64,000 bases of DNA from Myxococcota bacterium (GCA_963676915.2 CAXXVK010000072.1:128001-192000), one strand, 5' to 3'. Counted from the first letter of the stretch, positions 1 to 64,000 are shown. The notes: a model not told the origin generated them from the letters alone. A program made the numbers and translations.

Positions 1-1626
1 CTGACCGGCGACAACAAAGTACTTGCCGATTTGTACAAGTGGGTGCCCGAAGGCGTTCGTGTGATGGATCACCTCACCGCTCGGATTTTCTGGGACGTAT
101 ACGAGTACGATCGAGCCTTCGTGCGCGAGATGAACGCCAAAGCTGCGTTGCAAAAGCAGCTTGAAAAAGAACGTCAGCAGCTACAAAACATTCTGAACAG
201 TCTGCCCGATGTCGTCATGGTCGTGAACATGGACCAGAAAATCGAGTGGGCCAATGAAAAATTCGCGAAGGTGACGGGGACCAATTGTCTCGAAGCCCGT
301 GGCCGGAAGTGCTGGGAAACGTTCTGCAAGCATCCGAAACCGGATGACACCCCCCAGACGCCTTGCGCCTGTCGTCGGGTGATGACGACGGGCAAGCCCG
401 TGGTCCTGCATACCTCGCGCTATGTCGATGAATTCGACACCAAGCATTATCAAATCACCGCCAACCCGATCTTCGACGAAAACGGGAAAATGGTGCAAGT
501 GGTTGAAACCTCGCGAGACATCACCCATTTGATCAAGCTTCAAAGGGAGACGGAGCGCTCGGAAAAACTGTTCCGGCAACTCATCGATACGGCGCAGGAA
601 TTTATCTGGATCAAAGATATGGACGGCGCGTATACGGTAATCAATCAGACCGCCGCGATGTTTTTCGGGAAATCCCCCAAGGAGATTCTCGGTCATTACG
701 ACGAGGATTTTTTGCCACAGGATGTCGCCGAGGTATTTAGCGCGGGATACAAACAGGTTCTGGAAAGCAAAACCCACCTTTGCTTTACCGAAACCATTCG
801 TCTCAACGACAACGAGAACACGCTGCTCACCTGCCGATTTCCGTTGCTGGATGTCAACGGCGATGTGACGGGAATTTGCACCATCGCAAGGGATGTCACG
901 GAAGAAAAACGACTGGAAAAGAAGCTGCTACGTTCCGAACGACTCGCTGCGGTGGGAAAAGCCGTCGGTGGATTGGCGCACGACATCAAGAACATTCTCA
1001 ATGGATTCCAAGGCGCCGAATATGTTCTGGATTACGGCATGGAAATCGGTGACATGGACGAAGTACGCAAAGGCATGCGCATCGTCAGTCGAAATATCGA
1101 GCGTGTCTCGATGATGGTGCAGAACATGCTTGCCTACGCCAAAGACCGCAAACCGACCCTGCAACGGGTCACGCCGCACAAAATGATCGAGGAAATCTGC
1201 GAGTCCATGACACCGACTCTCACCGAAGCGGGCATCGTGCTGGAATGCAGTGCCGTGGAAGGTGAAAACATTCTGCTCGATACCACGTTGATCCATCGGG
1301 TGTTGCTCAACCTCGTTTCGAATGCCGTCGATGCTTGCAACGAGAAGATTTATGCCGAGAACGAGCAACCGGCGATTCGCATAATGGCGGACTGGCTGGA
1401 TCAGGATACCTACACGATCGACGTGTCCGACAATGGCGTCGGCATGACCGAAAAGGTCAAGCAGCATCTTTTCCAACAGTTTTTCTCCACCAAAGGATCT
1501 CGTGGGACCGGTTTCGGCCTGTCTGTGAGTCAAAAACTGGTAGGTGAAATGGGTGGTGAACTGGACGTGGAGTCCACGTATGGTGAAGGCACCACAATGC
1601 GAATCAAGCTTCCCTCCAAAAGCTGA
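1..1626 (+). CDS. PAS-PAS sensor histidine kinase (5' end outside window)
   Basis: Frame is open from base 1. Two PAS/PAC domains, H-box 'GLAHDIKNILNG', N-box 'LLNLVSNAVDA', G1 'DNGVG', G2 'GTGFGL'. Confidence 0.93.
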   Translation: MTGDNKVLADLYKWVPEGVRVMDHLTARIFWDVYEYDRAFVREMNAKAALQKQLEKERQQLQNILNSLPDVVMVVNMDQKIEWANEKFAKVTGTNCLEARGRKCWETFCKHPKPDDTPQTPCACRRVMTTGKPVVLHTSRYVDEFDTKHYQITANPIFDENGKMVQVVETSRDITHLIKLQRETERSEKLFRQLIDTAQEFIWIKDMDGAYTVINQTAAMFFGKSPKEILGHYDEDFLPQDVAEVFSAGYKQVLESKTHLCFTETIRLNDNENTLLTCRFPLLDVNGDVTGICTIARDVTEEKRLEKKLLRSERLAAVGKAVGGLAHDIKNILNGFQGAEYVLDYGMEIGDMDEVRKGMRIVSRNIERVSMMVQNMLAYAKDRKPTLQRVTPHKMIEEICESMTPTLTEAGIVLECSAVEGENILLDTTLIHRVLLNLVSNAVDACNEKIYAENEQPAIRIMADWLDQDTYTIDVSDNGVGMTEKVKQHLFQQFFSTKGSRGTGFGLSVSQKLVGEMGGELDVESTYGEGTTMRIKLPSKS

Positions 1627-1924
1627 ATGTTTTTAAAAAGTTGGGGAATGATTGATCGCTTGAGAGAAGCGAACGTTGCTCTGTTGCGAGTGAGATCCGC
1701 CGCTAATCCGAATAATATATGAAAACATGCCTGGAATCCTTTCAATGGGCGTGAATGAAAATGTCGGGAAATGGCATTTCTCGCACGAAATCAATTATCG
1801 TGTAACTATTTGGAATCACAACATTATCTGTTTTTAGTGATGAATCCTGACAATTATTGCACCGAAAATGCAAGAAACAGAAATATGCTGTTTCCCTAAA
1901 AAAAATACGCCGCATTTCAATCCA

Positions 1925-1953
1925 TTGACATAGCACTTGTTTTTCGTTATCTT
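1925..1953 (+). promoter_or_regulatory. sigma70-type promoter
   Basis: TTGACA (1925-1930), 17-bp spacer, TATCTT (1948-1953), about 260 bp upstream of the 2215 ORF. Confidence 0.55.
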
Positions 1954-2214
1954 TATATAAGAGAAGATGGTGATTTGGGTTAGCTACCGTTGCGTTGCGA
2001 AAAAAAGCTGAGAATACATCCGGGTGGGAACCGGAGGTGTGTGCCGTTTCGATAGGGGCGGGTGGAATGGTTTGGATTCGTGAAGGGCGAATTCTTTAGA
2101 GCAAGGTTTGGTGACTCGTTACGAGTTGTAGGTACTTTGACTTTTTTACAACTGTTTGTGGGATGGAGAACCGTTTGTGTTTCTCCCGTTTCGCCCATGT
2201 GGGAGGGGGACATT

Positions 2215-2532
2215 ATGTCTGAGCGGTATATTTTGGATATTGAAGCCGGAATCGTTCACTACGCCATGAAACGCGATCCTCGATGCAACCTGCATCGTCT
2301 TCACAATGCAGTTTACGTGGATGAAATCTGGCCGGTCATGAAGCGGGATCTGAAGATTCGAAAATCGATGTCCGATCTTTTCAAAAAATTCATTGTGAAA
2401 GTTTCGAGTGAAGGCATGGAGCGCGCTCTCGTCCGTGAGTTGCGTACGTTGCACGAAAAAACGCAAGAGGGTTTCGATGCCTGCCCGTGGTGTATGCCGG
2501 AGCTTTCCAGAGATCCCAAAGCCAAGCGCTGA
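2215..2532 (+). CDS. small hypothetical protein with Ada-like Zn-binding motif (H..C ... GFDACPWC)
   Basis: Strong RBS GGGAGGGGG before ATG 2215; 105 aa; 'IVHYAMKRDPRC' and C-terminal 'GFDACPWC'. Confidence 0.65.
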   Translation: MSERYILDIEAGIVHYAMKRDPRCNLHRLHNAVYVDEIWPVMKRDLKIRKSMSDLFKKFIVKVSSEGMERALVRELRTLHEKTQEGFDACPWCMPELSRDPKAKR

Positions 2533-2842
2533 AAAATCATTGGGGGGACAATGCAGGTCTTGTTTGCTCTGAAACAGGATGTTTGCGCTGTATGCTTCGA
2601 TTGACAGTCATAAAGGAGATATTTTTCCCTTGTGATTGGAGAGACGTGGGAATCTTTGACAAAATGGACCTGTTCTTTCCTGCCTGAGTGTCGTGAATTG
2701 TCGGTTTCAAACCGCTTTCGACGGATGTTCAACACGGTGTCTGTGGAAATTCCGACACTTCCCATCCATTTGGAATCATTGAACTTTAACGTGACGGAAA
2801 ACCAACGGATCAGAAAAAAATACATGCAAAAATCGATACATA

Positions 2843-2855
2843 TAACGTATTGATT
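2843..2855. promoter_or_regulatory. IHF binding site
   Basis: TAAcgtaTTGATT is the reverse complement of WATCAAnnnnTTR, upstream of a sigma54 motif. Confidence 0.5.
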
Positions 2856-2937
2856 TTACTGGCTTTCGCAGAAAGTTCATTTTTTTTCGGATTTTTCGGA
2901 ATAGAAAACGTCCTAAAAGCGTTCCAATTAATGAAAG

Positions 2938-2953
2938 CGGCACGTATCCTGCA
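2938..2953 (+). promoter_or_regulatory. sigma54 (-24/-12) promoter
   Basis: cGGCACgtatcCTGCA, with GG(2939-40)-N10-GC(2951-52). Confidence 0.6.
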
Positions 2954-2963
2954 TTTACCTTGT

Positions 2964-3065
2964 AAATGCACGTAGTCTTGAAGTCCTACCTTGTCAATCC
3001 TCCTAATTCTCCTCCTCCTCCCCTCCGGGAATCGGGAAACCGATTCCCACCCACCCTCCTTTTGT
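2964..3065 (+). ncRNA. candidate sigma54-dependent CU-rich small RNA
   Basis: Follows the sigma54 motif. Repeated CCTCCT tract, hairpin GGGAATCGG-GAAA-CCGATTCCC (3027-3048), then CCTCCTTTT. The downstream gene has its own sigma70 promoter. Confidence 0.45.
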
Positions 3066-3082
3066 TCTTATTCCTTCATTTC

Positions 3083-3111
3083 TTGACAGCGGCGGTAACC
3101 TTGGATACCAT
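3083..3111 (+). promoter_or_regulatory. sigma70-type promoter
   Basis: TTGACA-17 bp-TACCAT just upstream of ATG 3145. Confidence 0.55.
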
Positions 3112-3144
3112 CCGGGCTTCCAAGATAGGAATGGAGTGCTTAAC

Positions 3145-3441
3145 ATGCCGAAAATAAACATCTCTTCCCATCATAACCACGAATGGACCGAGTTGACGCG
3201 ACGGGTGGAGGATTACCTTCTCAAGTTGCGGGACGAAAAGCTTCGGAGTGTCGATTTGCATTTCAAGTGGACCGATGCCGACAAGAAACGTGCCGAGTTC
3301 AAAGGCAAGGGGTTCGATGGGTATATTACGTTGACACAAGACGAGATATCGTTGCACGTCAATTTGAGTATGATGCTTTCTCCCTTCAAATCCAAGGTCG
3401 AGCAATCCATGAAAAACGGCCTGGAAAAAGCCATGCAATAA
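3145..3441 (+). CDS. polyhydroxyalkanoic-acid-system family small protein (PHA_gran_rgn-like)
   Basis: 98 aa; 'MPKINISSHH', 'AEFKGKGFDG', 'LSMMLSPFKSKVEQ' match the family pattern; RBS GGAG. Confidence 0.75.
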   Translation: MPKINISSHHNHEWTELTRRVEDYLLKLRDEKLRSVDLHFKWTDADKKRAEFKGKGFDGYITLTQDEISLHVNLSMMLSPFKSKVEQSMKNGLEKAMQ

Positions 3442-3465
3442 ACGATAGCCGCCAAGGGGGCCGAA

Positions 3466-4281
3466 ATGCGTTTCCGTTTGTTTTCATTGATGTTTTTGTT
3501 GTCCTTCCTGTTTCTCGGCGTTGCTTGCGAGCAAGAAGGTCCGTTGGTGGAAAAACACGCGATGGACCCCGTGGAAGCTGTCACCATGGAATTTCTCGAT
3601 TACGTGAAAGCGAAGAATTGGGACAAAGCCTATGGTATGCTTACCGCGAAAACCCGCGAAGCCTGGCCCAAAGAAGAATTCATCAAGGAAACCAAGTTCC
3701 AGATTTCCCCTAAAATCGGTAGCTTGCACATTCGCCGGATCGAAAAGAAAGCCGAAACCGCAACCCTGTATACCGACCTGATCGGCGAGTGGGCGCACCT
3801 GAATACGGTCGAAAGCCAGCGGGTGACGTTGCTCTGGCGCAAAGAAAACAACCGCTGGATGATCGAAAAGCCCGAAATGATTGCGAAACTGGAGGAGCAA
3901 CGCGCCCTAGACGCTGCCCGAAAAGCTCGTGCAGACAAATGGCGGGACAAGCTGGAGTGGACCGAATTCAAAGTTAAAAGCGAGTTGACCGAAGAAGGTC
4001 CGGCCCTGGTGTTTACCGGCAAAGTGAAAAATACGGGAACGAGTGCTCTGGAAATGGCCCAGGTTTTTACGTATTTCTTCAATGCCGATAACAAAAAAGT
4101 CTATAGCGTCGTGGTCGTGCCGGTTTACATTTCCCGCTGGGATCCCAAAAAGGCAAAACCCTTGATGCCCGGCGAAACACGGGATTTCATCGAAACCATC
4201 CTTTCCGAAATTCCTGATGACTGGTCGGGAGAGTTCAAATACGAACTCTGGGACGCCGGAGACATGCCCAACAAAAAATAA
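3466..4281 (+). CDS. lipoprotein with NTF2-like N-domain and C-terminal FxLYD-like Ig domain
   Basis: Lipobox LGVAC; 'WDKAYGML'; 'FTGKVKNTG...FFNADNKKV...LMPGETRDF'. Confidence 0.7.
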   Translation: MRFRLFSLMFLLSFLFLGVACEQEGPLVEKHAMDPVEAVTMEFLDYVKAKNWDKAYGMLTAKTREAWPKEEFIKETKFQISPKIGSLHIRRIEKKAETATLYTDLIGEWAHLNTVESQRVTLLWRKENNRWMIEKPEMIAKLEEQRALDAARKARADKWRDKLEWTEFKVKSELTEEGPALVFTGKVKNTGTSALEMAQVFTYFFNADNKKVYSVVVVPVYISRWDPKKAKPLMPGETRDFIETILSEIPDDWSGEFKYELWDAGDMPNKK

Positions 4282-4366
4282 AACCGCTTGAAATTACTGG
4301 AAAATTTCAAAGAACGGCGATTTTTTTGGTGCCTTTGTTATTCGTAATCATTACAAGAAGTGAGAT

Positions 4367-4389
4367 GGAGCGGGATTCAATCCCGCTCC
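4367..4389. repeat. perfect palindromic hairpin (REP-like or terminator)
   Basis: GGAGCGGGAT-TCA-ATCCCGCTCC, 10-bp stem, in the intergenic region after the 3466 gene. Confidence 0.55.
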
Positions 4390-4614
4390 TAAACGTTTCG
4401 GGCCAGCTTTGAAACCTGAACCATCGGAATTTGTACAAGAACAAAGATTTCCCCACATTTTCATTTCAGATTCAACGATATTTCCACGTTGTTTTTAGAC
4501 TTGCGTCCCTTGGGTTCCATCGGTAAAATCAAATATGTGTAAAAAAGTCGCACCCTTTCCCGGTTTTTTTGCACAAAGGTGTGCAAACGCCTCGTCCAAT
4601 AGCTAAAGGAAAGG

Positions 4615-5214
4615 GTGCAGGAGATGCAACTTTTGGCGCTAGACATGGGGCAAGACAAGGCACTAAGCGAACTGAGCGACCTGGGCCTGCTTGAAAAAGC
4701 AAAGGAAGGAAACCGTCGCGCCTTCGAAGTGCTGTTCAAACGACATTATACCAGTGTCCGGCGTATTGTGATCTCCGTCATCGGTCCTTGTGACGATGTG
4801 GAAGATGTGGTTCAAAACGTTTTTTTGCGCGTCTACCGAACCGCGATGAATTTCCAAGGAAAAAGCAAGTTCACATCCTGGCTTTTTCGGGTAGCGGTCA
4901 ATATGACCTACGACCACATGCGTCAAAAGAAGAGAAGCGGGCAGTTGATCGAACATTGGCTGGAAAAACACCCGGAACCGGCACCCAGCACGACCCCATT
5001 GGATAACAGTCTTAACCGGGAGGAAGTGAAAAAAGTCAGCGAAGCTCTCGACAAATTGAAAGTTCACAAAAGGAATGTCTTTATTCTGTTTGAGATTCAG
5101 GGTTTGACTTTGGATGAAATTGCCAAAACCTTGGATCTCAGTACCACCACGGTCTGGTCAAGATTGTACCAGGCACGTAAAGATTTTAAAAAATTCTACG
5201 AAAAAGCAAAGTGA
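4615..5214 (+). CDS. ECF RNA polymerase sigma-70 factor
   Basis: Region 2 'DVEDVVQNVFLRVY...FQGKSKFTSWLFRVAVN'; region 4 'GLTLDEIAKTL...TVWSRLYQAR'. Confidence 0.93.
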   Translation: MQEMQLLALDMGQDKALSELSDLGLLEKAKEGNRRAFEVLFKRHYTSVRRIVISVIGPCDDVEDVVQNVFLRVYRTAMNFQGKSKFTSWLFRVAVNMTYDHMRQKKRSGQLIEHWLEKHPEPAPSTTPLDNSLNREEVKKVSEALDKLKVHKRNVFILFEIQGLTLDEIAKTLDLSTTTVWSRLYQARKDFKKFYEKAK

Positions 5215-5223
5215 TTGATCGAT

Positions 5224-7008
5224 ATGAAACCCTTCAAAGTACATCCTAATCGCCTTTGGGATCTCGCCGCCGGGAGGCTGGCGGACGAAGAGGCGTTCAT
5301 GGTGCGGCGGCACCTGATGGAAAACGACAAAAGCCGCCTTCGCTTCGAGTCGTTTCAACGAAGTGTGAAAGGACTCGAAGCTTACAGTGATATGATCGAT
5401 GCCACGGCAGACGATCCCGACGACGCCTGGGCGCGTTTCGAAGGCCGTCTCAACCAGGAAATCGTTCATCCTGCCCCCCGTCGTCGACGGTTTTCTCCGC
5501 GCAAGTTGCGCTTGGTTCTCGTTCCTCTGATGTCCGTTTTGTTGATCGGTTCGGCCTTTGCCGCCTATTCCGTCTACCAGAATCCAACCTTGCTGACCAA
5601 ATGGTTCGGTGGGTCGAATACCGTGGAGACGGTGCCTGTGGTTGTACCCGAACCTCCGGCTCCCGAAGTGATTCAGGAACCCGAACCTCTTGCCATCGAA
5701 GGTAAGGTGGTGTGGAGTTCGGATCATTGCAAGACGTTCACGAAAGGCGAGGTTGTCGGGCAGAAGATCGAAAGCGGATCGTGCCAGTTGCACGTCGATT
5801 ACGGCTCTGGCGTTCAAGCGCTTTTGATGCCGCAAGCCGGATTCACGATGTCGCGCAGTGGTGAAAATTTTGAAGCCCAAATGACGCAGGGACAGGTTTT
5901 CATGCTGTTTGATCGTCGCGAATTCATGCTGAAAGCCGGAGGACGGGAGTTCGTCGGCGAGGATGCTCTGTTCTTTGCACGCCGAGATCGTGAACGGATG
6001 CATGTTGCCGTGCTGAGTGGCCGGGTCGGAATCCGTCGTACTGGCGGGGACTTGCGACATCTGCTGCTTGGTCCTCAACGCTGGATGCAGGATGGCGACC
6101 GCGAAGAGTTGGGCCTCGTATCCGCCGAAGAAAAAAGCGCACTGTTGGACTTCGCCGAACGAGCGCGCCATGGGTATCCCACCCAAACCGCCCGCTTGGA
6201 CGATACGAAAAAAGCGCGTTCGGTTCGTCGTTCTCCTGTCAAAACCGTCGATTCCGTCGCGATGATGCAGGCCGAACCGAAAGAGGAAGCGTGTGACGAG
6301 CACCCGGATGCTCAGCGTCTCTATCGTGAAGGCAAATACGCCGAAGCGCTCGAAGCGGTTGAAAACGAGATCCGCAACGATCCTTCCTCCTGTAGTGATC
6401 TCTACTACCTTCAAGGCTTGATCCATACCGCGCTCAAAGATCCGCGCCGTGCTGTGGATGCCTTTGCCAAAGTACAGGAAAAAGGTTCGGGAGAACTCGT
6501 AGGACGAGCGTTGTACGAAGAAGGCCGGGTATTGGCCGACCTGTTGCATCAACCTGGGAAGGCACGCATTCGCTGGGATCGCTATCTTGCCAAATACCCG
6601 AACGGTATGTTGGTTCAGGATGTACTTAGCCGGTTGTGCGAATACGAGCTCGAACAAGGCGAGTCCGGGAATTGTCAAACCTATCTGCAACGGTTCTCGG
6701 ACGGATTCCGAGCGCCGCAGATTCATTGGGCGTTGGCCAAGCTGGCGTTGGATCACGGGCAATATCGTGAAGCGCTGGATCACCTGAAGCAGATCAAGGA
6801 AACCATGCTCGCTCCGACGGATCGAGAATCGTGGCGATACCTTCAGGTGTATTGCTATGCCGGTTTGAATCGTCCCGATCCTGGACGCACTGCCGCGAGA
6901 GTCTACCTGCGTCACCATGCCGACGGGCAGTGGTCCGGGCAGGTTCGGGATATTCTCCAGCGTTGGAAACAAGCGCCTTCGGACCTTGGCTCCGATCATG
7001 AACGATGA
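5224..7008 (+). CDS. membrane anti-sigma factor (degenerate ZAS, TM helix, FecR-like domain, C-terminal TPRs)
   Basis: Directly follows the ECF gene; TM 'LVLVPLMSVLLIGSAFAAY'; FecR-like 'VAVLSGRVGI'; TPR 'YLAKYPNGM'. Confidence 0.75.
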   Translation: MKPFKVHPNRLWDLAAGRLADEEAFMVRRHLMENDKSRLRFESFQRSVKGLEAYSDMIDATADDPDDAWARFEGRLNQEIVHPAPRRRRFSPRKLRLVLVPLMSVLLIGSAFAAYSVYQNPTLLTKWFGGSNTVETVPVVVPEPPAPEVIQEPEPLAIEGKVVWSSDHCKTFTKGEVVGQKIESGSCQLHVDYGSGVQALLMPQAGFTMSRSGENFEAQMTQGQVFMLFDRREFMLKAGGREFVGEDALFFARRDRERMHVAVLSGRVGIRRTGGDLRHLLLGPQRWMQDGDREELGLVSAEEKSALLDFAERARHGYPTQTARLDDTKKARSVRRSPVKTVDSVAMMQAEPKEEACDEHPDAQRLYREGKYAEALEAVENEIRNDPSSCSDLYYLQGLIHTALKDPRRAVDAFAKVQEKGSGELVGRALYEEGRVLADLLHQPGKARIRWDRYLAKYPNGMLVQDVLSRLCEYELEQGESGNCQTYLQRFSDGFRAPQIHWALAKLALDHGQYREALDHLKQIKETMLAPTDRESWRYLQVYCYAGLNRPDPGRTAARVYLRHHADGQWSGQVRDILQRWKQAPSDLGSDHER

Positions 7009-9541
7009 CGGATTAGCCTGGTCGATTTTGTTTCCTAGAAAGTACTTTTTCGCCTTTTTGCGCCTTTTCTCTCGTTTCTATACCTCATTGTTCCAAATTC
7101 TCCGACCATCTTGTTGGCTCGTGCCGGTCTGTTTTGTTCCGGTACTGTGCTTGGCGGCGTGTTCTGAAGATCGTTATCACAGCTACGAGTTCGAACGCGA
7201 GCCTTCCACGGATGGAGATCAAGATCCCGATAGTCTTCCCGAAGATGATTCCGAGGAAGATTCGGACGTGGATCTCATAGATTTCGATGGGACGGAGGAC
7301 GACGAAACCATCATCGGCGACGTTACGCTGTTTTGTGAACAAACCTTGCAATATTGCGCAAGCGATCCGTTGTTTTTCGATGGAACCGAACGTTGCGAAC
7401 GCAAGGAAGTCAACGGAAAAATCTACTGGGAACGCATTCTGTGCGTTTCCTCCTCCACTTATGATCCCTATTCGAAAATCTGTAGGAATACCGCAGAAGT
7501 GCGGACACTGGAAATGTGTCCTTACGGCTGTTCTCCCGATGGTTCGCGAACGCGCTGCGACCGCATTTTTACCGGTACGATCGATTGGGGCATTGCCGAT
7601 GATCCCGGCGGCGATCAAGATGAAGATGTCGAAGAAGAGCAGGTTCTACCCGTACCGAATCGTGAAACGCTGTGTTCGACAGACAACTGGTGCTGGTCCG
7701 ATGCTCGACCCTTTGGCGGAAGTGTCTACAATGTGTACGCTCCGGACCCGTCGCATGTCTGGCTGGTTGGAGATATGGGACTTGTGTTTTACGACGGAGA
7801 AAGCTGGGTCGAAGCGCCGGTAGTCCGTTACAAAGTTCCTCGCGATCTGGCCGGTTTGAACAAAGACAACGTGTGGGTAGTAGGAGACAACTGTTTCGTG
7901 GCTCACTGGAAAGGGGATGGCAGCCCGTTTTGGAGAACCTCCAACCCGGTATCCGATGGCGATGACATCGATCTCAAAGCCGTGGACATGGTTCAATATT
8001 CTTACAATGACGGTGTGTACGATTGGGATGTAAATGCCATGATAACCGTAGGTTCTCCACGAAAAATCCTGCTGTTCGAAGGCAAAACCCGAGAGTCTTC
8101 GAATCCTCCGGGAACGGTGCAGCAGGACGTTTGGAGTGTGATCGAACCGCCGGATGAAAATCGTCTCGTATTTCAGGATGTATGTCAGTTCGGACGTATG
8201 GATTTCTGGGTAGTGGCCGACGAAGTATGGTTGTATCACCATGACCCGGAAACCGGCTGGGATGAACCGCGTCACCACCATTCGAGAGTCAACGCCATTC
8301 AATGCTCGTTGGATGGGGATTTGTTGATTGCGGAATCCTCGTTACAAGGTTACTCGTTGCGATATCTTTCTCGCTGGGACACCTTCGACGAGTTGCGTTC
8401 GGTGGATAAGGAAATTACTCGGATTATCAGTAAGGATGATGGTCGTCTGGCTGCCACGACGGTTGGAGGACTCGTGCTGCGTTGGCAGGGAGGACGTTGG
8501 ATCGAAGATTTACTGGTTTATGCGCCTACCGGGACGTTTCCCAATCTCTACGGTATGGACTGGGATGAAGAAGGTAATTTCTGGGCAGTTGGCGATCAGG
8601 TGTACCAGCTTCCAGCGGAGGATGACTGGCAGGCCGTGACCACGGGAATGGATCTTCCCTGGCGGACCATTTGCGCCATGAACGAGTTGGAACTATGGGC
8701 AGCGGGAGATCAGGGACGGTTGGCTCGATACGATGGAGAAAGCTGGAGCCTGGAGCCTTCCGTCCAGAACGAAACCTTACGGGCGTCGATTGCCGTTCCG
8801 GCCAACCGAACCGAAGATTCTACCGAACCCTACGTATTTTTCGGGGGAGATAACGCCACGTTGCTGGGCTATAACGGAAATTCCTGGCTGACTTATCCCA
8901 ATCCCAATGGTAGTGATGGACCCGTCTTGCAAGAAGGCGCCTGGCGTGATCTGTGGTACGATGAAGAAACCCAAGAACTTTGGGCCGTTGGTGACGATGG
9001 TTGGATCATTCACGGGGATTTCAAAACCTGGAATTATATCAGCACGCCCATTTTGGATTGTACGATGGGAGCGATTTGGGGGGCGCGGAGTTCCGGCAGT
9101 TTGATGATCTACGCCGGAGGTGACAAACCCGGATGCTTTTATCGTTACGACGGACGGACACTGAATTTCGTTGGAGAAGCCGACGCTCCGACGCAAAATA
9201 TCGTGGATATCGGCGGTACGGGATTCCAGTCGGTTTATGTAACGACCACGACAGGGCTGTATCGTTACGGCGGGTGGTCCTGGAATATGGATCGCGAACT
9301 CAGCGAGGGACGACACTTCCTGTTTACCAGCGCTTTGGAACAGCACATTGTTTCGAGTTTCGATTCGGGACGGGCACAAAGCTTGCGGAGACATTCTACC
9401 GGCTGGACTCGAAGTGAACTGCTGTATGGGGGAGAACTGTTCGATATGGTTGGGGTTTCGTATTTCGATACGACTGCTCAGCGGTACATTGTCTGGGCTG
9501 TGGGAGAGCACGGTATTCTCATGCGGCATCCCGATCTTTAA
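6998..9541 (+). CDS. large secreted lipoprotein with beta-propeller (WAVG-type) repeats
   Basis: Lipobox LCLAAC, acidic linker, Cys-rich segment, 'WCW', repeated 'VWLVG/VWVVG/FWAVG/LWAVG...YDGxxW'. Start codon uncertain. Confidence 0.75.
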   Translation: MNDDGLAWSILFPRKYFFAFLRLFSRFYTSLFQILRPSCWLVPVCFVPVLCLAACSEDRYHSYEFEREPSTDGDQDPDSLPEDDSEEDSDVDLIDFDGTEDDETIIGDVTLFCEQTLQYCASDPLFFDGTERCERKEVNGKIYWERILCVSSSTYDPYSKICRNTAEVRTLEMCPYGCSPDGSRTRCDRIFTGTIDWGIADDPGGDQDEDVEEEQVLPVPNRETLCSTDNWCWSDARPFGGSVYNVYAPDPSHVWLVGDMGLVFYDGESWVEAPVVRYKVPRDLAGLNKDNVWVVGDNCFVAHWKGDGSPFWRTSNPVSDGDDIDLKAVDMVQYSYNDGVYDWDVNAMITVGSPRKILLFEGKTRESSNPPGTVQQDVWSVIEPPDENRLVFQDVCQFGRMDFWVVADEVWLYHHDPETGWDEPRHHHSRVNAIQCSLDGDLLIAESSLQGYSLRYLSRWDTFDELRSVDKEITRIISKDDGRLAATTVGGLVLRWQGGRWIEDLLVYAPTGTFPNLYGMDWDEEGNFWAVGDQVYQLPAEDDWQAVTTGMDLPWRTICAMNELELWAAGDQGRLARYDGESWSLEPSVQNETLRASIAVPANRTEDSTEPYVFFGGDNATLLGYNGNSWLTYPNPNGSDGPVLQEGAWRDLWYDEETQELWAVGDDGWIIHGDFKTWNYISTPILDCTMGAIWGARSSGSLMIYAGGDKPGCFYRYDGRTLNFVGEADAPTQNIVDIGGTGFQSVYVTTTTGLYRYGGWSWNMDRELSEGRHFLFTSALEQHIVSSFDSGRAQSLRRHSTGWTRSELLYGGELFDMVGVSYFDTTAQRYIVWAVGEHGILMRHPDL

Positions 9542-9597
9542 AAAGTCTTTGTCGGTCCTCAAAATCAAGGTCTTTCAGCAAAACATTGATTCAATCG

Positions 9598-9623
9598 GCA
9601 GGTCGGGTGGTTTTCACCCGGCA
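9598..9623 (+). repeat. REP-like palindrome, family B copy 1
   Basis: GCAGGTCGGGTG-gtttt-CACCCGGC; near-identical to 15298-15320. Confidence 0.55.
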
Positions 9624-9656
9624 ATTTTCCTAAAAAAATCACGCCTCAATACAGGT

Positions 9657-9859
9657 GGGTGCATCACAAAATGGTGCGAATAGGCCCAATACTATTGAAG
9701 CATTCATTCATTTGGTTGTAGCGGCGAGGCGTAAGCCCGCCGAAAAGGGAGATTGGGGGTATAAAAGCAACTTTCAAAAAGGCAAAAACGGCGGGCTTAC
9801 GCCTCGCCGCTACGAAAAAAGAGGATTTTACGAAAGTCGCTATATTTTGTGATGCACCC
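9657..9859. mobile_element. MITE (non-autonomous IS derivative)
   Basis: Perfect 16-bp TIRs GGGTGCATCACAAAAT / ATTTTGTGATGCACCC, flanked by direct repeat AATACAGGT at 9648-9656 and 9860-9868; no transposase. Confidence 0.85.
9718..9813. repeat. REP doublet (REPIN-like) nested in the MITE
   Basis: Perfect 25-bp inverted repeat GTAGCGGCGAGGCGTAAGCCCGCCG (9718-9742 and 9789-9813); each unit is GTAG plus an internal palindrome. Confidence 0.8.
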
Positions 9860-9886
9860 AATACAGGTTTTCCAGTACAAAACGGT

Positions 9887-9915
9887 TTGTCAATTGCCAT
9901 GGTTTCGGGTATAAC
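9887..9915 (+). promoter_or_regulatory. sigma70-type promoter
   Basis: TTGTCA-17 bp-TATAAC upstream of the 9952 gene. Confidence 0.5.
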
Positions 9916-9951
9916 GGGAACGTTTTCACCCACCTGATGACGAGGTTGACG

Positions 9952-10743
9952 ATGCATCGCAAACTATCGGTTTTTGTTGTTGTAAGCTTGGTTTTCGGAT
10001 TTTCTTTTTCCGTATGGTCCCAGGAAGTGGTTCCCGGACTCCAACCTGCCGCGAACCCCAATGCCACCGTCCAGGAGATTCTTGCAGGTTGTGACAAGGT
10101 GACATACGGCTTCAAAGATTCGTGGATGGATGTCAAAATGGTCATTCGTGATACGGATGGCACCGAAAAGCATTACTTGTTGGAGTTTATGCAGAAAGAT
10201 GAATACAAGCGACTGATCACCTTTAAAAGTGCCGAAGCCAAGGGAATGCGGGTGCTGTTTCGCAGCCAGGATGAGATGTACATCTACCTTCCGTCGTTCA
10301 AACGGGTACGACGCCTGGCTCAGCACAACATGAAAGAAAAATTCATGGGTTCGGACGTGACGAACCAGGAGATGGGTTCAGTCTGGTATGCTGTTGATTA
10401 TACGGGGAAAATGGTGAAGCAGGATGACAAATACTGGTGGATCGAAGTTACGCCGAAACCCGGAATCAGCGATCCTTTCGTCAAACGTATCCTCAAAATC
10501 AACAAAAAACGCTACGACCTGGAAGGCGTCGATTTCTTCGAAAAAGGGCGCGATACCCCAGTAAAACGGATGTACATCGATCCCGAATTCGTCAATTACG
10601 GGCAAGTCTGGCGGTCCAAAGCTATCACATGGCGCGATCTGGACACGGGACACGAAACCACGACCGAAGTTCACGGTTTCAAAGTCAACCAGGGTATCAA
10701 GGACAAACTGTTCACCAAGCGAAACCTGCAATGGGGGCGTTGA
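9952..10743 (+). CDS. outer-membrane lipoprotein-sorting (LolA-like) protein
   Basis: Signal peptide; 'MYIYLPSFKRVRRL', 'FMGSDVTNQEM', 'NQGIKDKLFTKRNL'. Alternative start 9937. Confidence 0.85.
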   Translation: MHRKLSVFVVVSLVFGFSFSVWSQEVVPGLQPAANPNATVQEILAGCDKVTYGFKDSWMDVKMVIRDTDGTEKHYLLEFMQKDEYKRLITFKSAEAKGMRVLFRSQDEMYIYLPSFKRVRRLAQHNMKEKFMGSDVTNQEMGSVWYAVDYTGKMVKQDDKYWWIEVTPKPGISDPFVKRILKINKKRYDLEGVDFFEKGRDTPVKRMYIDPEFVNYGQVWRSKAITWRDLDTGHETTTEVHGFKVNQGIKDKLFTKRNLQWGR

Positions 10744-10793
10744 GGAATTCCCTCGTGCTTCTATCGCCTGTTGGCGTCGATCGGTTTTGATTC

Positions 10794-11726
10794 ATGGCAA
10801 ATGCTGAGTCTACATGGCTCCATGGGGTGCGAAGCCGTCAGATCGACGTGTACGCCGGGTTGATCCTCGTACAGTTGTTTTTCGGTACGTTTCCCGTTGC
10901 CGGGAAGATCGTATTGGGGCATTTTTCGCCGTGGGCCATGATGGGCCTTCGGATGACGGCCACGAGCGTCATTCTGTTTGTCTTGTCCTGGGTTTTGGGC
11001 GTACTGTCCCTGCCGACTCTAAGGCAGCTCGGATACGTGGTGTTGTGCAGCTTTTTCGGAATTGTACTGAATCAGGCTTTGTTTCTTCATGGTCTGGCGC
11101 GCACCACGGCATCCAATGCGGCGATTTTGATGGTGCAGATTCCCGTGTTCACGTTCAGTGCCGCTGTTTTGTTGCGGATGGAGCGCCTCACCGGTAGGCG
11201 ATTGTTAGGGTTGCTTTGCGGGCTGGCCGGAGTTCTCGTCCTGTTGAAAGTCGAGACGTTTTCCTTTGTAGCCGAGCACCAGTTCGGTAATCTACTGATT
11301 CTTTTCAACACGATGAGTTACACCGTTTATCTCCTGGTTTCCAAAAAAGTTCTGCCCCAGATGAACCCGTTGAATTTCGTGACGTGGTTTATTTTTATCG
11401 GGGCTGTGATGATTCAACCCCTATCGTTGAAACCGATGCTGGAAGAAGTGGTATTGGAAGCCGACCTAAAAGTTTGGTTAGCTTTGGGTTGGATTATTCT
11501 CATGATTACGGTCGTGAATTACTTTTTGAATGCTTATGCCTTGCAGAATATTGCCGCGTCGATTGTCGCTGCTTTCGTGTATCTCCAGACCGTCGTCGGA
11601 ATCGGTCTGGCTATCGTGATGCTGGACGAACGCTTGAGTCTGCGTACAGCGCTTGCGGCGCTTCTGGTGTTTTCCGGTGTGTACCTCGTTACGTTGCAAT
11701 CGTCGTCATCGAAAAAAAAGAGATAA
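10794..11726 (+). CDS. DMT/EamA family transporter
   Basis: About 10 TM helices in two EamA repeats; 'GLARTTASNAAIL', 'AFVYLQTVVG'. Confidence 0.9.
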   Translation: MANAESTWLHGVRSRQIDVYAGLILVQLFFGTFPVAGKIVLGHFSPWAMMGLRMTATSVILFVLSWVLGVLSLPTLRQLGYVVLCSFFGIVLNQALFLHGLARTTASNAAILMVQIPVFTFSAAVLLRMERLTGRRLLGLLCGLAGVLVLLKVETFSFVAEHQFGNLLILFNTMSYTVYLLVSKKVLPQMNPLNFVTWFIFIGAVMIQPLSLKPMLEEVVLEADLKVWLALGWIILMITVVNYFLNAYALQNIAASIVAAFVYLQTVVGIGLAIVMLDERLSLRTALAALLVFSGVYLVTLQSSSSKKKR

Positions 11727-11810
11727 ACACCGAAAACGATTTTCTCTTTCGAGATTGGGTCAAATCGGGTATTTTCTTGCAAAATTCTAATTAAATTGAG
11801 GACCAGAGCG

Positions 11811-14213
11811 ATGAAGTTTTTTTCTTTTACTCTGTTGGCTTTGTTTTTTGCTGGAATCCTGCTTTTGGGTGGGTGTTCCTCCGACAACGACGACGTAACG
11901 CAAAATCCACCAGGTGACGAAGATAGCGACACCGTCGAAATCGTTGGGGAAACCGACGAGGAATCCGTCGAGGATGATGTGTTCCAACCCCCTGAAGTTA
12001 CTTGCGAAACACCGTGGGAACTCGATTCGGAACCCTGGACGCCAACGGCGACTTACCAAGATGTTGCCTATCGGCAGAAGCAATCCAGGCTGGTCGAGGA
12101 TGGTCTGCCACTCGTGACGATCGACGGTGTGGACGGACAGCAGCCTGCTGTGTTTGCCGTGGTGGCGTTGGAAAGTTCTCGCAGCGTGCTGGCGGCGACG
12201 GGTTCGGGCCTGTTTACGATTACGGAGATGGGAGAGACGGAAAAAGTCACGACCTGGCCGGAAGTTTCTTATGACCGGTTCATGCGTCTCGATGACACAA
12301 CGTATGCCGCCATTTCCGGTCGAACGTTGTATGTCGGTGGAGTCGATGCCGCGCCGACCTCTACGGAACTCGATCAGGACATTCGCGCTACCGTGGTGTC
12401 AAGTAATGGAAATCTTTGGGTTATTAAGGAATCTTCGGAGATTCTGTTGCTGGATGTCTCGACCGGTCAAACTTTGGAAACCTATGGACCTTCGGCGGCG
12501 TTTCAGGTCAACGATCTGTGTGAGTGGAATGGTAAACTCGAGTTGGGTACGACTTTGGGAGTCTGGGAAGTGGATCGTAGCGACGGTTCGCAGCAGGTCA
12601 AGGTCGCTGCCGAATCTTTACCCAAACCGGATGTGCGAGGGGTCGAATGCCTGGACAATGAAAGCCTTTGGTTAGCTACGGAAAACGGGTTGATCGGTGT
12701 CGAGGGAGAGACGTTGACGATCTTAAGGGGGAGTCAGGGATTGCCCTATCGGGATCTGCAAGGAATTTCTCGTAATTCCGAGGGGTTGTTGCTGCTAAAG
12801 ACTGAAAAAGGCTTGATCACCTACAAACCGGAAACGCAGGCGTGGGATTATTTCCATACCCGTTATTGGGTGCCGAACTGGTTTATTTATGATGTGGCTT
12901 GGCTGCCCGATGGAACGCTGTTCATTGCGACCCAGGGAGGTCTTGGTATCGTGTATACCACAGCGATGACTTTGGCCGACAAGGCTGCGGTGATCGATCT
13001 GGGCTACTATACCCGTCACAATCGCTATGGCATGTTTTCACAATGTCGTTTGGGCGCTCCGGGGGATTTGTCCCAGCCGCTGGTAAATGACGACGACAAC
13101 GACGGGCAGTGGACCAACCAGTATCTGGCTTCTCAATGTTTTCGGTATGCCGTAACCGGTGACGAGACGGCGCGCCAATATGCCTCGGAAGCGGCGGAGG
13201 CGATGCTTAAACTGCTGAACGTGACGGGTAAGCAGGGGTTCTTCTCGCGCTCGATCGTTCCGCCGGATGAGTGCCTGCAAAAACTCGCCTGCACGCCGGA
13301 TTGTGGAGAATGGCATGCGTACCAGGAGGAGAACGGCGAGCAGTGGTGCTGGAAGGGCGATACCTCGACCGATGAATATGTCGGACATATGTTCGGACTG
13401 TCGCTGTTTTACGATCTCGTGGCTGATGAAACCCAGAAACAGGCGGTGCGCGAAGCCTATTCGGAATTGCACCTGGGGATCATCGAACACGGCTTCACCA
13501 TCGAAGATATCGACGGCGAGGTGACTACGCACGGGCAGTTTTCGCCGGAATTCATGGATATTTTCGGACGTTTTGGAGACGCCGGGCTGAACTCGGCGAT
13601 GGTTCTCGGCGGTCTGCGTGCCACCTACCACATGACGGGCGATACACGTTTTCTCGAAGCGTTTTATTATCTCGCCGTGGAGCAAGGATACACCGACTGG
13701 GTAAGCCGCATCCAGGAAATCAACCACATTGCCCACATCAACCACGATGCGGAGGAAATGTCTTTTCTCGCGCTGTCCACGCTGATTCGATACGAAACCG
13801 ATCCCTGCCTAATGGCGTATTGGCAAAAAGGGCTGGATTGGCTGTGGGAGTCTCAGCGTATCGAAAACAACCCTGAATTCAATATGTTGTACGCCTGGAT
13901 GCGCAAAGCGAACGAAAACGATCTCGATCATTCGATTCAAACTCTGAAAGAAATGTATCTGAACGGGATCAAGTGGGAGGTGATCAACAGCCATCGCGCC
14001 GACTACGAAATGGACCCCGAGATCGACCGCCACGGCGACGAACAGGCCACCACCGTGTTTCCCTATGATCAGGATCAGGCAATGCGCTGGAGCGAAAATC
14101 CCTTCCGTCTCGACCACCCTGGCGACGGTCGCCTGGAAGAAATGATGCATCCCTGGTTGTTGCCCTACTGGCTCGGGCGTTATCTGGGTTTGATTTCGGA
14201 ACCTCAGAAGTGA
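11811..14213 (+). CDS. lipoprotein: beta-propeller plus putative (alpha/alpha)-barrel domain, function unknown
   Basis: Lipobox LGGC; propeller repeats 'LWLATENGL', 'LFIATQGGL'; C-domain motifs 'DNDGQWT', 'WKGDTSTDEY', 'WLLPYWLGRY'. Confidence 0.75.
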   Translation: MKFFSFTLLALFFAGILLLGGCSSDNDDVTQNPPGDEDSDTVEIVGETDEESVEDDVFQPPEVTCETPWELDSEPWTPTATYQDVAYRQKQSRLVEDGLPLVTIDGVDGQQPAVFAVVALESSRSVLAATGSGLFTITEMGETEKVTTWPEVSYDRFMRLDDTTYAAISGRTLYVGGVDAAPTSTELDQDIRATVVSSNGNLWVIKESSEILLLDVSTGQTLETYGPSAAFQVNDLCEWNGKLELGTTLGVWEVDRSDGSQQVKVAAESLPKPDVRGVECLDNESLWLATENGLIGVEGETLTILRGSQGLPYRDLQGISRNSEGLLLLKTEKGLITYKPETQAWDYFHTRYWVPNWFIYDVAWLPDGTLFIATQGGLGIVYTTAMTLADKAAVIDLGYYTRHNRYGMFSQCRLGAPGDLSQPLVNDDDNDGQWTNQYLASQCFRYAVTGDETARQYASEAAEAMLKLLNVTGKQGFFSRSIVPPDECLQKLACTPDCGEWHAYQEENGEQWCWKGDTSTDEYVGHMFGLSLFYDLVADETQKQAVREAYSELHLGIIEHGFTIEDIDGEVTTHGQFSPEFMDIFGRFGDAGLNSAMVLGGLRATYHMTGDTRFLEAFYYLAVEQGYTDWVSRIQEINHIAHINHDAEEMSFLALSTLIRYETDPCLMAYWQKGLDWLWESQRIENNPEFNMLYAWMRKANENDLDHSIQTLKEMYLNGIKWEVINSHRADYEMDPEIDRHGDEQATTVFPYDQDQAMRWSENPFRLDHPGDGRLEEMMHPWLLPYWLGRYLGLISEPQK

Positions 14214-14234
14214 GGAGTCTTTTAGAAGAAATCC

Positions 14235-15155
14235 CTACTTCATAACGACGGAGTCATCCTTTCCCCCCGGAATCGTAGGTGAATTCGGTGTTTCCACCGC
14301 TACCGTTGCCGGTCGAAGATCTTCGGCGTTTTGTGGCAGGATTTTGAACTCGCCGAAGCTGACGTGCAAAAAACCCGTAATCGACGCGAAACGGGTGCCT
14401 TCCGCCGGTTTTTCGTAGCGGTAGAGGGTGTCATCTACGACCAAGCCTCCAGTTGTTCGGAAACGACCGTATCCTATATTCGGTTTCATGACCGACACGT
14501 CGGAGACTTTGACCAGCCTATGTTTCCATTCATAGGCGGTGGCGCTGGCCGTGGCGACATCCTCGGGACGAATCTCTTGCGGTTTCGGCAACGTAACGTG
14601 GTTTCCTGTGGGTTTTATGCTTCCTTTTCTTCCCCGATAGGGCGTCAGTTCAAGCTGTGTGGAGCAATGGGGGTAGCGTGTCGGCGGAATTCCGCAGAAT
14701 TCCCGGTAGGTTGCCGTTACGTCGATCACGTCCCCGACCGCCAGTTTCGGAGGATCGTAGCCGTACTTCGGAGCGTCGGCGGTAGGCTTCCAGGTCAGCA
14801 TTGCACCGGACTTTGGACCGAAGCCGGAATCGGCAACGAAACGACCTCGTAACCCCTTTTTACCAATAGGAAACGACTCGGAGGTAACGACCAGCCCATG
14901 TAGGGTTACCGTGCCTTGGGGGCTTCGTTTGTCATCAGCAAGGCGGTTCAATGTGGAGAGGGTAGGTGGCTGATTTTTAGCTTGATCCTGCCGAAAAGGG
15001 TCATAGCGTTTCGTGGCTTGTTTCATCGCCTGTGTATCTTCAAGGGAGGTGTTTTGCTCCGGGTACGGGCAACAGGATTGGTCGCAACCCCACCAAAGGG
15101 TGCTCCAGCCCAACAGGAGAGCCAGTCCGATGACACGTTTCTTTACAAATTCCAT
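14235..15155 (-). CDS. exported protein with tandem OB-fold-like domains
   Basis: N-terminal signal/lipobox; 'VGDVIDVTATYREF...TQL' and 'SITGFLHVSFGEFKILP' resemble OB folds of extracellular nuclease-associated domains. Confidence 0.6.
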   Translation of the reverse strand: MEFVKKRVIGLALLLGWSTLWWGCDQSCCPYPEQNTSLEDTQAMKQATKRYDPFRQDQAKNQPPTLSTLNRLADDKRSPQGTVTLHGLVVTSESFPIGKKGLRGRFVADSGFGPKSGAMLTWKPTADAPKYGYDPPKLAVGDVIDVTATYREFCGIPPTRYPHCSTQLELTPYRGRKGSIKPTGNHVTLPKPQEIRPEDVATASATAYEWKHRLVKVSDVSVMKPNIGYGRFRTTGGLVVDDTLYRYEKPAEGTRFASITGFLHVSFGEFKILPQNAEDLRPATVAVETPNSPTIPGGKDDSVVMK

Positions 15156-15297
15156 AAGAATACCCTGTAAATATTAAATTAATCTTATGTAGGTTTATAT
15201 GTTGCATGTATGAGAGGTAAAAGTCAACTAAAAATGTGATAAAGAATAATAAATGACAACATGATAAGCGCAATAGATTATAAGTTCTTCTGGGAAA

Positions 15298-15367
15298 CAG
15301 GTCGGGTGATTTCACCCGACATTTTTCGAAAAAAGACCTTTGTGCCGGGCAAGAAATTTACCCGACC
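15298..15367. repeat. REP-like doublet, family B copy 2
   Basis: CAGGTCGGGTG-attt-CACCCGAC followed by an inverted degenerate copy GCCGGGCAAgaaaTTTACCCGACC. Confidence 0.55.
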
Positions 15368-15482
15368 GATTTACTTATTACAGATATAGGAGAATGGTTG
15401 TCGACGTGGATGCTCTACCGCGTAACAATACACTTCATAAGTACTGATAAAGCTACCGCTTCTAATGTACGACGTGAGAGAC

Positions 15483-16619
15483 TTACCAGTCGAACAATTG
15501 CGAAATGCCGAACGCTGCCAACGGCAGAAGGTAAAACACGCCGATGATGAAGAAAAATGCCACGCGCTTCTTTTCAACCGCGATTTCCGATAGTTTTCGG
15601 GCGATAGCCAATGGAATTTTGCGCATCGGTTTGATCCAGTACACGATGACCATACCGGTGAGATTGAAGCAGAGGTGTACGAAGGCGATGATCAGGCCGT
15701 TGACGTTTCCGGCCAATGAGGCCAGAATGGCGGTAATCGTTGTGCCGATATTCGCTCCGATGGTGATCGGGAACGCAACTTCCAGGCTCATGGCTCCGGC
15801 AGCGATCAACGGCACCAGCATGGATGTCGTAATGGAACTCGATTGAATGATGGCGGTCAGAATCATTCCGATAACCATGGCAAACACGGGATTCGCACCG
15901 AAAAGCCGGTCGATGGCGCGTTCCATTTTGCTGAGCATCAAAGCCCGCATGTTTTTCACGATGAAAATCAATACGATGAACAGCAAGCCCAGGGAAATAC
16001 CAATCATGAGTATCCCGGAGACGAACGGGTCCAATCCGAACGTGTCGAGGAACAGGGTTTTGACCATTCCCGTAGCGGGTTTCACGATGGCTTTGAGCGG
16101 GCTATGGAAATGAACGCCGGATGTTCCAGTGAAGACATGGGCTAGAGCCGTTGCCATTTTGGCAAGGTAACCCGTCATTATTTCCAGGGGAAGCAGGATA
16201 ATCACGGTCACGAAATTGAACATATCGTGGACGGTCGCCCCGGCAAAGGCACGGCGGAATTCGGTTTTATTCCCGATATGACCCAAGCTAACGATCAAGT
16301 TGGTAACCGAGGTGCCGATGTTTGCACCCATGATAATAGGAATGGCGTTGGGTACCGTAATCACGCCACCGGATACCATACCGACGACCATGGAGGTGGT
16401 AAACGACGAACTTTGCACCACCGCTGTGGCGAGAATGCCGATCATCAACCCGGTAAAGGGATTGGATGTGGCCGAGATCAACGCTTCGGCTGTTTCCTTG
16501 CCCAGCAGCTTGAAGGACGAACCCATCAAGCCGATAGCCACGAAAAACATGTAAAGCAGGAGCATAAACGCAAAAATGCGTAGCCATGTGGTCACTCGCG
16601 AAACAGGCTGTTGTTCCAT
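15483..16619 (-). CDS. nptA: Na+/phosphate cotransporter
   Basis: Two repeats 'VQSSSFTTS...GANIGTS' and 'IQSSSITTS...GANIGTT'; 'FAGATVHDMFN'. Confidence 0.9.
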   Translation of the reverse strand: MEQQPVSRVTTWLRIFAFMLLLYMFFVAIGLMGSSFKLLGKETAEALISATSNPFTGLMIGILATAVVQSSSFTTSMVVGMVSGGVITVPNAIPIIMGANIGTSVTNLIVSLGHIGNKTEFRRAFAGATVHDMFNFVTVIILLPLEIMTGYLAKMATALAHVFTGTSGVHFHSPLKAIVKPATGMVKTLFLDTFGLDPFVSGILMIGISLGLLFIVLIFIVKNMRALMLSKMERAIDRLFGANPVFAMVIGMILTAIIQSSSITTSMLVPLIAAGAMSLEVAFPITIGANIGTTITAILASLAGNVNGLIIAFVHLCFNLTGMVIVYWIKPMRKIPLAIARKLSEIAVEKKRVAFFFIIGVFYLLPLAAFGISQLFDW

Positions 16620-16879
16620 GACGTCCCTTGAATAATTGTCGATTGCCTAGCAAGCTTCCTGACCAACAGAACGCACCCCTACGTCCTGTTTTGTGTCCCT
16701 TACGTAATGGTATCGGATGGAAAAGTCAAGCCGATATACCGTTTCAAACGAAAATCGAATCGGTAAAAACCCTTGAAAAACAAGAGGTTAAAAAACTAAT
16801 GCAAAGTTAACAAATCTTAAGGCTGGAAAAGCTCAATTATTCTAACGGGTTATAGCTTTTTTTATTGGCTTGTATTCCT

Positions 16880-17188
16880 TTATCGGTTTTCCCATAAAGG
16901 CTCGACGTTTTCGAGCGCACATTCCAAGAATTCGTCGCAATCGTCGAGAGATGCGCATTGGGTCAGAGCGGTGTTGATGGTTGTGTTCGACCCCCCGACG
17001 GCTACAGCGCTACATGCCTTTATACAATCTTCCTTTTCGCTGTCCGAGAGCGGGCTCACTCGGTCGCATTCCTGCATTTTCTCACAGTATTTTTGGCATT
17101 GTTTGATCTCGGACGGCGTTAATTCGTCTCCGCAACTCCAGGTGGTTCCAACGACAACCAACAATATCAATACGAAGCATTTTTTCAT
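16880..17188 (-). CDS. small Cys-rich lipoprotein
   Basis: Lipobox TWSC; CxxxCxxxxxC...CxxxC...CxxFxxC. Confidence 0.75.
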   Translation of the reverse strand: MKKCFVLILLVVVGTTWSCGDELTPSEIKQCQKYCEKMQECDRVSPLSDSEKEDCIKACSAVAVGGSNTTINTALTQCASLDDCDEFLECALENVEPLWENR

Positions 17189-17216
17189 TGCTTGAATGTT
17201 CCTTCGGGTCTTGTAT

Positions 17217-17711
17217 CTAGTCCAGCGGGTAGGGATAGTACTCGGGGTCTTCCTCGTTTTCTATGGGTTCCTGTTCCCAATAGCAATGGACAACCTCTGT
17301 ATAGGTGTCGGCGTTTTCCTCGAATTGTTCGTAATAGGTAAACACTCCGTTTTGAATGCACGTAAGAAACGTTTCACAATCGTTCAGACGGCAACAAGCC
17401 AACCGGCGAGGATACATAAAATTGTTGTCCGGCGTGCAACGTTCGAGGCATTGGTCCAACCATTCTTCCGTCAGGTAGCCGCTTTCGTCGCATTCTCCCA
17501 GTTTGTTGCAGTAGTTTACGCACTCCTGTTCGCAGGTCAGGTTTCCCCAGTAGGCCAGCATATCCATTTCTTCAAGATCGAAGTCCGCCCGAAGTTCTAT
17601 TGTACTCGGCAAGCCTTCGTCATACGTCGTTGAATCTTCACAGCCCATGACAACCCACGTGTTCCAAACGACGCAGCAAAGCAGAAATCCTGTCGTTTGG
17701 AAGATTCTCAT
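17217..17711 (-). CDS. Cys-rich lipoprotein, paralogous to 16880-17188
   Basis: Lipobox VMGC; same Cys pattern; ATG overlaps the pgm stop (TGATG). Confidence 0.75.
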   Translation of the reverse strand: MRIFQTTGFLLCCVVWNTWVVMGCEDSTTYDEGLPSTIELRADFDLEEMDMLAYWGNLTCEQECVNYCNKLGECDESGYLTEEWLDQCLERCTPDNNFMYPRRLACCRLNDCETFLTCIQNGVFTYYEQFEENADTYTEVVHCYWEQEPIENEEDPEYYPYPLD

Positions 17712-19504
17712 CACGAACCTATGCTGAACGCGAGTTCACTTAAACGGCGGTCCATGGCGATCAGGCGATGGTGAGCGAACAGTTTGGCCTGGTCCAACCC
17801 GTGAGAGGAGAGAGGATCGAAAACGCTGTAATAGAACTTGATTTTCGGTTCGGTGCCGCTCGGACGCAAGGCAATCCAGCTTCGGCCTTCCTCTTCGAGG
17901 TGGAAAATCAGCAGGTTGGCTTTCGGTCCGTCGATTTGACCGATGACTTCGTTCTGTGGGCTACGGATCTCTCCGGTTTTGCGATCGAGGATGCGTACCA
18001 CTTTTTCGCTGGCGAACGAACACGGCGGCTTGGTGCGCATTTTTTCCATGATGGCTTCCATGACCTCTTGGCCCTGGGCGCCTTCAAAGAACACCGCACG
18101 TCCCCAGTCACGGAAGTAGCCGTATTTTCTGTAAATATCGTCCAGGAGGTCCATCAGCGTGCGCCCTGCGCCTTTCAATTCGCTGGCGACTTCGCAGAGC
18201 ATCAGGGCGGCACAGGCGGCGTCTTTATCCCGAACGGCGGCACCTTTCATGTAGCCGATGGACTCTTCGGTGCCGAACAGGAAATCGTCGGGATTTTCCA
18301 TAGCTTCGATTTCCTTGGCCAGCCATTTGAATCCCACGAGCAGATCGTGTTTTTCCTGGATTTTGTAGCGTTTGGCGATCGCGGGAATCAGAGGTGAAGA
18401 AACCGCCGTGGACAGCACAAGTTGCTCAGGGTGCAACTCGTTTTTTCCTTTCATCTTCGCGCAGATGTATTCGAGGATGATGGCAGCCGTCTGATTGCCG
18501 GTCAGAAGCGCCCATTCTTTGTTTTGCAATGGGGTAGCCGCCGCGAGACGGTCGGCGTCGGTGTCGGAAGCAAAGGCAACATCGGCACCGATTTCTCTGG
18601 CAAGTTGAACGGTTTCGATCATCGCCGCATCGTTTTCGGGATTGGCCTGATTATCGGCGACATTGGGGCAGGTTCCGTCCGGTTCGGCCTGTGATTCAAC
18701 CAGATGGATGTCTTCGAACCCGGCTTTTTTCAACATCGGAAGCACCGAAGTCACGCCGACACCGTGCAGCGGGCTGTAGACGATACGAGCGGTTCGTTTG
18801 GCGCTTAGGCTTCCTGCAAGAACCGAATCGATGAATGCCTCATCGATGTCCGTTTCCAGGTAGCGGATGGTTCCGGCCTCGACGGCCTCATCAAAAGGAG
18901 TAATTTCGATGGTTTCGACGTTTTTCACTTCCTCGATCAATTCCGCGTCGAGTGGCGGAGTGATCTGTCCGCCGTCGCTCCAATACGCCTTGAAGCCGTT
19001 GTCACTCGGTGGGTTGTGCGAAGCCGAAATGACGATACCGGCGTCGCAGTTCAAGTGGCGTACCGTAAACGAGAGTTGCGGCGTCGAGCGGAAACCGTCG
19101 AACAACAGGACTTCAATGCCATTGGCTGCCAGCACGCAGGCGGCGCTATGGCAGAACGCCTCGGAGGTCGTTCTCGTATCGTAGGCGATTGCGACCTTGG
19201 GGGTGTGGTCTTCCGTGGCTTTGAGTTTGTTTGCCAGCCCCTGAGAGCTTTCGGCGATGGCGATTTCGTTCATGCGGTTGGGGCCGATACCGACCGGTCC
19301 GCGTCTTCCCCCCGTTCCGAACGGGATGACTTGGTAGAACGCGTCGTTTAACGTGTCCCACTGCTCGTTCTCTATCATCTCGTGGAGAGCCTCGCGATAG
19401 GGAAGATATCGCTCCACAGTCAACCAGCGTTCGAGATGTTCTTTTGATGACGGGGCGATGCGTCCTTCCTGCGCCGCTAGGGCGACGGATTCCAGATCGT
19501 TCAT
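17711..19504 (-). CDS. pgm: phosphoglucomutase/phosphomannomutase
   Basis: 'FGTGGRRG', catalytic 'SASHNP', metal loop 'DTDADR', 'GTEESIG', 'RPSGTEPKIK'; RBS GGAGG. Confidence 0.93.
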   Translation of the reverse strand: MNDLESVALAAQEGRIAPSSKEHLERWLTVERYLPYREALHEMIENEQWDTLNDAFYQVIPFGTGGRRGPVGIGPNRMNEIAIAESSQGLANKLKATEDHTPKVAIAYDTRTTSEAFCHSAACVLAANGIEVLLFDGFRSTPQLSFTVRHLNCDAGIVISASHNPPSDNGFKAYWSDGGQITPPLDAELIEEVKNVETIEITPFDEAVEAGTIRYLETDIDEAFIDSVLAGSLSAKRTARIVYSPLHGVGVTSVLPMLKKAGFEDIHLVESQAEPDGTCPNVADNQANPENDAAMIETVQLAREIGADVAFASDTDADRLAAATPLQNKEWALLTGNQTAAIILEYICAKMKGKNELHPEQLVLSTAVSSPLIPAIAKRYKIQEKHDLLVGFKWLAKEIEAMENPDDFLFGTEESIGYMKGAAVRDKDAACAALMLCEVASELKGAGRTLMDLLDDIYRKYGYFRDWGRAVFFEGAQGQEVMEAIMEKMRTKPPCSFASEKVVRILDRKTGEIRSPQNEVIGQIDGPKANLLIFHLEEEGRSWIALRPSGTEPKIKFYYSVFDPLSSHGLDQAKLFAHHRLIAMDRRLSELAFSIGS

Positions 19505-19768
19505 CCATTTCCTCCGGTAAAGCGTTGTGCACCGAGTAAGATTATCACCGATTGGGCGGGCACACAAGCAAACAGAATCACGAGACAGATGATTTTTATC
19601 TTTTTAGGCTCATGCCGGTAGGTTCTTTGGGGAGAGGGAAGGATCGTATCATTTCGGTATGAATTCGCGATAAATCTTGTGAAATCATAGTGTTGGGAGA
19701 ATGTGCATCTCAAAATGACGCGATTTTTTCTCTTTGATCTGAAAATTCGGACTCTGGTATTGTGGTTG

Positions 19769-19826
19769 TAACTTGTTGAAAATACGTGGGATTATGGTTT
19801 TTATGTGTTTTGGCACTCTATTTGCT
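19769..19826 (+). promoter_or_regulatory. IHF site plus sigma54 promoter
   Basis: TAActtgTTGAAA (19769-81) and TGGCACtctatTTGCT (19811-26), a near-perfect -24/-12 motif. Confidence 0.75.
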
Positions 19827-19863
19827 TTGATAATGGGCGTTATCGCGCTCGTAAGGCAGATGG

Positions 19864-20292
19864 ATGAAATTACACCGGAACGCAGGCCCCCAATCCCAAG
19901 GGTCGAAAGATAACAGAACGATGCGAGTGTTGGTAGTTGATGATGAGCGAAACCAACGGGAAACCATCTGCCGCGGGCTTTTCCTTTACGGATATGATTG
20001 CATCTCCGTAAAGGATCTCGATGACGCCCTGTTGATCCTGAACGGACCGGATGGGCAAGGCATCGAGATGCTGATAACGGATATGACCAAGCCCGGCACC
20101 GATGGGTGTGGGCTGATTGACAACATCAAAGGCTTGCATGAGAACCTGAGAGTTCTCGTCATTGCAGGGTTGCACCGTACGGCCGAGATCGATTGTCTAC
20201 GGCGTCGGGGTATCACGATCCTGCAAAAGCCATTCGATCCGGACAACCTCCACATGCTGATGCAGCGGATGGTGTCGGACCGAAACCATTGA
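19864..20292 (+). CDS. single-domain response regulator
   Basis: 'VLVVDDE', 'LITDMTKPGTDG', 'LQKPF'. Alternative start 19921. Confidence 0.88.
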   Translation: MKLHRNAGPQSQGSKDNRTMRVLVVDDERNQRETICRGLFLYGYDCISVKDLDDALLILNGPDGQGIEMLITDMTKPGTDGCGLIDNIKGLHENLRVLVIAGLHRTAEIDCLRRRGITILQKPFDPDNLHMLMQRMVSDRNH

Positions 20293-20491
20293 CATACAAA
20301 TAAACGAACACTTTCCCATACCTCACCTTTAATTTCCCTTCTTCTTCTGCTTCAATTATCCCCTTCCTACGCTTTTTTTCGCCTGCCCGGGGGAGACTGA
20401 CCCTCCCCCGCAGGTCCTTTCCAACGCTTCGAGCTTCCGGGGTGCATTTGGATTACGGTGATTGGTGAAGAATTCGAATCCCCCTTTTTAT

Positions 20492-20522
20492 AAAGCCAGC
20501 AATTTTTTTGCTGGCTTTTTTC
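20492..20522 (+). terminator. intrinsic terminator
   Basis: AAAGCCAGCAA-ttttt-TTGCTGGCTTT followed by a T-run. Confidence 0.65.
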
Positions 20523-20748
20523 ATGGTTTCAGGTAGGGAAATGACCTACAAAACGTAAAAGGGGGGATTACTTTCGGGAAAAACTTGCCTGAAAGGTAAT
20601 TCTATTCAAAATAAAATGAAAAAAACGCCAAATTCATGCATGAATTTTGTACAAGATTCAACTAATGCATGGAAACGAAAAGGCAATCTTGACTGAAAAA
20701 CCGGTTTTTACCAGTAATTTCAGTTGGTTGATAATACGAGAGGAAATT

Positions 20749-23157
20749 ATGGCCCGAGTCGATCTTCATTGTCATTCCATTTATTCCGACTACCCCGCCT
20801 ACTGGATTATGCGACGCTTTGGATCGGGAGAATCCTATACCGAGCCCGAAGACCTGTACTGGACTCAGAAACGCCGGGGTATGGACTTCGTGACCGTCAC
20901 CGACCACGACCGCATCGAAGGCGCGGTGGAATTGGCCGAAAAATACGATGATGCCTTCATAAGTACCGAAATCAGCACGGGATTTCCCGAAGATGGTGTG
21001 AAAGTCCATATTCTCGCCCTCGGCATCACCGAGGAGCAGTTTAGGGAAATTCGACTCGTGCAGCCCGATATTTACGAGTTGCAGCAGTTGTTACGCGAAC
21101 AGAACATCGTCCATGTTGCGGCGCATCCTGTTTTCGATATGACCGGCGTCATGAAGCCGGACCACATCGAAAAACTGATCCTGATGTTCGAAAACATCGA
21201 GGTTCACAACGGGGCGTTGGTCAAACAGGCCAACATGCAGATTCGTGAAATTCTCAATACCCTGACGCCGCAGCTGATCGAGCAGTGGTCCAAAAAACAC
21301 AAAATCGAACCCGTTGGGAAACAGCCCTGGTTGAAGGCGTTTACCGGAGGTTCCGACGACCACAGCGGTTACAAACTCGCCAAAGCCTGGACCCGCGTCA
21401 ATGGTGCGAAAACCTGGCAGGAGTTTTTGCAAGGGATCGTCAACCGGGAAAGCGACGGCGAAGGGCAGCACGAAGACGCTCTGGCTTTTGCACACGGCGC
21501 TCACTCGATTCTGGCCAAGTGGTACCATCGGAAATTCCTGTCCGATACACCGGTCGAACACCGGCCTGTGAAGATGATCGAACGGGTCTTCGGTCCGGTG
21601 GCGATGGAATCCGGTTTTCCGGCATTGTACCGGGTCGGTTTGTCGCATAAAAGCGACTCATGGAATCCCTCACCGGAAGTCAAAGGCGACGATACCGACC
21701 TTTGGAGCTTCGTGAAGCTTCTGACCCAGGACTGGAACAACGACGATCTGTTGCTCGACCGCCAACCCAGCCGCAAACTTCAGGATGAAACCTTCGCTTT
21801 TGCCAGTTCGATGTTCAACCGGATGATCAAAAGCAGCGGTGAAAATTTCATGGAGCACATGCGCAACGGACGAGTGGTTCAGGCGCTGGAGGCTCTTGCT
21901 CCGCTGATGCCGGCTCTGATGTCCTTGTATCCATACTGGAGCGGTTTCAGTCACGTATATCGCAACGTGAATTTCCGCCGCAGCGTGTCCAGTCACTTCA
22001 GTCTCAGCGCAACCGTCAATCTTCCCCCGAACTGGGGATGGTTCACCGACACGCTGCTGGATGTCAACGGCGTGGCGCGTACGATTCAGACCATCAGCCG
22101 GATGGCCAAGCAGTTCGATACGCCGATCAATGTCATCACGTCCAGTCCGACCGTGCCGAATTTCGAAGGCGATATGACCAATTTCAAGCCGGTGTTCAAT
22201 TTCAAACTGCCGGAATACGAAATGATGTCGCTGTCTCTGCCGCCGTTTTTGGATGTCCTCGGGCATTGCGAGCGCCGACAGTTCACCCGGCTGATCATTT
22301 CGACGCCGGGACCGGTCGGTGTGGCCGCGTTGATGGTTGCCCGCGTGTTGAGTCTGCCCACGGCGGGAATTTACCATACGGATCTTCCCAACTACGTGAA
22401 AATCCTGACCGGTGACAAGTCCCTGCTGAAGCTCACCTGGTCTTACGTCAAATGGTTCTATGGTCAGCTCGATACCGTATACGTGCTTTCCGAATACTAC
22501 CGGGACATGCTTCGCGAACACGGTCTAAAACATCCCGACATTCGGATTTTTCCGAAAGGGATCAAGTTGGAGGATTTTTCACCCGAATTCCGTACCAACG
22601 AGATCTGGGAGGATTACGAACTCAACGGGAAAACCAAAATTCTCTACGTCGGGCGGATTTCCAAGGAAAAAGATCTGGATGTCCTGCGCGATGCCTACCG
22701 CATGGTGAAGAAGTCGAACCCCAACATTACGTTGATTTTGGTGGGCGATGGTCCTTATCAAGAGGAACTTCAAGAGCAGTTCAAGGACGAAGATGTTGTG
22801 TTTACAGGATTTTTGGAGGGTGAGGTTCTAAGCCGAGCCTTTGCCTCGTCGGATATCTTCGCATTTCCCAGCACGACGGATACCTACGGTACCGTGTTGC
22901 TCGAAGCCCAGGCCAGTGGATTGCCCACTATCGTCAGTGACATCGGTGGTCCCAAGGAAGTGATCATCGATGGTGAAACCGGGATCGTGACACGCGGCAA
23001 AGATGCCAAGGATTTTGCTCGCGGTCTGGCGAAACTGGTGGAAGATGACAAACTGAGAAAGAAAATGGGGCAGGCGGGATACAAGCACGTTCAGTCCAAA
23101 AGCTGGGAATCTGCATTCTGGCGTTTTTGGAACGATATGCCGGATACCCAGAATTGA
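20749..23157 (+). CDS. PHP-domain / GT4 glycosyltransferase fusion
   Basis: PHP 'DLHCHS', 'VTDHD', 'AAHP', 'GGSDDHS'; GT-B 'TDTLLDVNGVA', 'YVGRISKEK', 'FPSTTDTYGTVLLEAQASGLP'. Confidence 0.9.
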   Translation: MARVDLHCHSIYSDYPAYWIMRRFGSGESYTEPEDLYWTQKRRGMDFVTVTDHDRIEGAVELAEKYDDAFISTEISTGFPEDGVKVHILALGITEEQFREIRLVQPDIYELQQLLREQNIVHVAAHPVFDMTGVMKPDHIEKLILMFENIEVHNGALVKQANMQIREILNTLTPQLIEQWSKKHKIEPVGKQPWLKAFTGGSDDHSGYKLAKAWTRVNGAKTWQEFLQGIVNRESDGEGQHEDALAFAHGAHSILAKWYHRKFLSDTPVEHRPVKMIERVFGPVAMESGFPALYRVGLSHKSDSWNPSPEVKGDDTDLWSFVKLLTQDWNNDDLLLDRQPSRKLQDETFAFASSMFNRMIKSSGENFMEHMRNGRVVQALEALAPLMPALMSLYPYWSGFSHVYRNVNFRRSVSSHFSLSATVNLPPNWGWFTDTLLDVNGVARTIQTISRMAKQFDTPINVITSSPTVPNFEGDMTNFKPVFNFKLPEYEMMSLSLPPFLDVLGHCERRQFTRLIISTPGPVGVAALMVARVLSLPTAGIYHTDLPNYVKILTGDKSLLKLTWSYVKWFYGQLDTVYVLSEYYRDMLREHGLKHPDIRIFPKGIKLEDFSPEFRTNEIWEDYELNGKTKILYVGRISKEKDLDVLRDAYRMVKKSNPNITLILVGDGPYQEELQEQFKDEDVVFTGFLEGEVLSRAFASSDIFAFPSTTDTYGTVLLEAQASGLPTIVSDIGGPKEVIIDGETGIVTRGKDAKDFARGLAKLVEDDKLRKKMGQAGYKHVQSKSWESAFWRFWNDMPDTQN

Positions 23158-23266
23158 CGTTCGTCCTTTTCGGAATTTCATGCCGTTGTATGAAAAACCG
23201 CACGTTTTCCGTCCAATGTATTGGTGTGTTTGCTTTAGAACGTAGCGATTCGGCTTGTACGAAGCG

Positions 23267-23295
23267 TTGACGTTTTGTAGCAAAACAGGTATGCT
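23267..23295 (+). promoter_or_regulatory. sigma70-type promoter
   Basis: TTGACG-17 bp-TATGCT upstream of the LamG gene. Confidence 0.5.
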
Positions 23296-23330
23296 TACGG
23301 GCATCGGACGCAGTTCTGTCAGCCACACGC

Positions 23331-24293
23331 ATGGAGGCAACCATGGGCATTCGAATAGGGAAAATCTGGATTTCATTTCTACTCATCGCCACAATGGCGG
23401 CGTTACCTTTCCTCCATTGTGGAGAAGAAGACACGACCGATACTGGAAATGCAGATGAAGATCAAAGTTCCGAGTCGCCCAATCAAGGGGACAGGGATGT
23501 GACTGATCGTATCCAAAATGATTTCGATGTGCCCGATATTGTCGAGGAACAGCCGGTTTCGTCCGATCCCGTTGCGCTCTGGACTTTCGACGAATCCACG
23601 GGAGAATTTGCCAACAGCGGTACTTGTGACGCTCCCGGAACGGCTGTCGGCAACGCTCGAATGGGTGAGGACGGCAAAGTGGCTTATGCCGTGGAATTGG
23701 AAGGTGTCGAACAGTACATCACTATGTCCGATGAAGATTGCCTGAAGGTGGAAGACGGCGATTTTTCCTATGCTTTGTGGTTCAAACCGATTGAAAACCA
23801 GGATTTTCACGGAATTTACACCAATTCTCAATCTCTTCAGACCGAAGATGCCGTGGTTGGTTTCATTGTCATCAACGGTGTGGTCAACTTCTCCGTTAAG
23901 GAAGCGGGATCGAGTGCGGAAATGCATGTTTGTACCGGTCAGAACTCTTTGGCTGAAAACCAGTGGAATCATCTCGCCGTAACGCGAAAAAATGGCAACT
24001 TGACCATTTACATCGATGGCAGTCCCGAGGAACCTTCCGAGGTTCCCACCGATGGGGACGAGGATGACGAGGAAACGACGAATCAGCGCCGTGACGAAGA
24101 TGTTTTCGATGGACCGACTTGTACCGATTTTGCGGGAGATTTCACAAACGACAGCAACGATTACCAGATCGGGAATTTTTCGATCGGAACGGATCAAGTC
24201 GGTTTCGAAGGTATGATCGATGATTTCCACGTGTTCGATTACGCACTGACCAGCGATCAGATTCTCGAAGTAATGGCGCGCTCGAACCTGTAA
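23331..24293 (+). CDS. LamG/concanavalin-like lipoprotein
   Basis: 'ALWTFDE', 'FSYALWFK', 'QWNHLAVT', 'IYIDG', 'FEGMIDDFHVFDYALTSDQI'. Start 23331 or 23343. Confidence 0.85.
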   Translation: MEATMGIRIGKIWISFLLIATMAALPFLHCGEEDTTDTGNADEDQSSESPNQGDRDVTDRIQNDFDVPDIVEEQPVSSDPVALWTFDESTGEFANSGTCDAPGTAVGNARMGEDGKVAYAVELEGVEQYITMSDEDCLKVEDGDFSYALWFKPIENQDFHGIYTNSQSLQTEDAVVGFIVINGVVNFSVKEAGSSAEMHVCTGQNSLAENQWNHLAVTRKNGNLTIYIDGSPEEPSEVPTDGDEDDEETTNQRRDEDVFDGPTCTDFAGDFTNDSNDYQIGNFSIGTDQVGFEGMIDDFHVFDYALTSDQILEVMARSNL

Positions 24294-24318
24294 CTATTTC
24301 AAGCGGTTAAAACTTTAT

Positions 24319-24346
24319 TGCCGCCCCTCTTTCGGGCGGCATTTTT
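24319..24346 (+). terminator. intrinsic terminator
   Basis: TGCCGCCC-ctctttc-GGGCGGCA-TTTTT. Confidence 0.65.
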
Positions 24347-24359
24347 CGTAGAGGTGAAC

Positions 24360-25049
24360 GTGCACAAACCTTGGATTCAAGCGGTTTTCTTCGATATGGA
24401 CGGAACTCTAGTAGATTCCGAATCCGCCGCGACGGAGGCGACGAGGCTGGCGGTTGCGGATTTCGGAGAAACGCTATCCAAGGAAGATGAAAGGGCGGTG
24501 ATCGGCCTGCCATGGCAGAGCATTTTGGACCGCTGTATCCTCAATTATAGCCTGCCGGTGACTCCTGAAATGCTAATGGAGAAGATCAAGCGCCACAAAT
24601 GGGATCTTCTCGAAGGTGCGACGAAGGTTTTACCGGGAGCGGTCGAAGCCTTGCGTTTGTGTGCCGAGCGTTTTCCCGTGGCGATTGTAAGTGGCAGCTA
24701 CCGGGAGGAAATCGAGCAGGTCATTGAATTGTTGGAGATTCACGACGAAGTGCGGTTCATTGTCGGGGCTGAGGACGTGATCCCTGGAAAGCCCTTTCCA
24801 GGGCCGTATATCAAAGCCGCCGGTTTGGTTCAGGTTCCGGAAAAACACTGCCTGGTGTTCGAAGATTCCGCCATGGGAACCCAGGCGGCTCGCCGTGCCG
24901 GGATGTATACCGTTGCCGTCGAGGCGGCTCAATACGATGAAATGGACCTGTCATCAGCGCATGAGATTCTTGCCACGTTGGAAAGCGTGACTCCGGCATG
25001 GCTCGAAGATGTATCCGAACGAGCACGGGCGATATTTCCATCTGCCTGA
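24360..25049 (+). CDS. HAD-family phosphatase (beta-PGM-like)
   Basis: 'FDMDGTLVDSE', 'GKPFP', 'VFEDS..G..AA..AGM'; GTG start with RBS GAGG. Confidence 0.9.
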   Translation: MHKPWIQAVFFDMDGTLVDSESAATEATRLAVADFGETLSKEDERAVIGLPWQSILDRCILNYSLPVTPEMLMEKIKRHKWDLLEGATKVLPGAVEALRLCAERFPVAIVSGSYREEIEQVIELLEIHDEVRFIVGAEDVIPGKPFPGPYIKAAGLVQVPEKHCLVFEDSAMGTQAARRAGMYTVAVEAAQYDEMDLSSAHEILATLESVTPAWLEDVSERARAIFPSA

Positions 25050-25067
25050 AATATCGGGGAAGCCTGA

Positions 25068-27557
25068 TTATTCCTTGGGATTGATTTCCTGGAGGCTCAA
25101 TCCCGCCACGTAGGCGTACGATACGTAGCTGGAATACCCGTAGACGTACAAACCCACCGGCATGTCCGATACGATCCGGTGTACCCCGTCGGTCATCAGT
25201 CGTTGATGGACGTTGAAATCCGACGAAGCGATATCCCACTGATCTTCGGTGATGGCTTCCCCGTCCAATGTTACCTGAGCACCGATGGGAGCGACCAACG
25301 TAATGTAATCCAACGCGTAATAGGGGGGAACCAGGAAGGTGTAATCTTTGCGGAATTGTTCGTCGGGAGCAAGCAACATGAACGCCGGGTCGCCTGCTTC
25401 GTCGCTGGTGCTCAGACCGGTGGCGTTCTGACTGGCCAGGAATTGACCGACCTGAATCGGCTTGTCCGCAGAAATTCGGAAGTGCTCTTCACGACTCATG
25501 AATTCACGCAAATCCCCTTCGTTCAACGTGAAGGATGTATGGCCGGAAACGCCTGTCGTAACCTGCGTGTTGTCTTCCGAGGCGATGATGCGATAGAACG
25601 CACCTTCTGGATGAGAAGTGTTACGGGCGAAGGGACGAATGGCGAGGTATTCCTTGCCCCAGGTGGTCAGCGGAAGGAGTTGGTGCTCGATGTGATCGCA
25701 GGCCCATGTGTCTTCGGGGACGAAAACGCAAGCATGGGTTCCGAAAGCCGCAACTTCCTGATCGGCGGTGACGAATGCGCCGGTGAGGTCGTAATCGTAA
25801 ATAGCGGTTCGGATGTTGTCGTCGGTGATGGTGCTGCTTGTTTTGTTGGCCGTCGCAAGGTTGAGCACTTCATATTGTTGGAGCTGATAAGTACGAGTCT
25901 GGCCTGCGCTCATCGCGGATAACCCCGTTCCCGAGCGTGTAGGTACCGGGACGGTTACCGTCACGTTGGTAGTGCCCTCGTACGTGCCGACAATGACGAA
26001 ACCCGAAGGGAGCTGACCGGAAATTTGCGGTTCGAACCAGTCGAAAAGATCGCCCTCCCTCTGGATGCGCAAGTGTGGCAGCGTCAGATTGAAATACTCT
26101 TTTCCGAGATTGCCGGAAGGCAGCAGCAACGTGGCGTCGTTGGAGTGAATCTCCTGCCCGTTGTCGAATGGATTCATTTGCACGACAGAAACGGGAATGT
26201 CGCTAGTGAGCCGGTACGCGTTCAGGCTTTTGGAAGCGACACTCAGCAGAAGGGAATTTCCCAGCAGAAACGAGGATAAACCACCCGGTTCGATGCTCCC
26301 CGAAGCGACAACCGTACTGCTCGACCCGGAAGGTTTGCGGATTTCGATATTCGCCGTCATGGTGGGGTGTGGATTGTATACCGCAACGCCGAATTGCGAA
26401 CTTGGATTGGACGAACGGCTGTCGTTGTAAAGATCAACCGGCCAGTATTCGCAGCCGATATAACTTCGGTCATAGGCGGCGATCTGGCAGGCGTCCATGC
26501 ATTCCCCGCCTCGGCAACTCGTACCTTCAGGGCATTCGAATAAATCCACCCATTCCGTACCGTTTTCGGCGCAATAGGTGACCGTTTGTTCGTCACTTGG
26601 GTTGCAACTGGTTTCGTCGGTTTCGCAGATACGGGGGAAGCAACCGTATTGAGAGCAGACGAGATCCTGGCTGCCGCAGTCCATCACTTCATCGAAGGCC
26701 GTACCTAAGTAATTGCAGAATTTGAGGATTTCGTCGGTGCAGTCGTATTCACCCGGCTCGCAGATTTGCGGATGGCAGTCGTCGAGATAGCAGACTTCAT
26801 CGCCCTGGCAGTTTCGTTGTACGTAACCTGTGCCGAATTCGTCGCAAACGATGAGAGTCAATGTATCCATGCATTCTACCGGGGAATCCGGTTCGCAGGT
26901 GATGGCCTGACAGCCTTGTTCGGGGATGCACTCGAATCCATCCTCGCAAACGCCGCTTTCCCAACCCGTTCCAAGCATGTTGCATTGGGTGTAGGTAAAG
27001 CGGTCTTCGCAGTCACCGAAAGTGTCGGGTTGGCATTGCATGGGGATGCAGGCGTCCACGAGGCAGATTTCATCGGTGGGGCAGGCCGAGGAATCCCAAC
27101 CGTTTCCGTCAGAACGACAGACTGCAATTGTGGTGTCGTCATAACACACGGTTTCACCTGCTTCACAGGAAGGAGGGAGACTGTTTTCGGGCTCTTCATC
27201 CATCGTTTCGATACTTTCGGGAGAATCCGTGTCCGTGTCGGTTCCGGTTTCGAGATCTGTATCCCCCGGAATTGTCATGTATGTATTTACGCAGGCTCCG
27301 TTGAAACAATTGTAGCCGTTAGGACAGGGGTTGGAATCGGAGCACAATAGCCCGATACATACACCGTACACGCAAAAACTTCCATCCGCACAAGGGGAAC
27401 TGGCAGAGCATTCGTCCTGAAATTCGGCTGTACCGGTCACATTGGAGCTATCTCCGCAGCCAATGAACCCAGTGAATGAAAGCACCAACAATACGCCGAG
27501 TGTGGCACGAAAAACGGAAATTCGCATCATGGCAAAACCTGCTTGCATGAAAAACAT
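25068..27557 (-). CDS. Cys-rich repeat lipoprotein with IgGFc-binding-protein N-terminal-like domain
   Basis: Lipobox FIGC; repeated 'CxPGxxxC...C...G..W' modules; 'SYIGCEYW', 'SNDATLLLP', 'CDHIEHQ', 'GDPA', 'SYAYVAG'. Confidence 0.85.
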   Translation of the reverse strand: MFFMQAGFAMMRISVFRATLGVLLVLSFTGFIGCGDSSNVTGTAEFQDECSASSPCADGSFCVYGVCIGLLCSDSNPCPNGYNCFNGACVNTYMTIPGDTDLETGTDTDTDSPESIETMDEEPENSLPPSCEAGETVCYDDTTIAVCRSDGNGWDSSACPTDEICLVDACIPMQCQPDTFGDCEDRFTYTQCNMLGTGWESGVCEDGFECIPEQGCQAITCEPDSPVECMDTLTLIVCDEFGTGYVQRNCQGDEVCYLDDCHPQICEPGEYDCTDEILKFCNYLGTAFDEVMDCGSQDLVCSQYGCFPRICETDETSCNPSDEQTVTYCAENGTEWVDLFECPEGTSCRGGECMDACQIAAYDRSYIGCEYWPVDLYNDSRSSNPSSQFGVAVYNPHPTMTANIEIRKPSGSSSTVVASGSIEPGGLSSFLLGNSLLLSVASKSLNAYRLTSDIPVSVVQMNPFDNGQEIHSNDATLLLPSGNLGKEYFNLTLPHLRIQREGDLFDWFEPQISGQLPSGFVIVGTYEGTTNVTVTVPVPTRSGTGLSAMSAGQTRTYQLQQYEVLNLATANKTSSTITDDNIRTAIYDYDLTGAFVTADQEVAAFGTHACVFVPEDTWACDHIEHQLLPLTTWGKEYLAIRPFARNTSHPEGAFYRIIASEDNTQVTTGVSGHTSFTLNEGDLREFMSREEHFRISADKPIQVGQFLASQNATGLSTSDEAGDPAFMLLAPDEQFRKDYTFLVPPYYALDYITLVAPIGAQVTLDGEAITEDQWDIASSDFNVHQRLMTDGVHRIVSDMPVGLYVYGYSSYVSYAYVAGLSLQEINPKE

Positions 27558-27678
27558 TCGTCCCTAACCATACTTTATTATTGGACGAACGACAAGTTCC
27601 CGGCTATTGAGTTTTGCCGATGTTTGTTCAATGATATGAGGATGTATCACACAATCGGTTTTATAGAGCCACGAAAGC

Positions 27679-28722
27679 CTACATAAACCACCCCAAAACC
27701 TTGATAATTCCTTGTTTGACTCCTCGCCTGTGATGGGATCGGGTGGCGTTTTCCTGGAGGACGTCCGTTCTGTTTTCGAGGTACCAGTCGTAGGATTGCT
27801 TGAACATCTCGATGTTTCCATATCGGGGACGATATCCCAGTTCCTCTTTTGGGCGTGTCACGTCAAAATACATCGAGCGACCATACATCAGGTGGTGGTA
27901 TGGTCCGAGGGGAGATAGCCCGATTGCCGATGTAAGCTTCATGGCCCATACGGTGGGTTCCATAGGTAGGGAAATCACCCGGCTTCCGGTTCCCGCATGC
28001 TTTGTTAGCGCTTCGAGGGTTTCTCGAATAGAACAAAACTCCTCTGCTCCGATATTGTATACCGATGCTCCTCGCCGTTCTCCTGCCGCAATTACGGCAT
28101 CGGCCAGATCGTCGGCGTGGACGAACTGGTAGAGATTATCGCCCGATCCCAAAACCGGGATGTTTTTTCCCTGACGAATCCATTCGAACAAAATTTGCAT
28201 GATACCCAGCCGCCCGTGTCCCATGATGGTTCTCGGACGCACGATGGTAACGTCAAGTCCTTGATCGATGTACGTTTTGCAGACATCTTCCGCCGCGAAC
28301 TTGGCTCGGCCATAATCCTCCATGGGATTTGGGGGCACGCTATCGTCCACGGGATTTTTCGACGGAACGCCAAAAATAGCAGAGGATGACATGTGCACGA
28401 CTTTTTCGACTCCGTTTTCCAGACAGGCTTTCATCAGATTTTCGGTGCCGTCGTAGTTGACGCTCCAAAATGCCTCTTTGTCTTTTGCCAAAGGTACGAG
28501 AGCGACATTGTGATGTACCACCGATATTCCCTCACAAGCCTTTCGGACGGCTTCGAGATTTCGAATATCCCCCTGAACGAATTCGACATCGCCGGGGCGG
28601 TCATCGGCGTCGTTGAGGTCGAAGACTCTTACCTGGTGACCCGCTGCTCGGATTTTTTTCAGAAGCGCCGATCCGAAATAGCCGGAACCGCCTGTAATCA
28701 GATGTATTTTTTTTGTCGTCAT
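27679..28722 (-). CDS. NAD-dependent epimerase/dehydratase (3-beta-HSD-like extended SDR)
   Basis: 'ITGGSGYFG', catalytic 'YGRAK'. Confidence 0.9.
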   Translation of the reverse strand: MTTKKIHLITGGSGYFGSALLKKIRAAGHQVRVFDLNDADDRPGDVEFVQGDIRNLEAVRKACEGISVVHHNVALVPLAKDKEAFWSVNYDGTENLMKACLENGVEKVVHMSSSAIFGVPSKNPVDDSVPPNPMEDYGRAKFAAEDVCKTYIDQGLDVTIVRPRTIMGHGRLGIMQILFEWIRQGKNIPVLGSGDNLYQFVHADDLADAVIAAGERRGASVYNIGAEEFCSIRETLEALTKHAGTGSRVISLPMEPTVWAMKLTSAIGLSPLGPYHHLMYGRSMYFDVTRPKEELGYRPRYGNIEMFKQSYDWYLENRTDVLQENATRSHHRRGVKQGIIKVLGWFM

Positions 28723-28742
28723 GGTTGTTGCGAGCCTTTGGT

Positions 28743-29801
28743 TTAGATCTCGATTCCCTGGTCTAAAATCCATGCGATACTGCGGCGCATTCCTTCTTCG
28801 AGTGAAATCTTCGGATCGTATCCCAGAACACGTTGTGCTTTTTCAATAGAACAGGCAATTGTTTTGTTCATTTCACCCAGAACATGAATTTTCTGATGGT
28901 AGATTCCCACCGATTGCAGCATTTTGTCGCAAAGTTGAGCGAAATCACCGGAAAAACCGGGCAATTTCATTCTCTTGTGGGCCACTTCAATGTTGAAATC
29001 GTTTTCCAAGACCCTCTCGACGGTGTCGAGGATGGTATTCATGGAATACGGCTCTGCGTCGGCGATCCAGAAGATTTCACCGTTTGCGGCTTTTTCTTTT
29101 TCGCAAAGTCTCATTCCCTGGCAGATGTTGTCCGTATAGGCCATCGAACGCTGATTTTCGCCGTTCCCTAAAATCGGTCCCATACCCTTTTTGATCATGC
29201 TGAAAAACAATGTCTGCCGAGGTGGTTGGTCAGGTCCGTAAAACCATGGGGGACGAATCACGCTGACCTCGAATTTGCCCGCTTCATGAGCTTTCAAAAC
29301 GGCTTGTTCGGCCAGCATTTTGCTCTTTCCGTAGCCCATGTAGGGGTTGTACGGGCTGGATTCGTCGAAGCGATGATCGGCCGATGGATTTACACCGATT
29401 GGGGAATTGGAGGAAACATGCACCATTCGTCGGATATTCGCCGTTGCAGCGGCTTCGATAAGGTTTTGTGTGCCTTGTACGTTTGTTTCGTAAAACTCTT
29501 TCACCCCTTTGGTGGGGTGGATCACGGCGGCGGTGTGAAAAAGCGTAGCTCCTTCCGCTCCATTGAAAAATGCCTTCATACTTTCCGGTTGGGTGATATC
29601 ACCTTCGAAAATTTCGATGGAACCGGAAATCTTTTTCAGTTTCGAAGCGCCTTCGCCTGTTCTGACGAGGCAGCGGATCGGGCGGTCGGGATTGGGAGCT
29701 TCGAAGCGTGCGACTCCGGGAAGACCTTCTGCCAGCGTACGAGTAAATCGAGTACCTAACCATCCCGTTGCACCCGTAATCAGGGCTATCGGTTTCGTCA
29801 T
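28743..29801 (-). CDS. NAD-dependent epimerase/dehydratase (extended SDR)
   Basis: 'ITGATGWLG', 'YGKSK'; ATGA overlap with the upstream GMC gene. Confidence 0.9.
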   Translation of the reverse strand: MTKPIALITGATGWLGTRFTRTLAEGLPGVARFEAPNPDRPIRCLVRTGEGASKLKKISGSIEIFEGDITQPESMKAFFNGAEGATLFHTAAVIHPTKGVKEFYETNVQGTQNLIEAAATANIRRMVHVSSNSPIGVNPSADHRFDESSPYNPYMGYGKSKMLAEQAVLKAHEAGKFEVSVIRPPWFYGPDQPPRQTLFFSMIKKGMGPILGNGENQRSMAYTDNICQGMRLCEKEKAANGEIFWIADAEPYSMNTILDTVERVLENDFNIEVAHKRMKLPGFSGDFAQLCDKMLQSVGIYHQKIHVLGEMNKTIACSIEKAQRVLGYDPKISLEEGMRRSIAWILDQGIEI

Positions 29802-31273
29802 GAGGATTCCTTTACGAAATGAAGGGCGTTTCTGCGGGCAAAGCCCATGATAGAGCCTTGTGGATTGACGCCTGGAGAGTCGGGTAACATGCTTGCATCG
29901 TTGATACGGAGGTTTTCGAAATGTCGGACCCGGCCAAACGAATCCACGGCGCAACGGTCCTGTCTCTCTCCCATGGGACAGGCGCAGAAACCGTGTACGG
30001 TGGTTAAACTGACGGCTTTTTTAGGCAACGTCCGATCCAGCCAGCCGACGGCTTCCAGCTCTGTTGTTATCGGCTTTTGTCCATGGACTGTCGGATACAG
30101 TTCCGTCGCACCTGCCGCAAGCAACAGCATACACAGTCGTGCAAATCCCTGACTGAGATACCACATATCTCTATGGGACAATTCATAGCGAATATGTGTG
30201 CTTCGGTCCGTTGTCAACGAGGCATGAACGGAACCTTTGCCGGACCCTCGAACCGCGACATAATACGTGGCCATGGAACGGTAGTGTTCCATGATCCGCT
30301 GGTAGTCCAGTCCGTTTTCGCTGAGATTCAAGGCCAGGTGTCCTGGAGAGAAATAAGCCCCCCCCAAAGAGATTTCCGGCCAGAATTCCTTGATCTGAAC
30401 CAACGGAAGCACTGTTTCGTGGCTGTTTACCGGCTCGTTGAATCGTGCCGAAACTTTGAGCATGGGATGGAGGTTGAACGAAGCACCTACGTGGTAGCGA
30501 ATACCGCTACGTCTCAACAAGGCTGGGGTTTCAGTGGGACCGCAACAGACGAAAACATGTTCGGCGTCGATTCGGACGAGTTCTTCCGAACCGTCGGATC
30601 TTGTCAACCCGGCAAGAACCCCAACCGCACGACGGCCACTTCGGAGGATCATTTTTACACGACAATTCGTGATAACCGTTACTCCCATAGCCTCGGCTTT
30701 CGGAAGCAGTGTTCGGCTCATGCTTCGTTTGGCGTCCGTCGGACATCCGCTGGCACATCGATTTTTTCCGCTACAGGACGAAGCCATACGCGGAACTTCC
30801 ACGGCCGACCATCCCATTGCTTCCACACCTTCTTTGAACAGACGGGTGCTTGGGGGTAGATCGCCCCTATAATATTCAATAGTTACCTGATTTTCAGCCC
30901 AGCCGAAATACGGTTCCATTTCTTCAGGAGAGGCGTATTGAAGATCGTACCGAGCTTTCCAGCGCAACAGGATTTCGTTGGGGGTTCGGTGCCAGAATCC
31001 GGAGTTGATTTCGGAACTTCCACCATAGCAACGACCTTCTACGTAGCCGATCGGTGTTTTACCCACAATCGGCGTCATTCCTCGATTTCGATACAGCCTT
31101 CGCATTCCCTGTGTTGCGGAGTCGCCGTAATCGGATCGATCCCATTTGGCTCCTTCTTCCAGTAGAAGCACATCCATTCCGTTTTCGGCGCAGGTCATGG
31201 CCGTTACCGCGCCTCCCGGTCCGCTTCCTATGACAAGAACCTGAATTTTCTTTTTTTTCTCGAATGAGGTCAT
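29798..31273 (-). CDS. GMC-family FAD oxidoreductase
   Basis: 'IGSGPGG', 'GRCYGGSSEINSG', 'CxxxxxCxxGCP...K', 'DASMLP..PGVNPQ'. Confidence 0.9.
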   Translation of the reverse strand: MTSFEKKKKIQVLVIGSGPGGAVTAMTCAENGMDVLLLEEGAKWDRSDYGDSATQGMRRLYRNRGMTPIVGKTPIGYVEGRCYGGSSEINSGFWHRTPNEILLRWKARYDLQYASPEEMEPYFGWAENQVTIEYYRGDLPPSTRLFKEGVEAMGWSAVEVPRMASSCSGKNRCASGCPTDAKRSMSRTLLPKAEAMGVTVITNCRVKMILRSGRRAVGVLAGLTRSDGSEELVRIDAEHVFVCCGPTETPALLRRSGIRYHVGASFNLHPMLKVSARFNEPVNSHETVLPLVQIKEFWPEISLGGAYFSPGHLALNLSENGLDYQRIMEHYRSMATYYVAVRGSGKGSVHASLTTDRSTHIRYELSHRDMWYLSQGFARLCMLLLAAGATELYPTVHGQKPITTELEAVGWLDRTLPKKAVSLTTVHGFCACPMGERQDRCAVDSFGRVRHFENLRINDASMLPDSPGVNPQGSIMGFARRNALHFVKESS

Positions 31274-32754
31274 TGGCCGACCTCGTAAGTCGATGACAGT
31301 ACAGGCTTACCTTTGGAATCGGAATCGAGTGTGGCCAGCGTTTCAGAGGCTTCATAAAACGCGAGCAACGATGTCGCCCGCACAAGTCGGAAAAGCTGCC
31401 TCGTCAGTCCGATGGGACCATAAGCCCATGCATTCACCCAACGGGTTCGACGTTCAACTGAAAGTGCACAAAACGGTCTGCCGTACCGCATCCATGAAAA
31501 CGTGCGGAAACCGGTCATTCCGATTGTAAACAGCACGATATAGCGTCTGGGGATACTGTTGATTTGTCCTTGCAAGAAAGAGGCTACGTTGTTGAGCAAT
31601 TCCTCTCTCTTTTCGGAAGGAATTCTGTCGAAAGGACAGATGGCTTCGGCCAGTTTGGTTGTGAAGAGAGACGGTGTATCCAAGACAGTGGTGACGGAAC
31701 TGGTTCCGAGGCGTTCGTTCGAAATTTGATCGAATTGTTCGAGGTTTTTCAGAGGTTTCGCTTTTTGGGAGAGCTTCACGATGGAACCGAGTTCGATTCC
31801 GTACCACAACATAATGACAACACCCCAAAGGGTGATGGGAATGTAAAAGGCCAGGTGAACCAGAGTGGCGAAACTGATCGCGGTGGCTTGGTTGGCTCCT
31901 ACAAGCAGAAGACCTTGCATACAAAAAAAATGAAACGCTCCGATAAATCCAGGAGCCGAAGGAATCATGATGCCAAGGTTGGTCAACGACATAACCAGGA
32001 TGGCATTCAGATAGTTCAATTCCAAGCCGAAAACCGGTAGCATGAAAAGAAACAATCCGCCTTCACACAACCAGACCAGCAGGCTTAAAAAAAGTGCCAA
32101 GAGCGCTTGAACAGGCGATTTCAAATAGCTGACACCGTTGATGATGGACATGAGATAACGGATGGCTGGATCGTGCCAACTTGGCCGAATGACTTGCAAG
32201 GTACGAGAAATCATCGAAGTGACGAGTCCGGGAGCCACCAACAATACTAGAACTGCAACCGAAGCCGCACCGAAGACCAGAGTGGCGAAAAAAATCGATT
32301 CTTTGACGAATCCGTCTGCGCCGACGAACAGTGCCGCCAATGCCAGAAGGGCGACCATCACCACGCCATCAAGCAGGCGTTCCAGAAATGTGATGGTCAG
32401 AGACTGGGTGTAGGTGATCCCCGTTCGTTCGGTCAGCATTCCGGCTCGTGCGAATTCTCCCATTCTTGCAGGAAGAATGTTGTTGACGGCGTATCCCAAC
32501 ACCACGACTTGTGTAGTCGTCCATATGCCAACGCTGGCATCCTTGCTGACGAGAAGGTGTGTTCGTATTCCTCGTAGGATGTGGCCGAATAAATAACTAC
32601 CGACGGAAAACGCGATCCATGGAATGAGGTTGGCGTTTTCCAGGGATGAAACTACTTGATTCCATTCCAGTTTTCGCATCGCCAGGAAGAGAAAAAGGAG
32701 GCTTAGGACAAATCCAATGGCGACGAACAGTGATTTTTTGTTTTCGTGCAGCAT
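31270..32754 (-). CDS. lysylphosphatidylglycerol-synthase TM (flippase-like) protein with extra C-terminal soluble domain
   Basis: 'NNILPARMGEFAR', 'ERLLD', 'PSAPGFIGAF'; C-terminal 'FCALSVERRTRWVNAW...RQLFRLVR...AFYE'. Confidence 0.82.
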   Translation of the reverse strand: MLHENKKSLFVAIGFVLSLLFLFLAMRKLEWNQVVSSLENANLIPWIAFSVGSYLFGHILRGIRTHLLVSKDASVGIWTTTQVVVLGYAVNNILPARMGEFARAGMLTERTGITYTQSLTITFLERLLDGVVMVALLALAALFVGADGFVKESIFFATLVFGAASVAVLVLLVAPGLVTSMISRTLQVIRPSWHDPAIRYLMSIINGVSYLKSPVQALLALFLSLLVWLCEGGLFLFMLPVFGLELNYLNAILVMSLTNLGIMIPSAPGFIGAFHFFCMQGLLLVGANQATAISFATLVHLAFYIPITLWGVVIMLWYGIELGSIVKLSQKAKPLKNLEQFDQISNERLGTSSVTTVLDTPSLFTTKLAEAICPFDRIPSEKREELLNNVASFLQGQINSIPRRYIVLFTIGMTGFRTFSWMRYGRPFCALSVERRTRWVNAWAYGPIGLTRQLFRLVRATSLLAFYEASETLATLDSDSKGKPVLSSTYEVGQ

Positions 32755-32995
32755 TTCGGACGTTCGAAGGATTGAAATCGTTTGGATCTTATTTCCACTG
32801 TATCTCTTAGTATCAAAATTCCTCAACGACCTCAAGGAGATTGTACCGTTAGCCCGTGGTTGTAGCGTCGGAATCAATTGTCGGGCGTAATGAAATGATC
32901 TGAATTTGCTTGTCTGGGATAAATAATCGAGTTATATAAAGAAATCAAGTAGTTACTAATATTTTGGTTTCAACACCAGATAGACCACCTTCTCT

Positions 32996-35551
32996 ATGAC
33001 GGATTACCTGACCAGTCGGCCTTTTATCGTCAATACCATCCTTGCGTTGTTTCAAATCGCCCATTGGTCTAGCGGCTTCGCCAAACCTTCCGTTTTCTCT
33101 GTAACCTTTTTGTTTTCTCTTTTTTGTTTTCCTGCAACGTTGCATTTTCTGTCGAACAGATCGAATCGGGAACCCATTGGCAGGGGAGAAGGCGAATACT
33201 ATCGTCCTTTGGATACATTCTCCACGTGGCTGCTTCCATTCCTGTATTTCGTCGTTCTGGTTCCTTATCGTGAACAGGCTTTCGGAATCGATACCTGGAG
33301 CTGGAACGCTTTGGCCTCCCCGACGCTTTGCTTTCTTTGGGTTGGGGGAATTCTGTATGGATTGCTTGGTTTGCTCGGAAAAAAAATCGAGTTCGGTTCG
33401 TTTCAAATAACAGCGAAAGTACGGGCTTTTTTTCAATCCGTGTTGTCGTTTGCCGAAAAATTCCTGCTTTGCATTCTTCTGTCTCTCGTTCTTCTGCAAA
33501 GCACACAAAACCTGACCTTTCTTGTCATTCAATGGCTGAAAGGAGAAAACACCGATTCAACTCCGTTTTTGTTTATGATGGTTTGGTTCGGTCTGCTGAT
33601 TTCGACGGTCGTTCTCTATCGTTTTCGAGAAGAGGTCGGAAAATGGATGACAAACCATGATCAAGTGATCTGGAGTGTTGCCATTTTGTTGTTGTTTATG
33701 GAAACCATTGCTCTTTCCATTCATTCTCCCTATCTGAGCGATTTAGCCGGAAAAATCAAGTGCGCTGGTTACGGCTATTTCATATTCTTGCTTCTAACCC
33801 ACAGTGTTCGTTTTTACGGTTCTTTGGCGTATCATGGGGCAAAAACGTTTGAAAGCATTCAGGCTTCGAACAATAGACTTTGGAATTCCTCGAAATTTCA
33901 TCGGATGCTTTTCATTTTCGCGCTTGCACTGCTTGCTGTTTATCTGGCACCGTTTTTGGTTTTCGGACATGATACGTACGTGCTGATTCACGACAATCTC
34001 GACCATATTCACACATCCCTGATTCTTTTGGTCAATAGTGGGAAAGTTTTCGCAGGTAGCCTGGAGCCGATTCCGCAGATGTTTAACGGCATCCCGAGAG
34101 GTGTGCTCCACTCCGAATGGAACCTACGATTGTGGCTCTATACCTTGTTCGATCCATTCGTTGCATACACGATCAATCAATTTTTGATGCGTATTGTCGC
34201 GTTTTTCGGGATGTTGCTGCTCCTCGATCGCATCCGTAATCCCGATCCATCGTTCAAGATTCTCAATATCTTGGTTGCCTCTGGTTTTTCGTTGTTGCCG
34301 TTTTGGCCTGAAAATGGTTTGGGAATCGCCGGTCAACCCATGGCACTGTACGCTTTCCTGTCGATTCGAGACGGCAAAGCCCGGTGGCCTAGTTATCTTT
34401 TTCTATTCATTTTACCTTTTTACGCCGAGTTTTTCCGTTGTTTATTCTTTTTCTTGATTCTCATCGGTGGGATTTTTCTTGTGGATCTTGTTCGGTACCG
34501 CAAACCGAATCTGCATTTTTTCGGTGCCATCGTTGGATTTTCCTGTTTGACGCTATGGGCCAATTACCGCATGCTCTGGTTGTCGTTGACGCACCCGTTC
34601 GTCAGTCATCGGGCGGGAAATTTCCAGTACGATCAGTCCGTTGTCGATGTTGGAAAAACTTTTTTAGATCTGTTGATAAATGGCCAGTACCATGCACATT
34701 CCCTGCATTTTCCCATTGTTTTACTGACGGCATTGCTGGCTCTTTCTGCAAGTCTCATTTGGACGTCGAATCGCAATCACTTGCTCGGCTATTTCGCTCT
34801 TTTCTTGTTTGTTTGCGGTGTTTCCGCCATCGCTCCTATGATCGATTTCGGAGCGGTTTTACCGTTTTTGAAGGGATTTAATTTCAGTCGGTTCTACTTT
34901 TTGCTGCCTTTGGCGAGTTTTCTGCTATTTGCAGAAGGTCTTTCATTTTTGGCAAGTCGTTGGAAGAAAGGACGAATCGTTGTTGCAACGTTGGCTTTGT
35001 TGCAAGTTTTTAATGTTTTTGCCCATAGCGATTACGAAAACGAGAAACGAACGCACGGCATAACGTACGCAGAATTTTATGCGGAGGAGCAATTCGCCGA
35101 AATCCGTGACTTCATCGGGCGATCTCCTGAAGAATACCGTGTCGTAAGTATCGGGATGCATCCTGCTATCGCACAATACAACGGCTTTTATACTCTCGAT
35201 GGTTATTGGTACTATTATCCCCTCTCGTATAAAAAAGCGTTTCGGGAAATCATTGCGCCTGAACTGAAGAAGAATGAACATTTCAGAAAATACTATGATT
35301 CCTGGGGAAGTAGGGCTTATCTTTTTCTGGACGATCTCGAAGCCTATGAAACAATCGAACCGAAAAAATCGGTTGTTGTGCGACATCTTGATTTGAACGT
35401 GAAAGCGCTTCAAGCGATGGGGGGAGAGTACGTTATTTCCTCCGTCAAAATTGAGAACTGCCATAAAACCGGCTTGGTTTTTCTTAAAAAATTCACACAT
35501 TTTCAGTCTGCCTGGGATATTTACCTTTACAGTGTAAAACCAGCGCTTTAG
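32996..35551 (+). CDS. DUF6044/YkoS-like polytopic membrane protein (possible GT-C glycosyltransferase)
   Basis: 'IHDNLD', 'GLGIAGQP', 'FNFSRFY', 'RVVSIGMHPAIAQYNGFYTLDGY', 'YKKAFREIIAPEL'. Confidence 0.75.
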   Translation: MTDYLTSRPFIVNTILALFQIAHWSSGFAKPSVFSVTFLFSLFCFPATLHFLSNRSNREPIGRGEGEYYRPLDTFSTWLLPFLYFVVLVPYREQAFGIDTWSWNALASPTLCFLWVGGILYGLLGLLGKKIEFGSFQITAKVRAFFQSVLSFAEKFLLCILLSLVLLQSTQNLTFLVIQWLKGENTDSTPFLFMMVWFGLLISTVVLYRFREEVGKWMTNHDQVIWSVAILLLFMETIALSIHSPYLSDLAGKIKCAGYGYFIFLLLTHSVRFYGSLAYHGAKTFESIQASNNRLWNSSKFHRMLFIFALALLAVYLAPFLVFGHDTYVLIHDNLDHIHTSLILLVNSGKVFAGSLEPIPQMFNGIPRGVLHSEWNLRLWLYTLFDPFVAYTINQFLMRIVAFFGMLLLLDRIRNPDPSFKILNILVASGFSLLPFWPENGLGIAGQPMALYAFLSIRDGKARWPSYLFLFILPFYAEFFRCLFFFLILIGGIFLVDLVRYRKPNLHFFGAIVGFSCLTLWANYRMLWLSLTHPFVSHRAGNFQYDQSVVDVGKTFLDLLINGQYHAHSLHFPIVLLTALLALSASLIWTSNRNHLLGYFALFLFVCGVSAIAPMIDFGAVLPFLKGFNFSRFYFLLPLASFLLFAEGLSFLASRWKKGRIVVATLALLQVFNVFAHSDYENEKRTHGITYAEFYAEEQFAEIRDFIGRSPEEYRVVSIGMHPAIAQYNGFYTLDGYWYYYPLSYKKAFREIIAPELKKNEHFRKYYDSWGSRAYLFLDDLEAYETIEPKKSVVVRHLDLNVKALQAMGGEYVISSVKIENCHKTGLVFLKKFTHFQSAWDIYLYSVKPAL

Positions 35552-35719
35552 TTTCAATTTTACAGAGGATTTTCGCAAACAATTGCCTTTGAAATACGGT
35601 TTCAGATGTCTGAAAAGGAACGTGGAGAAATTGTTTTGGGTTCTTCGAATAAAAGACTAGAATGACCACGCAATTTGAAAAAGATACTCATTTATTGACC
35701 TAACGGCATGGAAGGATCA

Positions 35720-36604
35720 ATGAAGATTCGCAAAGTGGTTTTGCCGGTGGCTGGGCTTGGTACACGTTTTTTGCCTGCATCCAAATGTATTCCCAAAGAA
35801 ATGTTTCCCATCGTGGATAAACCCGTTATCCAGTGGTTGATGGAAGAATGCGCTGCCTGCGGAATCGAGGAAGTGATTTTCGTGACGGCTCGGGGAAAAT
35901 ACGCTTTGGAGGATCATTTCGATAGTGCTACCAGCCTGATGTACTGGTTGGAAGCCAAAGACAAAACCGGCCTGGCCGACCGCATGAGAAGCCTGGAGAA
36001 TCTCGTGCGTGTTACCGCTGTGCGGCAAAAACATCCGCTGGGTTTGGGGCATGCCATCTGGTGCGCCAAGGAAGCCGTTGGTAACGAGCCGTTTGCCGTG
36101 ATTCTGGGAGACGAACTGGTGCTTTCCAAGAAACCGGCCATCGGACAGTTGATCGATGCCTCTGAGCGTCTTGGCGGAAGTGCCATTGCCGTGGATGAAG
36201 TTCCTGCCGATCAGACCGATCGCTACGGCATTGTGGATGGTGAAGAGATCGAACCCGGTATCATGCGTTTGAGCCGCCTTGTAGAAAAACCTAAGCCGGA
36301 ACAGGCACCTAGCTGCATGGCGATTACCGGTCGCTACGTTCTTCCTGCCGAAATCTTCGAGATTCTCGAAAATACGGAAAAAGGGCAGGGGGGAGAAATT
36401 CAATTGACCGACGGTTTGAACGAACTGGCTCGTCGTCCGAATTCTCCCATGTTCAGCGTGCAGTTGGAAGGCAAACGGTTGGATGCCGGATCACCGTTAG
36501 GATTGCTGCAAACGTCACTATGCTATGCCATGGAAGACGAGCGGTACCGTGCGGATGTCCTAAACATCATGGAAGAACTGTTGGAAACCTCCAAAGCGAA
36601 ATGA
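35720..36604 (+). CDS. galU: UTP-glucose-1-phosphate uridylyltransferase
   Basis: 'PVAGLGTRFLPASKCIPKEM', 'LGLGHA', 'VEKP', 'GGEIQLTD'. Confidence 0.96.
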   Translation: MKIRKVVLPVAGLGTRFLPASKCIPKEMFPIVDKPVIQWLMEECAACGIEEVIFVTARGKYALEDHFDSATSLMYWLEAKDKTGLADRMRSLENLVRVTAVRQKHPLGLGHAIWCAKEAVGNEPFAVILGDELVLSKKPAIGQLIDASERLGGSAIAVDEVPADQTDRYGIVDGEEIEPGIMRLSRLVEKPKPEQAPSCMAITGRYVLPAEIFEILENTEKGQGGEIQLTDGLNELARRPNSPMFSVQLEGKRLDAGSPLGLLQTSLCYAMEDERYRADVLNIMEELLETSKAK

Positions 36605-36616
36605 GCTGAACTTGGC

Positions 36617-36680
36617 GTAGGTCGGAAAAATTCCTTGTCCGACAACCGCAAGGTATCAGGGCAGAAATTAGCCCGAGTTC
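36617..36680. repeat. degenerate REP-like doublet, family B copy 3
   Basis: GTAGGTCGGA...TCCGAC plus an inverted degenerate partner, between convergent genes. Confidence 0.4.
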
Positions 36681-36734
36681 ACGAATGATTTTGGATTATA
36701 GAAAGTCCAAACAATTTTAAGGAGATACGGCGTG

Positions 36735-39700
36735 TTAACGCCCCGTTTCCTCGATGATGTATTGGGTTGGAGTGAGGCTTTCCAATACTTCGAAAGAATC
36801 GTCCAGCCATTCGATTTTCGTTGCCGACGGATCGAATGGATAAGATTCCCGGATGGCAACCCCTCGGATTCCTTCCACACAGTCAGGAAACACTACGAGA
36901 AATCGCTCTTTCCAATTGTGGTGGTCGGCGCTGTAGACCAGTCGGAAGTAATCGTTGACGTGGATGTCGTCCTCCGTCCTGAACCAACTTGCTCCCAGTA
37001 GAGCTGCCGGACCGCTGCTTAACAACGATTCCTGGAAACGTACATCCAATTCGATGCGCTCTCCTGAAGGCAACCATGCCGTTCGTTTGAATCGAGGCAG
37101 GTTGTCGAAGTGGCAGGACAGCAGGGAAATCGTTTGTTCCCTTTCTTCCGATACCGCTTGAAGACTCCAGCCGTTGCTAAACGTTTCGAGTTGTTTTTCA
37201 CTGATTTGAATGGTTTCGGGGCGTTGGTGTAATGCGCCCGTGGTTCGTTTCTCCCAACCGAGGTGGAATTCCTGCTCTCCATCGGTGAATGTCTGCTCGA
37301 ATCGGTAACGATAATAGAGCTTTCCGTCTCCCGGATCGGCGGTGTCAAGATGCCATTGCGGTGAATCCATTGCGACGAGTTCCGTTTTTTGCGGACCGAA
37401 GATCACCCGTTTGATGATGTCTTGCTCGGGAAGCGGTCCCGAGGTGGGTAGTTCGAAGGTTTCACCCTGCAATTCAACTTTCGTTCGCAACCTGTATTCC
37501 TCGAAAAGGTCGCGATTATCCCGAAATCGTCCACATAAGGTTGTGTCGTCGTCGATTTCAATGGTTACTTGATTGATGGCCGAATCTTTTTCTTTGCGTT
37601 GCAGTGGAATGGCACGAACGAAGAGCGCCTCGTCATTCTCCGCTTTTTCGAATTCGAGAGCTAAAACCGCTTCTTGAGTGGAGTAACTCGTAAAATCGAA
37701 AGGAAACTCTTGTCGTAAGTTGTCTAGATTCGTAGCTAATTCGATATAGGTTTCATCATCGAGAACGACCTCAGATGGTTCTACAAGGGACGAAAGTCCA
37801 CCTCGATACAGAGTTGTAGTTTCTTCTTCGACCGTCATAAGTACCGATTCGGGTGATTCTGCGGAATCAACGGATTCCTGCGTGGTATTGCCGATTTGAG
37901 TATAGGCCACCATGCGCTCATCTCCGGCTGTTTGCGGTAATCCGCTAAAAATCATGCCGTGGGCGTCAAGATCGTGACATTCCTTCGTTATCACGACGGC
38001 AACAGCCGCCCGATCAGGATCGACGATCCGATGGAACCAGCGTTTTTCGAAGGATTCAGGCTCCCAGAAATCAGCCCAAAGTATGCGCAAGGCGTTTTCG
38101 ATCGCTTGCGGATCGTTGCTTTCACCTGTACAGGCGGATGGATGTCGGTCATCTTCGCAGGCCGAAGGAGAGGCAACAAGGGTTTCGTCGGAAAATTCGG
38201 GCAACGTGTCGAGATTGGACGAAGAATCGAACCGGAGCGTGTTTCGACCGTTTCCGAAAACTTCGGATATTCGTGAGCTAAGTGCTTGAATTCGTTCGCG
38301 TTCGATATCTCCATGTCTCTGCATGTGCTCGGAAAATTCTTCCAATTGCTCGCGGCGAAACGCTGGATCGGTCGAAAACTCCGGTTGGTCTGTCATGGCA
38401 AGGACGTGTTCCCGATAGCTTCGGGATTCTGTAACACCATCGATTTCCGCAACGATTTCATTGGTTTGAAGGAATTCCAGATAATAGGCAAACGGAACGA
38501 CAACCCCTTGTGTCCGGTGTTTGGACGCCACGTTTTGAGAACCAATCGCCAAGGTCGTTCCGCGTCCTCCGAAACGGCTCAATGCCTGTTCACGCTCTTC
38601 GGCATTGTCAACGTGCATTTCGAGCAAAGAAGGAAGTTCGAAAGTTTCTTGATCGGGAACGATGATTTCCGGCGATTCGGGACGGCTTGCCTCCCAATAC
38701 AATTGTGCTTTATCCACCGTGATGTTTTCTAGGGTTACGTTTCCATCGGATTCGACGCTTACCTTCACAAATTGGTCTTCATAAGGCGAGAAACGTTCAA
38801 GCGCGTCGTTTAAAAACAGGTTGGGGATACCATTTTGGGCAGCCAATAAGCCGGGTTCAGAAAACATCGTTTGACGCTCTTGCGTGACGACTCCCGCGAC
38901 AGGGTCGTCTAGCTCATCGAGAGCGTTTTCCGATACGATGATTTCCTGCCATCCGTAGTCGTCGAAATCGTCTCCTTTTCGTCTGCCGCGATCCGATAAA
39001 ATCCTTACATATCCAACGCTTACGCCTGCAGTGTAGATTTCCGTTTCGGAGGGGACTTCGCAGTCGTATACATCGACCAGATCTTGATTCCATGACTCTG
39101 AGGCTTGTCGGTCTCGATTTGTGACGGGGAAAAACAGGGGAGCTTCTTCCGGCAGGACATCTCCCAATTGTTGTCTCACACTTGCCAGAAGATTTTCGTC
39201 CAACTTGCCTGGATTTTCGTTTTGATTCGAGAACCGCTGTTCAAGGGTGAATCCATACGCATGACCCTTACAGGTCTCGGAAAATTTCAGGACCGATCCG
39301 ACGAGATATTGTCTCGATTTTTCTTCGAGAAACAGGCTGGAATAGTTTTCCGAGGTTAGCCAACCGTAATAAGCCGGAAAAGCTTTTGACAAAAAATCCA
39401 AACGGCTCGGAAGATGGCGCAGGTTCTGGAAGGTTACCGGTACGTAAGATTTATTTAATGGAATCAGGTATTTCGTAAAAGAAGCGATTGCGGGCCGAAC
39501 GTTGTCATCCACTGCTACTTGATTGAATGCGGCATCATCTGCGAGTTTATGGCTGCATACGAAGACACCTGTTTCGTTCTCCAATTGTGAACAAGGTTGC
39601 GGGGTGATGTCTCCATTTTCCTCTTGTTCTTCTTTTTCCTGGTCTTCGAACTCTTTTTCAAGCTCGACGATCTCTTTTTCGTCGACTTCACCTTCAATCC

Positions 39701-39818
39701 AATCCGTATCTGTCCAATCCGTATCGGCAAACGGTGAAGAGTTATGGCTCGATTCGCAGGCCCCCAAAGCGAATGCTGCGCAAAAAAAGACGTGGAGAAG
39801 GATTACAAACCGCCACAT
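36735..39818 (-). CDS. lipoprotein with degenerate PEP-synthase/PPDK N-terminal (ATP-grasp-like) domain
   Basis: Lipobox LGAC; 'FGGRGTTL', 'GVVVPFAYY', 'LRFDSSSNLDTLPEFS', 'IENALRILWA'. Confidence 0.7.
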   Translation of the reverse strand: MWRFVILLHVFFCAAFALGACESSHNSSPFADTDWTDTDWIEGEVDEKEIVELEKEFEDQEKEEQEENGDITPQPCSQLENETGVFVCSHKLADDAAFNQVAVDDNVRPAIASFTKYLIPLNKSYVPVTFQNLRHLPSRLDFLSKAFPAYYGWLTSENYSSLFLEEKSRQYLVGSVLKFSETCKGHAYGFTLEQRFSNQNENPGKLDENLLASVRQQLGDVLPEEAPLFFPVTNRDRQASESWNQDLVDVYDCEVPSETEIYTAGVSVGYVRILSDRGRRKGDDFDDYGWQEIIVSENALDELDDPVAGVVTQERQTMFSEPGLLAAQNGIPNLFLNDALERFSPYEDQFVKVSVESDGNVTLENITVDKAQLYWEASRPESPEIIVPDQETFELPSLLEMHVDNAEEREQALSRFGGRGTTLAIGSQNVASKHRTQGVVVPFAYYLEFLQTNEIVAEIDGVTESRSYREHVLAMTDQPEFSTDPAFRREQLEEFSEHMQRHGDIERERIQALSSRISEVFGNGRNTLRFDSSSNLDTLPEFSDETLVASPSACEDDRHPSACTGESNDPQAIENALRILWADFWEPESFEKRWFHRIVDPDRAAVAVVITKECHDLDAHGMIFSGLPQTAGDERMVAYTQIGNTTQESVDSAESPESVLMTVEEETTTLYRGGLSSLVEPSEVVLDDETYIELATNLDNLRQEFPFDFTSYSTQEAVLALEFEKAENDEALFVRAIPLQRKEKDSAINQVTIEIDDDTTLCGRFRDNRDLFEEYRLRTKVELQGETFELPTSGPLPEQDIIKRVIFGPQKTELVAMDSPQWHLDTADPGDGKLYYRYRFEQTFTDGEQEFHLGWEKRTTGALHQRPETIQISEKQLETFSNGWSLQAVSEEREQTISLLSCHFDNLPRFKRTAWLPSGERIELDVRFQESLLSSGPAALLGASWFRTEDDIHVNDYFRLVYSADHHNWKERFLVVFPDCVEGIRGVAIRESYPFDPSATKIEWLDDSFEVLESLTPTQYIIEETGR

Positions 39819-40015
39819 GGGGCAATATCCTGTTTTTAGGAAAAAGCGATACTCCTGAATGGAGTTTTTAAGACACTACTGAGAAGTCATTTCGGTATGC
39901 TTACCGAATCCGTCGTCAATCCTGTAAAATGTAACGCAAACTTATTTAAATGGCCAGATTATTTGTAAAAAGTAATGTATTTTAATGATTTTCGTTTTCC
40001 TGTTTTATAGGTTCG

Positions 40016-40411
40016 TTATTGAGCGGAGGAAGACTTGGCAAATGCCAGAACATGCCCGTCCGGGTCCGCTCCATAAGCTACGACATCACCCCAGGGGCGT
40101 TTTTGGGGTTCGCTTACTGGCTTACCTTTTGCTTCGATTAACGAGCCGTAGCATTTTTCGGGATCATCTACGAATAGGTACAATTCACAACGTGGTATTC
40201 CACGACCACTTTCCGCCGGAGGGAGATTTTTTCCCAAAAACGATACTGTCCCTTGGTCGGGCATCAAGCCTAGCGTTGCTCCTTCACAGAGAGGAAACTC
40301 TGTCATTCCGGGAACATCCAGCAGCGGTTCTTTATCGAGGATGGCACGGTAAAAGTCCCGACTACGTTTTTGATCGGCCACGTAAAGGATGGTCATCACT
40401 TTTTTCATCAT
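40016..40411 (-). CDS. VOC/glyoxalase family protein
   Basis: 'ILYVADQKRSRDFY', 'RPWGDVVAYGADPDGHVLAF'. Confidence 0.88.
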   Translation of the reverse strand: MMKKVMTILYVADQKRSRDFYRAILDKEPLLDVPGMTEFPLCEGATLGLMPDQGTVSFLGKNLPPAESGRGIPRCELYLFVDDPEKCYGSLIEAKGKPVSEPQKRPWGDVVAYGADPDGHVLAFAKSSSAQ

Positions 40412-40477
40412 GATTCCTTTCAGGTTGCTGTTTATGTACAGTACCCTGATAAAGTAGCGAAAACAAGTCTTAGGGTT

Positions 40478-42400
40478 TTATTCCGAAGGCGTAAATGCAC
40501 AGCGAAAACCGCAACCTATGGAAGAAAACGTGCTGGGAATGAACGACATCGGCGTCCGTAGGTGACTTCTAGCGTGATGCATTTCCGAATAGACCCAGTT
40601 GCTACCACGGGAAAGAAATCCTTTCGCCAGCGGCGGCCACCAGACGGGATTGACCGATTCGTTCGGCCAGTCGTCGTAGTCGGAAGGGAAATCCAGGACG
40701 AGTTCCGAAACGTTGTGTGTCATGTCTTTAAGTCCGAAGGGGGAGGAATCGTCACAGGTCTGGAAATCGTCAGGGCCGAACAGCCAGCCGCCTTCTTCGC
40801 GGCTTTTTCGTTGCCCGTCGAAAAAGCCAACCGGCGAAGTCTCTTCGAACGGATCGTTCCCCCAGATGTTGGCGCGGCATTCGTTGCGGTCTTCTCCCCA
40901 GGGAAAATTCGTCAAATCCTCATCCGATTCCATCGGACCTACCGCCCCATATTCCCATTGAGCTTCCGAAGGCAGCGTGCCTCCGGCCCAGTGGCAGAAT
41001 TCAAGCGCCTGATAGCGGTTAATGCAGTTGACCGGATGGTTGGTTCGTAACGGATTGTCGATGTTGGGTTCTCCTACGAGATATGAGCCATCGACGTGGC
41101 ATAGTTCCGCCACGGGACGTCCGCAGCCGCCGTCTTCGATACACTGCCGATACTCGCCAACCGTTACGGGAAAGCGGGAAAGTGCGTACGATGTCAAATG
41201 GACCGTATGGCGGGGCATCTCTCTTTGGTCGAAGTAATACCAATTATCCGGCAGGTTTCCCATCCAGTAGGTATGACAGGAACCTTGCGGAACGATTACG
41301 CAGGTTTCGTGGTCCATGCCGCCGGGTAGTGAAACGGTATGTCCGCAATTGGGAAGGCCGGTCATTCCGTGGGCGGGAAGGCAGTTTTCGGGCGCTTCCT
41401 CTTGGCTTTCCCATTGCTCTATATCCGTATCCCACTCGATTTCAACATCAAGATCTCCCCCAATGAATTCACAGGGTTCGTTGGTTTCACCAGGCGTGCC
41501 ACGATCATCGTTGGGCATTCGTTCGCCCGAAACGCGCCAGTTGTCGTAAGAATCGTTTTGTTCGGCGTCGAGATGGTCGGGACAAAGGGAAACGCTAGCC
41601 CCGAACATCAGGTACATCCCCATGTTGTTTTCACTGTAGGTTACGGAATCGATCATGGTTTCTCCGCAGCTTATCCGCAGGGAATCCCACCCGGTTTTCA
41701 AAATGTAATTTCCCCAATTCCACGCAATAGTTACGTCGTTTGAATACGTTGTAGCGCGTTCCACTCCGATCAGGATTTTTCCCCTTGGATCGATCTGCAA
41801 AGGGCTGTCGATTGTCGTGGAGTATGAAGACGTTGCGAATTCGCATCCTTGAAGCGTGATGGGGTGTCGAGCGCGGTTGGTCAGTTCCACCCACTGGCCT
41901 TCGTTTTGTTGCAAAGCCAGAGGGAAAGGCATCAGTTCGCTGAAAATCACGTCTCCTGCTTCAGGTGGAACCGGAGGAACATCCCATTCCAGCTCTTCTT
42001 CGACTTCTTGTTCCCAAGGAGGGTCGAGGTCCGGCTCGCATTCCTCCGGGATTTCCTCGGTTTCTTCAACGTCTTGTTCTTCCGAGGCATTCTCATCGTT
42101 TTCGATATCGGAAATGTCCTCGGAATCCGGGAATTCTTCCTCGTCGATATCTGGAAGATGTTCATCCGAATCGAGATCGTCATCAGCGGAAACATCCTGT
42201 TCCTGCTGAGGGTCCAGGTCGGCATCGTGATCGAAAGGTGAAAGGTCGGATTCCTCCGAGCAGCGGGTACAAAGCAGGAATATGACAATTCCAATAAAAA
42301 GCACGAATAACCGAGCATGGTTGTGAAAATTTATCATTTTTCGAGCCAATAAATTCATGTGAACAATATGAGCTTCCGACCAATTTTTCAGAGTATACAA
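40478..42400 (-). CDS. lipoprotein with lamin-tail domain and C-terminal FGE-sulfatase domain
   Basis: LTD 'VIFSELM..P...QWVELTN...GTPG..N'; FGE 'PVTVGEY', 'LPSEAQWEY', 'SPFGLKDM', 'GFRC'. Start may be downstream. Confidence 0.85.
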   Translation of the reverse strand: MYTLKNWSEAHIVHMNLLARKMINFHNHARLFVLFIGIVIFLLCTRCSEESDLSPFDHDADLDPQQEQDVSADDDLDSDEHLPDIDEEEFPDSEDISDIENDENASEEQDVEETEEIPEECEPDLDPPWEQEVEEELEWDVPPVPPEAGDVIFSELMPFPLALQQNEGQWVELTNRARHPITLQGCEFATSSYSTTIDSPLQIDPRGKILIGVERATTYSNDVTIAWNWGNYILKTGWDSLRISCGETMIDSVTYSENNMGMYLMFGASVSLCPDHLDAEQNDSYDNWRVSGERMPNDDRGTPGETNEPCEFIGGDLDVEIEWDTDIEQWESQEEAPENCLPAHGMTGLPNCGHTVSLPGGMDHETCVIVPQGSCHTYWMGNLPDNWYYFDQREMPRHTVHLTSYALSRFPVTVGEYRQCIEDGGCGRPVAELCHVDGSYLVGEPNIDNPLRTNHPVNCINRYQALEFCHWAGGTLPSEAQWEYGAVGPMESDEDLTNFPWGEDRNECRANIWGNDPFEETSPVGFFDGQRKSREEGGWLFGPDDFQTCDDSSPFGLKDMTHNVSELVLDFPSDYDDWPNESVNPVWWPPLAKGFLSRGSNWVYSEMHHARSHLRTPMSFIPSTFSSIGCGFRCAFTPSE

Positions 42401-43126
42401 GGTTTTTATTGAAAAGGAAAAAGGAGGGAAATGTAATGTTTTTTCACTTTTTAATCGAACCGTTGAAAGTCATTTGTAATTATTGTCGACAAAAGTCTCA
42501 TGGCGAAGAAATCTCACTCAAACGAGCAAGTTTTGAACGGAGCAGCCTTAAAAGGGCTGGTAATGTATTTATAAAAGCTTACCATATTCTAATTTGGGAC
42601 TGGATGTTAATTTTTTACCTATGAAACCTGTTTGTAAAATGTGTGCCGATGAATGATGCAAAAAGTAACCGTTGAAATATTTTTATGGATTATGTTTGGA
42701 ATAATAAACGCTATGCGTTATTATAAAAATGAAAAGGGAGTTGACGAAGCACGTTCAGCTATAGGTCATTCAGCAGTCTACTTACACATCTTTGTGCAAC
42801 ATGGCAGTTCTTTGTTCCAAGTGTTTCCGAACTTTTAATAACACTAAGGACGGTGTAAAGTGTATTCGGAAGCGAATCATTTTTGCGTAAGGGTGTACGT
42901 GTGTCTGCAAATGAAACCATATAGAAATTTTTCTATTTCAAAGGCAAGTTTCGGGTTGATTGGAAACGGGACTATTTTGATGAACGTTTCTCGTATTATC
43001 GATGGGGTAAAGAAACGGACTCGGATGAAAGTTTTTTTAGATATCTAAGGTCAGGATTGAAAAGAAAAGAAACGGAAATCAGCAAAAAGTATAAAATTTA
43101 ATGGTTACATGAAAAAGGGGTAAATC

Positions 43127-44104
43127 ATGACAACCAAAGAAGAAACCACAAAAAAAGAATCGTTCGAGACCCGGTTTGAAAGGACGATTTTTCAATCTAT
43201 TAACCGAATATTCAAAGAACGCATCCATTGTGAAACTCTTAAAGAACTGAGCGAAACATGTTTGAGTGTTGCGGAAGAGTTGACCGGATCGAAATTTGGT
43301 TGGATAGGAGAACTGAATCCGGTCGGAAAGCTCGATACCATCGCCATTAGCAATCCAGGTTGGGATGCGTGCAATATGCCGGAGTCCGATGCTACTATCA
43401 TGATTTCAAATATGGAGTTGCGAGGACTTTGGGCCAGTGTGATTCACAATGGCCAATCCATGTACACCAATGACCCAATGGATCATCCCGATTCGGTCGG
43501 CATCCCGGAAGGTCATCCTCCTCTTACGTCATTCCTGGGAGTTCCTTTGAAAAAAGGGGATCAGGTTGTTGGAATGATTTCTTTGGGCAACAAGGAGGGA
43601 GGATACGACGATAGCGATATTTATTCTATGGAACGTCTCGCTGTGGCAGTGAATGAAGCTATCCACTCCAAGCGCTCTGAATTGAAAATTGCGCGTCAAA
43701 CTCAGGAGTTATTAGAAATTTCAACTCCGGTTTTGCAAATTTGGGATGGAATGGTGGTTGCGCCGTTGATCGGCACGCTGGATAGTCAAAGGACACAGCA
43801 CTTTATGGAACGACTTCTTCAGTCCATTGTTGATTATCAAGCTCCTATCGCACTGGTTGATATTACCGGTGTTCCTACCGTGGACACGCAAACCGCTCAT
43901 CATCTCATTGAAACTGTCAGTGCGGCGAAATTGCTTGGAGCAAAAGTCATTCTTACCGGAATCAGTCCCGAAATAGCACAGACCCTTATTCATTTGGGAA
44001 TAGATTTATCAAGCATTGATACGCGATCTTCGTTGGCTAGTGGGCTGATCATGGCTCTCGAAAAGATGAACATGATGATTGTCGACAAAAAAAAGCAGCT
44101 GTAA
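43127..44104 (+). CDS. rsbR: stressosome RsbR-like protein (GAF + STAS)
   Basis: GAF 'PEGHPPLTSFLGVPL'; STAS 'EISTPV...PLIGTLDSQR...DITGVPTVDT'. Confidence 0.9.
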   Translation: MTTKEETTKKESFETRFERTIFQSINRIFKERIHCETLKELSETCLSVAEELTGSKFGWIGELNPVGKLDTIAISNPGWDACNMPESDATIMISNMELRGLWASVIHNGQSMYTNDPMDHPDSVGIPEGHPPLTSFLGVPLKKGDQVVGMISLGNKEGGYDDSDIYSMERLAVAVNEAIHSKRSELKIARQTQELLEISTPVLQIWDGMVVAPLIGTLDSQRTQHFMERLLQSIVDYQAPIALVDITGVPTVDTQTAHHLIETVSAAKLLGAKVILTGISPEIAQTLIHLGIDLSSIDTRSSLASGLIMALEKMNMMIVDKKKQL

Positions 44105-44146
44105 GCGAAATTTTATATTTGCACGTCCACAGAAAGGGTAAATGCC

Positions 44147-45490
44147 ATGATAATCAACGATGAATCTACCCAATCCAAAGACAGTATGAACAAACTTCAG
44201 GGAATCAAAGAGATCATTCGGAGATTTCCCGAAGTGATTTACGTCGCCGATCCCAAAACTTACGAGGTAATCCTTGTTAATGATCTTTTCGCTCAAGCTA
44301 TCGGGGAGGATCCGGTCGGAAAAAAATGTTACAAAGCGTTTCAGAATTTGGATGAACCATGCCCGTTTTGTACGAACGATATCATCGCGAAAAGCGATGA
44401 ACCCTATATATGGGAGTTTTACAACGAGAACTTAGATCGTCATTATTACATTTCCGATCAGATGGTTCCGTGGCCGGACGGGCGAAACGTTCGTTTCGAA
44501 GTCGCCATCGATATCACTGAAAAAGTGAAGGCGACGCAGGAGCGCAATAAAAATGCGTTGCAACTTCAGGAGCGAATCAAAGAACTTCATTGCATGACAT
44601 CGATTTCTTTGTTGCTGGCCGATGTGGAGACGGATTTCGACCAGGCGATGCAGCACATCGTCGATCTAATCCCCGAGTCCTGGCAATTTCCGGAACGAAC
44701 CAGTGCAAAAATCACTTTCGACGGTCAAACATTTTCATCTTCAAACCTGAAAGAAGGAGAAATTCGACAGATCGTGAAAATCGTCCTTCCGGATGAGGAG
44801 CGTAATGGCAAAATCGAAGTTTTCTACCATGATGAGAGAGAATCGGTTGTCGGTGAACCCTTTTTGAAAGAAGAAGAAGTTCTTCTAAAATCTATTGCTC
44901 GCGAGATTCGAAAATTCATACTTCGCAAAAGGGATCTGGAAGAACTTGTGCAACACAAGGAAAAACTGGAAATGTTGGTATCAAAACGTACCGCAGATTT
45001 GCAACGTGCCAACAACAAAATTGAATTGGAAATGTCTGAAAGCAATCGTAGAGCGGACATAATCAAGCAGCAGGCGGAGGATATTCTTGAGTTATCCACT
45101 CCGGTGATGCAGGTTTGGGATGGTGTGTTGCTGGCCCCGTTAATTGGAAATCTCGATAGCCGACGAGCCCAAAATTTCATGGAAGTACTGCTCAATTCCG
45201 TAGCAAAAGATAATGCCGAAGTCGCTATTATCGATATTACGGGAGTGGGTATCATCGACACGGAAACAGGACGAAACGTTTTAGAAACCATTTCTGCTAT
45301 TGGCCTTCTGGGGGCGCAGGTGATCTTAACCGGAGTACGAGCTACGGTTGCACAGACTCTTGTTCACCTCGGTGTGGATTTATCTGCGATTGAAACGTGT
45401 TCATCTCTTAAGTCGGGATTGCAGTTGGCTTTGTCGAAGCGAATGAAAAACGGTGCTTCGAGAATAGCTGGAGGTAAAGATGTTGGTTGA
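44147..45490 (+). CDS. rsbR: second RsbR paralog (PAS + GAF-like + STAS)
   Basis: PAS 'GKKCY...PCPFC'; STAS 'ELSTPV...PLIGNLDSRRA...DITGVGIIDT'. Confidence 0.9.
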   Translation: MIINDESTQSKDSMNKLQGIKEIIRRFPEVIYVADPKTYEVILVNDLFAQAIGEDPVGKKCYKAFQNLDEPCPFCTNDIIAKSDEPYIWEFYNENLDRHYYISDQMVPWPDGRNVRFEVAIDITEKVKATQERNKNALQLQERIKELHCMTSISLLLADVETDFDQAMQHIVDLIPESWQFPERTSAKITFDGQTFSSSNLKEGEIRQIVKIVLPDEERNGKIEVFYHDERESVVGEPFLKEEEVLLKSIAREIRKFILRKRDLEELVQHKEKLEMLVSKRTADLQRANNKIELEMSESNRRADIIKQQAEDILELSTPVMQVWDGVLLAPLIGNLDSRRAQNFMEVLLNSVAKDNAEVAIIDITGVGIIDTETGRNVLETISAIGLLGAQVILTGVRATVAQTLVHLGVDLSAIETCSSLKSGLQLALSKRMKNGASRIAGGKDVG

Positions 45491-45857
45491 GAACATATCC
45501 GTAATTCGTGTCAGAGATAAATTGTTGGTGACGGTACCTGCCGATCCGGACGATCAGACCATTTCCTTGCTTCAGGAAAAGGTGCTCGGAGCTATGGAGC
45601 GATCCGAAGCGCTCGGTTTGATACTGGACGTATCAATGGTTGAAACATTGGATTCCTATTTTGCGAGAACCATCGTGGAAACTTCCGACATGGTTTCCAT
45701 GATGGGCGGGGTTACCGTGATTGCCGGGATGCAGCCAATGGTCGCGATAACCGTGACGCAGCTCGGCCTTTCGTTGGGGCGAACGCAGTCTGCACTTGAT
45801 GTGGATCGTGCACTTGATCTACTCGACGAAATAAACAGCGGAGTTCGTAATGGTTAG
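45480..45857 (+). CDS. rsbS: stressosome scaffold RsbS
   Basis: Single STAS, 'LDSYFAR' phosphoacceptor motif, 'GMQPMVAIT'. Confidence 0.9.
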   Translation: MLVENISVIRVRDKLLVTVPADPDDQTISLLQEKVLGAMERSEALGLILDVSMVETLDSYFARTIVETSDMVSMMGGVTVIAGMQPMVAITVTQLGLSLGRTQSALDVDRALDLLDEINSGVRNG

Positions 45858-46288
45858 ACAAGTAAATGGTGATGTTAATATCACGAATGAAATGGATATT
45901 ATCACCGCACGCAAAGTAGTGCGAAATGTGGCCGCTGAAATTGGTTTCAGTCTGACCGATGTCACACGAATCGTAACGTCGGCTTCGGAATTGGCCCGTA
46001 ATATCGTGACATATGCGGATAGCGGTGTGATGACCTGGCGGAAAATACACTCGCTAGATGGGCAGGGCATTGAAATTATTTTCACGGATAAAGGTCCGGG
46101 GATTGAAAACCTGGAAGATGCGAAAACCCCTGGTTTTTTCTACAGGCAAAGGGCTGGGTATGGGGATATCCGGTGCCAAGAGACTGATGGGAGAGATGGA
46201 AATCGAATCTGAAATAGGTATGGGTACGAAAGTCACCGTACGAAAATGGGCCAAGAGGTACAACGTTGAACGAACAGCAGGTGCTTAA
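45850..46288 (+). pseudogene. rsbT: RsbT Ser/Thr kinase, split by a +1 frameshift in a T6 run (46134-46139)
   Basis: Frame A gives 'SELARNIV...DKGPGI'; frame B gives 'FSTGKGLGMGISGAKRLM...GTKVTVRKW'. Deleting one T restores a 145-aa RsbT. Confidence 0.85.
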
Positions 46289-47288
46289 AATAAACGTCCG
46301 AGGGGGAGAGGATACACTTAGAGCACCGCGTCTTGCGTCCGAGTTTTTAGAACGTTGTTTGTCCTTGAAAAAAAACAGGGACGAAATGCAGTTGGTGATT
46401 GTTGAACTGGCGACGAATTTGGAGAAACATGCCAAAGGTGGAGTTTTGATATTAAAAGAAATCCAGGAAAGTGACGAGAAAGGAGTGTTGATTCAGTCGT
46501 TGGATTGGGGACCGGGTATTGCCGATGTGAACGAAGCGATGAGAGATCGGTTTTCCACTTCCGGGAGTTTGGGTTTGGGACTTGGGACCGTCAATCGCCT
46601 GATGGACGAGATAAGAATTGAACCGAGGGCCAAAAACGGACAAGGAACGGTCATTACCTGTAAAAAATTGGATAGTGGAGTACAGGAGAGTTCGATAAGA
46701 TCTCCGTTACAAATCGGCGCAGCGAGCAGACCGCATCCCAATATGAGACAAAACGGTGATTCTTTTGTTGTAAAATCGACCAAAGATACAGCTTTTTTTG
46801 CAGTTATTGACGGATTGGGACATGGACAGTTTGCTCATCGAGCTTCGCATAAGGCACGATTGTATCTGGAAAACCATTACAAGGGATCTTTCAACGAAAT
46901 ATTCCGTGGAGTTGGGTATGAATGCCGTTCGACTCGAGGTGTGGTCATGAGCGCTGCACGAATAGACTGGAAAAGCAAAAAGCTATCTTTGGCTTCTATC
47001 GGTAATGTGGAAACAAAGATTTACGGCTCTTTAGCACCAGTCCGCATACCAACGAGGCGTGGAATTCTTGGCCAAGGATATCCTAAACCGAAAATTATCG
47101 AACAAGATTGGGATCCTATGATGCAGATCGTGATGTTTTCCGACGGATTGTCCTCTCATTGGCATGAAGAAGACGTGCAAAGGCTTTCTATGGAATCGGC
47201 ACAGAAAAGTGCGGCACATTTTTTAAGAAAATATGCCAAAGACAGCGATGATGCAACGATATTGATAGCCAAAACGAAAAAGTCATGA
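46266..47288 (+). CDS. rsbX: HATPase + SpoIIE/PP2C phosphatase (RsbX-like)
   Basis: 'ELATNL..HA', 'STSGSLGLGLG'; PP2C 'NGD', 'IDGLGHG', 'FSDGL', 'DDATIL'. Confidence 0.8.
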   Translation: MNEQQVLKINVRGGEDTLRAPRLASEFLERCLSLKKNRDEMQLVIVELATNLEKHAKGGVLILKEIQESDEKGVLIQSLDWGPGIADVNEAMRDRFSTSGSLGLGLGTVNRLMDEIRIEPRAKNGQGTVITCKKLDSGVQESSIRSPLQIGAASRPHPNMRQNGDSFVVKSTKDTAFFAVIDGLGHGQFAHRASHKARLYLENHYKGSFNEIFRGVGYECRSTRGVVMSAARIDWKSKKLSLASIGNVETKIYGSLAPVRIPTRRGILGQGYPKPKIIEQDWDPMMQIVMFSDGLSSHWHEEDVQRLSMESAQKSAAHFLRKYAKDSDDATILIAKTKKS

Positions 47289-48178
47289 CAGAAAGAAAAT
47301 TACAAGAAGAGATTTCGTTTCTACGCCAACAGAACCACGATCTTATGGAAGAGTTGGAACGTACGAATCATGATTTGATGGAATTTGCACTCGTGCTTGA
47401 TGCCAAGGTGGAAGAGAAAACGAAAACCATCATGGAAATCAACAGTCAGCTCGAAAAACGAGTCGCTCAGCGAACCCATGAACTTGAGGTGGCGAATAAA
47501 GAACTCGAAGCGTTTGCTTATTCGGTATCACATGATTTGCGTGCTCCATTGCGGGCTATCGACGGATTCAGTCAGGCAATTATCGAAGATTTCTCGGATT
47601 CCTTCGATGATACGGCGAAGCTATATTTCGAGCGCATTCGAAAAGCAACCTTGAATATGGCAAGTCTGATCGATGATTTGCTGGAGTTGTCACGTATCAC
47701 GCGATCTGAGTTCAATGTCAGTGCAATCGATCTCGTTGCTTTGGCAAATGAGACGATCAAACTTTTACACCTGACGGAGCCGGAGAGAAAATACACTTTC
47801 CTTTGCCCTGAACGATTGGTTGTACAAGCAGACCTTGGACTCATGAGCATTGCGCTGAACAACCTGATTGGAAATGCCTGGAAATACACTTCCAAAACGG
47901 AAAGAAGTGTCATCGAATTCGGTACTATTGAGCAGAACGGCAAACCTCTGTATTTTATTAAAGACAATGGGGTGGGCTTCAATAACAAGTATGTGAAAAC
48001 CTTGTTTCAACCTTTTCAGCGCTTACATCCAAGCTCGGAGTTCGAAGGAACCGGAGTTGGTTTGGCAACCGTAAGTCGGGTTATTCAAAGACACAACGGA
48101 GAAATATGGGGAGAAGGCGAAGAAGGAAAAGGTGCGACCTTTTTCTTTACATTGGGTACTCGGTCGGAGGTTTTATAA
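47285..48178 (+). CDS. sensor-less histidine kinase (coiled coil + HisKA + HATPase)
   Basis: 'FAYSVSHDLRAPLR', 'NLIGNAWKY', 'DNGVGF', 'FQRLH...EGTGVGL'. Confidence 0.93.
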   Translation: MTERKLQEEISFLRQQNHDLMEELERTNHDLMEFALVLDAKVEEKTKTIMEINSQLEKRVAQRTHELEVANKELEAFAYSVSHDLRAPLRAIDGFSQAIIEDFSDSFDDTAKLYFERIRKATLNMASLIDDLLELSRITRSEFNVSAIDLVALANETIKLLHLTEPERKYTFLCPERLVVQADLGLMSIALNNLIGNAWKYTSKTERSVIEFGTIEQNGKPLYFIKDNGVGFNNKYVKTLFQPFQRLHPSSEFEGTGVGLATVSRVIQRHNGEIWGEGEEGKGATFFFTLGTRSEVL

Positions 48179-48630
48179 TGAATGCTTTTAAGAGAAATAT
48201 TATTTTTTTAGTCGAAGACAATCCTGACGATGAAATTCTCACTCGTCGTGCCCTGAAAAGTAACAATCTTATCAACGAAATAGTAGTGGCACATGATGGA
48301 CAGGAAGCCATCGATTACCTATCCAATGAAAAGCCTTACGATAAAGGTCGCTTAACAGATTTTATCGCTTTTATTTTGCTGGATTTGAAACTACCGAAAA
48401 TCGGTGGTTTGGAAGTGTTGAAATTTGTCAGGTCCAACCCTGAAACAAAATTGACTCCGGTAATCATCCTAACATCTTCCAAAGAGGAAAGTGATATTGC
48501 GGAAAGTTATCGATTAGGAGCCAATAGTTATGTGCAAAAACCCGTCAGTTTCGCAAAGTTTACTGAATCGGTAAAACTGATGGGAGAGTATTGGTTGATA
48601 TTGAATGAATCTTGCTATCGGGATTTGTAA
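48178..48630 (+). CDS. Rcp1-like single-domain response regulator
   Basis: 'LVEDNPDD', 'LLDLKLPKIGG', 'LTSS', 'GANSYVQKP'; TAATG overlap with the kinase gene. Confidence 0.92.
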   Translation: MNAFKRNIIFLVEDNPDDEILTRRALKSNNLINEIVVAHDGQEAIDYLSNEKPYDKGRLTDFIAFILLDLKLPKIGGLEVLKFVRSNPETKLTPVIILTSSKEESDIAESYRLGANSYVQKPVSFAKFTESVKLMGEYWLILNESCYRDL

Positions 48631-51600
48631 ATGAAAGAAACACTTAACATCCTGTTTGTTGAAGATTCAGAAACGGACGAACTTCTCTTTCTACGGGAAC
48701 TAAGTAAGGATGGTTTTCACGTAGAGTCTTTTCGTGTACAAACTCGTAACGAACTATTTCACGTTTTACAAGAAGATAAATGGGATCTGATTGTTATCGA
48801 TTATGTCGTCCCGGGCTTCGACGGACTGGAAGCTTTGAAAATCTGTACCGAAAAGAAACCGTTTCTCCCTATTATCTCAACAAGTGGAATCGTTAACGAA
48901 AGTGTCATTGTAGAAACCTTGCAATCCGGTGCTTACGATTATGTGTTGAAATCCAACCTCAAAAGAATTCCATCCGTTGTTAAACGAGCCTTGGAAAACG
49001 CGGAAATTCGTAAAAAAAGTGCACGGAACGAAGAAGAAAACATTCGCCTGCAACACGAATTGAAGCTGAAATATGAGATTGCGGAAATCTGCTTGTCAAC
49101 ACCGGAAAAGGATATGTACTCCGCAGTGCTGAAAATTGTGTTGAAAGAACTCAATAGTCCTTTCGGAGTATTTGGTTACGTCAACGACAGAAACTCGCTC
49201 GTATGCCCGTCGATGTCCCATGAGGTATGGGAACGCTGCAAGATGCCGAAGAAAGAGATAGAGTTCCCCAAGAGAAGTTGGAGTGGAATTTGGGGAAAGG
49301 CGTTGGCTGAAAAAAGGATTACTTTAAAAAACGAACCTGGCAAGGTTCCAGATGGTCATATTCCGATTACAAGATCACTCAATGTACCTGTTGTCTTTAA
49401 AGGCAACGTTATTGGTTTGTTTATGGTAGCGAATAAAGAAACCGACTATTCGCAAGCCGACACGTTATTGCTGGAAATGATTTCAAAACATATTTCACCA
49501 ATTCTGCAATCCAGACTTGAGATGGCCAGAGAATTGTATCGCCGTAAAAGGGCGGAGAAACGTTTTGCTCTCGCAATCAGGGGAGCAAATGACGGAGTTT
49601 GGGATTGGGATTTGCGAACGGATGAAATGTATTTTTCACCTCGTTGGAAAGAAATGATCGGCTATCGTGATGACGAATTAGAGAGTCGAATGGAGGTTTG
49701 GGAAGAACGCATCCATCCACAAGATCTGGAACATGTTCGGGGAGCAATTCAATCGTGCATATATGGGGAAGTAGAACGATTTACGCAAGAACACAGAATA
49801 CGACACAAAAATGGGGATTATCGATGGATTCTTATTTGTGGCGCATGTGAAAGGGACGATTTAGGAAAGCCGGTATTACTGGCAGGATCTTATACGGATA
49901 TTACTGAGAAAAAAACGGCAGAGCAGGAACGCAGTCGGCTTTATGAAGAAGCTCGACAAAAAGCGCATGATATGAGTTCGTTACTAAATGGAGCCAAGAA
50001 TGTTTTAGAAAAAGATGATTTTCGAGTGATTGCCAGACAATTATTCGATGAGGCGTGCGAGAATACAGGTGCTACTTCCGGGTACGTTGCATTACTAAGT
50101 GAAGATGGAGAGGAAAACGAAGTATTGTTTCTGGAATCAGGAGGATTGCCTTGCGATGTAGATCCTGGTTTGCCGATGCCTGTTCGAGGGTTGCGTGGTG
50201 AGGTTTATCGGTCCGGAAAAGTAGTCTGCCACAACGATTTTACGAATAGCGAATGGCAAAAGTTCCTACCCCAAGGACATGTTTCACTGAAAAACGTCCT
50301 GTTTGCTCCTCTAAATGTAGGGAAAAGAACTATAGGGATAATAGGGTTGGCCAACAAGGCTTCCGACTTCACAAAACGGGATTTGAGTATTGCAGCAGGA
50401 TTTGGGGAGCTGGCAGCTATTGCGCTCAAAAACTGGAAAATCCACGAAGCATTACGGAAAAGCGAAGAACAGCATCGCTTGTTGGCCGAAAATACGTCCG
50501 ATGTAATCTGGATGATGGGTCTTGATACTACCTTGACCTATGTGAATCCTGCCATACAGAAGAAGTTTGGGTTTTCACCGGAGGAGTTTATTGGAACTCG
50601 CCTTGGTAGCCATACGGACCCAAAAAATTTGCATATTATAAATAAGGCGCTCAAGGATAGTTTAACCAGGTCTCCAAATTACAAGACAATAACGTTCGAG
50701 TCTGAAATGTTTAGAAGCGATAAAACGTCGGTTCCTGTTGAAATATCCGCGAAAATCATTTCGGACGATGTTGGAGAACCCATAGCGCTGCAAGGCGTAA
50801 TTCGAGATATAACCGACAGAAAAAAAGCGGAAAAAGAAATTCTTGAACATCAGGAGCAATTGGAAAGAAAAGTAGAGGAACGCACTGTTGATTTGAAAAA
50901 AGCGCTTCAGCAGACCGAAGAATCACGAGAACGCATCGACACGATTTTAAAATCCGTAGCGGATGGATTGATCGTAACGGATAAGCACAATCATGTGTTG
51001 TTGATGAACCGAGCTGCAGAGGATATTTTGGGAATTCGTTTTAGTGATGTACTCAATCGTTCTATCGAGTACGCTATAGATGACAATACTCTTCGAGAAA
51101 AAATTATTACTACATTGGGTAAACAGCAAACCGGGTACGAATTCCACTTCACGCATGAAGACCCGGATACCCGGATAACCAAAACCATGCGTGCACGAAC
51201 CTCGGTCGTGCCGGATCATTTCGGGGGAATCAGCGGGATTGTAACCATTTTGCAGGATATTACCAAAGAACATGAAATCGACCGTATGAAAACGGAATTT
51301 ATATCCACAGCGGCTCACGAGTTGCGCACGCCGTTGACATCTATTCGTGGTTTTTCAGAAATATTGATGATTCGAGACAATATTCCAAAAGAAGAGAAAA
51401 ATAAATACCTTGGGCATATTCATAAACAATCGATTGGCTTGTCAAACATTATCAACGATCTGCTCGATATTTCTCGGATTGAATCAGGACGGGGATTTTC
51501 CCTGGATAAAAAACTTTGTGATGGTCAAACTGCGATAAAAAATGTTTTGCCGCATTTCAAAGAAGTTAGTCCAAAACATACATTTGTGGCAAAATTACAT

Positions 51601-51975
51601 GAAAAACCCGTTGAGCTATGGGTTGATGTCGAGAAAATGGAACAGGTTCTACGCAATCTTCTGAGCAATGCCGTCAAATATTCACCCAATGGGGGAACAA
51701 TAACCGTTAGTACGTGCTTGGATCAAAATGAGGATGAAGAAAATAAAGAATACTTTGTCATGTCCATTCAAGACGAGGGAATGGGTATGACACAGAACCA
51801 AGTTTCTCGTATTTTTGAGAAATTTTATCGAGCGGATGCTTCAAATACTGCGATTGAAGGGACAGGGTTAGGTATGAGTATTGTGAGGCACCTTGTGAAG
51901 GCTCATGACGGGAAAATAACAATCTCGAGTGAAAAAGGCACAGGAACGACCGTAAATATTTATTTGCCTTTATAG
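48631..51975 (+). CDS. hybrid histidine kinase (REC-GAF-PAS-GAF-PAS-PAS-HisKA-HATPase)
   Basis: REC 'FVEDSETD', PAS 'GANDGVWDWD', H-box 'AAHELRTPLTSI', 'NAVKYS', 'GTGLGM'. Confidence 0.93.
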   Translation: MKETLNILFVEDSETDELLFLRELSKDGFHVESFRVQTRNELFHVLQEDKWDLIVIDYVVPGFDGLEALKICTEKKPFLPIISTSGIVNESVIVETLQSGAYDYVLKSNLKRIPSVVKRALENAEIRKKSARNEEENIRLQHELKLKYEIAEICLSTPEKDMYSAVLKIVLKELNSPFGVFGYVNDRNSLVCPSMSHEVWERCKMPKKEIEFPKRSWSGIWGKALAEKRITLKNEPGKVPDGHIPITRSLNVPVVFKGNVIGLFMVANKETDYSQADTLLLEMISKHISPILQSRLEMARELYRRKRAEKRFALAIRGANDGVWDWDLRTDEMYFSPRWKEMIGYRDDELESRMEVWEERIHPQDLEHVRGAIQSCIYGEVERFTQEHRIRHKNGDYRWILICGACERDDLGKPVLLAGSYTDITEKKTAEQERSRLYEEARQKAHDMSSLLNGAKNVLEKDDFRVIARQLFDEACENTGATSGYVALLSEDGEENEVLFLESGGLPCDVDPGLPMPVRGLRGEVYRSGKVVCHNDFTNSEWQKFLPQGHVSLKNVLFAPLNVGKRTIGIIGLANKASDFTKRDLSIAAGFGELAAIALKNWKIHEALRKSEEQHRLLAENTSDVIWMMGLDTTLTYVNPAIQKKFGFSPEEFIGTRLGSHTDPKNLHIINKALKDSLTRSPNYKTITFESEMFRSDKTSVPVEISAKIISDDVGEPIALQGVIRDITDRKKAEKEILEHQEQLERKVEERTVDLKKALQQTEESRERIDTILKSVADGLIVTDKHNHVLLMNRAAEDILGIRFSDVLNRSIEYAIDDNTLREKIITTLGKQQTGYEFHFTHEDPDTRITKTMRARTSVVPDHFGGISGIVTILQDITKEHEIDRMKTEFISTAAHELRTPLTSIRGFSEILMIRDNIPKEEKNKYLGHIHKQSIGLSNIINDLLDISRIESGRGFSLDKKLCDGQTAIKNVLPHFKEVSPKHTFVAKLHEKPVELWVDVEKMEQVLRNLLSNAVKYSPNGGTITVSTCLDQNEDEENKEYFVMSIQDEGMGMTQNQVSRIFEKFYRADASNTAIEGTGLGMSIVRHLVKAHDGKITISSEKGTGTTVNIYLPL

Positions 51976-52001
51976 AAAAGGCGATATTCTGGAGTTGTTT
52001 G

Positions 52002-52370
52002 ATGAAAACCATACTTGTAGTTGATGATCGGGCGGAGATCCGTGAAATTGTAAAAGTAACCTTGAGTATTGAGGATTTTACGATTTTAGAGGCAAAGAAC
52101 GGTGATGAAGCCGTGCGGCTGGCAAGATTGCACAAACCGGACTTGATTATTATGGATTTGATGATGCCAGGTACTATCGATGGTCTCAAAGCAACAAAAA
52201 TCATCAAAGCCGACAATCGTTTGAATGCATGTAAAATTATCATTCTGACTGCTAGAAATCAAAAAGAAGATGAGGAAGCCATTGCCCAAGTGGGAGCCGA
52301 TGATTATTTCATTAAGCCGTTTAGTCCGTTGGAATTGATGAATAAGGTGGATCAGATATTGTCAGAATAG
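52002..52370 (+). CDS. single-domain response regulator
   Basis: 'LVVDD', 'IMDLMMPG', 'LTA', 'KPFSP'. Confidence 0.92.
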   Translation: MKTILVVDDRAEIREIVKVTLSIEDFTILEAKNGDEAVRLARLHKPDLIIMDLMMPGTIDGLKATKIIKADNRLNACKIIILTARNQKEDEEAIAQVGADDYFIKPFSPLELMNKVDQILSE

Positions 52371-52717
52371 AGCGAAAGATCCATTTAAATGACAGAAATG
52401 CGTTTGTGACATGGAGGGAGAAACGGAAGTCATGTCAAAAAAGTCGACTTCAAAAAGACAAGGTGTGGACCGTATATGCCGAAAAAATGACGATAGTCCT
52501 GTTTGAATTGGTCGCAAATTGTGAAGTTTTATCCCTGTATTTGTTTGTCTACGACCTAAAAGTGTTAAAATTTAGGGAGAATAGGAAATAAATAAAGGAA
52601 AAAACGAAGAAATTTAAATACCAGAATTTACCAAAAATACTGTAAATATTCGATAAGACAACAAAAAACTGCCATTTCGTAATCTTCTTACTCTCTTTCT
52701 AAAGAAACTCCCAAATC

Positions 52718-52759
52718 CTTAGGACTCTCTTAAGAAACGTTTGTTAGCGTTTTATTAAG
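52718..52759 (+). promoter_or_regulatory. candidate OmpR-family tandem boxes
   Basis: CTTAGG-N5-CTTAAG (52718-34) and TTAGC-N6-TTAAG (52744-59), 11-bp periodicity. Confidence 0.35.
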
Positions 52760-52870
52760 GACAGGTTGCATTGTCGTCGATCGGGTGTCAATCGACCGCT
52801 TTCAAGGTGTGTAATCACAAATCTTACCCGATGCAACGGCAAAGCGATGAGTAGGAACAGGAGATGGGTC

Positions 52871-54784
52871 ATGAAAAAGAAAAGCCGGACAATTAATATG
52901 GCTCTGTTGCTTGCCATACTGCTGTTCGTCGGAATCGGCGGATGCAGTGACTCGGGGAGTATCAGTGGAATCGACGGGAACAATGACGGAGACGATGACT
53001 GGACCGTTTCCGATGGCGACGGCGACGACGATACGGGCTATCCGTACCCATCGAACGGCGGCGATACCAGTGGAGAAAGCGAAGTCGATATCCAGAATCC
53101 GGCTGACCGCGATGTGGAAGAGTTGCCGGAAATCGACTACGAAGGTGCAACGGAAATCGCTTTAAGTTGCAGTGGAAGCACTATTACCGGTCCTGGAGCC
53201 GTTGAAGATGATAGCGACATTGTGATTTCCGAAGCGGGTTCCTACATTATTAGCGGGAAACTCTGTGACGGTCAGATCCGTGTGGATACCGAAGACAAAG
53301 ATCCCGTGGTCATCGTTTTCAACGGTATCGATGTCACCTGTTCCGATAGCGCACCGTTCTATGTTCTGGATGCGAAAGACGTGCAGATTATGCTGCAAGA
53401 AGGAACGGACAACAGCCTAACCGATGGAAGTTCCTACGTTTTCGAGTCCGCCGAGGAAGATGAACCCAACGCGGCACTGTTCAGCAAGGCCGATCTGGTT
53501 CTCTGCGGTAGTGGGAGCCTTACCGTCAAAGCCAATTATAACGACGGAATTGCTAGCAAAGACAGCCTTTGGATTACCGACGGATCGTACACCATTTCCG
53601 CGCAGGACGACGGCATCCGAGGCAAGGACGATCTTACGATCGACGGTGGAGAGTTCAATGTCGTCGTTCGTGGCGATGGCATGACCTCGGACAACGAGGA
53701 AGATGCGGAAAAAGGGTTCATTTTGATTACAGACGGTACCTTCGACATCGTGGCGAGTGGGGATGGCCTTGTCGCTGAGACCGGGATGATCATTTCCGGC
53801 GGTACCTTCGATATCACGGCAGGTGGCGGCAGTTCGGCGACGCTTTCCGATTCGGAATCCGGTAAAGGAATCAAAGGGATAGGTAGCGTCAGCATCACCG
53901 GCGGTTCGTTCATTATCGATTCCGCCGATGATGGCGTGCACTCGGATGGTGACATTTACATCGGTGGCGGAGCATTCGAGATCAGTGTGGCTGAAGGTGG
54001 TGGCGGTGGAGGCATGGGAGGTATGACCTCGAATGGCCAGGATGGTATCCATTCCGACACCACCATCCAGATCGATTCCGGTGCTATTGTTGTTACCAAG
54101 TCTTACGAAGGCATCGAAGCGACGACGATTATCATCAATGGCGGAACGATCGACGTTACGGCGACGGACGACGGATTCAACTGCGCCGGTGGCGATGGTT
54201 CGAGCGGTTGGGAGCCGGGACCGGGGCAAACCACAAGTGGCGATTATTACTTGTATATCAATGGTGGAAATATCTGGATGGACGCCGCAGGCGACGGACT
54301 TGATTCGAATGGCAGCATCGAAATTTCCGGCGGCGTGATCCTCGTAAACGGTCCGACCAACGATGGCAATGGCGCGATCGACTCGGGAGATTCTCGGGAC
54401 GACACCATCAGCGTCAAAGGCGGGTTGCTTGTTGCGGCGGGAAGTTCCGGAATGGCCGAAGCGCCTGATACCATTTCAAGTCAGAATTCTGTAATTGTTT
54501 ACCTTTCCAATGCGCAACAAGGCGGGCAGATTTTCCACATCGAGAAAAGCGATGGAACGGATATGTTGACCTACGCGCCGTCGAAAACCTACGAGTCGGT
54601 CGTGTTTTCCTCTCCGGAATTTACGACGGGCCAGTACAGCGTGTACCTAGGTGGGAGTTCGACTGGTACGTATTACAAAGGGTTGTATACCGACGGAACG
54701 TATACTCCCGGCACCTTGTACACGACATTTACGGTAAGTTCGGTCACAACACAGGTTGGTAACGGCGGGAATCCTCGTCCTTAA
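52871..54784 (+). CDS. DUF4353 / Cthe_2159-type beta-helix lipoprotein
   Basis: Lipobox IGGC; 'ISEAGSYIISG', 'ALFSKADL', repeated 'DGI/DGL...I.I.GG', 'KSYEGIEA', 'DGLDSNG'. Confidence 0.88.
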   Translation: MKKKSRTINMALLLAILLFVGIGGCSDSGSISGIDGNNDGDDDWTVSDGDGDDDTGYPYPSNGGDTSGESEVDIQNPADRDVEELPEIDYEGATEIALSCSGSTITGPGAVEDDSDIVISEAGSYIISGKLCDGQIRVDTEDKDPVVIVFNGIDVTCSDSAPFYVLDAKDVQIMLQEGTDNSLTDGSSYVFESAEEDEPNAALFSKADLVLCGSGSLTVKANYNDGIASKDSLWITDGSYTISAQDDGIRGKDDLTIDGGEFNVVVRGDGMTSDNEEDAEKGFILITDGTFDIVASGDGLVAETGMIISGGTFDITAGGGSSATLSDSESGKGIKGIGSVSITGGSFIIDSADDGVHSDGDIYIGGGAFEISVAEGGGGGGMGGMTSNGQDGIHSDTTIQIDSGAIVVTKSYEGIEATTIIINGGTIDVTATDDGFNCAGGDGSSGWEPGPGQTTSGDYYLYINGGNIWMDAAGDGLDSNGSIEISGGVILVNGPTNDGNGAIDSGDSRDDTISVKGGLLVAAGSSGMAEAPDTISSQNSVIVYLSNAQQGGQIFHIEKSDGTDMLTYAPSKTYESVVFSSPEFTTGQYSVYLGGSSTGTYYKGLYTDGTYTPGTLYTTFTVSSVTTQVGNGGNPRP

Positions 54785-54797
54785 ACTCACAACGGTT

Positions 54798-54834
54798 TGT
54801 TTGCTCGGGATGTTTAAAACCTCCCGAGCAAGCA
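54798..54834 (+). terminator. stem-loop after the DUF4353 gene (terminator or mRNA stabiliser)
   Basis: TGTTTGCTCGGGA...TCCCGAGCAAGCA; no U-tract on the + strand. Confidence 0.5.
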
Positions 54835-55016
54835 GAAGCAAACGCAGAAAAACGGTGGTCATTCCGTTTTGACTCACGACCCGGGTTGGTTGAAGTGTGG
54901 AGGCTCGACTTGAAACAGCAGGCGATCCGCACCGGTTCTCGAACGATGATATTGGCAGTGTGCTGACGTGATCCGATTGCAAGAAGGCTTCGAGCGCGAG
55001 AGAGGCAGGGCGAACC

Positions 55017-55697
55017 ATGGAAAGTTTACTACTAAGTTTCGGATCGGTGAAACTGGAATGGCAGCATTCATTGTTGTCGCTGCTATTGGCCTTTCTGCTT
55101 TCGAGCCTCGTTGCCGTCATATACGAGAAGACGTTTAGAGGTCTTTCCTGGTCGGTGAACCTGCTCCAGGCCATGATTCTCGGCAGCATGGTGGCCTGCA
55201 TCATCATGATCGCGATTGGTGACAACATTGCCCGAGGTATTGGTATCGTAGGTTCGTTGGCGATTATCCGTTTCCGAACCAATCTTCGTGATCCTCGCGA
55301 CCTTGTGTTCCTTTTCGCATCATTGGCGATTGGTGTGGCCTGCGGTGTTCAGAGCTATTCCACCGCCATCGTCGGTACGGTCATGTTCTCGATGGTCAGT
55401 ATCGGTTTGCAGATTACGGAATTCGGAAAGCATCGCCGCCACGATGGTATGGTCCGGTTCCAGGTTCCTGCCAATGGCGAAGCCTCTGCGAAAGTGTCCG
55501 AGATCCTGGAGCGTATCCCTCATCATTTCGCTCTCGTCACCCGGCGTAGCGTGGCCCAAGGTTCCATGATGGATTACGCCTACCAGGTGAAATTCAATCA
55601 AGACAAGGATTGTGAGTTGTTGATGCAGGAGTTGGAAAGCATCAAGGGAATTACCGGATTGGCCTATCTGAACCAGCAAACCACAGTGGAAGTGTAG
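55017..55697 (+). CDS. DUF4956 membrane protein (MgtC/SapB-like TM domain + ACT-like C-domain)
   Basis: 'IGDNIARGIGIVGSLAIIRFRTNLRDPRDLVFLFASLAIGVACG'. Confidence 0.88.
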   Translation: MESLLLSFGSVKLEWQHSLLSLLLAFLLSSLVAVIYEKTFRGLSWSVNLLQAMILGSMVACIIMIAIGDNIARGIGIVGSLAIIRFRTNLRDPRDLVFLFASLAIGVACGVQSYSTAIVGTVMFSMVSIGLQITEFGKHRRHDGMVRFQVPANGEASAKVSEILERIPHHFALVTRRSVAQGSMMDYAYQVKFNQDKDCELLMQELESIKGITGLAYLNQQTTVEV

Positions 55698-55704
55698 GTG
55701 GACC

Positions 55705-56886
55705 ATGAACTTCATCAAGAAATACGGCTTTATCGGTCTATGGGGTATTTTTGCTGCTGTGGCATTCGGGATGTACTACTTTTACGCGGTCAACGCCGAT
55801 TTCATCGGGGTTGTCGAAACCCGAACCCACAAACTCAGCGCACAGGAATCGGGACGTATACAAAAAATCCTTGTTTCCCTAGGTGAGCAGGTGTCTGCCA
55901 ACCAACTCCTTGTTGCGATAGACACATCGGACCTCGATACGGAAAAAACCTGGTTGCAGGAAGAACTCAAGCGCTTGAAAAGCCTCGAAGAAGCCGACCG
56001 CAGCAGGTACGCACTGGAGTACGAAAAACTTCGCCTCCAGAGCGATGCGGATGCCTCACGTCTCGATCAATGGAGATCGGAACTCGAAGTGAAAAAGGCG
56101 GAGTTGCAAGCGGTAAACGATCAAATCCACCGTTTGGAACAAGCTCAAAAAGCCGGGCTTGGAAGAACCAAGGAAATGTCCGATCTTGTGATTCGGCGCG
56201 ATTCCCTGGCCAAGTACATCAGCGAACAAAACGCTGTCATGAAGAACAACTCGCGCAAATACGTGTCACGCAAGAAATCCGATAACCAAACGGAAAGCGA
56301 GCGCGTGGTGATGTCGTTGCTCGGCGAGCGAATGGAGCGTATCAACGAAATCAAACTTCGACTGAAAATTCTCGAAACGCGCAAAGACCGGAGCCAGGTG
56401 ATTACTCCCTGCGAGGGACGGGTTGTCAAAATCAATTACATGCCAGGCGATGCCGTAGAAGCTTTCCAAACCATTCTGACGATTGAGGAACCTCAGGCGG
56501 AGTTCATCGATGTCTACGTTCCTGAAACCTCCGACCGAACGCCTCTTCTGGGGGAACGTGTCGCCGTGTATCCTCACCGAACCGGAAAATTCGATTGCGA
56601 AGGTACGGTTGTTTTCGTCGATCCGGGATTCTCGGCAATTCCCGAACGTCTGACCTTCCGCAACCTCGTGTACTGGGCCAGGAAATTTCGTGTGCAACTC
56701 GATCCGGATCATCACATGATGCCGGGAGAAGCCGCCAAAGTTCGAATGCTTGGAAATGTTTCGACGGCTTCTTTGGCTCAAGTCGCCAAGTTGGCCAAGA
56801 CTGTACCCGTCGATGATTCGGCACATAAAAAGCCGGAGCGAAGCCAAGCCAAACCTCTTCTTGTGGCTCAACCGGAAGGAAGGTGA
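55705..56886 (+). CDS. HlyD/MFP periplasmic adaptor
   Basis: N-terminal TM, lipoyl halves 'SGRIQKILVSLGEQV...LL' and 'ITPCEGRV...PGDAV', long coiled coil. Confidence 0.85.
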   Translation: MNFIKKYGFIGLWGIFAAVAFGMYYFYAVNADFIGVVETRTHKLSAQESGRIQKILVSLGEQVSANQLLVAIDTSDLDTEKTWLQEELKRLKSLEEADRSRYALEYEKLRLQSDADASRLDQWRSELEVKKAELQAVNDQIHRLEQAQKAGLGRTKEMSDLVIRRDSLAKYISEQNAVMKNNSRKYVSRKKSDNQTESERVVMSLLGERMERINEIKLRLKILETRKDRSQVITPCEGRVVKINYMPGDAVEAFQTILTIEEPQAEFIDVYVPETSDRTPLLGERVAVYPHRTGKFDCEGTVVFVDPGFSAIPERLTFRNLVYWARKFRVQLDPDHHMMPGEAAKVRMLGNVSTASLAQVAKLAKTVPVDDSAHKKPERSQAKPLLVAQPEGR

Positions 56887-56890
56887 TGTC

Positions 56891-58174
56891 ATGGTTCGTA
56901 TGCCGTCACAGATTCTGATCGCTTGTCTTCTCGTGATGGGTGGATCTTTGAACGCCTTTTCTCAGGGAGAGAATGCAAACGGCGATTCTTTTGAAAACGC
57001 TTCCATCACGGAAAGCGAAGCCATACAAAAAAGTCTCGAAAAAAGTCGTGGATTGCGAAAAATCCAAAGCGAAGTAGCTGCCCAGAGCAAAATCTCTGCC
57101 TCTGCCAGATACGATGTAAAAAACCCGGAACTCCGCTTGCGGGACATTTCCACGAAATATTTCGATAAAGACGAAGACAACAAGCAATTCCAATTCGGGC
57201 TTCGCTGGAAACCTCCGCAGATCGGCGAGTTGGGAACGAAACAGCGCAAAGAACGCGTCAACTTGTGGGAAAAGAAAACGAAAGCATGGGAAGCCCGTCA
57301 GGCTCTGATTGCTGATGTCAGGGAAGTTTACGCTACGCTTGGTATGCTTCAATCGTACTCCGGTCTTACCCAACAACAAGCAGAGTTGCATAGACAATTG
57401 TTTCTCGTGGTCGAAAAACTCGGAGAGCTTGGACGAAGATCCCCGCTCGATCGCATCAAAGTGCGTCGAAAATATTTAAAAGCCAAAAAAGAGGCCGCCG
57501 GAACCGCACAGCGATACGAGGAGACGAAGCAGCAATTCTCGGCACTTACAGGAGAAGAAGAAGGCGTAACGGTTTTGTGGTCCGAACCGGAGGTACTTCC
57601 TATAGATGAAGCCATCATTCACGAACGAGCGGTTACCGCTCATCCTGCGGTAGAGTTGGCAAGGCAACGCAGCGAATTTTTCGCTTACCGGTACAAGGCG
57701 GAGCGATATAAGCTTATTCCCTGGTTTACCTTCGTCGATGTTTCCTACCAGTATGAAAGCAAAAAGAAGGATTCGGGAGAGCTGGTATTGGGCATCGAAT
57801 TGCCGCTTTTCAATTGGAATCTCGGCGAGTTGCGTGCCACCGAAATCGAGCGGAAGCAAGGGAAGCTCTCGTCTAGTCTGGCCATCGCTTCGATCGATCG
57901 CAAATTGAAAGAACGTTTGGCCGAATATGACAAAGCTGTGGCTGAATATCGATCCTTGAAAGAGGAAACGGACGGATCGCTTTCGCAATCGGAAAACATG
58001 GTCGCACAAGCGAAGCTACAGGAATTGCCGGAAGACGAAATTCTTGAGATGGAAATCTCGAATATCGAACTGCGAATGATGCTGTTGGAAGCAGGATTTC
58101 GAGTTAAAAAAGCTGCAATCGAACTCTGCCGAACGGCCGGAGTGGAAAACGACAGAGAATTGACTCGGGAATAG
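56891..58174 (+). CDS. TolC-family outer-membrane channel
   Basis: Signal peptide; two OEP-like repeats, 'ALIADVREVY', 'GIELPLFNWNLG'. Confidence 0.78.
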   Translation: MVRMPSQILIACLLVMGGSLNAFSQGENANGDSFENASITESEAIQKSLEKSRGLRKIQSEVAAQSKISASARYDVKNPELRLRDISTKYFDKDEDNKQFQFGLRWKPPQIGELGTKQRKERVNLWEKKTKAWEARQALIADVREVYATLGMLQSYSGLTQQQAELHRQLFLVVEKLGELGRRSPLDRIKVRRKYLKAKKEAAGTAQRYEETKQQFSALTGEEEGVTVLWSEPEVLPIDEAIIHERAVTAHPAVELARQRSEFFAYRYKAERYKLIPWFTFVDVSYQYESKKKDSGELVLGIELPLFNWNLGELRATEIERKQGKLSSSLAIASIDRKLKERLAEYDKAVAEYRSLKEETDGSLSQSENMVAQAKLQELPEDEILEMEISNIELRMMLLEAGFRVKKAAIELCRTAGVENDRELTRE

Positions 58175-58183
58175 GTGGTTGCC

Positions 58184-58963
58184 ATGTCTGCTGGAAAATC
58201 GATGGTTATCAGTCGGTACGAGAGCAAATACCTTGTTCCAGAGGCTAAAGCGCGTGCCATTCGTAACTTCATCATGGGTTTTTGCACCCCCGATAGTCAC
58301 GCCGACGCCAACGGTCGGTACGTCGTCAATAATTTCTACTTCGACACGCCCGACCTGCGGTTTTATTACGACACGAAGTACAAACAGTACAATCGTTTCA
58401 AGCTAAGAATGCGATATTACGGGGATATTCCTGAAGAACTTCTCTGGCTCGAAATCAAGCATAAGGTACAGAACGTAACATGGAAAACCCGAAGAAACTG
58501 TATGGTATCCGATTGGGATTCGATTTTCGAGTGCGAAGACTCTTTGGCGCAAAAATCGGAGAACGTCTCCCTGAGGGATTCTTTCGAAAATGCCGTCATC
58601 CGGTTCGGAGCCGAACCCAAGGTTCACGTTCGTTACGTACGTGAACCGTATATTTGCGATTTCGAAGAATATTGCCGAATCACGTTCGATCGTTGCCTTT
58701 CTTTCCGATCAACGGACGGGTCCATGAACCTCGTAAGCAACAAACCCTTCCTATATTATGATGATGTCGTAACCTCCGTTTTCGAGGACGACGATTCGCC
58801 GGTGATTCTCGAAATCAAAACCGAAAACCAGGTTCCCATATGGGTGATGGAACTGATTCGGACGTTCCAATTGCGGCGGCGCGGGTTTTCGAAATACTGT
58901 TACGCCATCGATAACAGCAAAGAAAGAGCCGGAGGAGGATTGCGGGTCAACGCATGTCTGTAA
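58184..58963 (+). CDS. VTC-domain polyphosphate polymerase (CYTH/TTM fold)
   Basis: 'RYESKY', 'YFDTPD', 'KLRMRYY', 'LEIKHK', 'RYVREPY', 'RITFD', 'ILEIK', 'FSKY'. Confidence 0.9.
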   Translation: MSAGKSMVISRYESKYLVPEAKARAIRNFIMGFCTPDSHADANGRYVVNNFYFDTPDLRFYYDTKYKQYNRFKLRMRYYGDIPEELLWLEIKHKVQNVTWKTRRNCMVSDWDSIFECEDSLAQKSENVSLRDSFENAVIRFGAEPKVHVRYVREPYICDFEEYCRITFDRCLSFRSTDGSMNLVSNKPFLYYDDVVTSVFEDDDSPVILEIKTENQVPIWVMELIRTFQLRRRGFSKYCYAIDNSKERAGGGLRVNACL

Positions 58964-58995
58964 TTCTTTTCAATATATGCTTTTGAAAAGAATTA
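58961..58995. terminator. AT-rich inverted repeat between convergent genes
   Basis: TAATTCTTTTCAA-N9-TTGAAAAGAATTA. Confidence 0.45.
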
Positions 58996-59059
58996 TGCCA
59001 TATTCAAGTGATTCGACGTCTTGTGACATCTCATGCTGTTGGATTCGTAGTGTTGTAAA

Positions 59060-60025
59060 TTACTCGAAACGTTTGACACGCCGATGGCAGTATGGTGCTT
59101 TTCCTGTTTTGAAATAGTAATCCTGATGATAACTTTCCGCTGTCCAGAAAGTTCCGGCCGGTTCGAGCTTCGTGGCGATGCTCAATCCTTTCTTTTTCAA
59201 TGTTTCCATCAGCTTTTCGGCGATTTCACGTTGTTTGTCTGAGGTATAGAACACTGCCGAGCGGTATTGTTCTCCGATATCCGGTCCTTGCCGATTGATT
59301 TGTGAAGGATCGTGGATTTCGAAAAACAGCTTGGCCAACGTCTCATAGGTCGTTTTTTGAGGATCGAATACGATTCGTACCGTTTCAGCGTGTCCTGTAG
59401 TTCCCGAACAGACCTGTTCATAACCGGGAGACTCCACGGTACCACCCATGTACCCCGATTCCGCTCGTTCGACACCGGGCAGGTTTTCGAAATGGTATTC
59501 TACTCCCCAAAAACATCCTCCTGCGAAAAAAGCTTCTTCAAATTGTGGTGGAGCTTTTTCCGGTTGGAAATTCAACGAAATGGAATTAACGCAGTGTCTC
59601 GTGTTTTTCGGAGTGAATCCCTCCCCGCGAAAGACGTGCCCCAAATGCGCCCCGCAGGTATTGCAAAGAATTTCGGTACGTTGGCCATCCGCGTCGAGTT
59701 CTTCGCGCACCGCTCCGGGAAGGGCTTCATCAAAGCTTGGCCATCCGCAATGTGCGTCGAATTTGTCCTCAGACCGAAACAGGGTCGCACCGCAGCGTTT
59801 GCAACGATATACGCCTTTTTCATGGTGGTCGGAATAGAGACCGGTGAAAGGTCGTTCCGTTCCTTTATGAACGATGACTGCTTCTTCTTCCGGGGTCAGT
59901 TTATTCCACGTCATGTCGTTGTACTCTTTTCCTTGTTCGGCAGGGCTATGTGTTGTCACCGCAAGAATGAAAACCAGGGCGAAAACCAGCGAAAATAGTA
60001 TCCACCGTATTTCGAATCGTCTCAT
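59060..60025 (-). CDS. msrAB: bifunctional methionine sulfoxide reductase MsrB-MsrA with signal peptide
   Basis: MsrB 'GTERPF', 'CGWPSF', 'HLGHVF', 'RHCVNS'; MsrA 'GGCFWG', 'GTTGHAE', 'AESYHQDY'. Confidence 0.95.
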   Translation of the reverse strand: MRRFEIRWILFSLVFALVFILAVTTHSPAEQGKEYNDMTWNKLTPEEEAVIVHKGTERPFTGLYSDHHEKGVYRCKRCGATLFRSEDKFDAHCGWPSFDEALPGAVREELDADGQRTEILCNTCGAHLGHVFRGEGFTPKNTRHCVNSISLNFQPEKAPPQFEEAFFAGGCFWGVEYHFENLPGVERAESGYMGGTVESPGYEQVCSGTTGHAETVRIVFDPQKTTYETLAKLFFEIHDPSQINRQGPDIGEQYRSAVFYTSDKQREIAEKLMETLKKKGLSIATKLEPAGTFWTAESYHQDYYFKTGKAPYCHRRVKRFE

Positions 60026-60219
60026 GATGCAATTACTATCAATTTCTCAATTAACAATAATTATAAAATAACAATGTTTTTGCTGAAATCAATGCTCTAT
60101 GTCTTGAATGAAGGTTTTTGAAAAAGCGAGACGATTTCCGAATTATGCGTGGAAGACAACACTGAATTGACACTCCTTTCTACAAGGTGTATAGAAGAGA
60201 AAAACGCAATGGAGAAACC

Positions 60220-60621
60220 ATGGAAAACACAGGAAGATTCAATCAGGCGATGAGGAACAATCGCGGGTATTCGATGATGCAATGGATGGTCTTCATCTTG
60301 ATCGGTGTGGTCCTCTATGCATCGTATATTGTGATTCCGGTGTATATGGCCGATTATCAACTTAAAAAAGGGTTGACTCGGATGGCGATGGACTTGGCCG
60401 GAGAAACGGATACCCATGATGTTTACAAGCGGATGTCTAAAAAGATTTTCGTGAAAATCGGTATCGATCTAACCGCTGAGCAGTTGAAAATCTCCCGAAA
60501 TGGAAACACGTTGATAGTGGATGTCGAATATGAGGCTCCTGTGGAGTTTCTTCTTTACGGACCGCATACGTTCAAATTCCGTCATCATGCGCAAGCTACT
60601 GCAACTCAGATGATAGAATGA
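60220..60621 (+). CDS. DUF4845-like (pilin-like) small membrane protein
   Basis: 'NRGYSMMQW' followed by a hydrophobic helix, 'IPVY', 'VDVEYEAPV'; RBS GGAG. Confidence 0.65.
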   Translation: MENTGRFNQAMRNNRGYSMMQWMVFILIGVVLYASYIVIPVYMADYQLKKGLTRMAMDLAGETDTHDVYKRMSKKIFVKIGIDLTAEQLKISRNGNTLIVDVEYEAPVEFLLYGPHTFKFRHHAQATATQMIE

Positions 60622-60683
60622 GTTTTCCTGAAGCATCTTTTCTTTTTAGCCGATTCTTTTTCTAAATCAACCAGCGGTATGAC

Positions 60684-61304
60684 ATGAGTTTACTTTCTTC
60701 GACGCCTTCGAATTCTCGTTGGCGTAATGGTTTTTGGGGGATAGCCCTTCTCATCGTAGTGAACTTTTGCATGGCTTGTGGAGGCGGATACACGCCCACC
60801 CCTCGACTCATCGAAAAAAGTATGAAAATCTCGAAAAGCTGCCAGCTTGATTTCAGATCCGAAACAGGGCAATGTCTGGCTTTGGAAGACGATCGTCTCG
60901 TAGAAGGGGAATGCCAACTCATTGACGAGGAATGTTCCGAGCGCTTTTTCATTACCAAGAAATCTGGACGGAGCCGCTTCGTTCTGGTCAACGCGCTTCG
61001 TCCTTGCTACTCGCAATGGCTGGTGGACAAATACACCGACGAGGATTCCGACTGGTACGAACATGGTGACTACCGGGTTGTGGAATTCAATCTGGGAACC
61101 CCGATAGAAAGCCCTAAATACTACGAGGAAGCGGTAATCCAGCTTCTATTTCAATCCCATTGGGATGCGTTGGAAAGTCCTTCGGGAGAGATGTGCTATT
61201 ACCGCGTGGAAACCAGTGTCAAAAACCTGATTGGCGGTTCGTATTCCCTCAAACTCTGGGATGAAGATCGCGAATTGATGCTGGAAACAACGTTCGATCA
61301 CTAA
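60684..61304 (+). CDS. hypothetical lipoprotein
   Basis: Hydrophobic stretch plus lipobox CMAC; 206-aa ORF co-directional with the upstream gene. Confidence 0.65.
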   Translation: MSLLSSTPSNSRWRNGFWGIALLIVVNFCMACGGGYTPTPRLIEKSMKISKSCQLDFRSETGQCLALEDDRLVEGECQLIDEECSERFFITKKSGRSRFVLVNALRPCYSQWLVDKYTDEDSDWYEHGDYRVVEFNLGTPIESPKYYEEAVIQLLFQSHWDALESPSGEMCYYRVETSVKNLIGGSYSLKLWDEDRELMLETTFDH

Positions 61305-61350
61305 ATTTCAAACGAAGCCTTTCATTTTCCTGCATTTTCAACACAAAGCA

Positions 61351-63747
61351 TCAGTTTCCATGTTGGTCTTCGACAACATCGGTCGAAGCGTTGATGATTG
61401 CCGCTGATCCTCTCAACCAGCGGATGTCGCAAACGTGCCAGCGGTGATGTTCGTCGGGGAAGGTGACCGACTCGGCATGCTCCTGGCTACCGTTGATGAA
61501 AATGCGTACCGTGGCGGTTGTAAGTCGGGCCGGGTCTTCGTCGTCCACACACGGGTGGTTGGGATTGTAACAGTCATCCCAGAAGTGCACGTACACGCCG
61601 AAATCGCCGATGTCTCCGGCATCATCCAGGTTGATGTTTTCCGGACCATAGCCATCCCGGTCGTCGATATCCAACGACGGTTTGCCGAAAACGAACCAAT
61701 CCACCGGATCTGGATTGTCCTCTGTCGGAACGCAGGTGGCGTAATAGCAATCATCGGGCAGGGAAGTGTTCCAGAGATCTCCATCGGGTCGTACAAGATG
61801 CAGATCCAGGTCGGTGTTGTTGGTGTCCCACGTCAATTGAATATGGATTTTTTCCTCTGGAACAGCCTGGAACATGACCTCGGAATATTCGGGATTGCAA
61901 CTCCAGGCAAGGTCGTCGTCCTGAACTCGCAGACGAAACACGAAATATCCTGCAAGATCGAAGAAAAACGTCGGACGGGCGTCGAGCAGTGTCAGTGGCT
62001 GGCTACGACTTCCCGGAGGACGGGTGACGACTTCCCAATGGTAGCGTGTAACTTCGCCATCCGGGTCGGAGCTTCCGGTAGCGTCGAGAATGATGGTGTC
62101 CAGGGGGGCAACCTGGTAGCCTTCACCTGCATCGGGAATGGGGCAGAGATTGAGACCGTCGCCGCTTAAAGGAATTTCCACCAGTGTTTCGTCCGGGTCG
62201 TTGGTGGAAAAACGTAACGTACCCAGGTCTTCGGTCTCATTTCTGGGAGAATAACCCACCGGTAACGTGACGGCCTGTCCCGGTCCAAGGCGACCTATCG
62301 GCGGTAAGTCAACGAAATAAAAAGCGTTTTCGTTACCCTGGTCGATGGTGATGGAGAAATTACGAAGCTCCAGCAGTCCTGCCCCAAGGTTGCGAATCCG
62401 CAGTTCCTTGATACTGGCGTTCGAACTCCAGCGCAGTTCCTCGGGTGTGACTTCCACGTCAGGAGGTACGGAACTGGCTGAAAACACGACGAAAACTTCC
62501 GGCTCGTCGGCGTCGTTTGTTGTCAAAACAATGGCGCCGTTATCGTCATCGAGGCTTTCTCCCGGTTCGAAACGTACCGAAAGATCGAGACTTTCGTTTT
62601 CTTGTAACGTGACGGATTCCGGGGGTGTTTCTTCCCATGTGAAGGACTCCGTCGTCAGGTCTTCGTCTAACGAAACGAGCATTTCCAGCGGCCAGCATCC
62701 GAGGTTTGTTACGGTGGTTGTGCGTACTTCGCTTTGTCCTGCAGGAACCGTGGAAAAGTCAAGTACGATAGGAACCACATCGATCTCCGGTTCGCAGACC
62801 GTCACCGTTACCGGGACAACGTACCGGCTGTTGGTTTCGTCGTTGCTTTGGATGATCAGATGGTCCGTATAGGTGCCCGGTCCCTCGGGAGTGAATCCAA
62901 GGTGAACCTCTTTCGTGCTGAATACAGGGATTTCCAAAGGATTGAGCTGGTTTATCGACTGCAACTCCAAGGGCAACTCGAAACCGCTGTTGCCGGGATT
63001 TTCTAGCTTGATCTGGAAAATCACCAATTCGCCTCCCCCCTGGTTTTCAAGGTCGAAAGGCAGCTCTACACCAATGGAGCGCAACGTGCCGAAATCCAGA
63101 GGATCGGGGGAAACGGCGAGAATCGGTTGTTGCTTCACCGCGCTGCGTAACTGCACGGTTGCTTTGGGCAAGATCGGGTCGTTGGTGGTGAGAATCCACT
63201 CGGCTTCCAGGTCATCTACACGGATTGGACGGAAAAAGACAGAAATCGTCCGTTCCTCGGAAGGTGAGAGGGTGATTGGTGTTTCCGCAAGGATTTCCAC
63301 GCCTTCTGCGCTTTCCGAAAGCTCCCATTCGGAAATTGTAAGGTCGGCTCCTCCGTAATTGGTAATCAACAGGTCGGCTGTAGCGGAACCTCCATGGTTT
63401 ACCGCGCCGAAATCCAACAGCGTCGGAGTCAGTACGATCCAGGGTGCGTCGGGGTCGCGCTCGATTACAGGTTCGGACTCGATAGCGTCATCATCGCCAT
63501 CGGGATAAGCATCGACGGGATAATACGGAACCGTCGCCGTACAAAGGCCATCCACGCAAAACAAATCGTCGCCGCAGTCCGGGTTTTTCCGGCACATCGG
63601 GCGGCAGCCCTTTTCGTCGTCACAGGGCCAACCTGCCGGACAATTCTGACAATCCACCGTTTGAGTGCTTGCGGAATCGTCAGAGCAACCGCTCGAAAGC
63701 AGTATCCAAACCCACACTATTGCCGTTATCCATAGATATCGTTTCAT
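61351..63747 (-). CDS. surface lipoprotein: about 4 ASH/choice-of-anchor-D Ig repeats, PKD-like domain, YfaP/DUF2135-like C-terminus
   Basis: Lipobox SSGC; repeats 'LDFG...I.N.G...L...TNDP'; 'LDATGSSDPDG'; 'QLTWD...DLDLH...LDIDDRDGYGPENI'. Confidence 0.85.
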   Translation of the reverse strand: MKRYLWITAIVWVWILLSSGCSDDSASTQTVDCQNCPAGWPCDDEKGCRPMCRKNPDCGDDLFCVDGLCTATVPYYPVDAYPDGDDDAIESEPVIERDPDAPWIVLTPTLLDFGAVNHGGSATADLLITNYGGADLTISEWELSESAEGVEILAETPITLSPSEERTISVFFRPIRVDDLEAEWILTTNDPILPKATVQLRSAVKQQPILAVSPDPLDFGTLRSIGVELPFDLENQGGGELVIFQIKLENPGNSGFELPLELQSINQLNPLEIPVFSTKEVHLGFTPEGPGTYTDHLIIQSNDETNSRYVVPVTVTVCEPEIDVVPIVLDFSTVPAGQSEVRTTTVTNLGCWPLEMLVSLDEDLTTESFTWEETPPESVTLQENESLDLSVRFEPGESLDDDNGAIVLTTNDADEPEVFVVFSASSVPPDVEVTPEELRWSSNASIKELRIRNLGAGLLELRNFSITIDQGNENAFYFVDLPPIGRLGPGQAVTLPVGYSPRNETEDLGTLRFSTNDPDETLVEIPLSGDGLNLCPIPDAGEGYQVAPLDTIILDATGSSDPDGEVTRYHWEVVTRPPGSRSQPLTLLDARPTFFFDLAGYFVFRLRVQDDDLAWSCNPEYSEVMFQAVPEEKIHIQLTWDTNNTDLDLHLVRPDGDLWNTSLPDDCYYATCVPTEDNPDPVDWFVFGKPSLDIDDRDGYGPENINLDDAGDIGDFGVYVHFWDDCYNPNHPCVDDEDPARLTTATVRIFINGSQEHAESVTFPDEHHRWHVCDIRWLRGSAAIINASTDVVEDQHGN

Positions 63748-64000
63748 TATTCGCTGGTTCCGATTGAAGTGATTCTTTCCGAGTCGAATCCGATTCGATC
63801 GGTAAAAACCACCCAAAGTTGTTTTCATCCACTCCGCGTCAAAAGAACAGTATACCGATTCCCGGCTTTTCGAGCAATTCCACAATGTAAAATTCGAAAA
63901 CCTGAAGATGGTCAACAAACCTCACCAAGAATTCTTCATAAGTTGTGCGGCGTAGCCGACTGCGGTACACTCCCCAAAATTTTCTAATGCCTTTAAATGA

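Follow-up and report, generated by a model that had tools for sequence, protein, structure and literature searches.

The window, a 64,000-nucleotide stretch of DNA from a Myxococcota bacterium, carries a compact cassette of four genes encoding, head to tail, a DUF4956 membrane protein, a HlyD-type periplasmic adaptor (MFP), a TolC-type outer-membrane factor (OEP) and a VTC-domain protein. This arrangement is far beyond chance: the four genes recur together in the same genome and at more than 100 other loci. We propose, with a probability of roughly 0.45, that their products constitute one envelope-spanning machine for synthesis-coupled export, with polyphosphate as its most likely cargo. No description of a VTC–DUF4956–MFP–OEP cassette was found in the literature searched.

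Organization of the cassette

ORF calling and Pfam searches identified five co-directional ORFs with the expected domains at positions 52871–58963, all on the plus strand. The first (52871..54784) encodes a predicted lipoprotein of the Cthe_2159 family (PF14262, E-value of 3.6e-97 and 325.2 bits against a gathering threshold of 25.8). The cassette proper comprises the genes for the DUF4956 inner-membrane protein (55017..55697; PF16316, 49.1 bits against a cut-off of 30.6), a short-form adaptor of the HlyD/EmrA type with 393 residues (55705..56886; HlyD_D23, 1.1e-10; Biotin_lipoyl, 3.1e-7; HlyD_3, 6.5e-7), the TolC-type OEP (56891..58174; PF02321, E-value of 5.2e-12, in two stretches) and the VTC-domain protein (starting at 58175 with GTG or at 58184 with ATG and ending at 58963; PF09359, E-value of 3e-35).

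Direct reading of the sequence places 7 nt between the TAG of the DUF4956 gene and the ATG of the adaptor gene, and 4 nt between the TGA of the adaptor gene and the ATG of the OEP gene; the TAG of the OEP gene is followed by GTG without a gap, or by ATG after 9 nt. These spacings of 7, 4 and 0–9 nt bear out the tight packing of the four genes that had been claimed in an earlier note on this DNA, and a purine-rich stretch lies 5′ of the start at each of the three junctions. The longest ORF for the OEP begins with TTG at 56750, and the ATG at 56891 yields the 4-nt spacer together with a signal-peptide-like N-terminus that has no lipobox cysteine.

The interval between the Cthe_2159 and DUF4956 genes measures 232 nt and contains a perfect inverted repeat (54801..54831), its 10-bp arms (54801–54810 and 54822–54831) enclosing a loop of 11 nt. 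The repeat starts 17 nt past the Cthe_2159 stop codon, has no T-run and drew no call from the terminator scan; it may mark a transcript boundary. Surrounding genes encode sensor kinases, response regulators, an MsrB–MsrA fusion and an Ig-like repeat protein, and Pfam detected no ABC, RND or MFS domains in the larger ORFs between 46266 and 63918.

The putative polymerase and its membrane partner

The VTC-domain protein has 262 residues and a single VTC domain (PF09359 aligned over positions 2–231 of 235); no reliable fusion of a VTC domain to another protein was found. A profile of 28 bacterial homologues matches the catalytic domain of Vtc4 (3g3q) with 1.6e-25 over positions 3–246 of 255, and matches Vtc2 (1.3e-11) and Vtc3 (about 2e-7) more weakly. 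In these 28 proteins, with numbering counted by hand, the equivalents of Vtc4 R264 and E426 (R75 and E210) do not vary, and that of R266 (R77) is nearly invariant. K15 aligns with Vtc4 K200, and S236 (nearly invariant) and K237 (invariant) align with S457 and K458, all of which we take to be functional sites. The triple mutation R264A/R266A/E426N inactivates yeast VTC, according to the available text of PMC9911596. The retention of the Vtc4 catalytic residues upholds the earlier proposal of a Vtc4-type polymerase candidate, and the sequence makes the protein likely to be a stand-alone, cytoplasmic member of the triphosphate-tunnel fold family and a putative polyphosphate polymerase. PPK1, PPK2 and Ppx-GppA were not found in the genome, and VTC is therefore its sole recognizable polyphosphate enzyme; PPK1 was also not found in five relatives. 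The literature searched contained no demonstration of polyphosphate synthesis by any bacterial VTC-domain protein.

All 28 aligned homologues of the membrane protein match DUF4956 in Pfam. Its AlphaFold2 model (pLDDT of 83.2) comprises five helices and a β-α-β-β-α-β domain, for which the top Foldseek matches are ACT domains, with the C-terminal domain of MgtC (2lqj) at rank 26. Five helices and an ACT-like C-terminal domain are likewise the architecture of the MgtC family, but the DUF4956 proteins match that family below the Pfam cut-off: the window protein scores 23.8 bits against a gathering threshold of 31.4 (PF02308, E-value of 6e-5), and 8 of the 28 proteins give sub-threshold matches along the entire membrane domain (E-values up to 0.01; best 3.2e-6). 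MgtC is not, to our knowledge, a pore, and we know of no adaptor or tunnel enzyme with which it is paired. Conservation among the DUF4956 proteins peaks in an Arg-rich loop, 'IIRFRT...DPRD', in which R85 and R87 are invariant; because of the positive-inside rule, the loop is predicted, by eye, to face the cytoplasm. A single DUF4956–MFP fusion was found, and it looks like frameshift read-through.

DUF4956 is proposed to be the inner-membrane partner of the adaptor, and together with the soluble Vtc4-like enzyme it would fill the place of an ABC, RND or MFS pump. Using ATP, the enzyme would synthesize polyphosphate on the cytoplasmic side and pass the chain to a DUF4956 oligomer serving as the pore, with polymerization and the membrane potential providing the outward drive. 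The dedicated adaptor and TolC-type channel, in contact with this assembly, would conduct the product across the periplasm and outer membrane, and secreted CotH, LTD or Cthe_2159 proteins might bind, use or shape it at the surface. Descriptions of TolC-type channels usually give them an electronegative interior, which would be awkward for a polyanion unless cations travel along.

The same components could serve a cargo other than polyphosphate, a reading that we consider unlikely and still a serious contender. DUF4956 would then be a transporter, the VTC-domain protein, instead of polymerizing, would hydrolyse nucleotides or triphosphates as an energizer or regulator like an ABC ATPase, and the exported cargo would be a small molecule, an ion complex or a different polymer. 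The conservation data fit this scheme and the polyphosphate model equally well, and an acidic residue (Glu or Asp) occupies the R-x-[E/D]-x-K motif in 28/28 aligned bacterial VTC proteins, unlike Vtc4, which has Thr; this is partly reminiscent of ExExK, a motif of hydrolytic tunnel enzymes. The ACT-like domain modelled for DUF4956 hints at control by small ligands, and hydrolases and cyclases are among the members of the tunnel-enzyme superfamily named in the available text of PMC4641920. Nevertheless, the VTC profile is closest to catalytic Vtc4, with full-length coverage, and the residues required for polymerization are invariant. Phosphate chemistry is further indicated by the phytase-like domain on most cassette adaptors, an extra C-terminal domain present in 54 of 102 that matches Pfam Phytase-like (a phosphoesterase-type propeller) in 20 of the 28 tested, and by occasional PHO4 or PhoU genes among the neighbours.

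Conservation and inheritance of the linkage

The recurrence of the cassette was assessed in two samples. In the first, 60 Myxococcota VTC loci hand-picked from 150 matches listed (about 173 in total) in 301 genomes, all four genes are present at 29 loci and VTC, DUF4956 and MFP at another 7–8. VTC and DUF4956 stand alone at 20, one of which (L016) has an MFP gene cut by a contig end, and VTC occurs without the other three at 4. The second sample consists of 80 loci retrieved through close DUF4956 relatives, with phyla taken from record titles; 63 are complete, 13 run into contig ends and 4 are genuine exceptions. They span at least eight diderm phyla: Myxococcota, Latescibacterota, KSB1, Gemmatimonadota, Calditrichota, Fidelibacterota, Ignavibacteriota and Acidobacteriota.

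DUF4956, MFP and OEP form a constant block with VTC at either end (DUF4956–MFP–OEP–VTC at 45 loci, VTC–DUF4956–MFP–OEP at 33), and VTC–DUF4956–MFP occurs without a detected OEP at 13 loci, some of them truncated. The VTC and DUF4956 genes are paired at 56/60, then at 67/80 and 77/80 loci, most of the gaps being contig ends. The DUF4956 gene always lies immediately 5′ of the adaptor gene, the usual place of a pump gene.

In a tree of DUF4956 with 205 rows, MFP linkage requires 4 changes, against a mean of 68.5 after shuffling, and none of 500 shuffles gave so low a value. The MFP-linked clade is broken only at L114 and at the truncated L141, leaving one true loss. Its sister clade (80 loci) combines VTC with CotH or LTD genes; MFP/OEP genes occur at 0/80 of these loci and the VTC–DUF4956–CotH triad at 71 to 77. 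As this sister clade includes diderms without MFP/OEP, outer-membrane crossing is not intrinsic to the VTC–DUF4956 pair. The association of HlyD and TolC with VTC and DUF4956, on whose conservation the earlier note had staked its proposal, holds in many diderm phyla and has been passed down within one large DUF4956 clade. The distribution does not follow a simple division between diderms and monoderms: the linkage spans many diderm phyla, but many diderm Myxococcota, Acidobacteriota and Planctomycetota have the pair without MFP/OEP.

The adaptor has a hydrophobic N-terminal membrane anchor and lipoyl and β-barrel domains. Its best NCBIfam matches, EmrA/EmrK (6.8e-16) and NHLP-bacteriocin HlyD (1.3e-15), are all far below the cut-offs, and by sequence the cassette adaptors appear to be a subfamily of their own. 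Membership of a type I secretion system was rejected: type_I_hlyD scores 28.8 bits with the adaptor (cut-off of 208.65), type_I_sec_TolC scores 25.1 bits with the OEP (E-value of 8e-6, cut-off of 225.15) and the cassette has no ABC gene.

Other export systems often share their outer-membrane factor, or even their adaptor, or encode it at a separate locus, a circumstance in favour of the view that the adaptor and OEP, or the OEP alone, serve a pump encoded elsewhere and are co-regulated with VTC and DUF4956 in a surface or matrix programme that includes CotH and LTD proteins. The 13 loci without an OEP are in keeping with this, as is the existence of the VTC–DUF4956–CotH triad without MFP/OEP. 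In the available text of PMC7112168, CotH, a 'poly-phosphate polymerase' and DUF4956 lie beside the pel exopolysaccharide operons of streptococci, clostridia and bifidobacteria, and in that of PMC2879425 a VTC–DUF4956–CotH group lies in NELoc-2 of Clostridium perfringens. These Gram-positive groups resemble the sister clade in having the VTC–DUF4956 pair with CotH neighbours, but differ from the cassette in that these descriptions, as far as available, include neither an adaptor nor an OEP and assign no function. Service to a distant pump is improbable, however, given the near-zero spacers between DUF4956 and adaptor genes in both gene orders across 106 non-redundant loci, the tracking of DUF4956 phylogeny by the linkage and the distance of the adaptor from every NCBIfam family. 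Nor does a transporter recur nearby: no recurrent transporter family was present among the neighbour clusters of cassette loci, in a screen that used no dedicated RND or ArAE models. ABC-motif ORFs occur within ±9 kb at 4/106 loci, none of them adjacent, in agreement with the earlier description of a unit devoid of ABC, RND and MFS transporters.

Surface-protein neighbours

CotH and LTD proteins are the usual companions of the cassette, and genes for secreted proteins flank 34/60 Myxococcota and 55/80 close-DUF4956 loci. Cthe_2159 proteins are encoded near the cassette at three loci only: in the window, in its nearest relative (L008), where the gene is inverted, and upstream at L082. The N-terminus of the window protein (MKKKSRT...LFVGIGGC) contains a lipobox-like motif, read by eye, and the protein has an acidic linker rich in Asp and Gly. 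We regard it as an accessory at the cell surface whose gene is loosely linked to, and not part of, the tight operon; its functional link to the cassette, assumed in the earlier note, is weak.

The frequency of such flanking genes, and the presence of bacteriocin-type and type-I HlyD models among the best NCBIfam matches of the adaptor, might be taken to indicate type-I-like secretion or anchoring of the CotH, LTD or Cthe_2159 proteins through an unusual inner-membrane part. We regard this as very improbable, since the lipoprotein-type leader of the window Cthe_2159 protein and the type-IX secretion tails on LTD proteins adjoining cassettes in two MAGs indicate other export routes for flanking proteins, and the same protein families accompany VTC and DUF4956 without adaptor or OEP at 71/80 sister-clade loci. 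Accidental juxtaposition particular to this genome, favoured only by the general expectation that adjacent genes may be functionally unrelated, is refuted by the paralogous cassette of identical order in the same genome and by over 100 loci from several phyla.

Relation to known export and synthesis systems

Established tripartite exporters (HlyBD–TolC, MacAB–TolC, EmrAB–TolC and AcrAB–TolC) share with the cassette a membrane-anchored lipoyl/β-barrel adaptor, a two-repeat OEP and a single operon with the adaptor gene directly 3′ of that for the inner-membrane component, the OEP being at times unlinked. AaeAB and MdtNOP represent a fourth inner-membrane class of such exporters. The inner-membrane component of the cassette is not ABC, RND, MFS or ArAE, a tunnel-fold enzyme is proposed to take the place of the energy module, and most cassette adaptors bear the additional phytase-like domain. 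The window OEP, like the adaptor, scores far below the cut-offs of all curated subfamilies.

In synthase-dependent exopolymer secretion (alginate Alg8/Alg44/AlgK/AlgE, cellulose Bcs and PNAG Pga), polymerization at the inner membrane itself pushes the chain outward, with no additional pump, through periplasmic and outer-membrane parts devoted to it, and Alg44 has an adaptor-like periplasmic domain. The proposed machine would share this pump-free, polymerization-driven concept. Its polymer would be inorganic, its synthase is predicted to be soluble and unrelated to glycosyltransferases, and its outer-membrane part is a TolC-type barrel rather than a porin with TPR repeats.

The eukaryotic VTC complex (Vtc4/Vtc3/Vtc1) has a catalytic domain of the same Pfam family, with the R264, R266 and E426 equivalents kept in the cassette enzyme, and, in the available text of PMC9911596, couples synthesis to translocation through a channel with a lining of basic residues, which makes it a precedent for the proposed machine. 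The almost invariable pairing of the cassette enzyme with a small multi-helix membrane protein fits such coupling. However, the SPX domain and fused membrane domain are absent from the cassette enzyme, DUF4956 is unrelated to the three-helix Vtc1-type channel subunit, and the product would leave the cell through a duct spanning two membranes instead of entering the lumen of an organelle.

The proposal of the earlier note that VTC and DUF4956 replace the pump thus keeps its core, namely the conserved linkage, the pump-free unit, the position of DUF4956 in the slot of a pump gene and the Vtc4 residues, and needs correction as to Cthe_2159, a rare neighbour, and the simple diderm–monoderm split. 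The cassette points to an undescribed kind of export machine.

Gene content of the window

Five co-directional genes on the forward strand encode a Cthe_2159-family protein (positions 52871–54784; Pfam E-value of 3.6e-97), a DUF4956 protein (55017–55697; Pfam score of 49.1 bits with a cut-off of 30.6), a HlyD-type membrane-fusion protein (MFP; 55705–56886, Pfam), a TolC-type outer-membrane factor (OEP; 56891–58174, with two OEP stretches in Pfam) and a stand-alone VTC-domain protein that begins at 58175 or 58184 and ends at 58963 (Pfam E-value of 3e-35). The ORF listing, the translations and Pfam agree on this arrangement, which the earlier note had described together with the absence of a pump. 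Pfam detected no transporter among the remaining large ORFs from 46266 to 63918, which comprise sensor kinases, response regulators, an MsrB–MsrA fusion and an Ig-like repeat protein; given this and the gene content, that observation is correct as written.

The DUF4956 and MFP genes are joined through TAG, 7 nt and ATG, and the MFP and OEP genes through TGA, 4 nt and ATG; at the OEP/VTC junction, TAG is followed directly by GTG, or by ATG after 9 nt. The Cthe_2159 gene is set apart, 232 nt upstream of DUF4956, with a 10-bp perfect inverted repeat just 3′ of its stop codon. A scan for promoters and terminators gave results equal to or worse than those for shuffled sequences.

The MsrB (SelR)–MsrA (PMSR) fusion (59060–60025, reverse strand) has a hydrophobic N-terminal leader and is convergent to the VTC gene. 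The signalling genes upstream of the cluster (46266–52370, forward strand) encode a HATPase/PP2C-like protein, a histidine kinase, a receiver, a hybrid kinase of 1114 aa with GAF and PAS domains, and a receiver-only protein. The last of these (51999–52370) has PhoB as its best NCBIfam match, far below the cut-off, and this match was set aside as evidence of phosphate regulation.

A conserved four-gene cassette

The genome of the window (5.18 Mb in 74 contigs, 90.8% complete) holds a second VTC gene, which lies inside a second cassette with the same order of DUF4956, MFP, OEP and VTC (locus L003 on contig C49, 4781–9553, minus strand). The MFP of this paralogous cassette is a long form of 675 aa. 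On its flanks lie a BNR/Ig-like/FGE-sulfatase protein of 1779 aa and a cNMP-binding protein, and large secreted-looking proteins with HYDIN/Cep192_D4-type Ig-like domains adjoin both cassettes (61351–63918 in the window and 9652–14991 in L003, both on the minus strand). The nearest public relative, labelled in its record as a Myxococcota MAG, was the only match in a single-protein scan with the adaptor of the window.

Of the 301 genomes sampled from this phylum, 148 have VTC matches. A first set of loci, covering 8 kb on either side of 60 of the 150 VTC matches listed, was picked manually so as to cover many family codes and keep clear of contig ends, and is therefore not a random sample. Genes were detected with profiles grown by jackhmmer from the proteins of the window against crude longest-ORF translations; the loci under study thus also supplied the profiles, related loci are not independent of each other, and ORF lengths are inflated in GC-rich genomes because the longest frame was called. 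All four genes are present in 29 of the 60 loci, VTC with DUF4956 and MFP in 7, VTC with DUF4956 only in 20 (in one of which, L016, the MFP is cut by the contig end) and VTC alone in 4. VTC matches were also recorded in the control genomes of Bacteroides thetaiotaomicron, Corynebacterium glutamicum and Methanosarcina acetivorans, and CotH matches in the same three and in Bacillus subtilis.

When one genome per species was scanned with eight aligned, closely related DUF4956 proteins, a second set of 80 loci was obtained; it is tilted by construction to the DUF4956 type of the window and shares 10 places with the first. The complete cassette is found in 63 of these loci, and a further 13 run into a contig end, or come close to one, ahead of the missing gene. 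The true deviants number four: L104 lacks the OEP, L114 the MFP and L117 the VTC gene, and L130 has a weak MFP and no OEP. By record label, the set covers Myxococcota, Latescibacterota, KSB1, Gemmatimonadota, Calditrichota, Fidelibacterota, Ignavibacteriota and Acidobacteriota, with a few MAGs labelled Pseudomonadota, Bacteroidota or Spirochaetota; carriers labelled at genus level include Nannocystis and Caldithrix MAGs. Two gene orders predominate, DUF4956-MFP-OEP-VTC (45 loci) and VTC-DUF4956-MFP-OEP (33 loci), so that DUF4956-MFP-OEP forms a constant block with VTC at either end. The paralogous cassette and the complete cassettes of both sets bear out the expectation that HlyD and TolC are kept beside VTC and DUF4956 elsewhere, and chance juxtaposition of the cassette genes is excluded.

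VTC and DUF4956 without an adaptor

Four DUF4956 proteins encoded at loci lacking an MFP served as queries to collect a contrast set of 80 further loci, which belongs mainly to Chloroflexota (39) and Myxococcota (23), followed by Planctomycetota, Acidobacteriota and others. VTC is adjacent in 77 of the 80, and CotH or lamin-tail-domain (LTD) proteins are present in 71; neither MFP nor OEP was detected in any of the 80. Both this and the second set are anchored on DUF4956 subtypes.

On a FastTree phylogeny of 205 non-redundant DUF4956 domains, the label 'MFP adjacent' requires 4 changes; shuffled labels require 68.5 on average, and none of 500 shuffles was as low. The 106 MFP-linked rows make up a single run of clades in which L114 and the truncated L141 are the only breaks. 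As the tree carries long-branch warnings and has no outgroup, a single gain with few losses is only its simplest reading. The division between diderms and monoderms along which a comparison had been proposed holds for the linked loci, which all lie in diderm phyla; it does not by itself account for the split, which follows DUF4956 subfamily, and many diderm loci lack MFP and OEP.

A candidate polyphosphate export machine

In the proposed mechanism, which the data fit, DUF4956 and VTC would stand at the inner membrane in the place of a pump, and the dedicated adaptor and TolC-type channel would complete a duct across the envelope. We assign this complete one-machine model, with polyphosphate as the exported cargo, a probability of 0.45. 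The weaker claim, of a single functional module formed by the four genes irrespective of what it carries, has much better support. In a more far-reaching version, to which we give slightly lower odds, a Vtc4-like polymerase would dock on a DUF4956 oligomer resembling MgtC and make inorganic polyphosphate, and the chain would be extruded directly through the adaptor and channel to the cell surface. There it would be used by secreted CotH-type kinases and by LTD or β-helix proteins as a phosphoryl donor, as a scaffold or as part of the matrix.

The VTC enzyme and the cargo

Twenty-eight bacterial VTC proteins, drawn both from MFP-bearing and from MFP-less loci, gave a profile that matches the catalytic domain of yeast Vtc4 (PDB entry 3g3q) with an E-value of 1.6e-25, Vtc2 with 1.3e-11 and Vtc3 with approximately 2e-7. 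Counted along the printed alignment, the invariant K15 of the bacterial proteins corresponds to Vtc4 K200, the invariant R75 and nearly invariant R77 to R264 and R266, K92 to K281, E210 to E426, and S236 and K237 to S457 and K458. The roles of Vtc4 K200 and of S457/K458 are reportedly described in the 2009 structure paper. The motif R-x-[E/D]-x-K has Glu or Asp in 28 of 28 bacterial proteins, and Thr in Vtc4. The triple mutant R264A/R266A/E426N is the catalytically impaired form that served for the yeast VTC cryo-EM structure, and the yeast channel is lined by basic residues needed for translocation (PMC9911596). No VTC fusion was found among the longer proteins, which is weak evidence.

No Pfam match to PPK1, PPK2 or Ppx-GppA was obtained in the genome of the window at its 90.8% completeness, using Pfam models only; the two VTC genes are thus its sole recognisable polyphosphate-synthesis genes. 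PPK1 is likewise absent from all five relatives of the same order (G012, G042, G030, G018 and G005), two of which are single-contig assemblies. The order therefore appears to be without PPK1, and its polyphosphate biology may run entirely through the cassette system. In a rival model, the architecture is the same and the tunnel enzyme would act as energiser or regulator for another cargo; we judge it unlikely, though the most probable of the alternatives.

The DUF4956 membrane protein

The AlphaFold2 model of the DUF4956 protein of the window (28-row alignment; pLDDT of 83.2 and pTM of 0.65) has five helices followed by a β-α-β-β-α-β domain. In a Foldseek search of the PDB, ACT domains rank top (3ibw, 7.1e-4) and the C-terminal domain of Mycobacterium tuberculosis MgtC is at rank 26; the membrane part has no match among these solved structures. 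In 8 of 28 homologues, a sub-threshold Pfam MgtC match spans the entire membrane domain. Only R85 and R87, both within the motif IIRFRT...DPRD, are invariant. In our reading of the model, with Lys and Arg counted by eye in the loops, the loop bearing this motif, the ACT-like domain and the loop that follows helix 1 would be cytoplasmic. This face would be a meeting place for the soluble VTC enzyme or the nascent polyanion.

An apparent DUF4956–adaptor fusion (P0003, 512 aa, one sequence on a 2-kb contig) was considered as a Rosetta stone and rejected as a probable frameshift read-through. Its scrambled, Gly/Pro/His-rich linker replaces the end of the ACT-like domain just before the normal adaptor start.

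Adaptor, outer-membrane factor and the missing pump

The MFP and OEP of the window belong to no curated NCBIfam subfamily. The best matches of the MFP are EmrA/EmrK (58 bits against a cut-off of 390.8) and NHLP-bacteriocin HlyD, and that of the OEP is type-I TolC (25 bits against 225). By crude ORF length, 41 of 102 cassette MFPs measure approximately 250–450 aa and 54 approximately 650–800 aa. The MFP of the window is a short form of 393 aa without an extra C-terminal domain; its paralogue and nearest orthologue are long. The extra domain of the long MFPs comprises approximately 300 aa, has the conserved start 'RFEPSG..WL...VSDDTG' and was located in L003 (6842–7741, minus strand), in L008, the nearest relative (5775–6674, plus strand), and in 26 other loci. 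It matches Pfam Phytase-like (PF13449) in 20 of the 28 tested (best E-value of 2.6e-9) and DUF6929 and DUF6910 in 19 of 28 each; the domain of the L003 paralogue scores 22.4 bits with Phytase-like, below the Pfam cut-off of 27.6. A profile search of PDB sequences with this domain returned nothing meaningful.

To our knowledge, adaptor/TolC ducts have so far been tied to ABC, RND, MFS and ArAE transporters, and the adaptor and OEP might here really serve a pump encoded elsewhere. All-against-all clustering of the non-cassette ORFs revealed no recurrent transporter family. An MFS gene occurs under three locus identifiers, two of which are one place; in a motif search directed at the ABC class only, ORFs with Walker A and ABC signature motifs lie within 9 kb on either side in 4 of 106 non-redundant cassette loci, adjacent in none. 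We consider service to a distant pump improbable.

Neighbouring genes

An OmpR-type two-component pair recurs at 13–14 loci. These recurrent systems were considered as phosphate regulators and dismissed, being generic OmpR/CpxR/BaeR-like proteins that are not assignable to PhoBR. A protein of approximately 350 aa without a Pfam match (11 loci) and a PPDK_N-like protein of approximately 700 aa (7 loci) recur near VTC/DUF4956; loci with one or other of these include L018, L024, L042, L078, L108, L111, L139 and others. PHO4, a PHO4-family phosphate transporter, and PhoU_div lie within a few kilobases of the cassette at three distinct loci: L011 (10445–12466; the same place as L144), L035 and L125.

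The most frequent companions are CotH-kinase-family and LTD proteins, often fused together, which are present in 34 of the 60 first-set and 55 of the 80 second-set loci. In two MAGs, LTD-repeat proteins of approximately 680 aa lie directly 3′ of the cassette (L077, 5300–7336; L085, 6473–8539) and end in a Por_Secre_tail (type IX secretion) domain. Cthe_2159 is confined to the window, its nearest relative (on the opposite strand) and L082, and two CotH genes lie elsewhere in the genome of the window. The position beside the cassette thus seems to be an interchangeable site for a surface protein. Secretion of these proteins by the cassette itself is very improbable, as they have export routes of their own.

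Relation to known gene groups and significance

Related gene groups have been reported in Gram-positive bacteria: cotH, a poly-phosphate polymerase, DUF4956 and DUF4832 form an accessory group beside pel operons (Whitfield et al., PMC7112168), and the NELoc-2 locus of Clostridium perfringens has VTC-domain genes, 222–226-aa membrane proteins and CotH (PMC2879425). In neither description is an adaptor or an outer-membrane factor mentioned. No literature naming DUF4956 together with VTC, or on the function of bacterial VTC with CotH or polyphosphate, was found in a search that misses most subscription journals, so the novelty of the cassette is to be read as 'not found' in the literature searched. 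A review of VTC distribution deals, in the part accessible, with eukaryotes only. According to published abstracts, polyphosphate is secreted by some bacteria or accumulates outside their cells and affects hosts and predators; these abstracts specify no route of export.

We tentatively propose, at rather less than even odds, that the cassette represents a class of tripartite envelope machine not recognised before, the fifth such class, dedicated in diderms to the secretion of polyphosphate that serves CotH-type kinases and LTD or β-helix proteins. If polyphosphate is the cargo, the cassette would be a concrete polyphosphate export machine, would explain what the widespread VTC and DUF4956 genes of bacteria do and, more speculatively, would offer a possible source of phosphoryl donor for extracellular CotH-type kinases. 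If the cargo differs, DUF4956 with a tunnel-fold enzyme would still be a new type of inner-membrane module for adaptor/TolC ducts.
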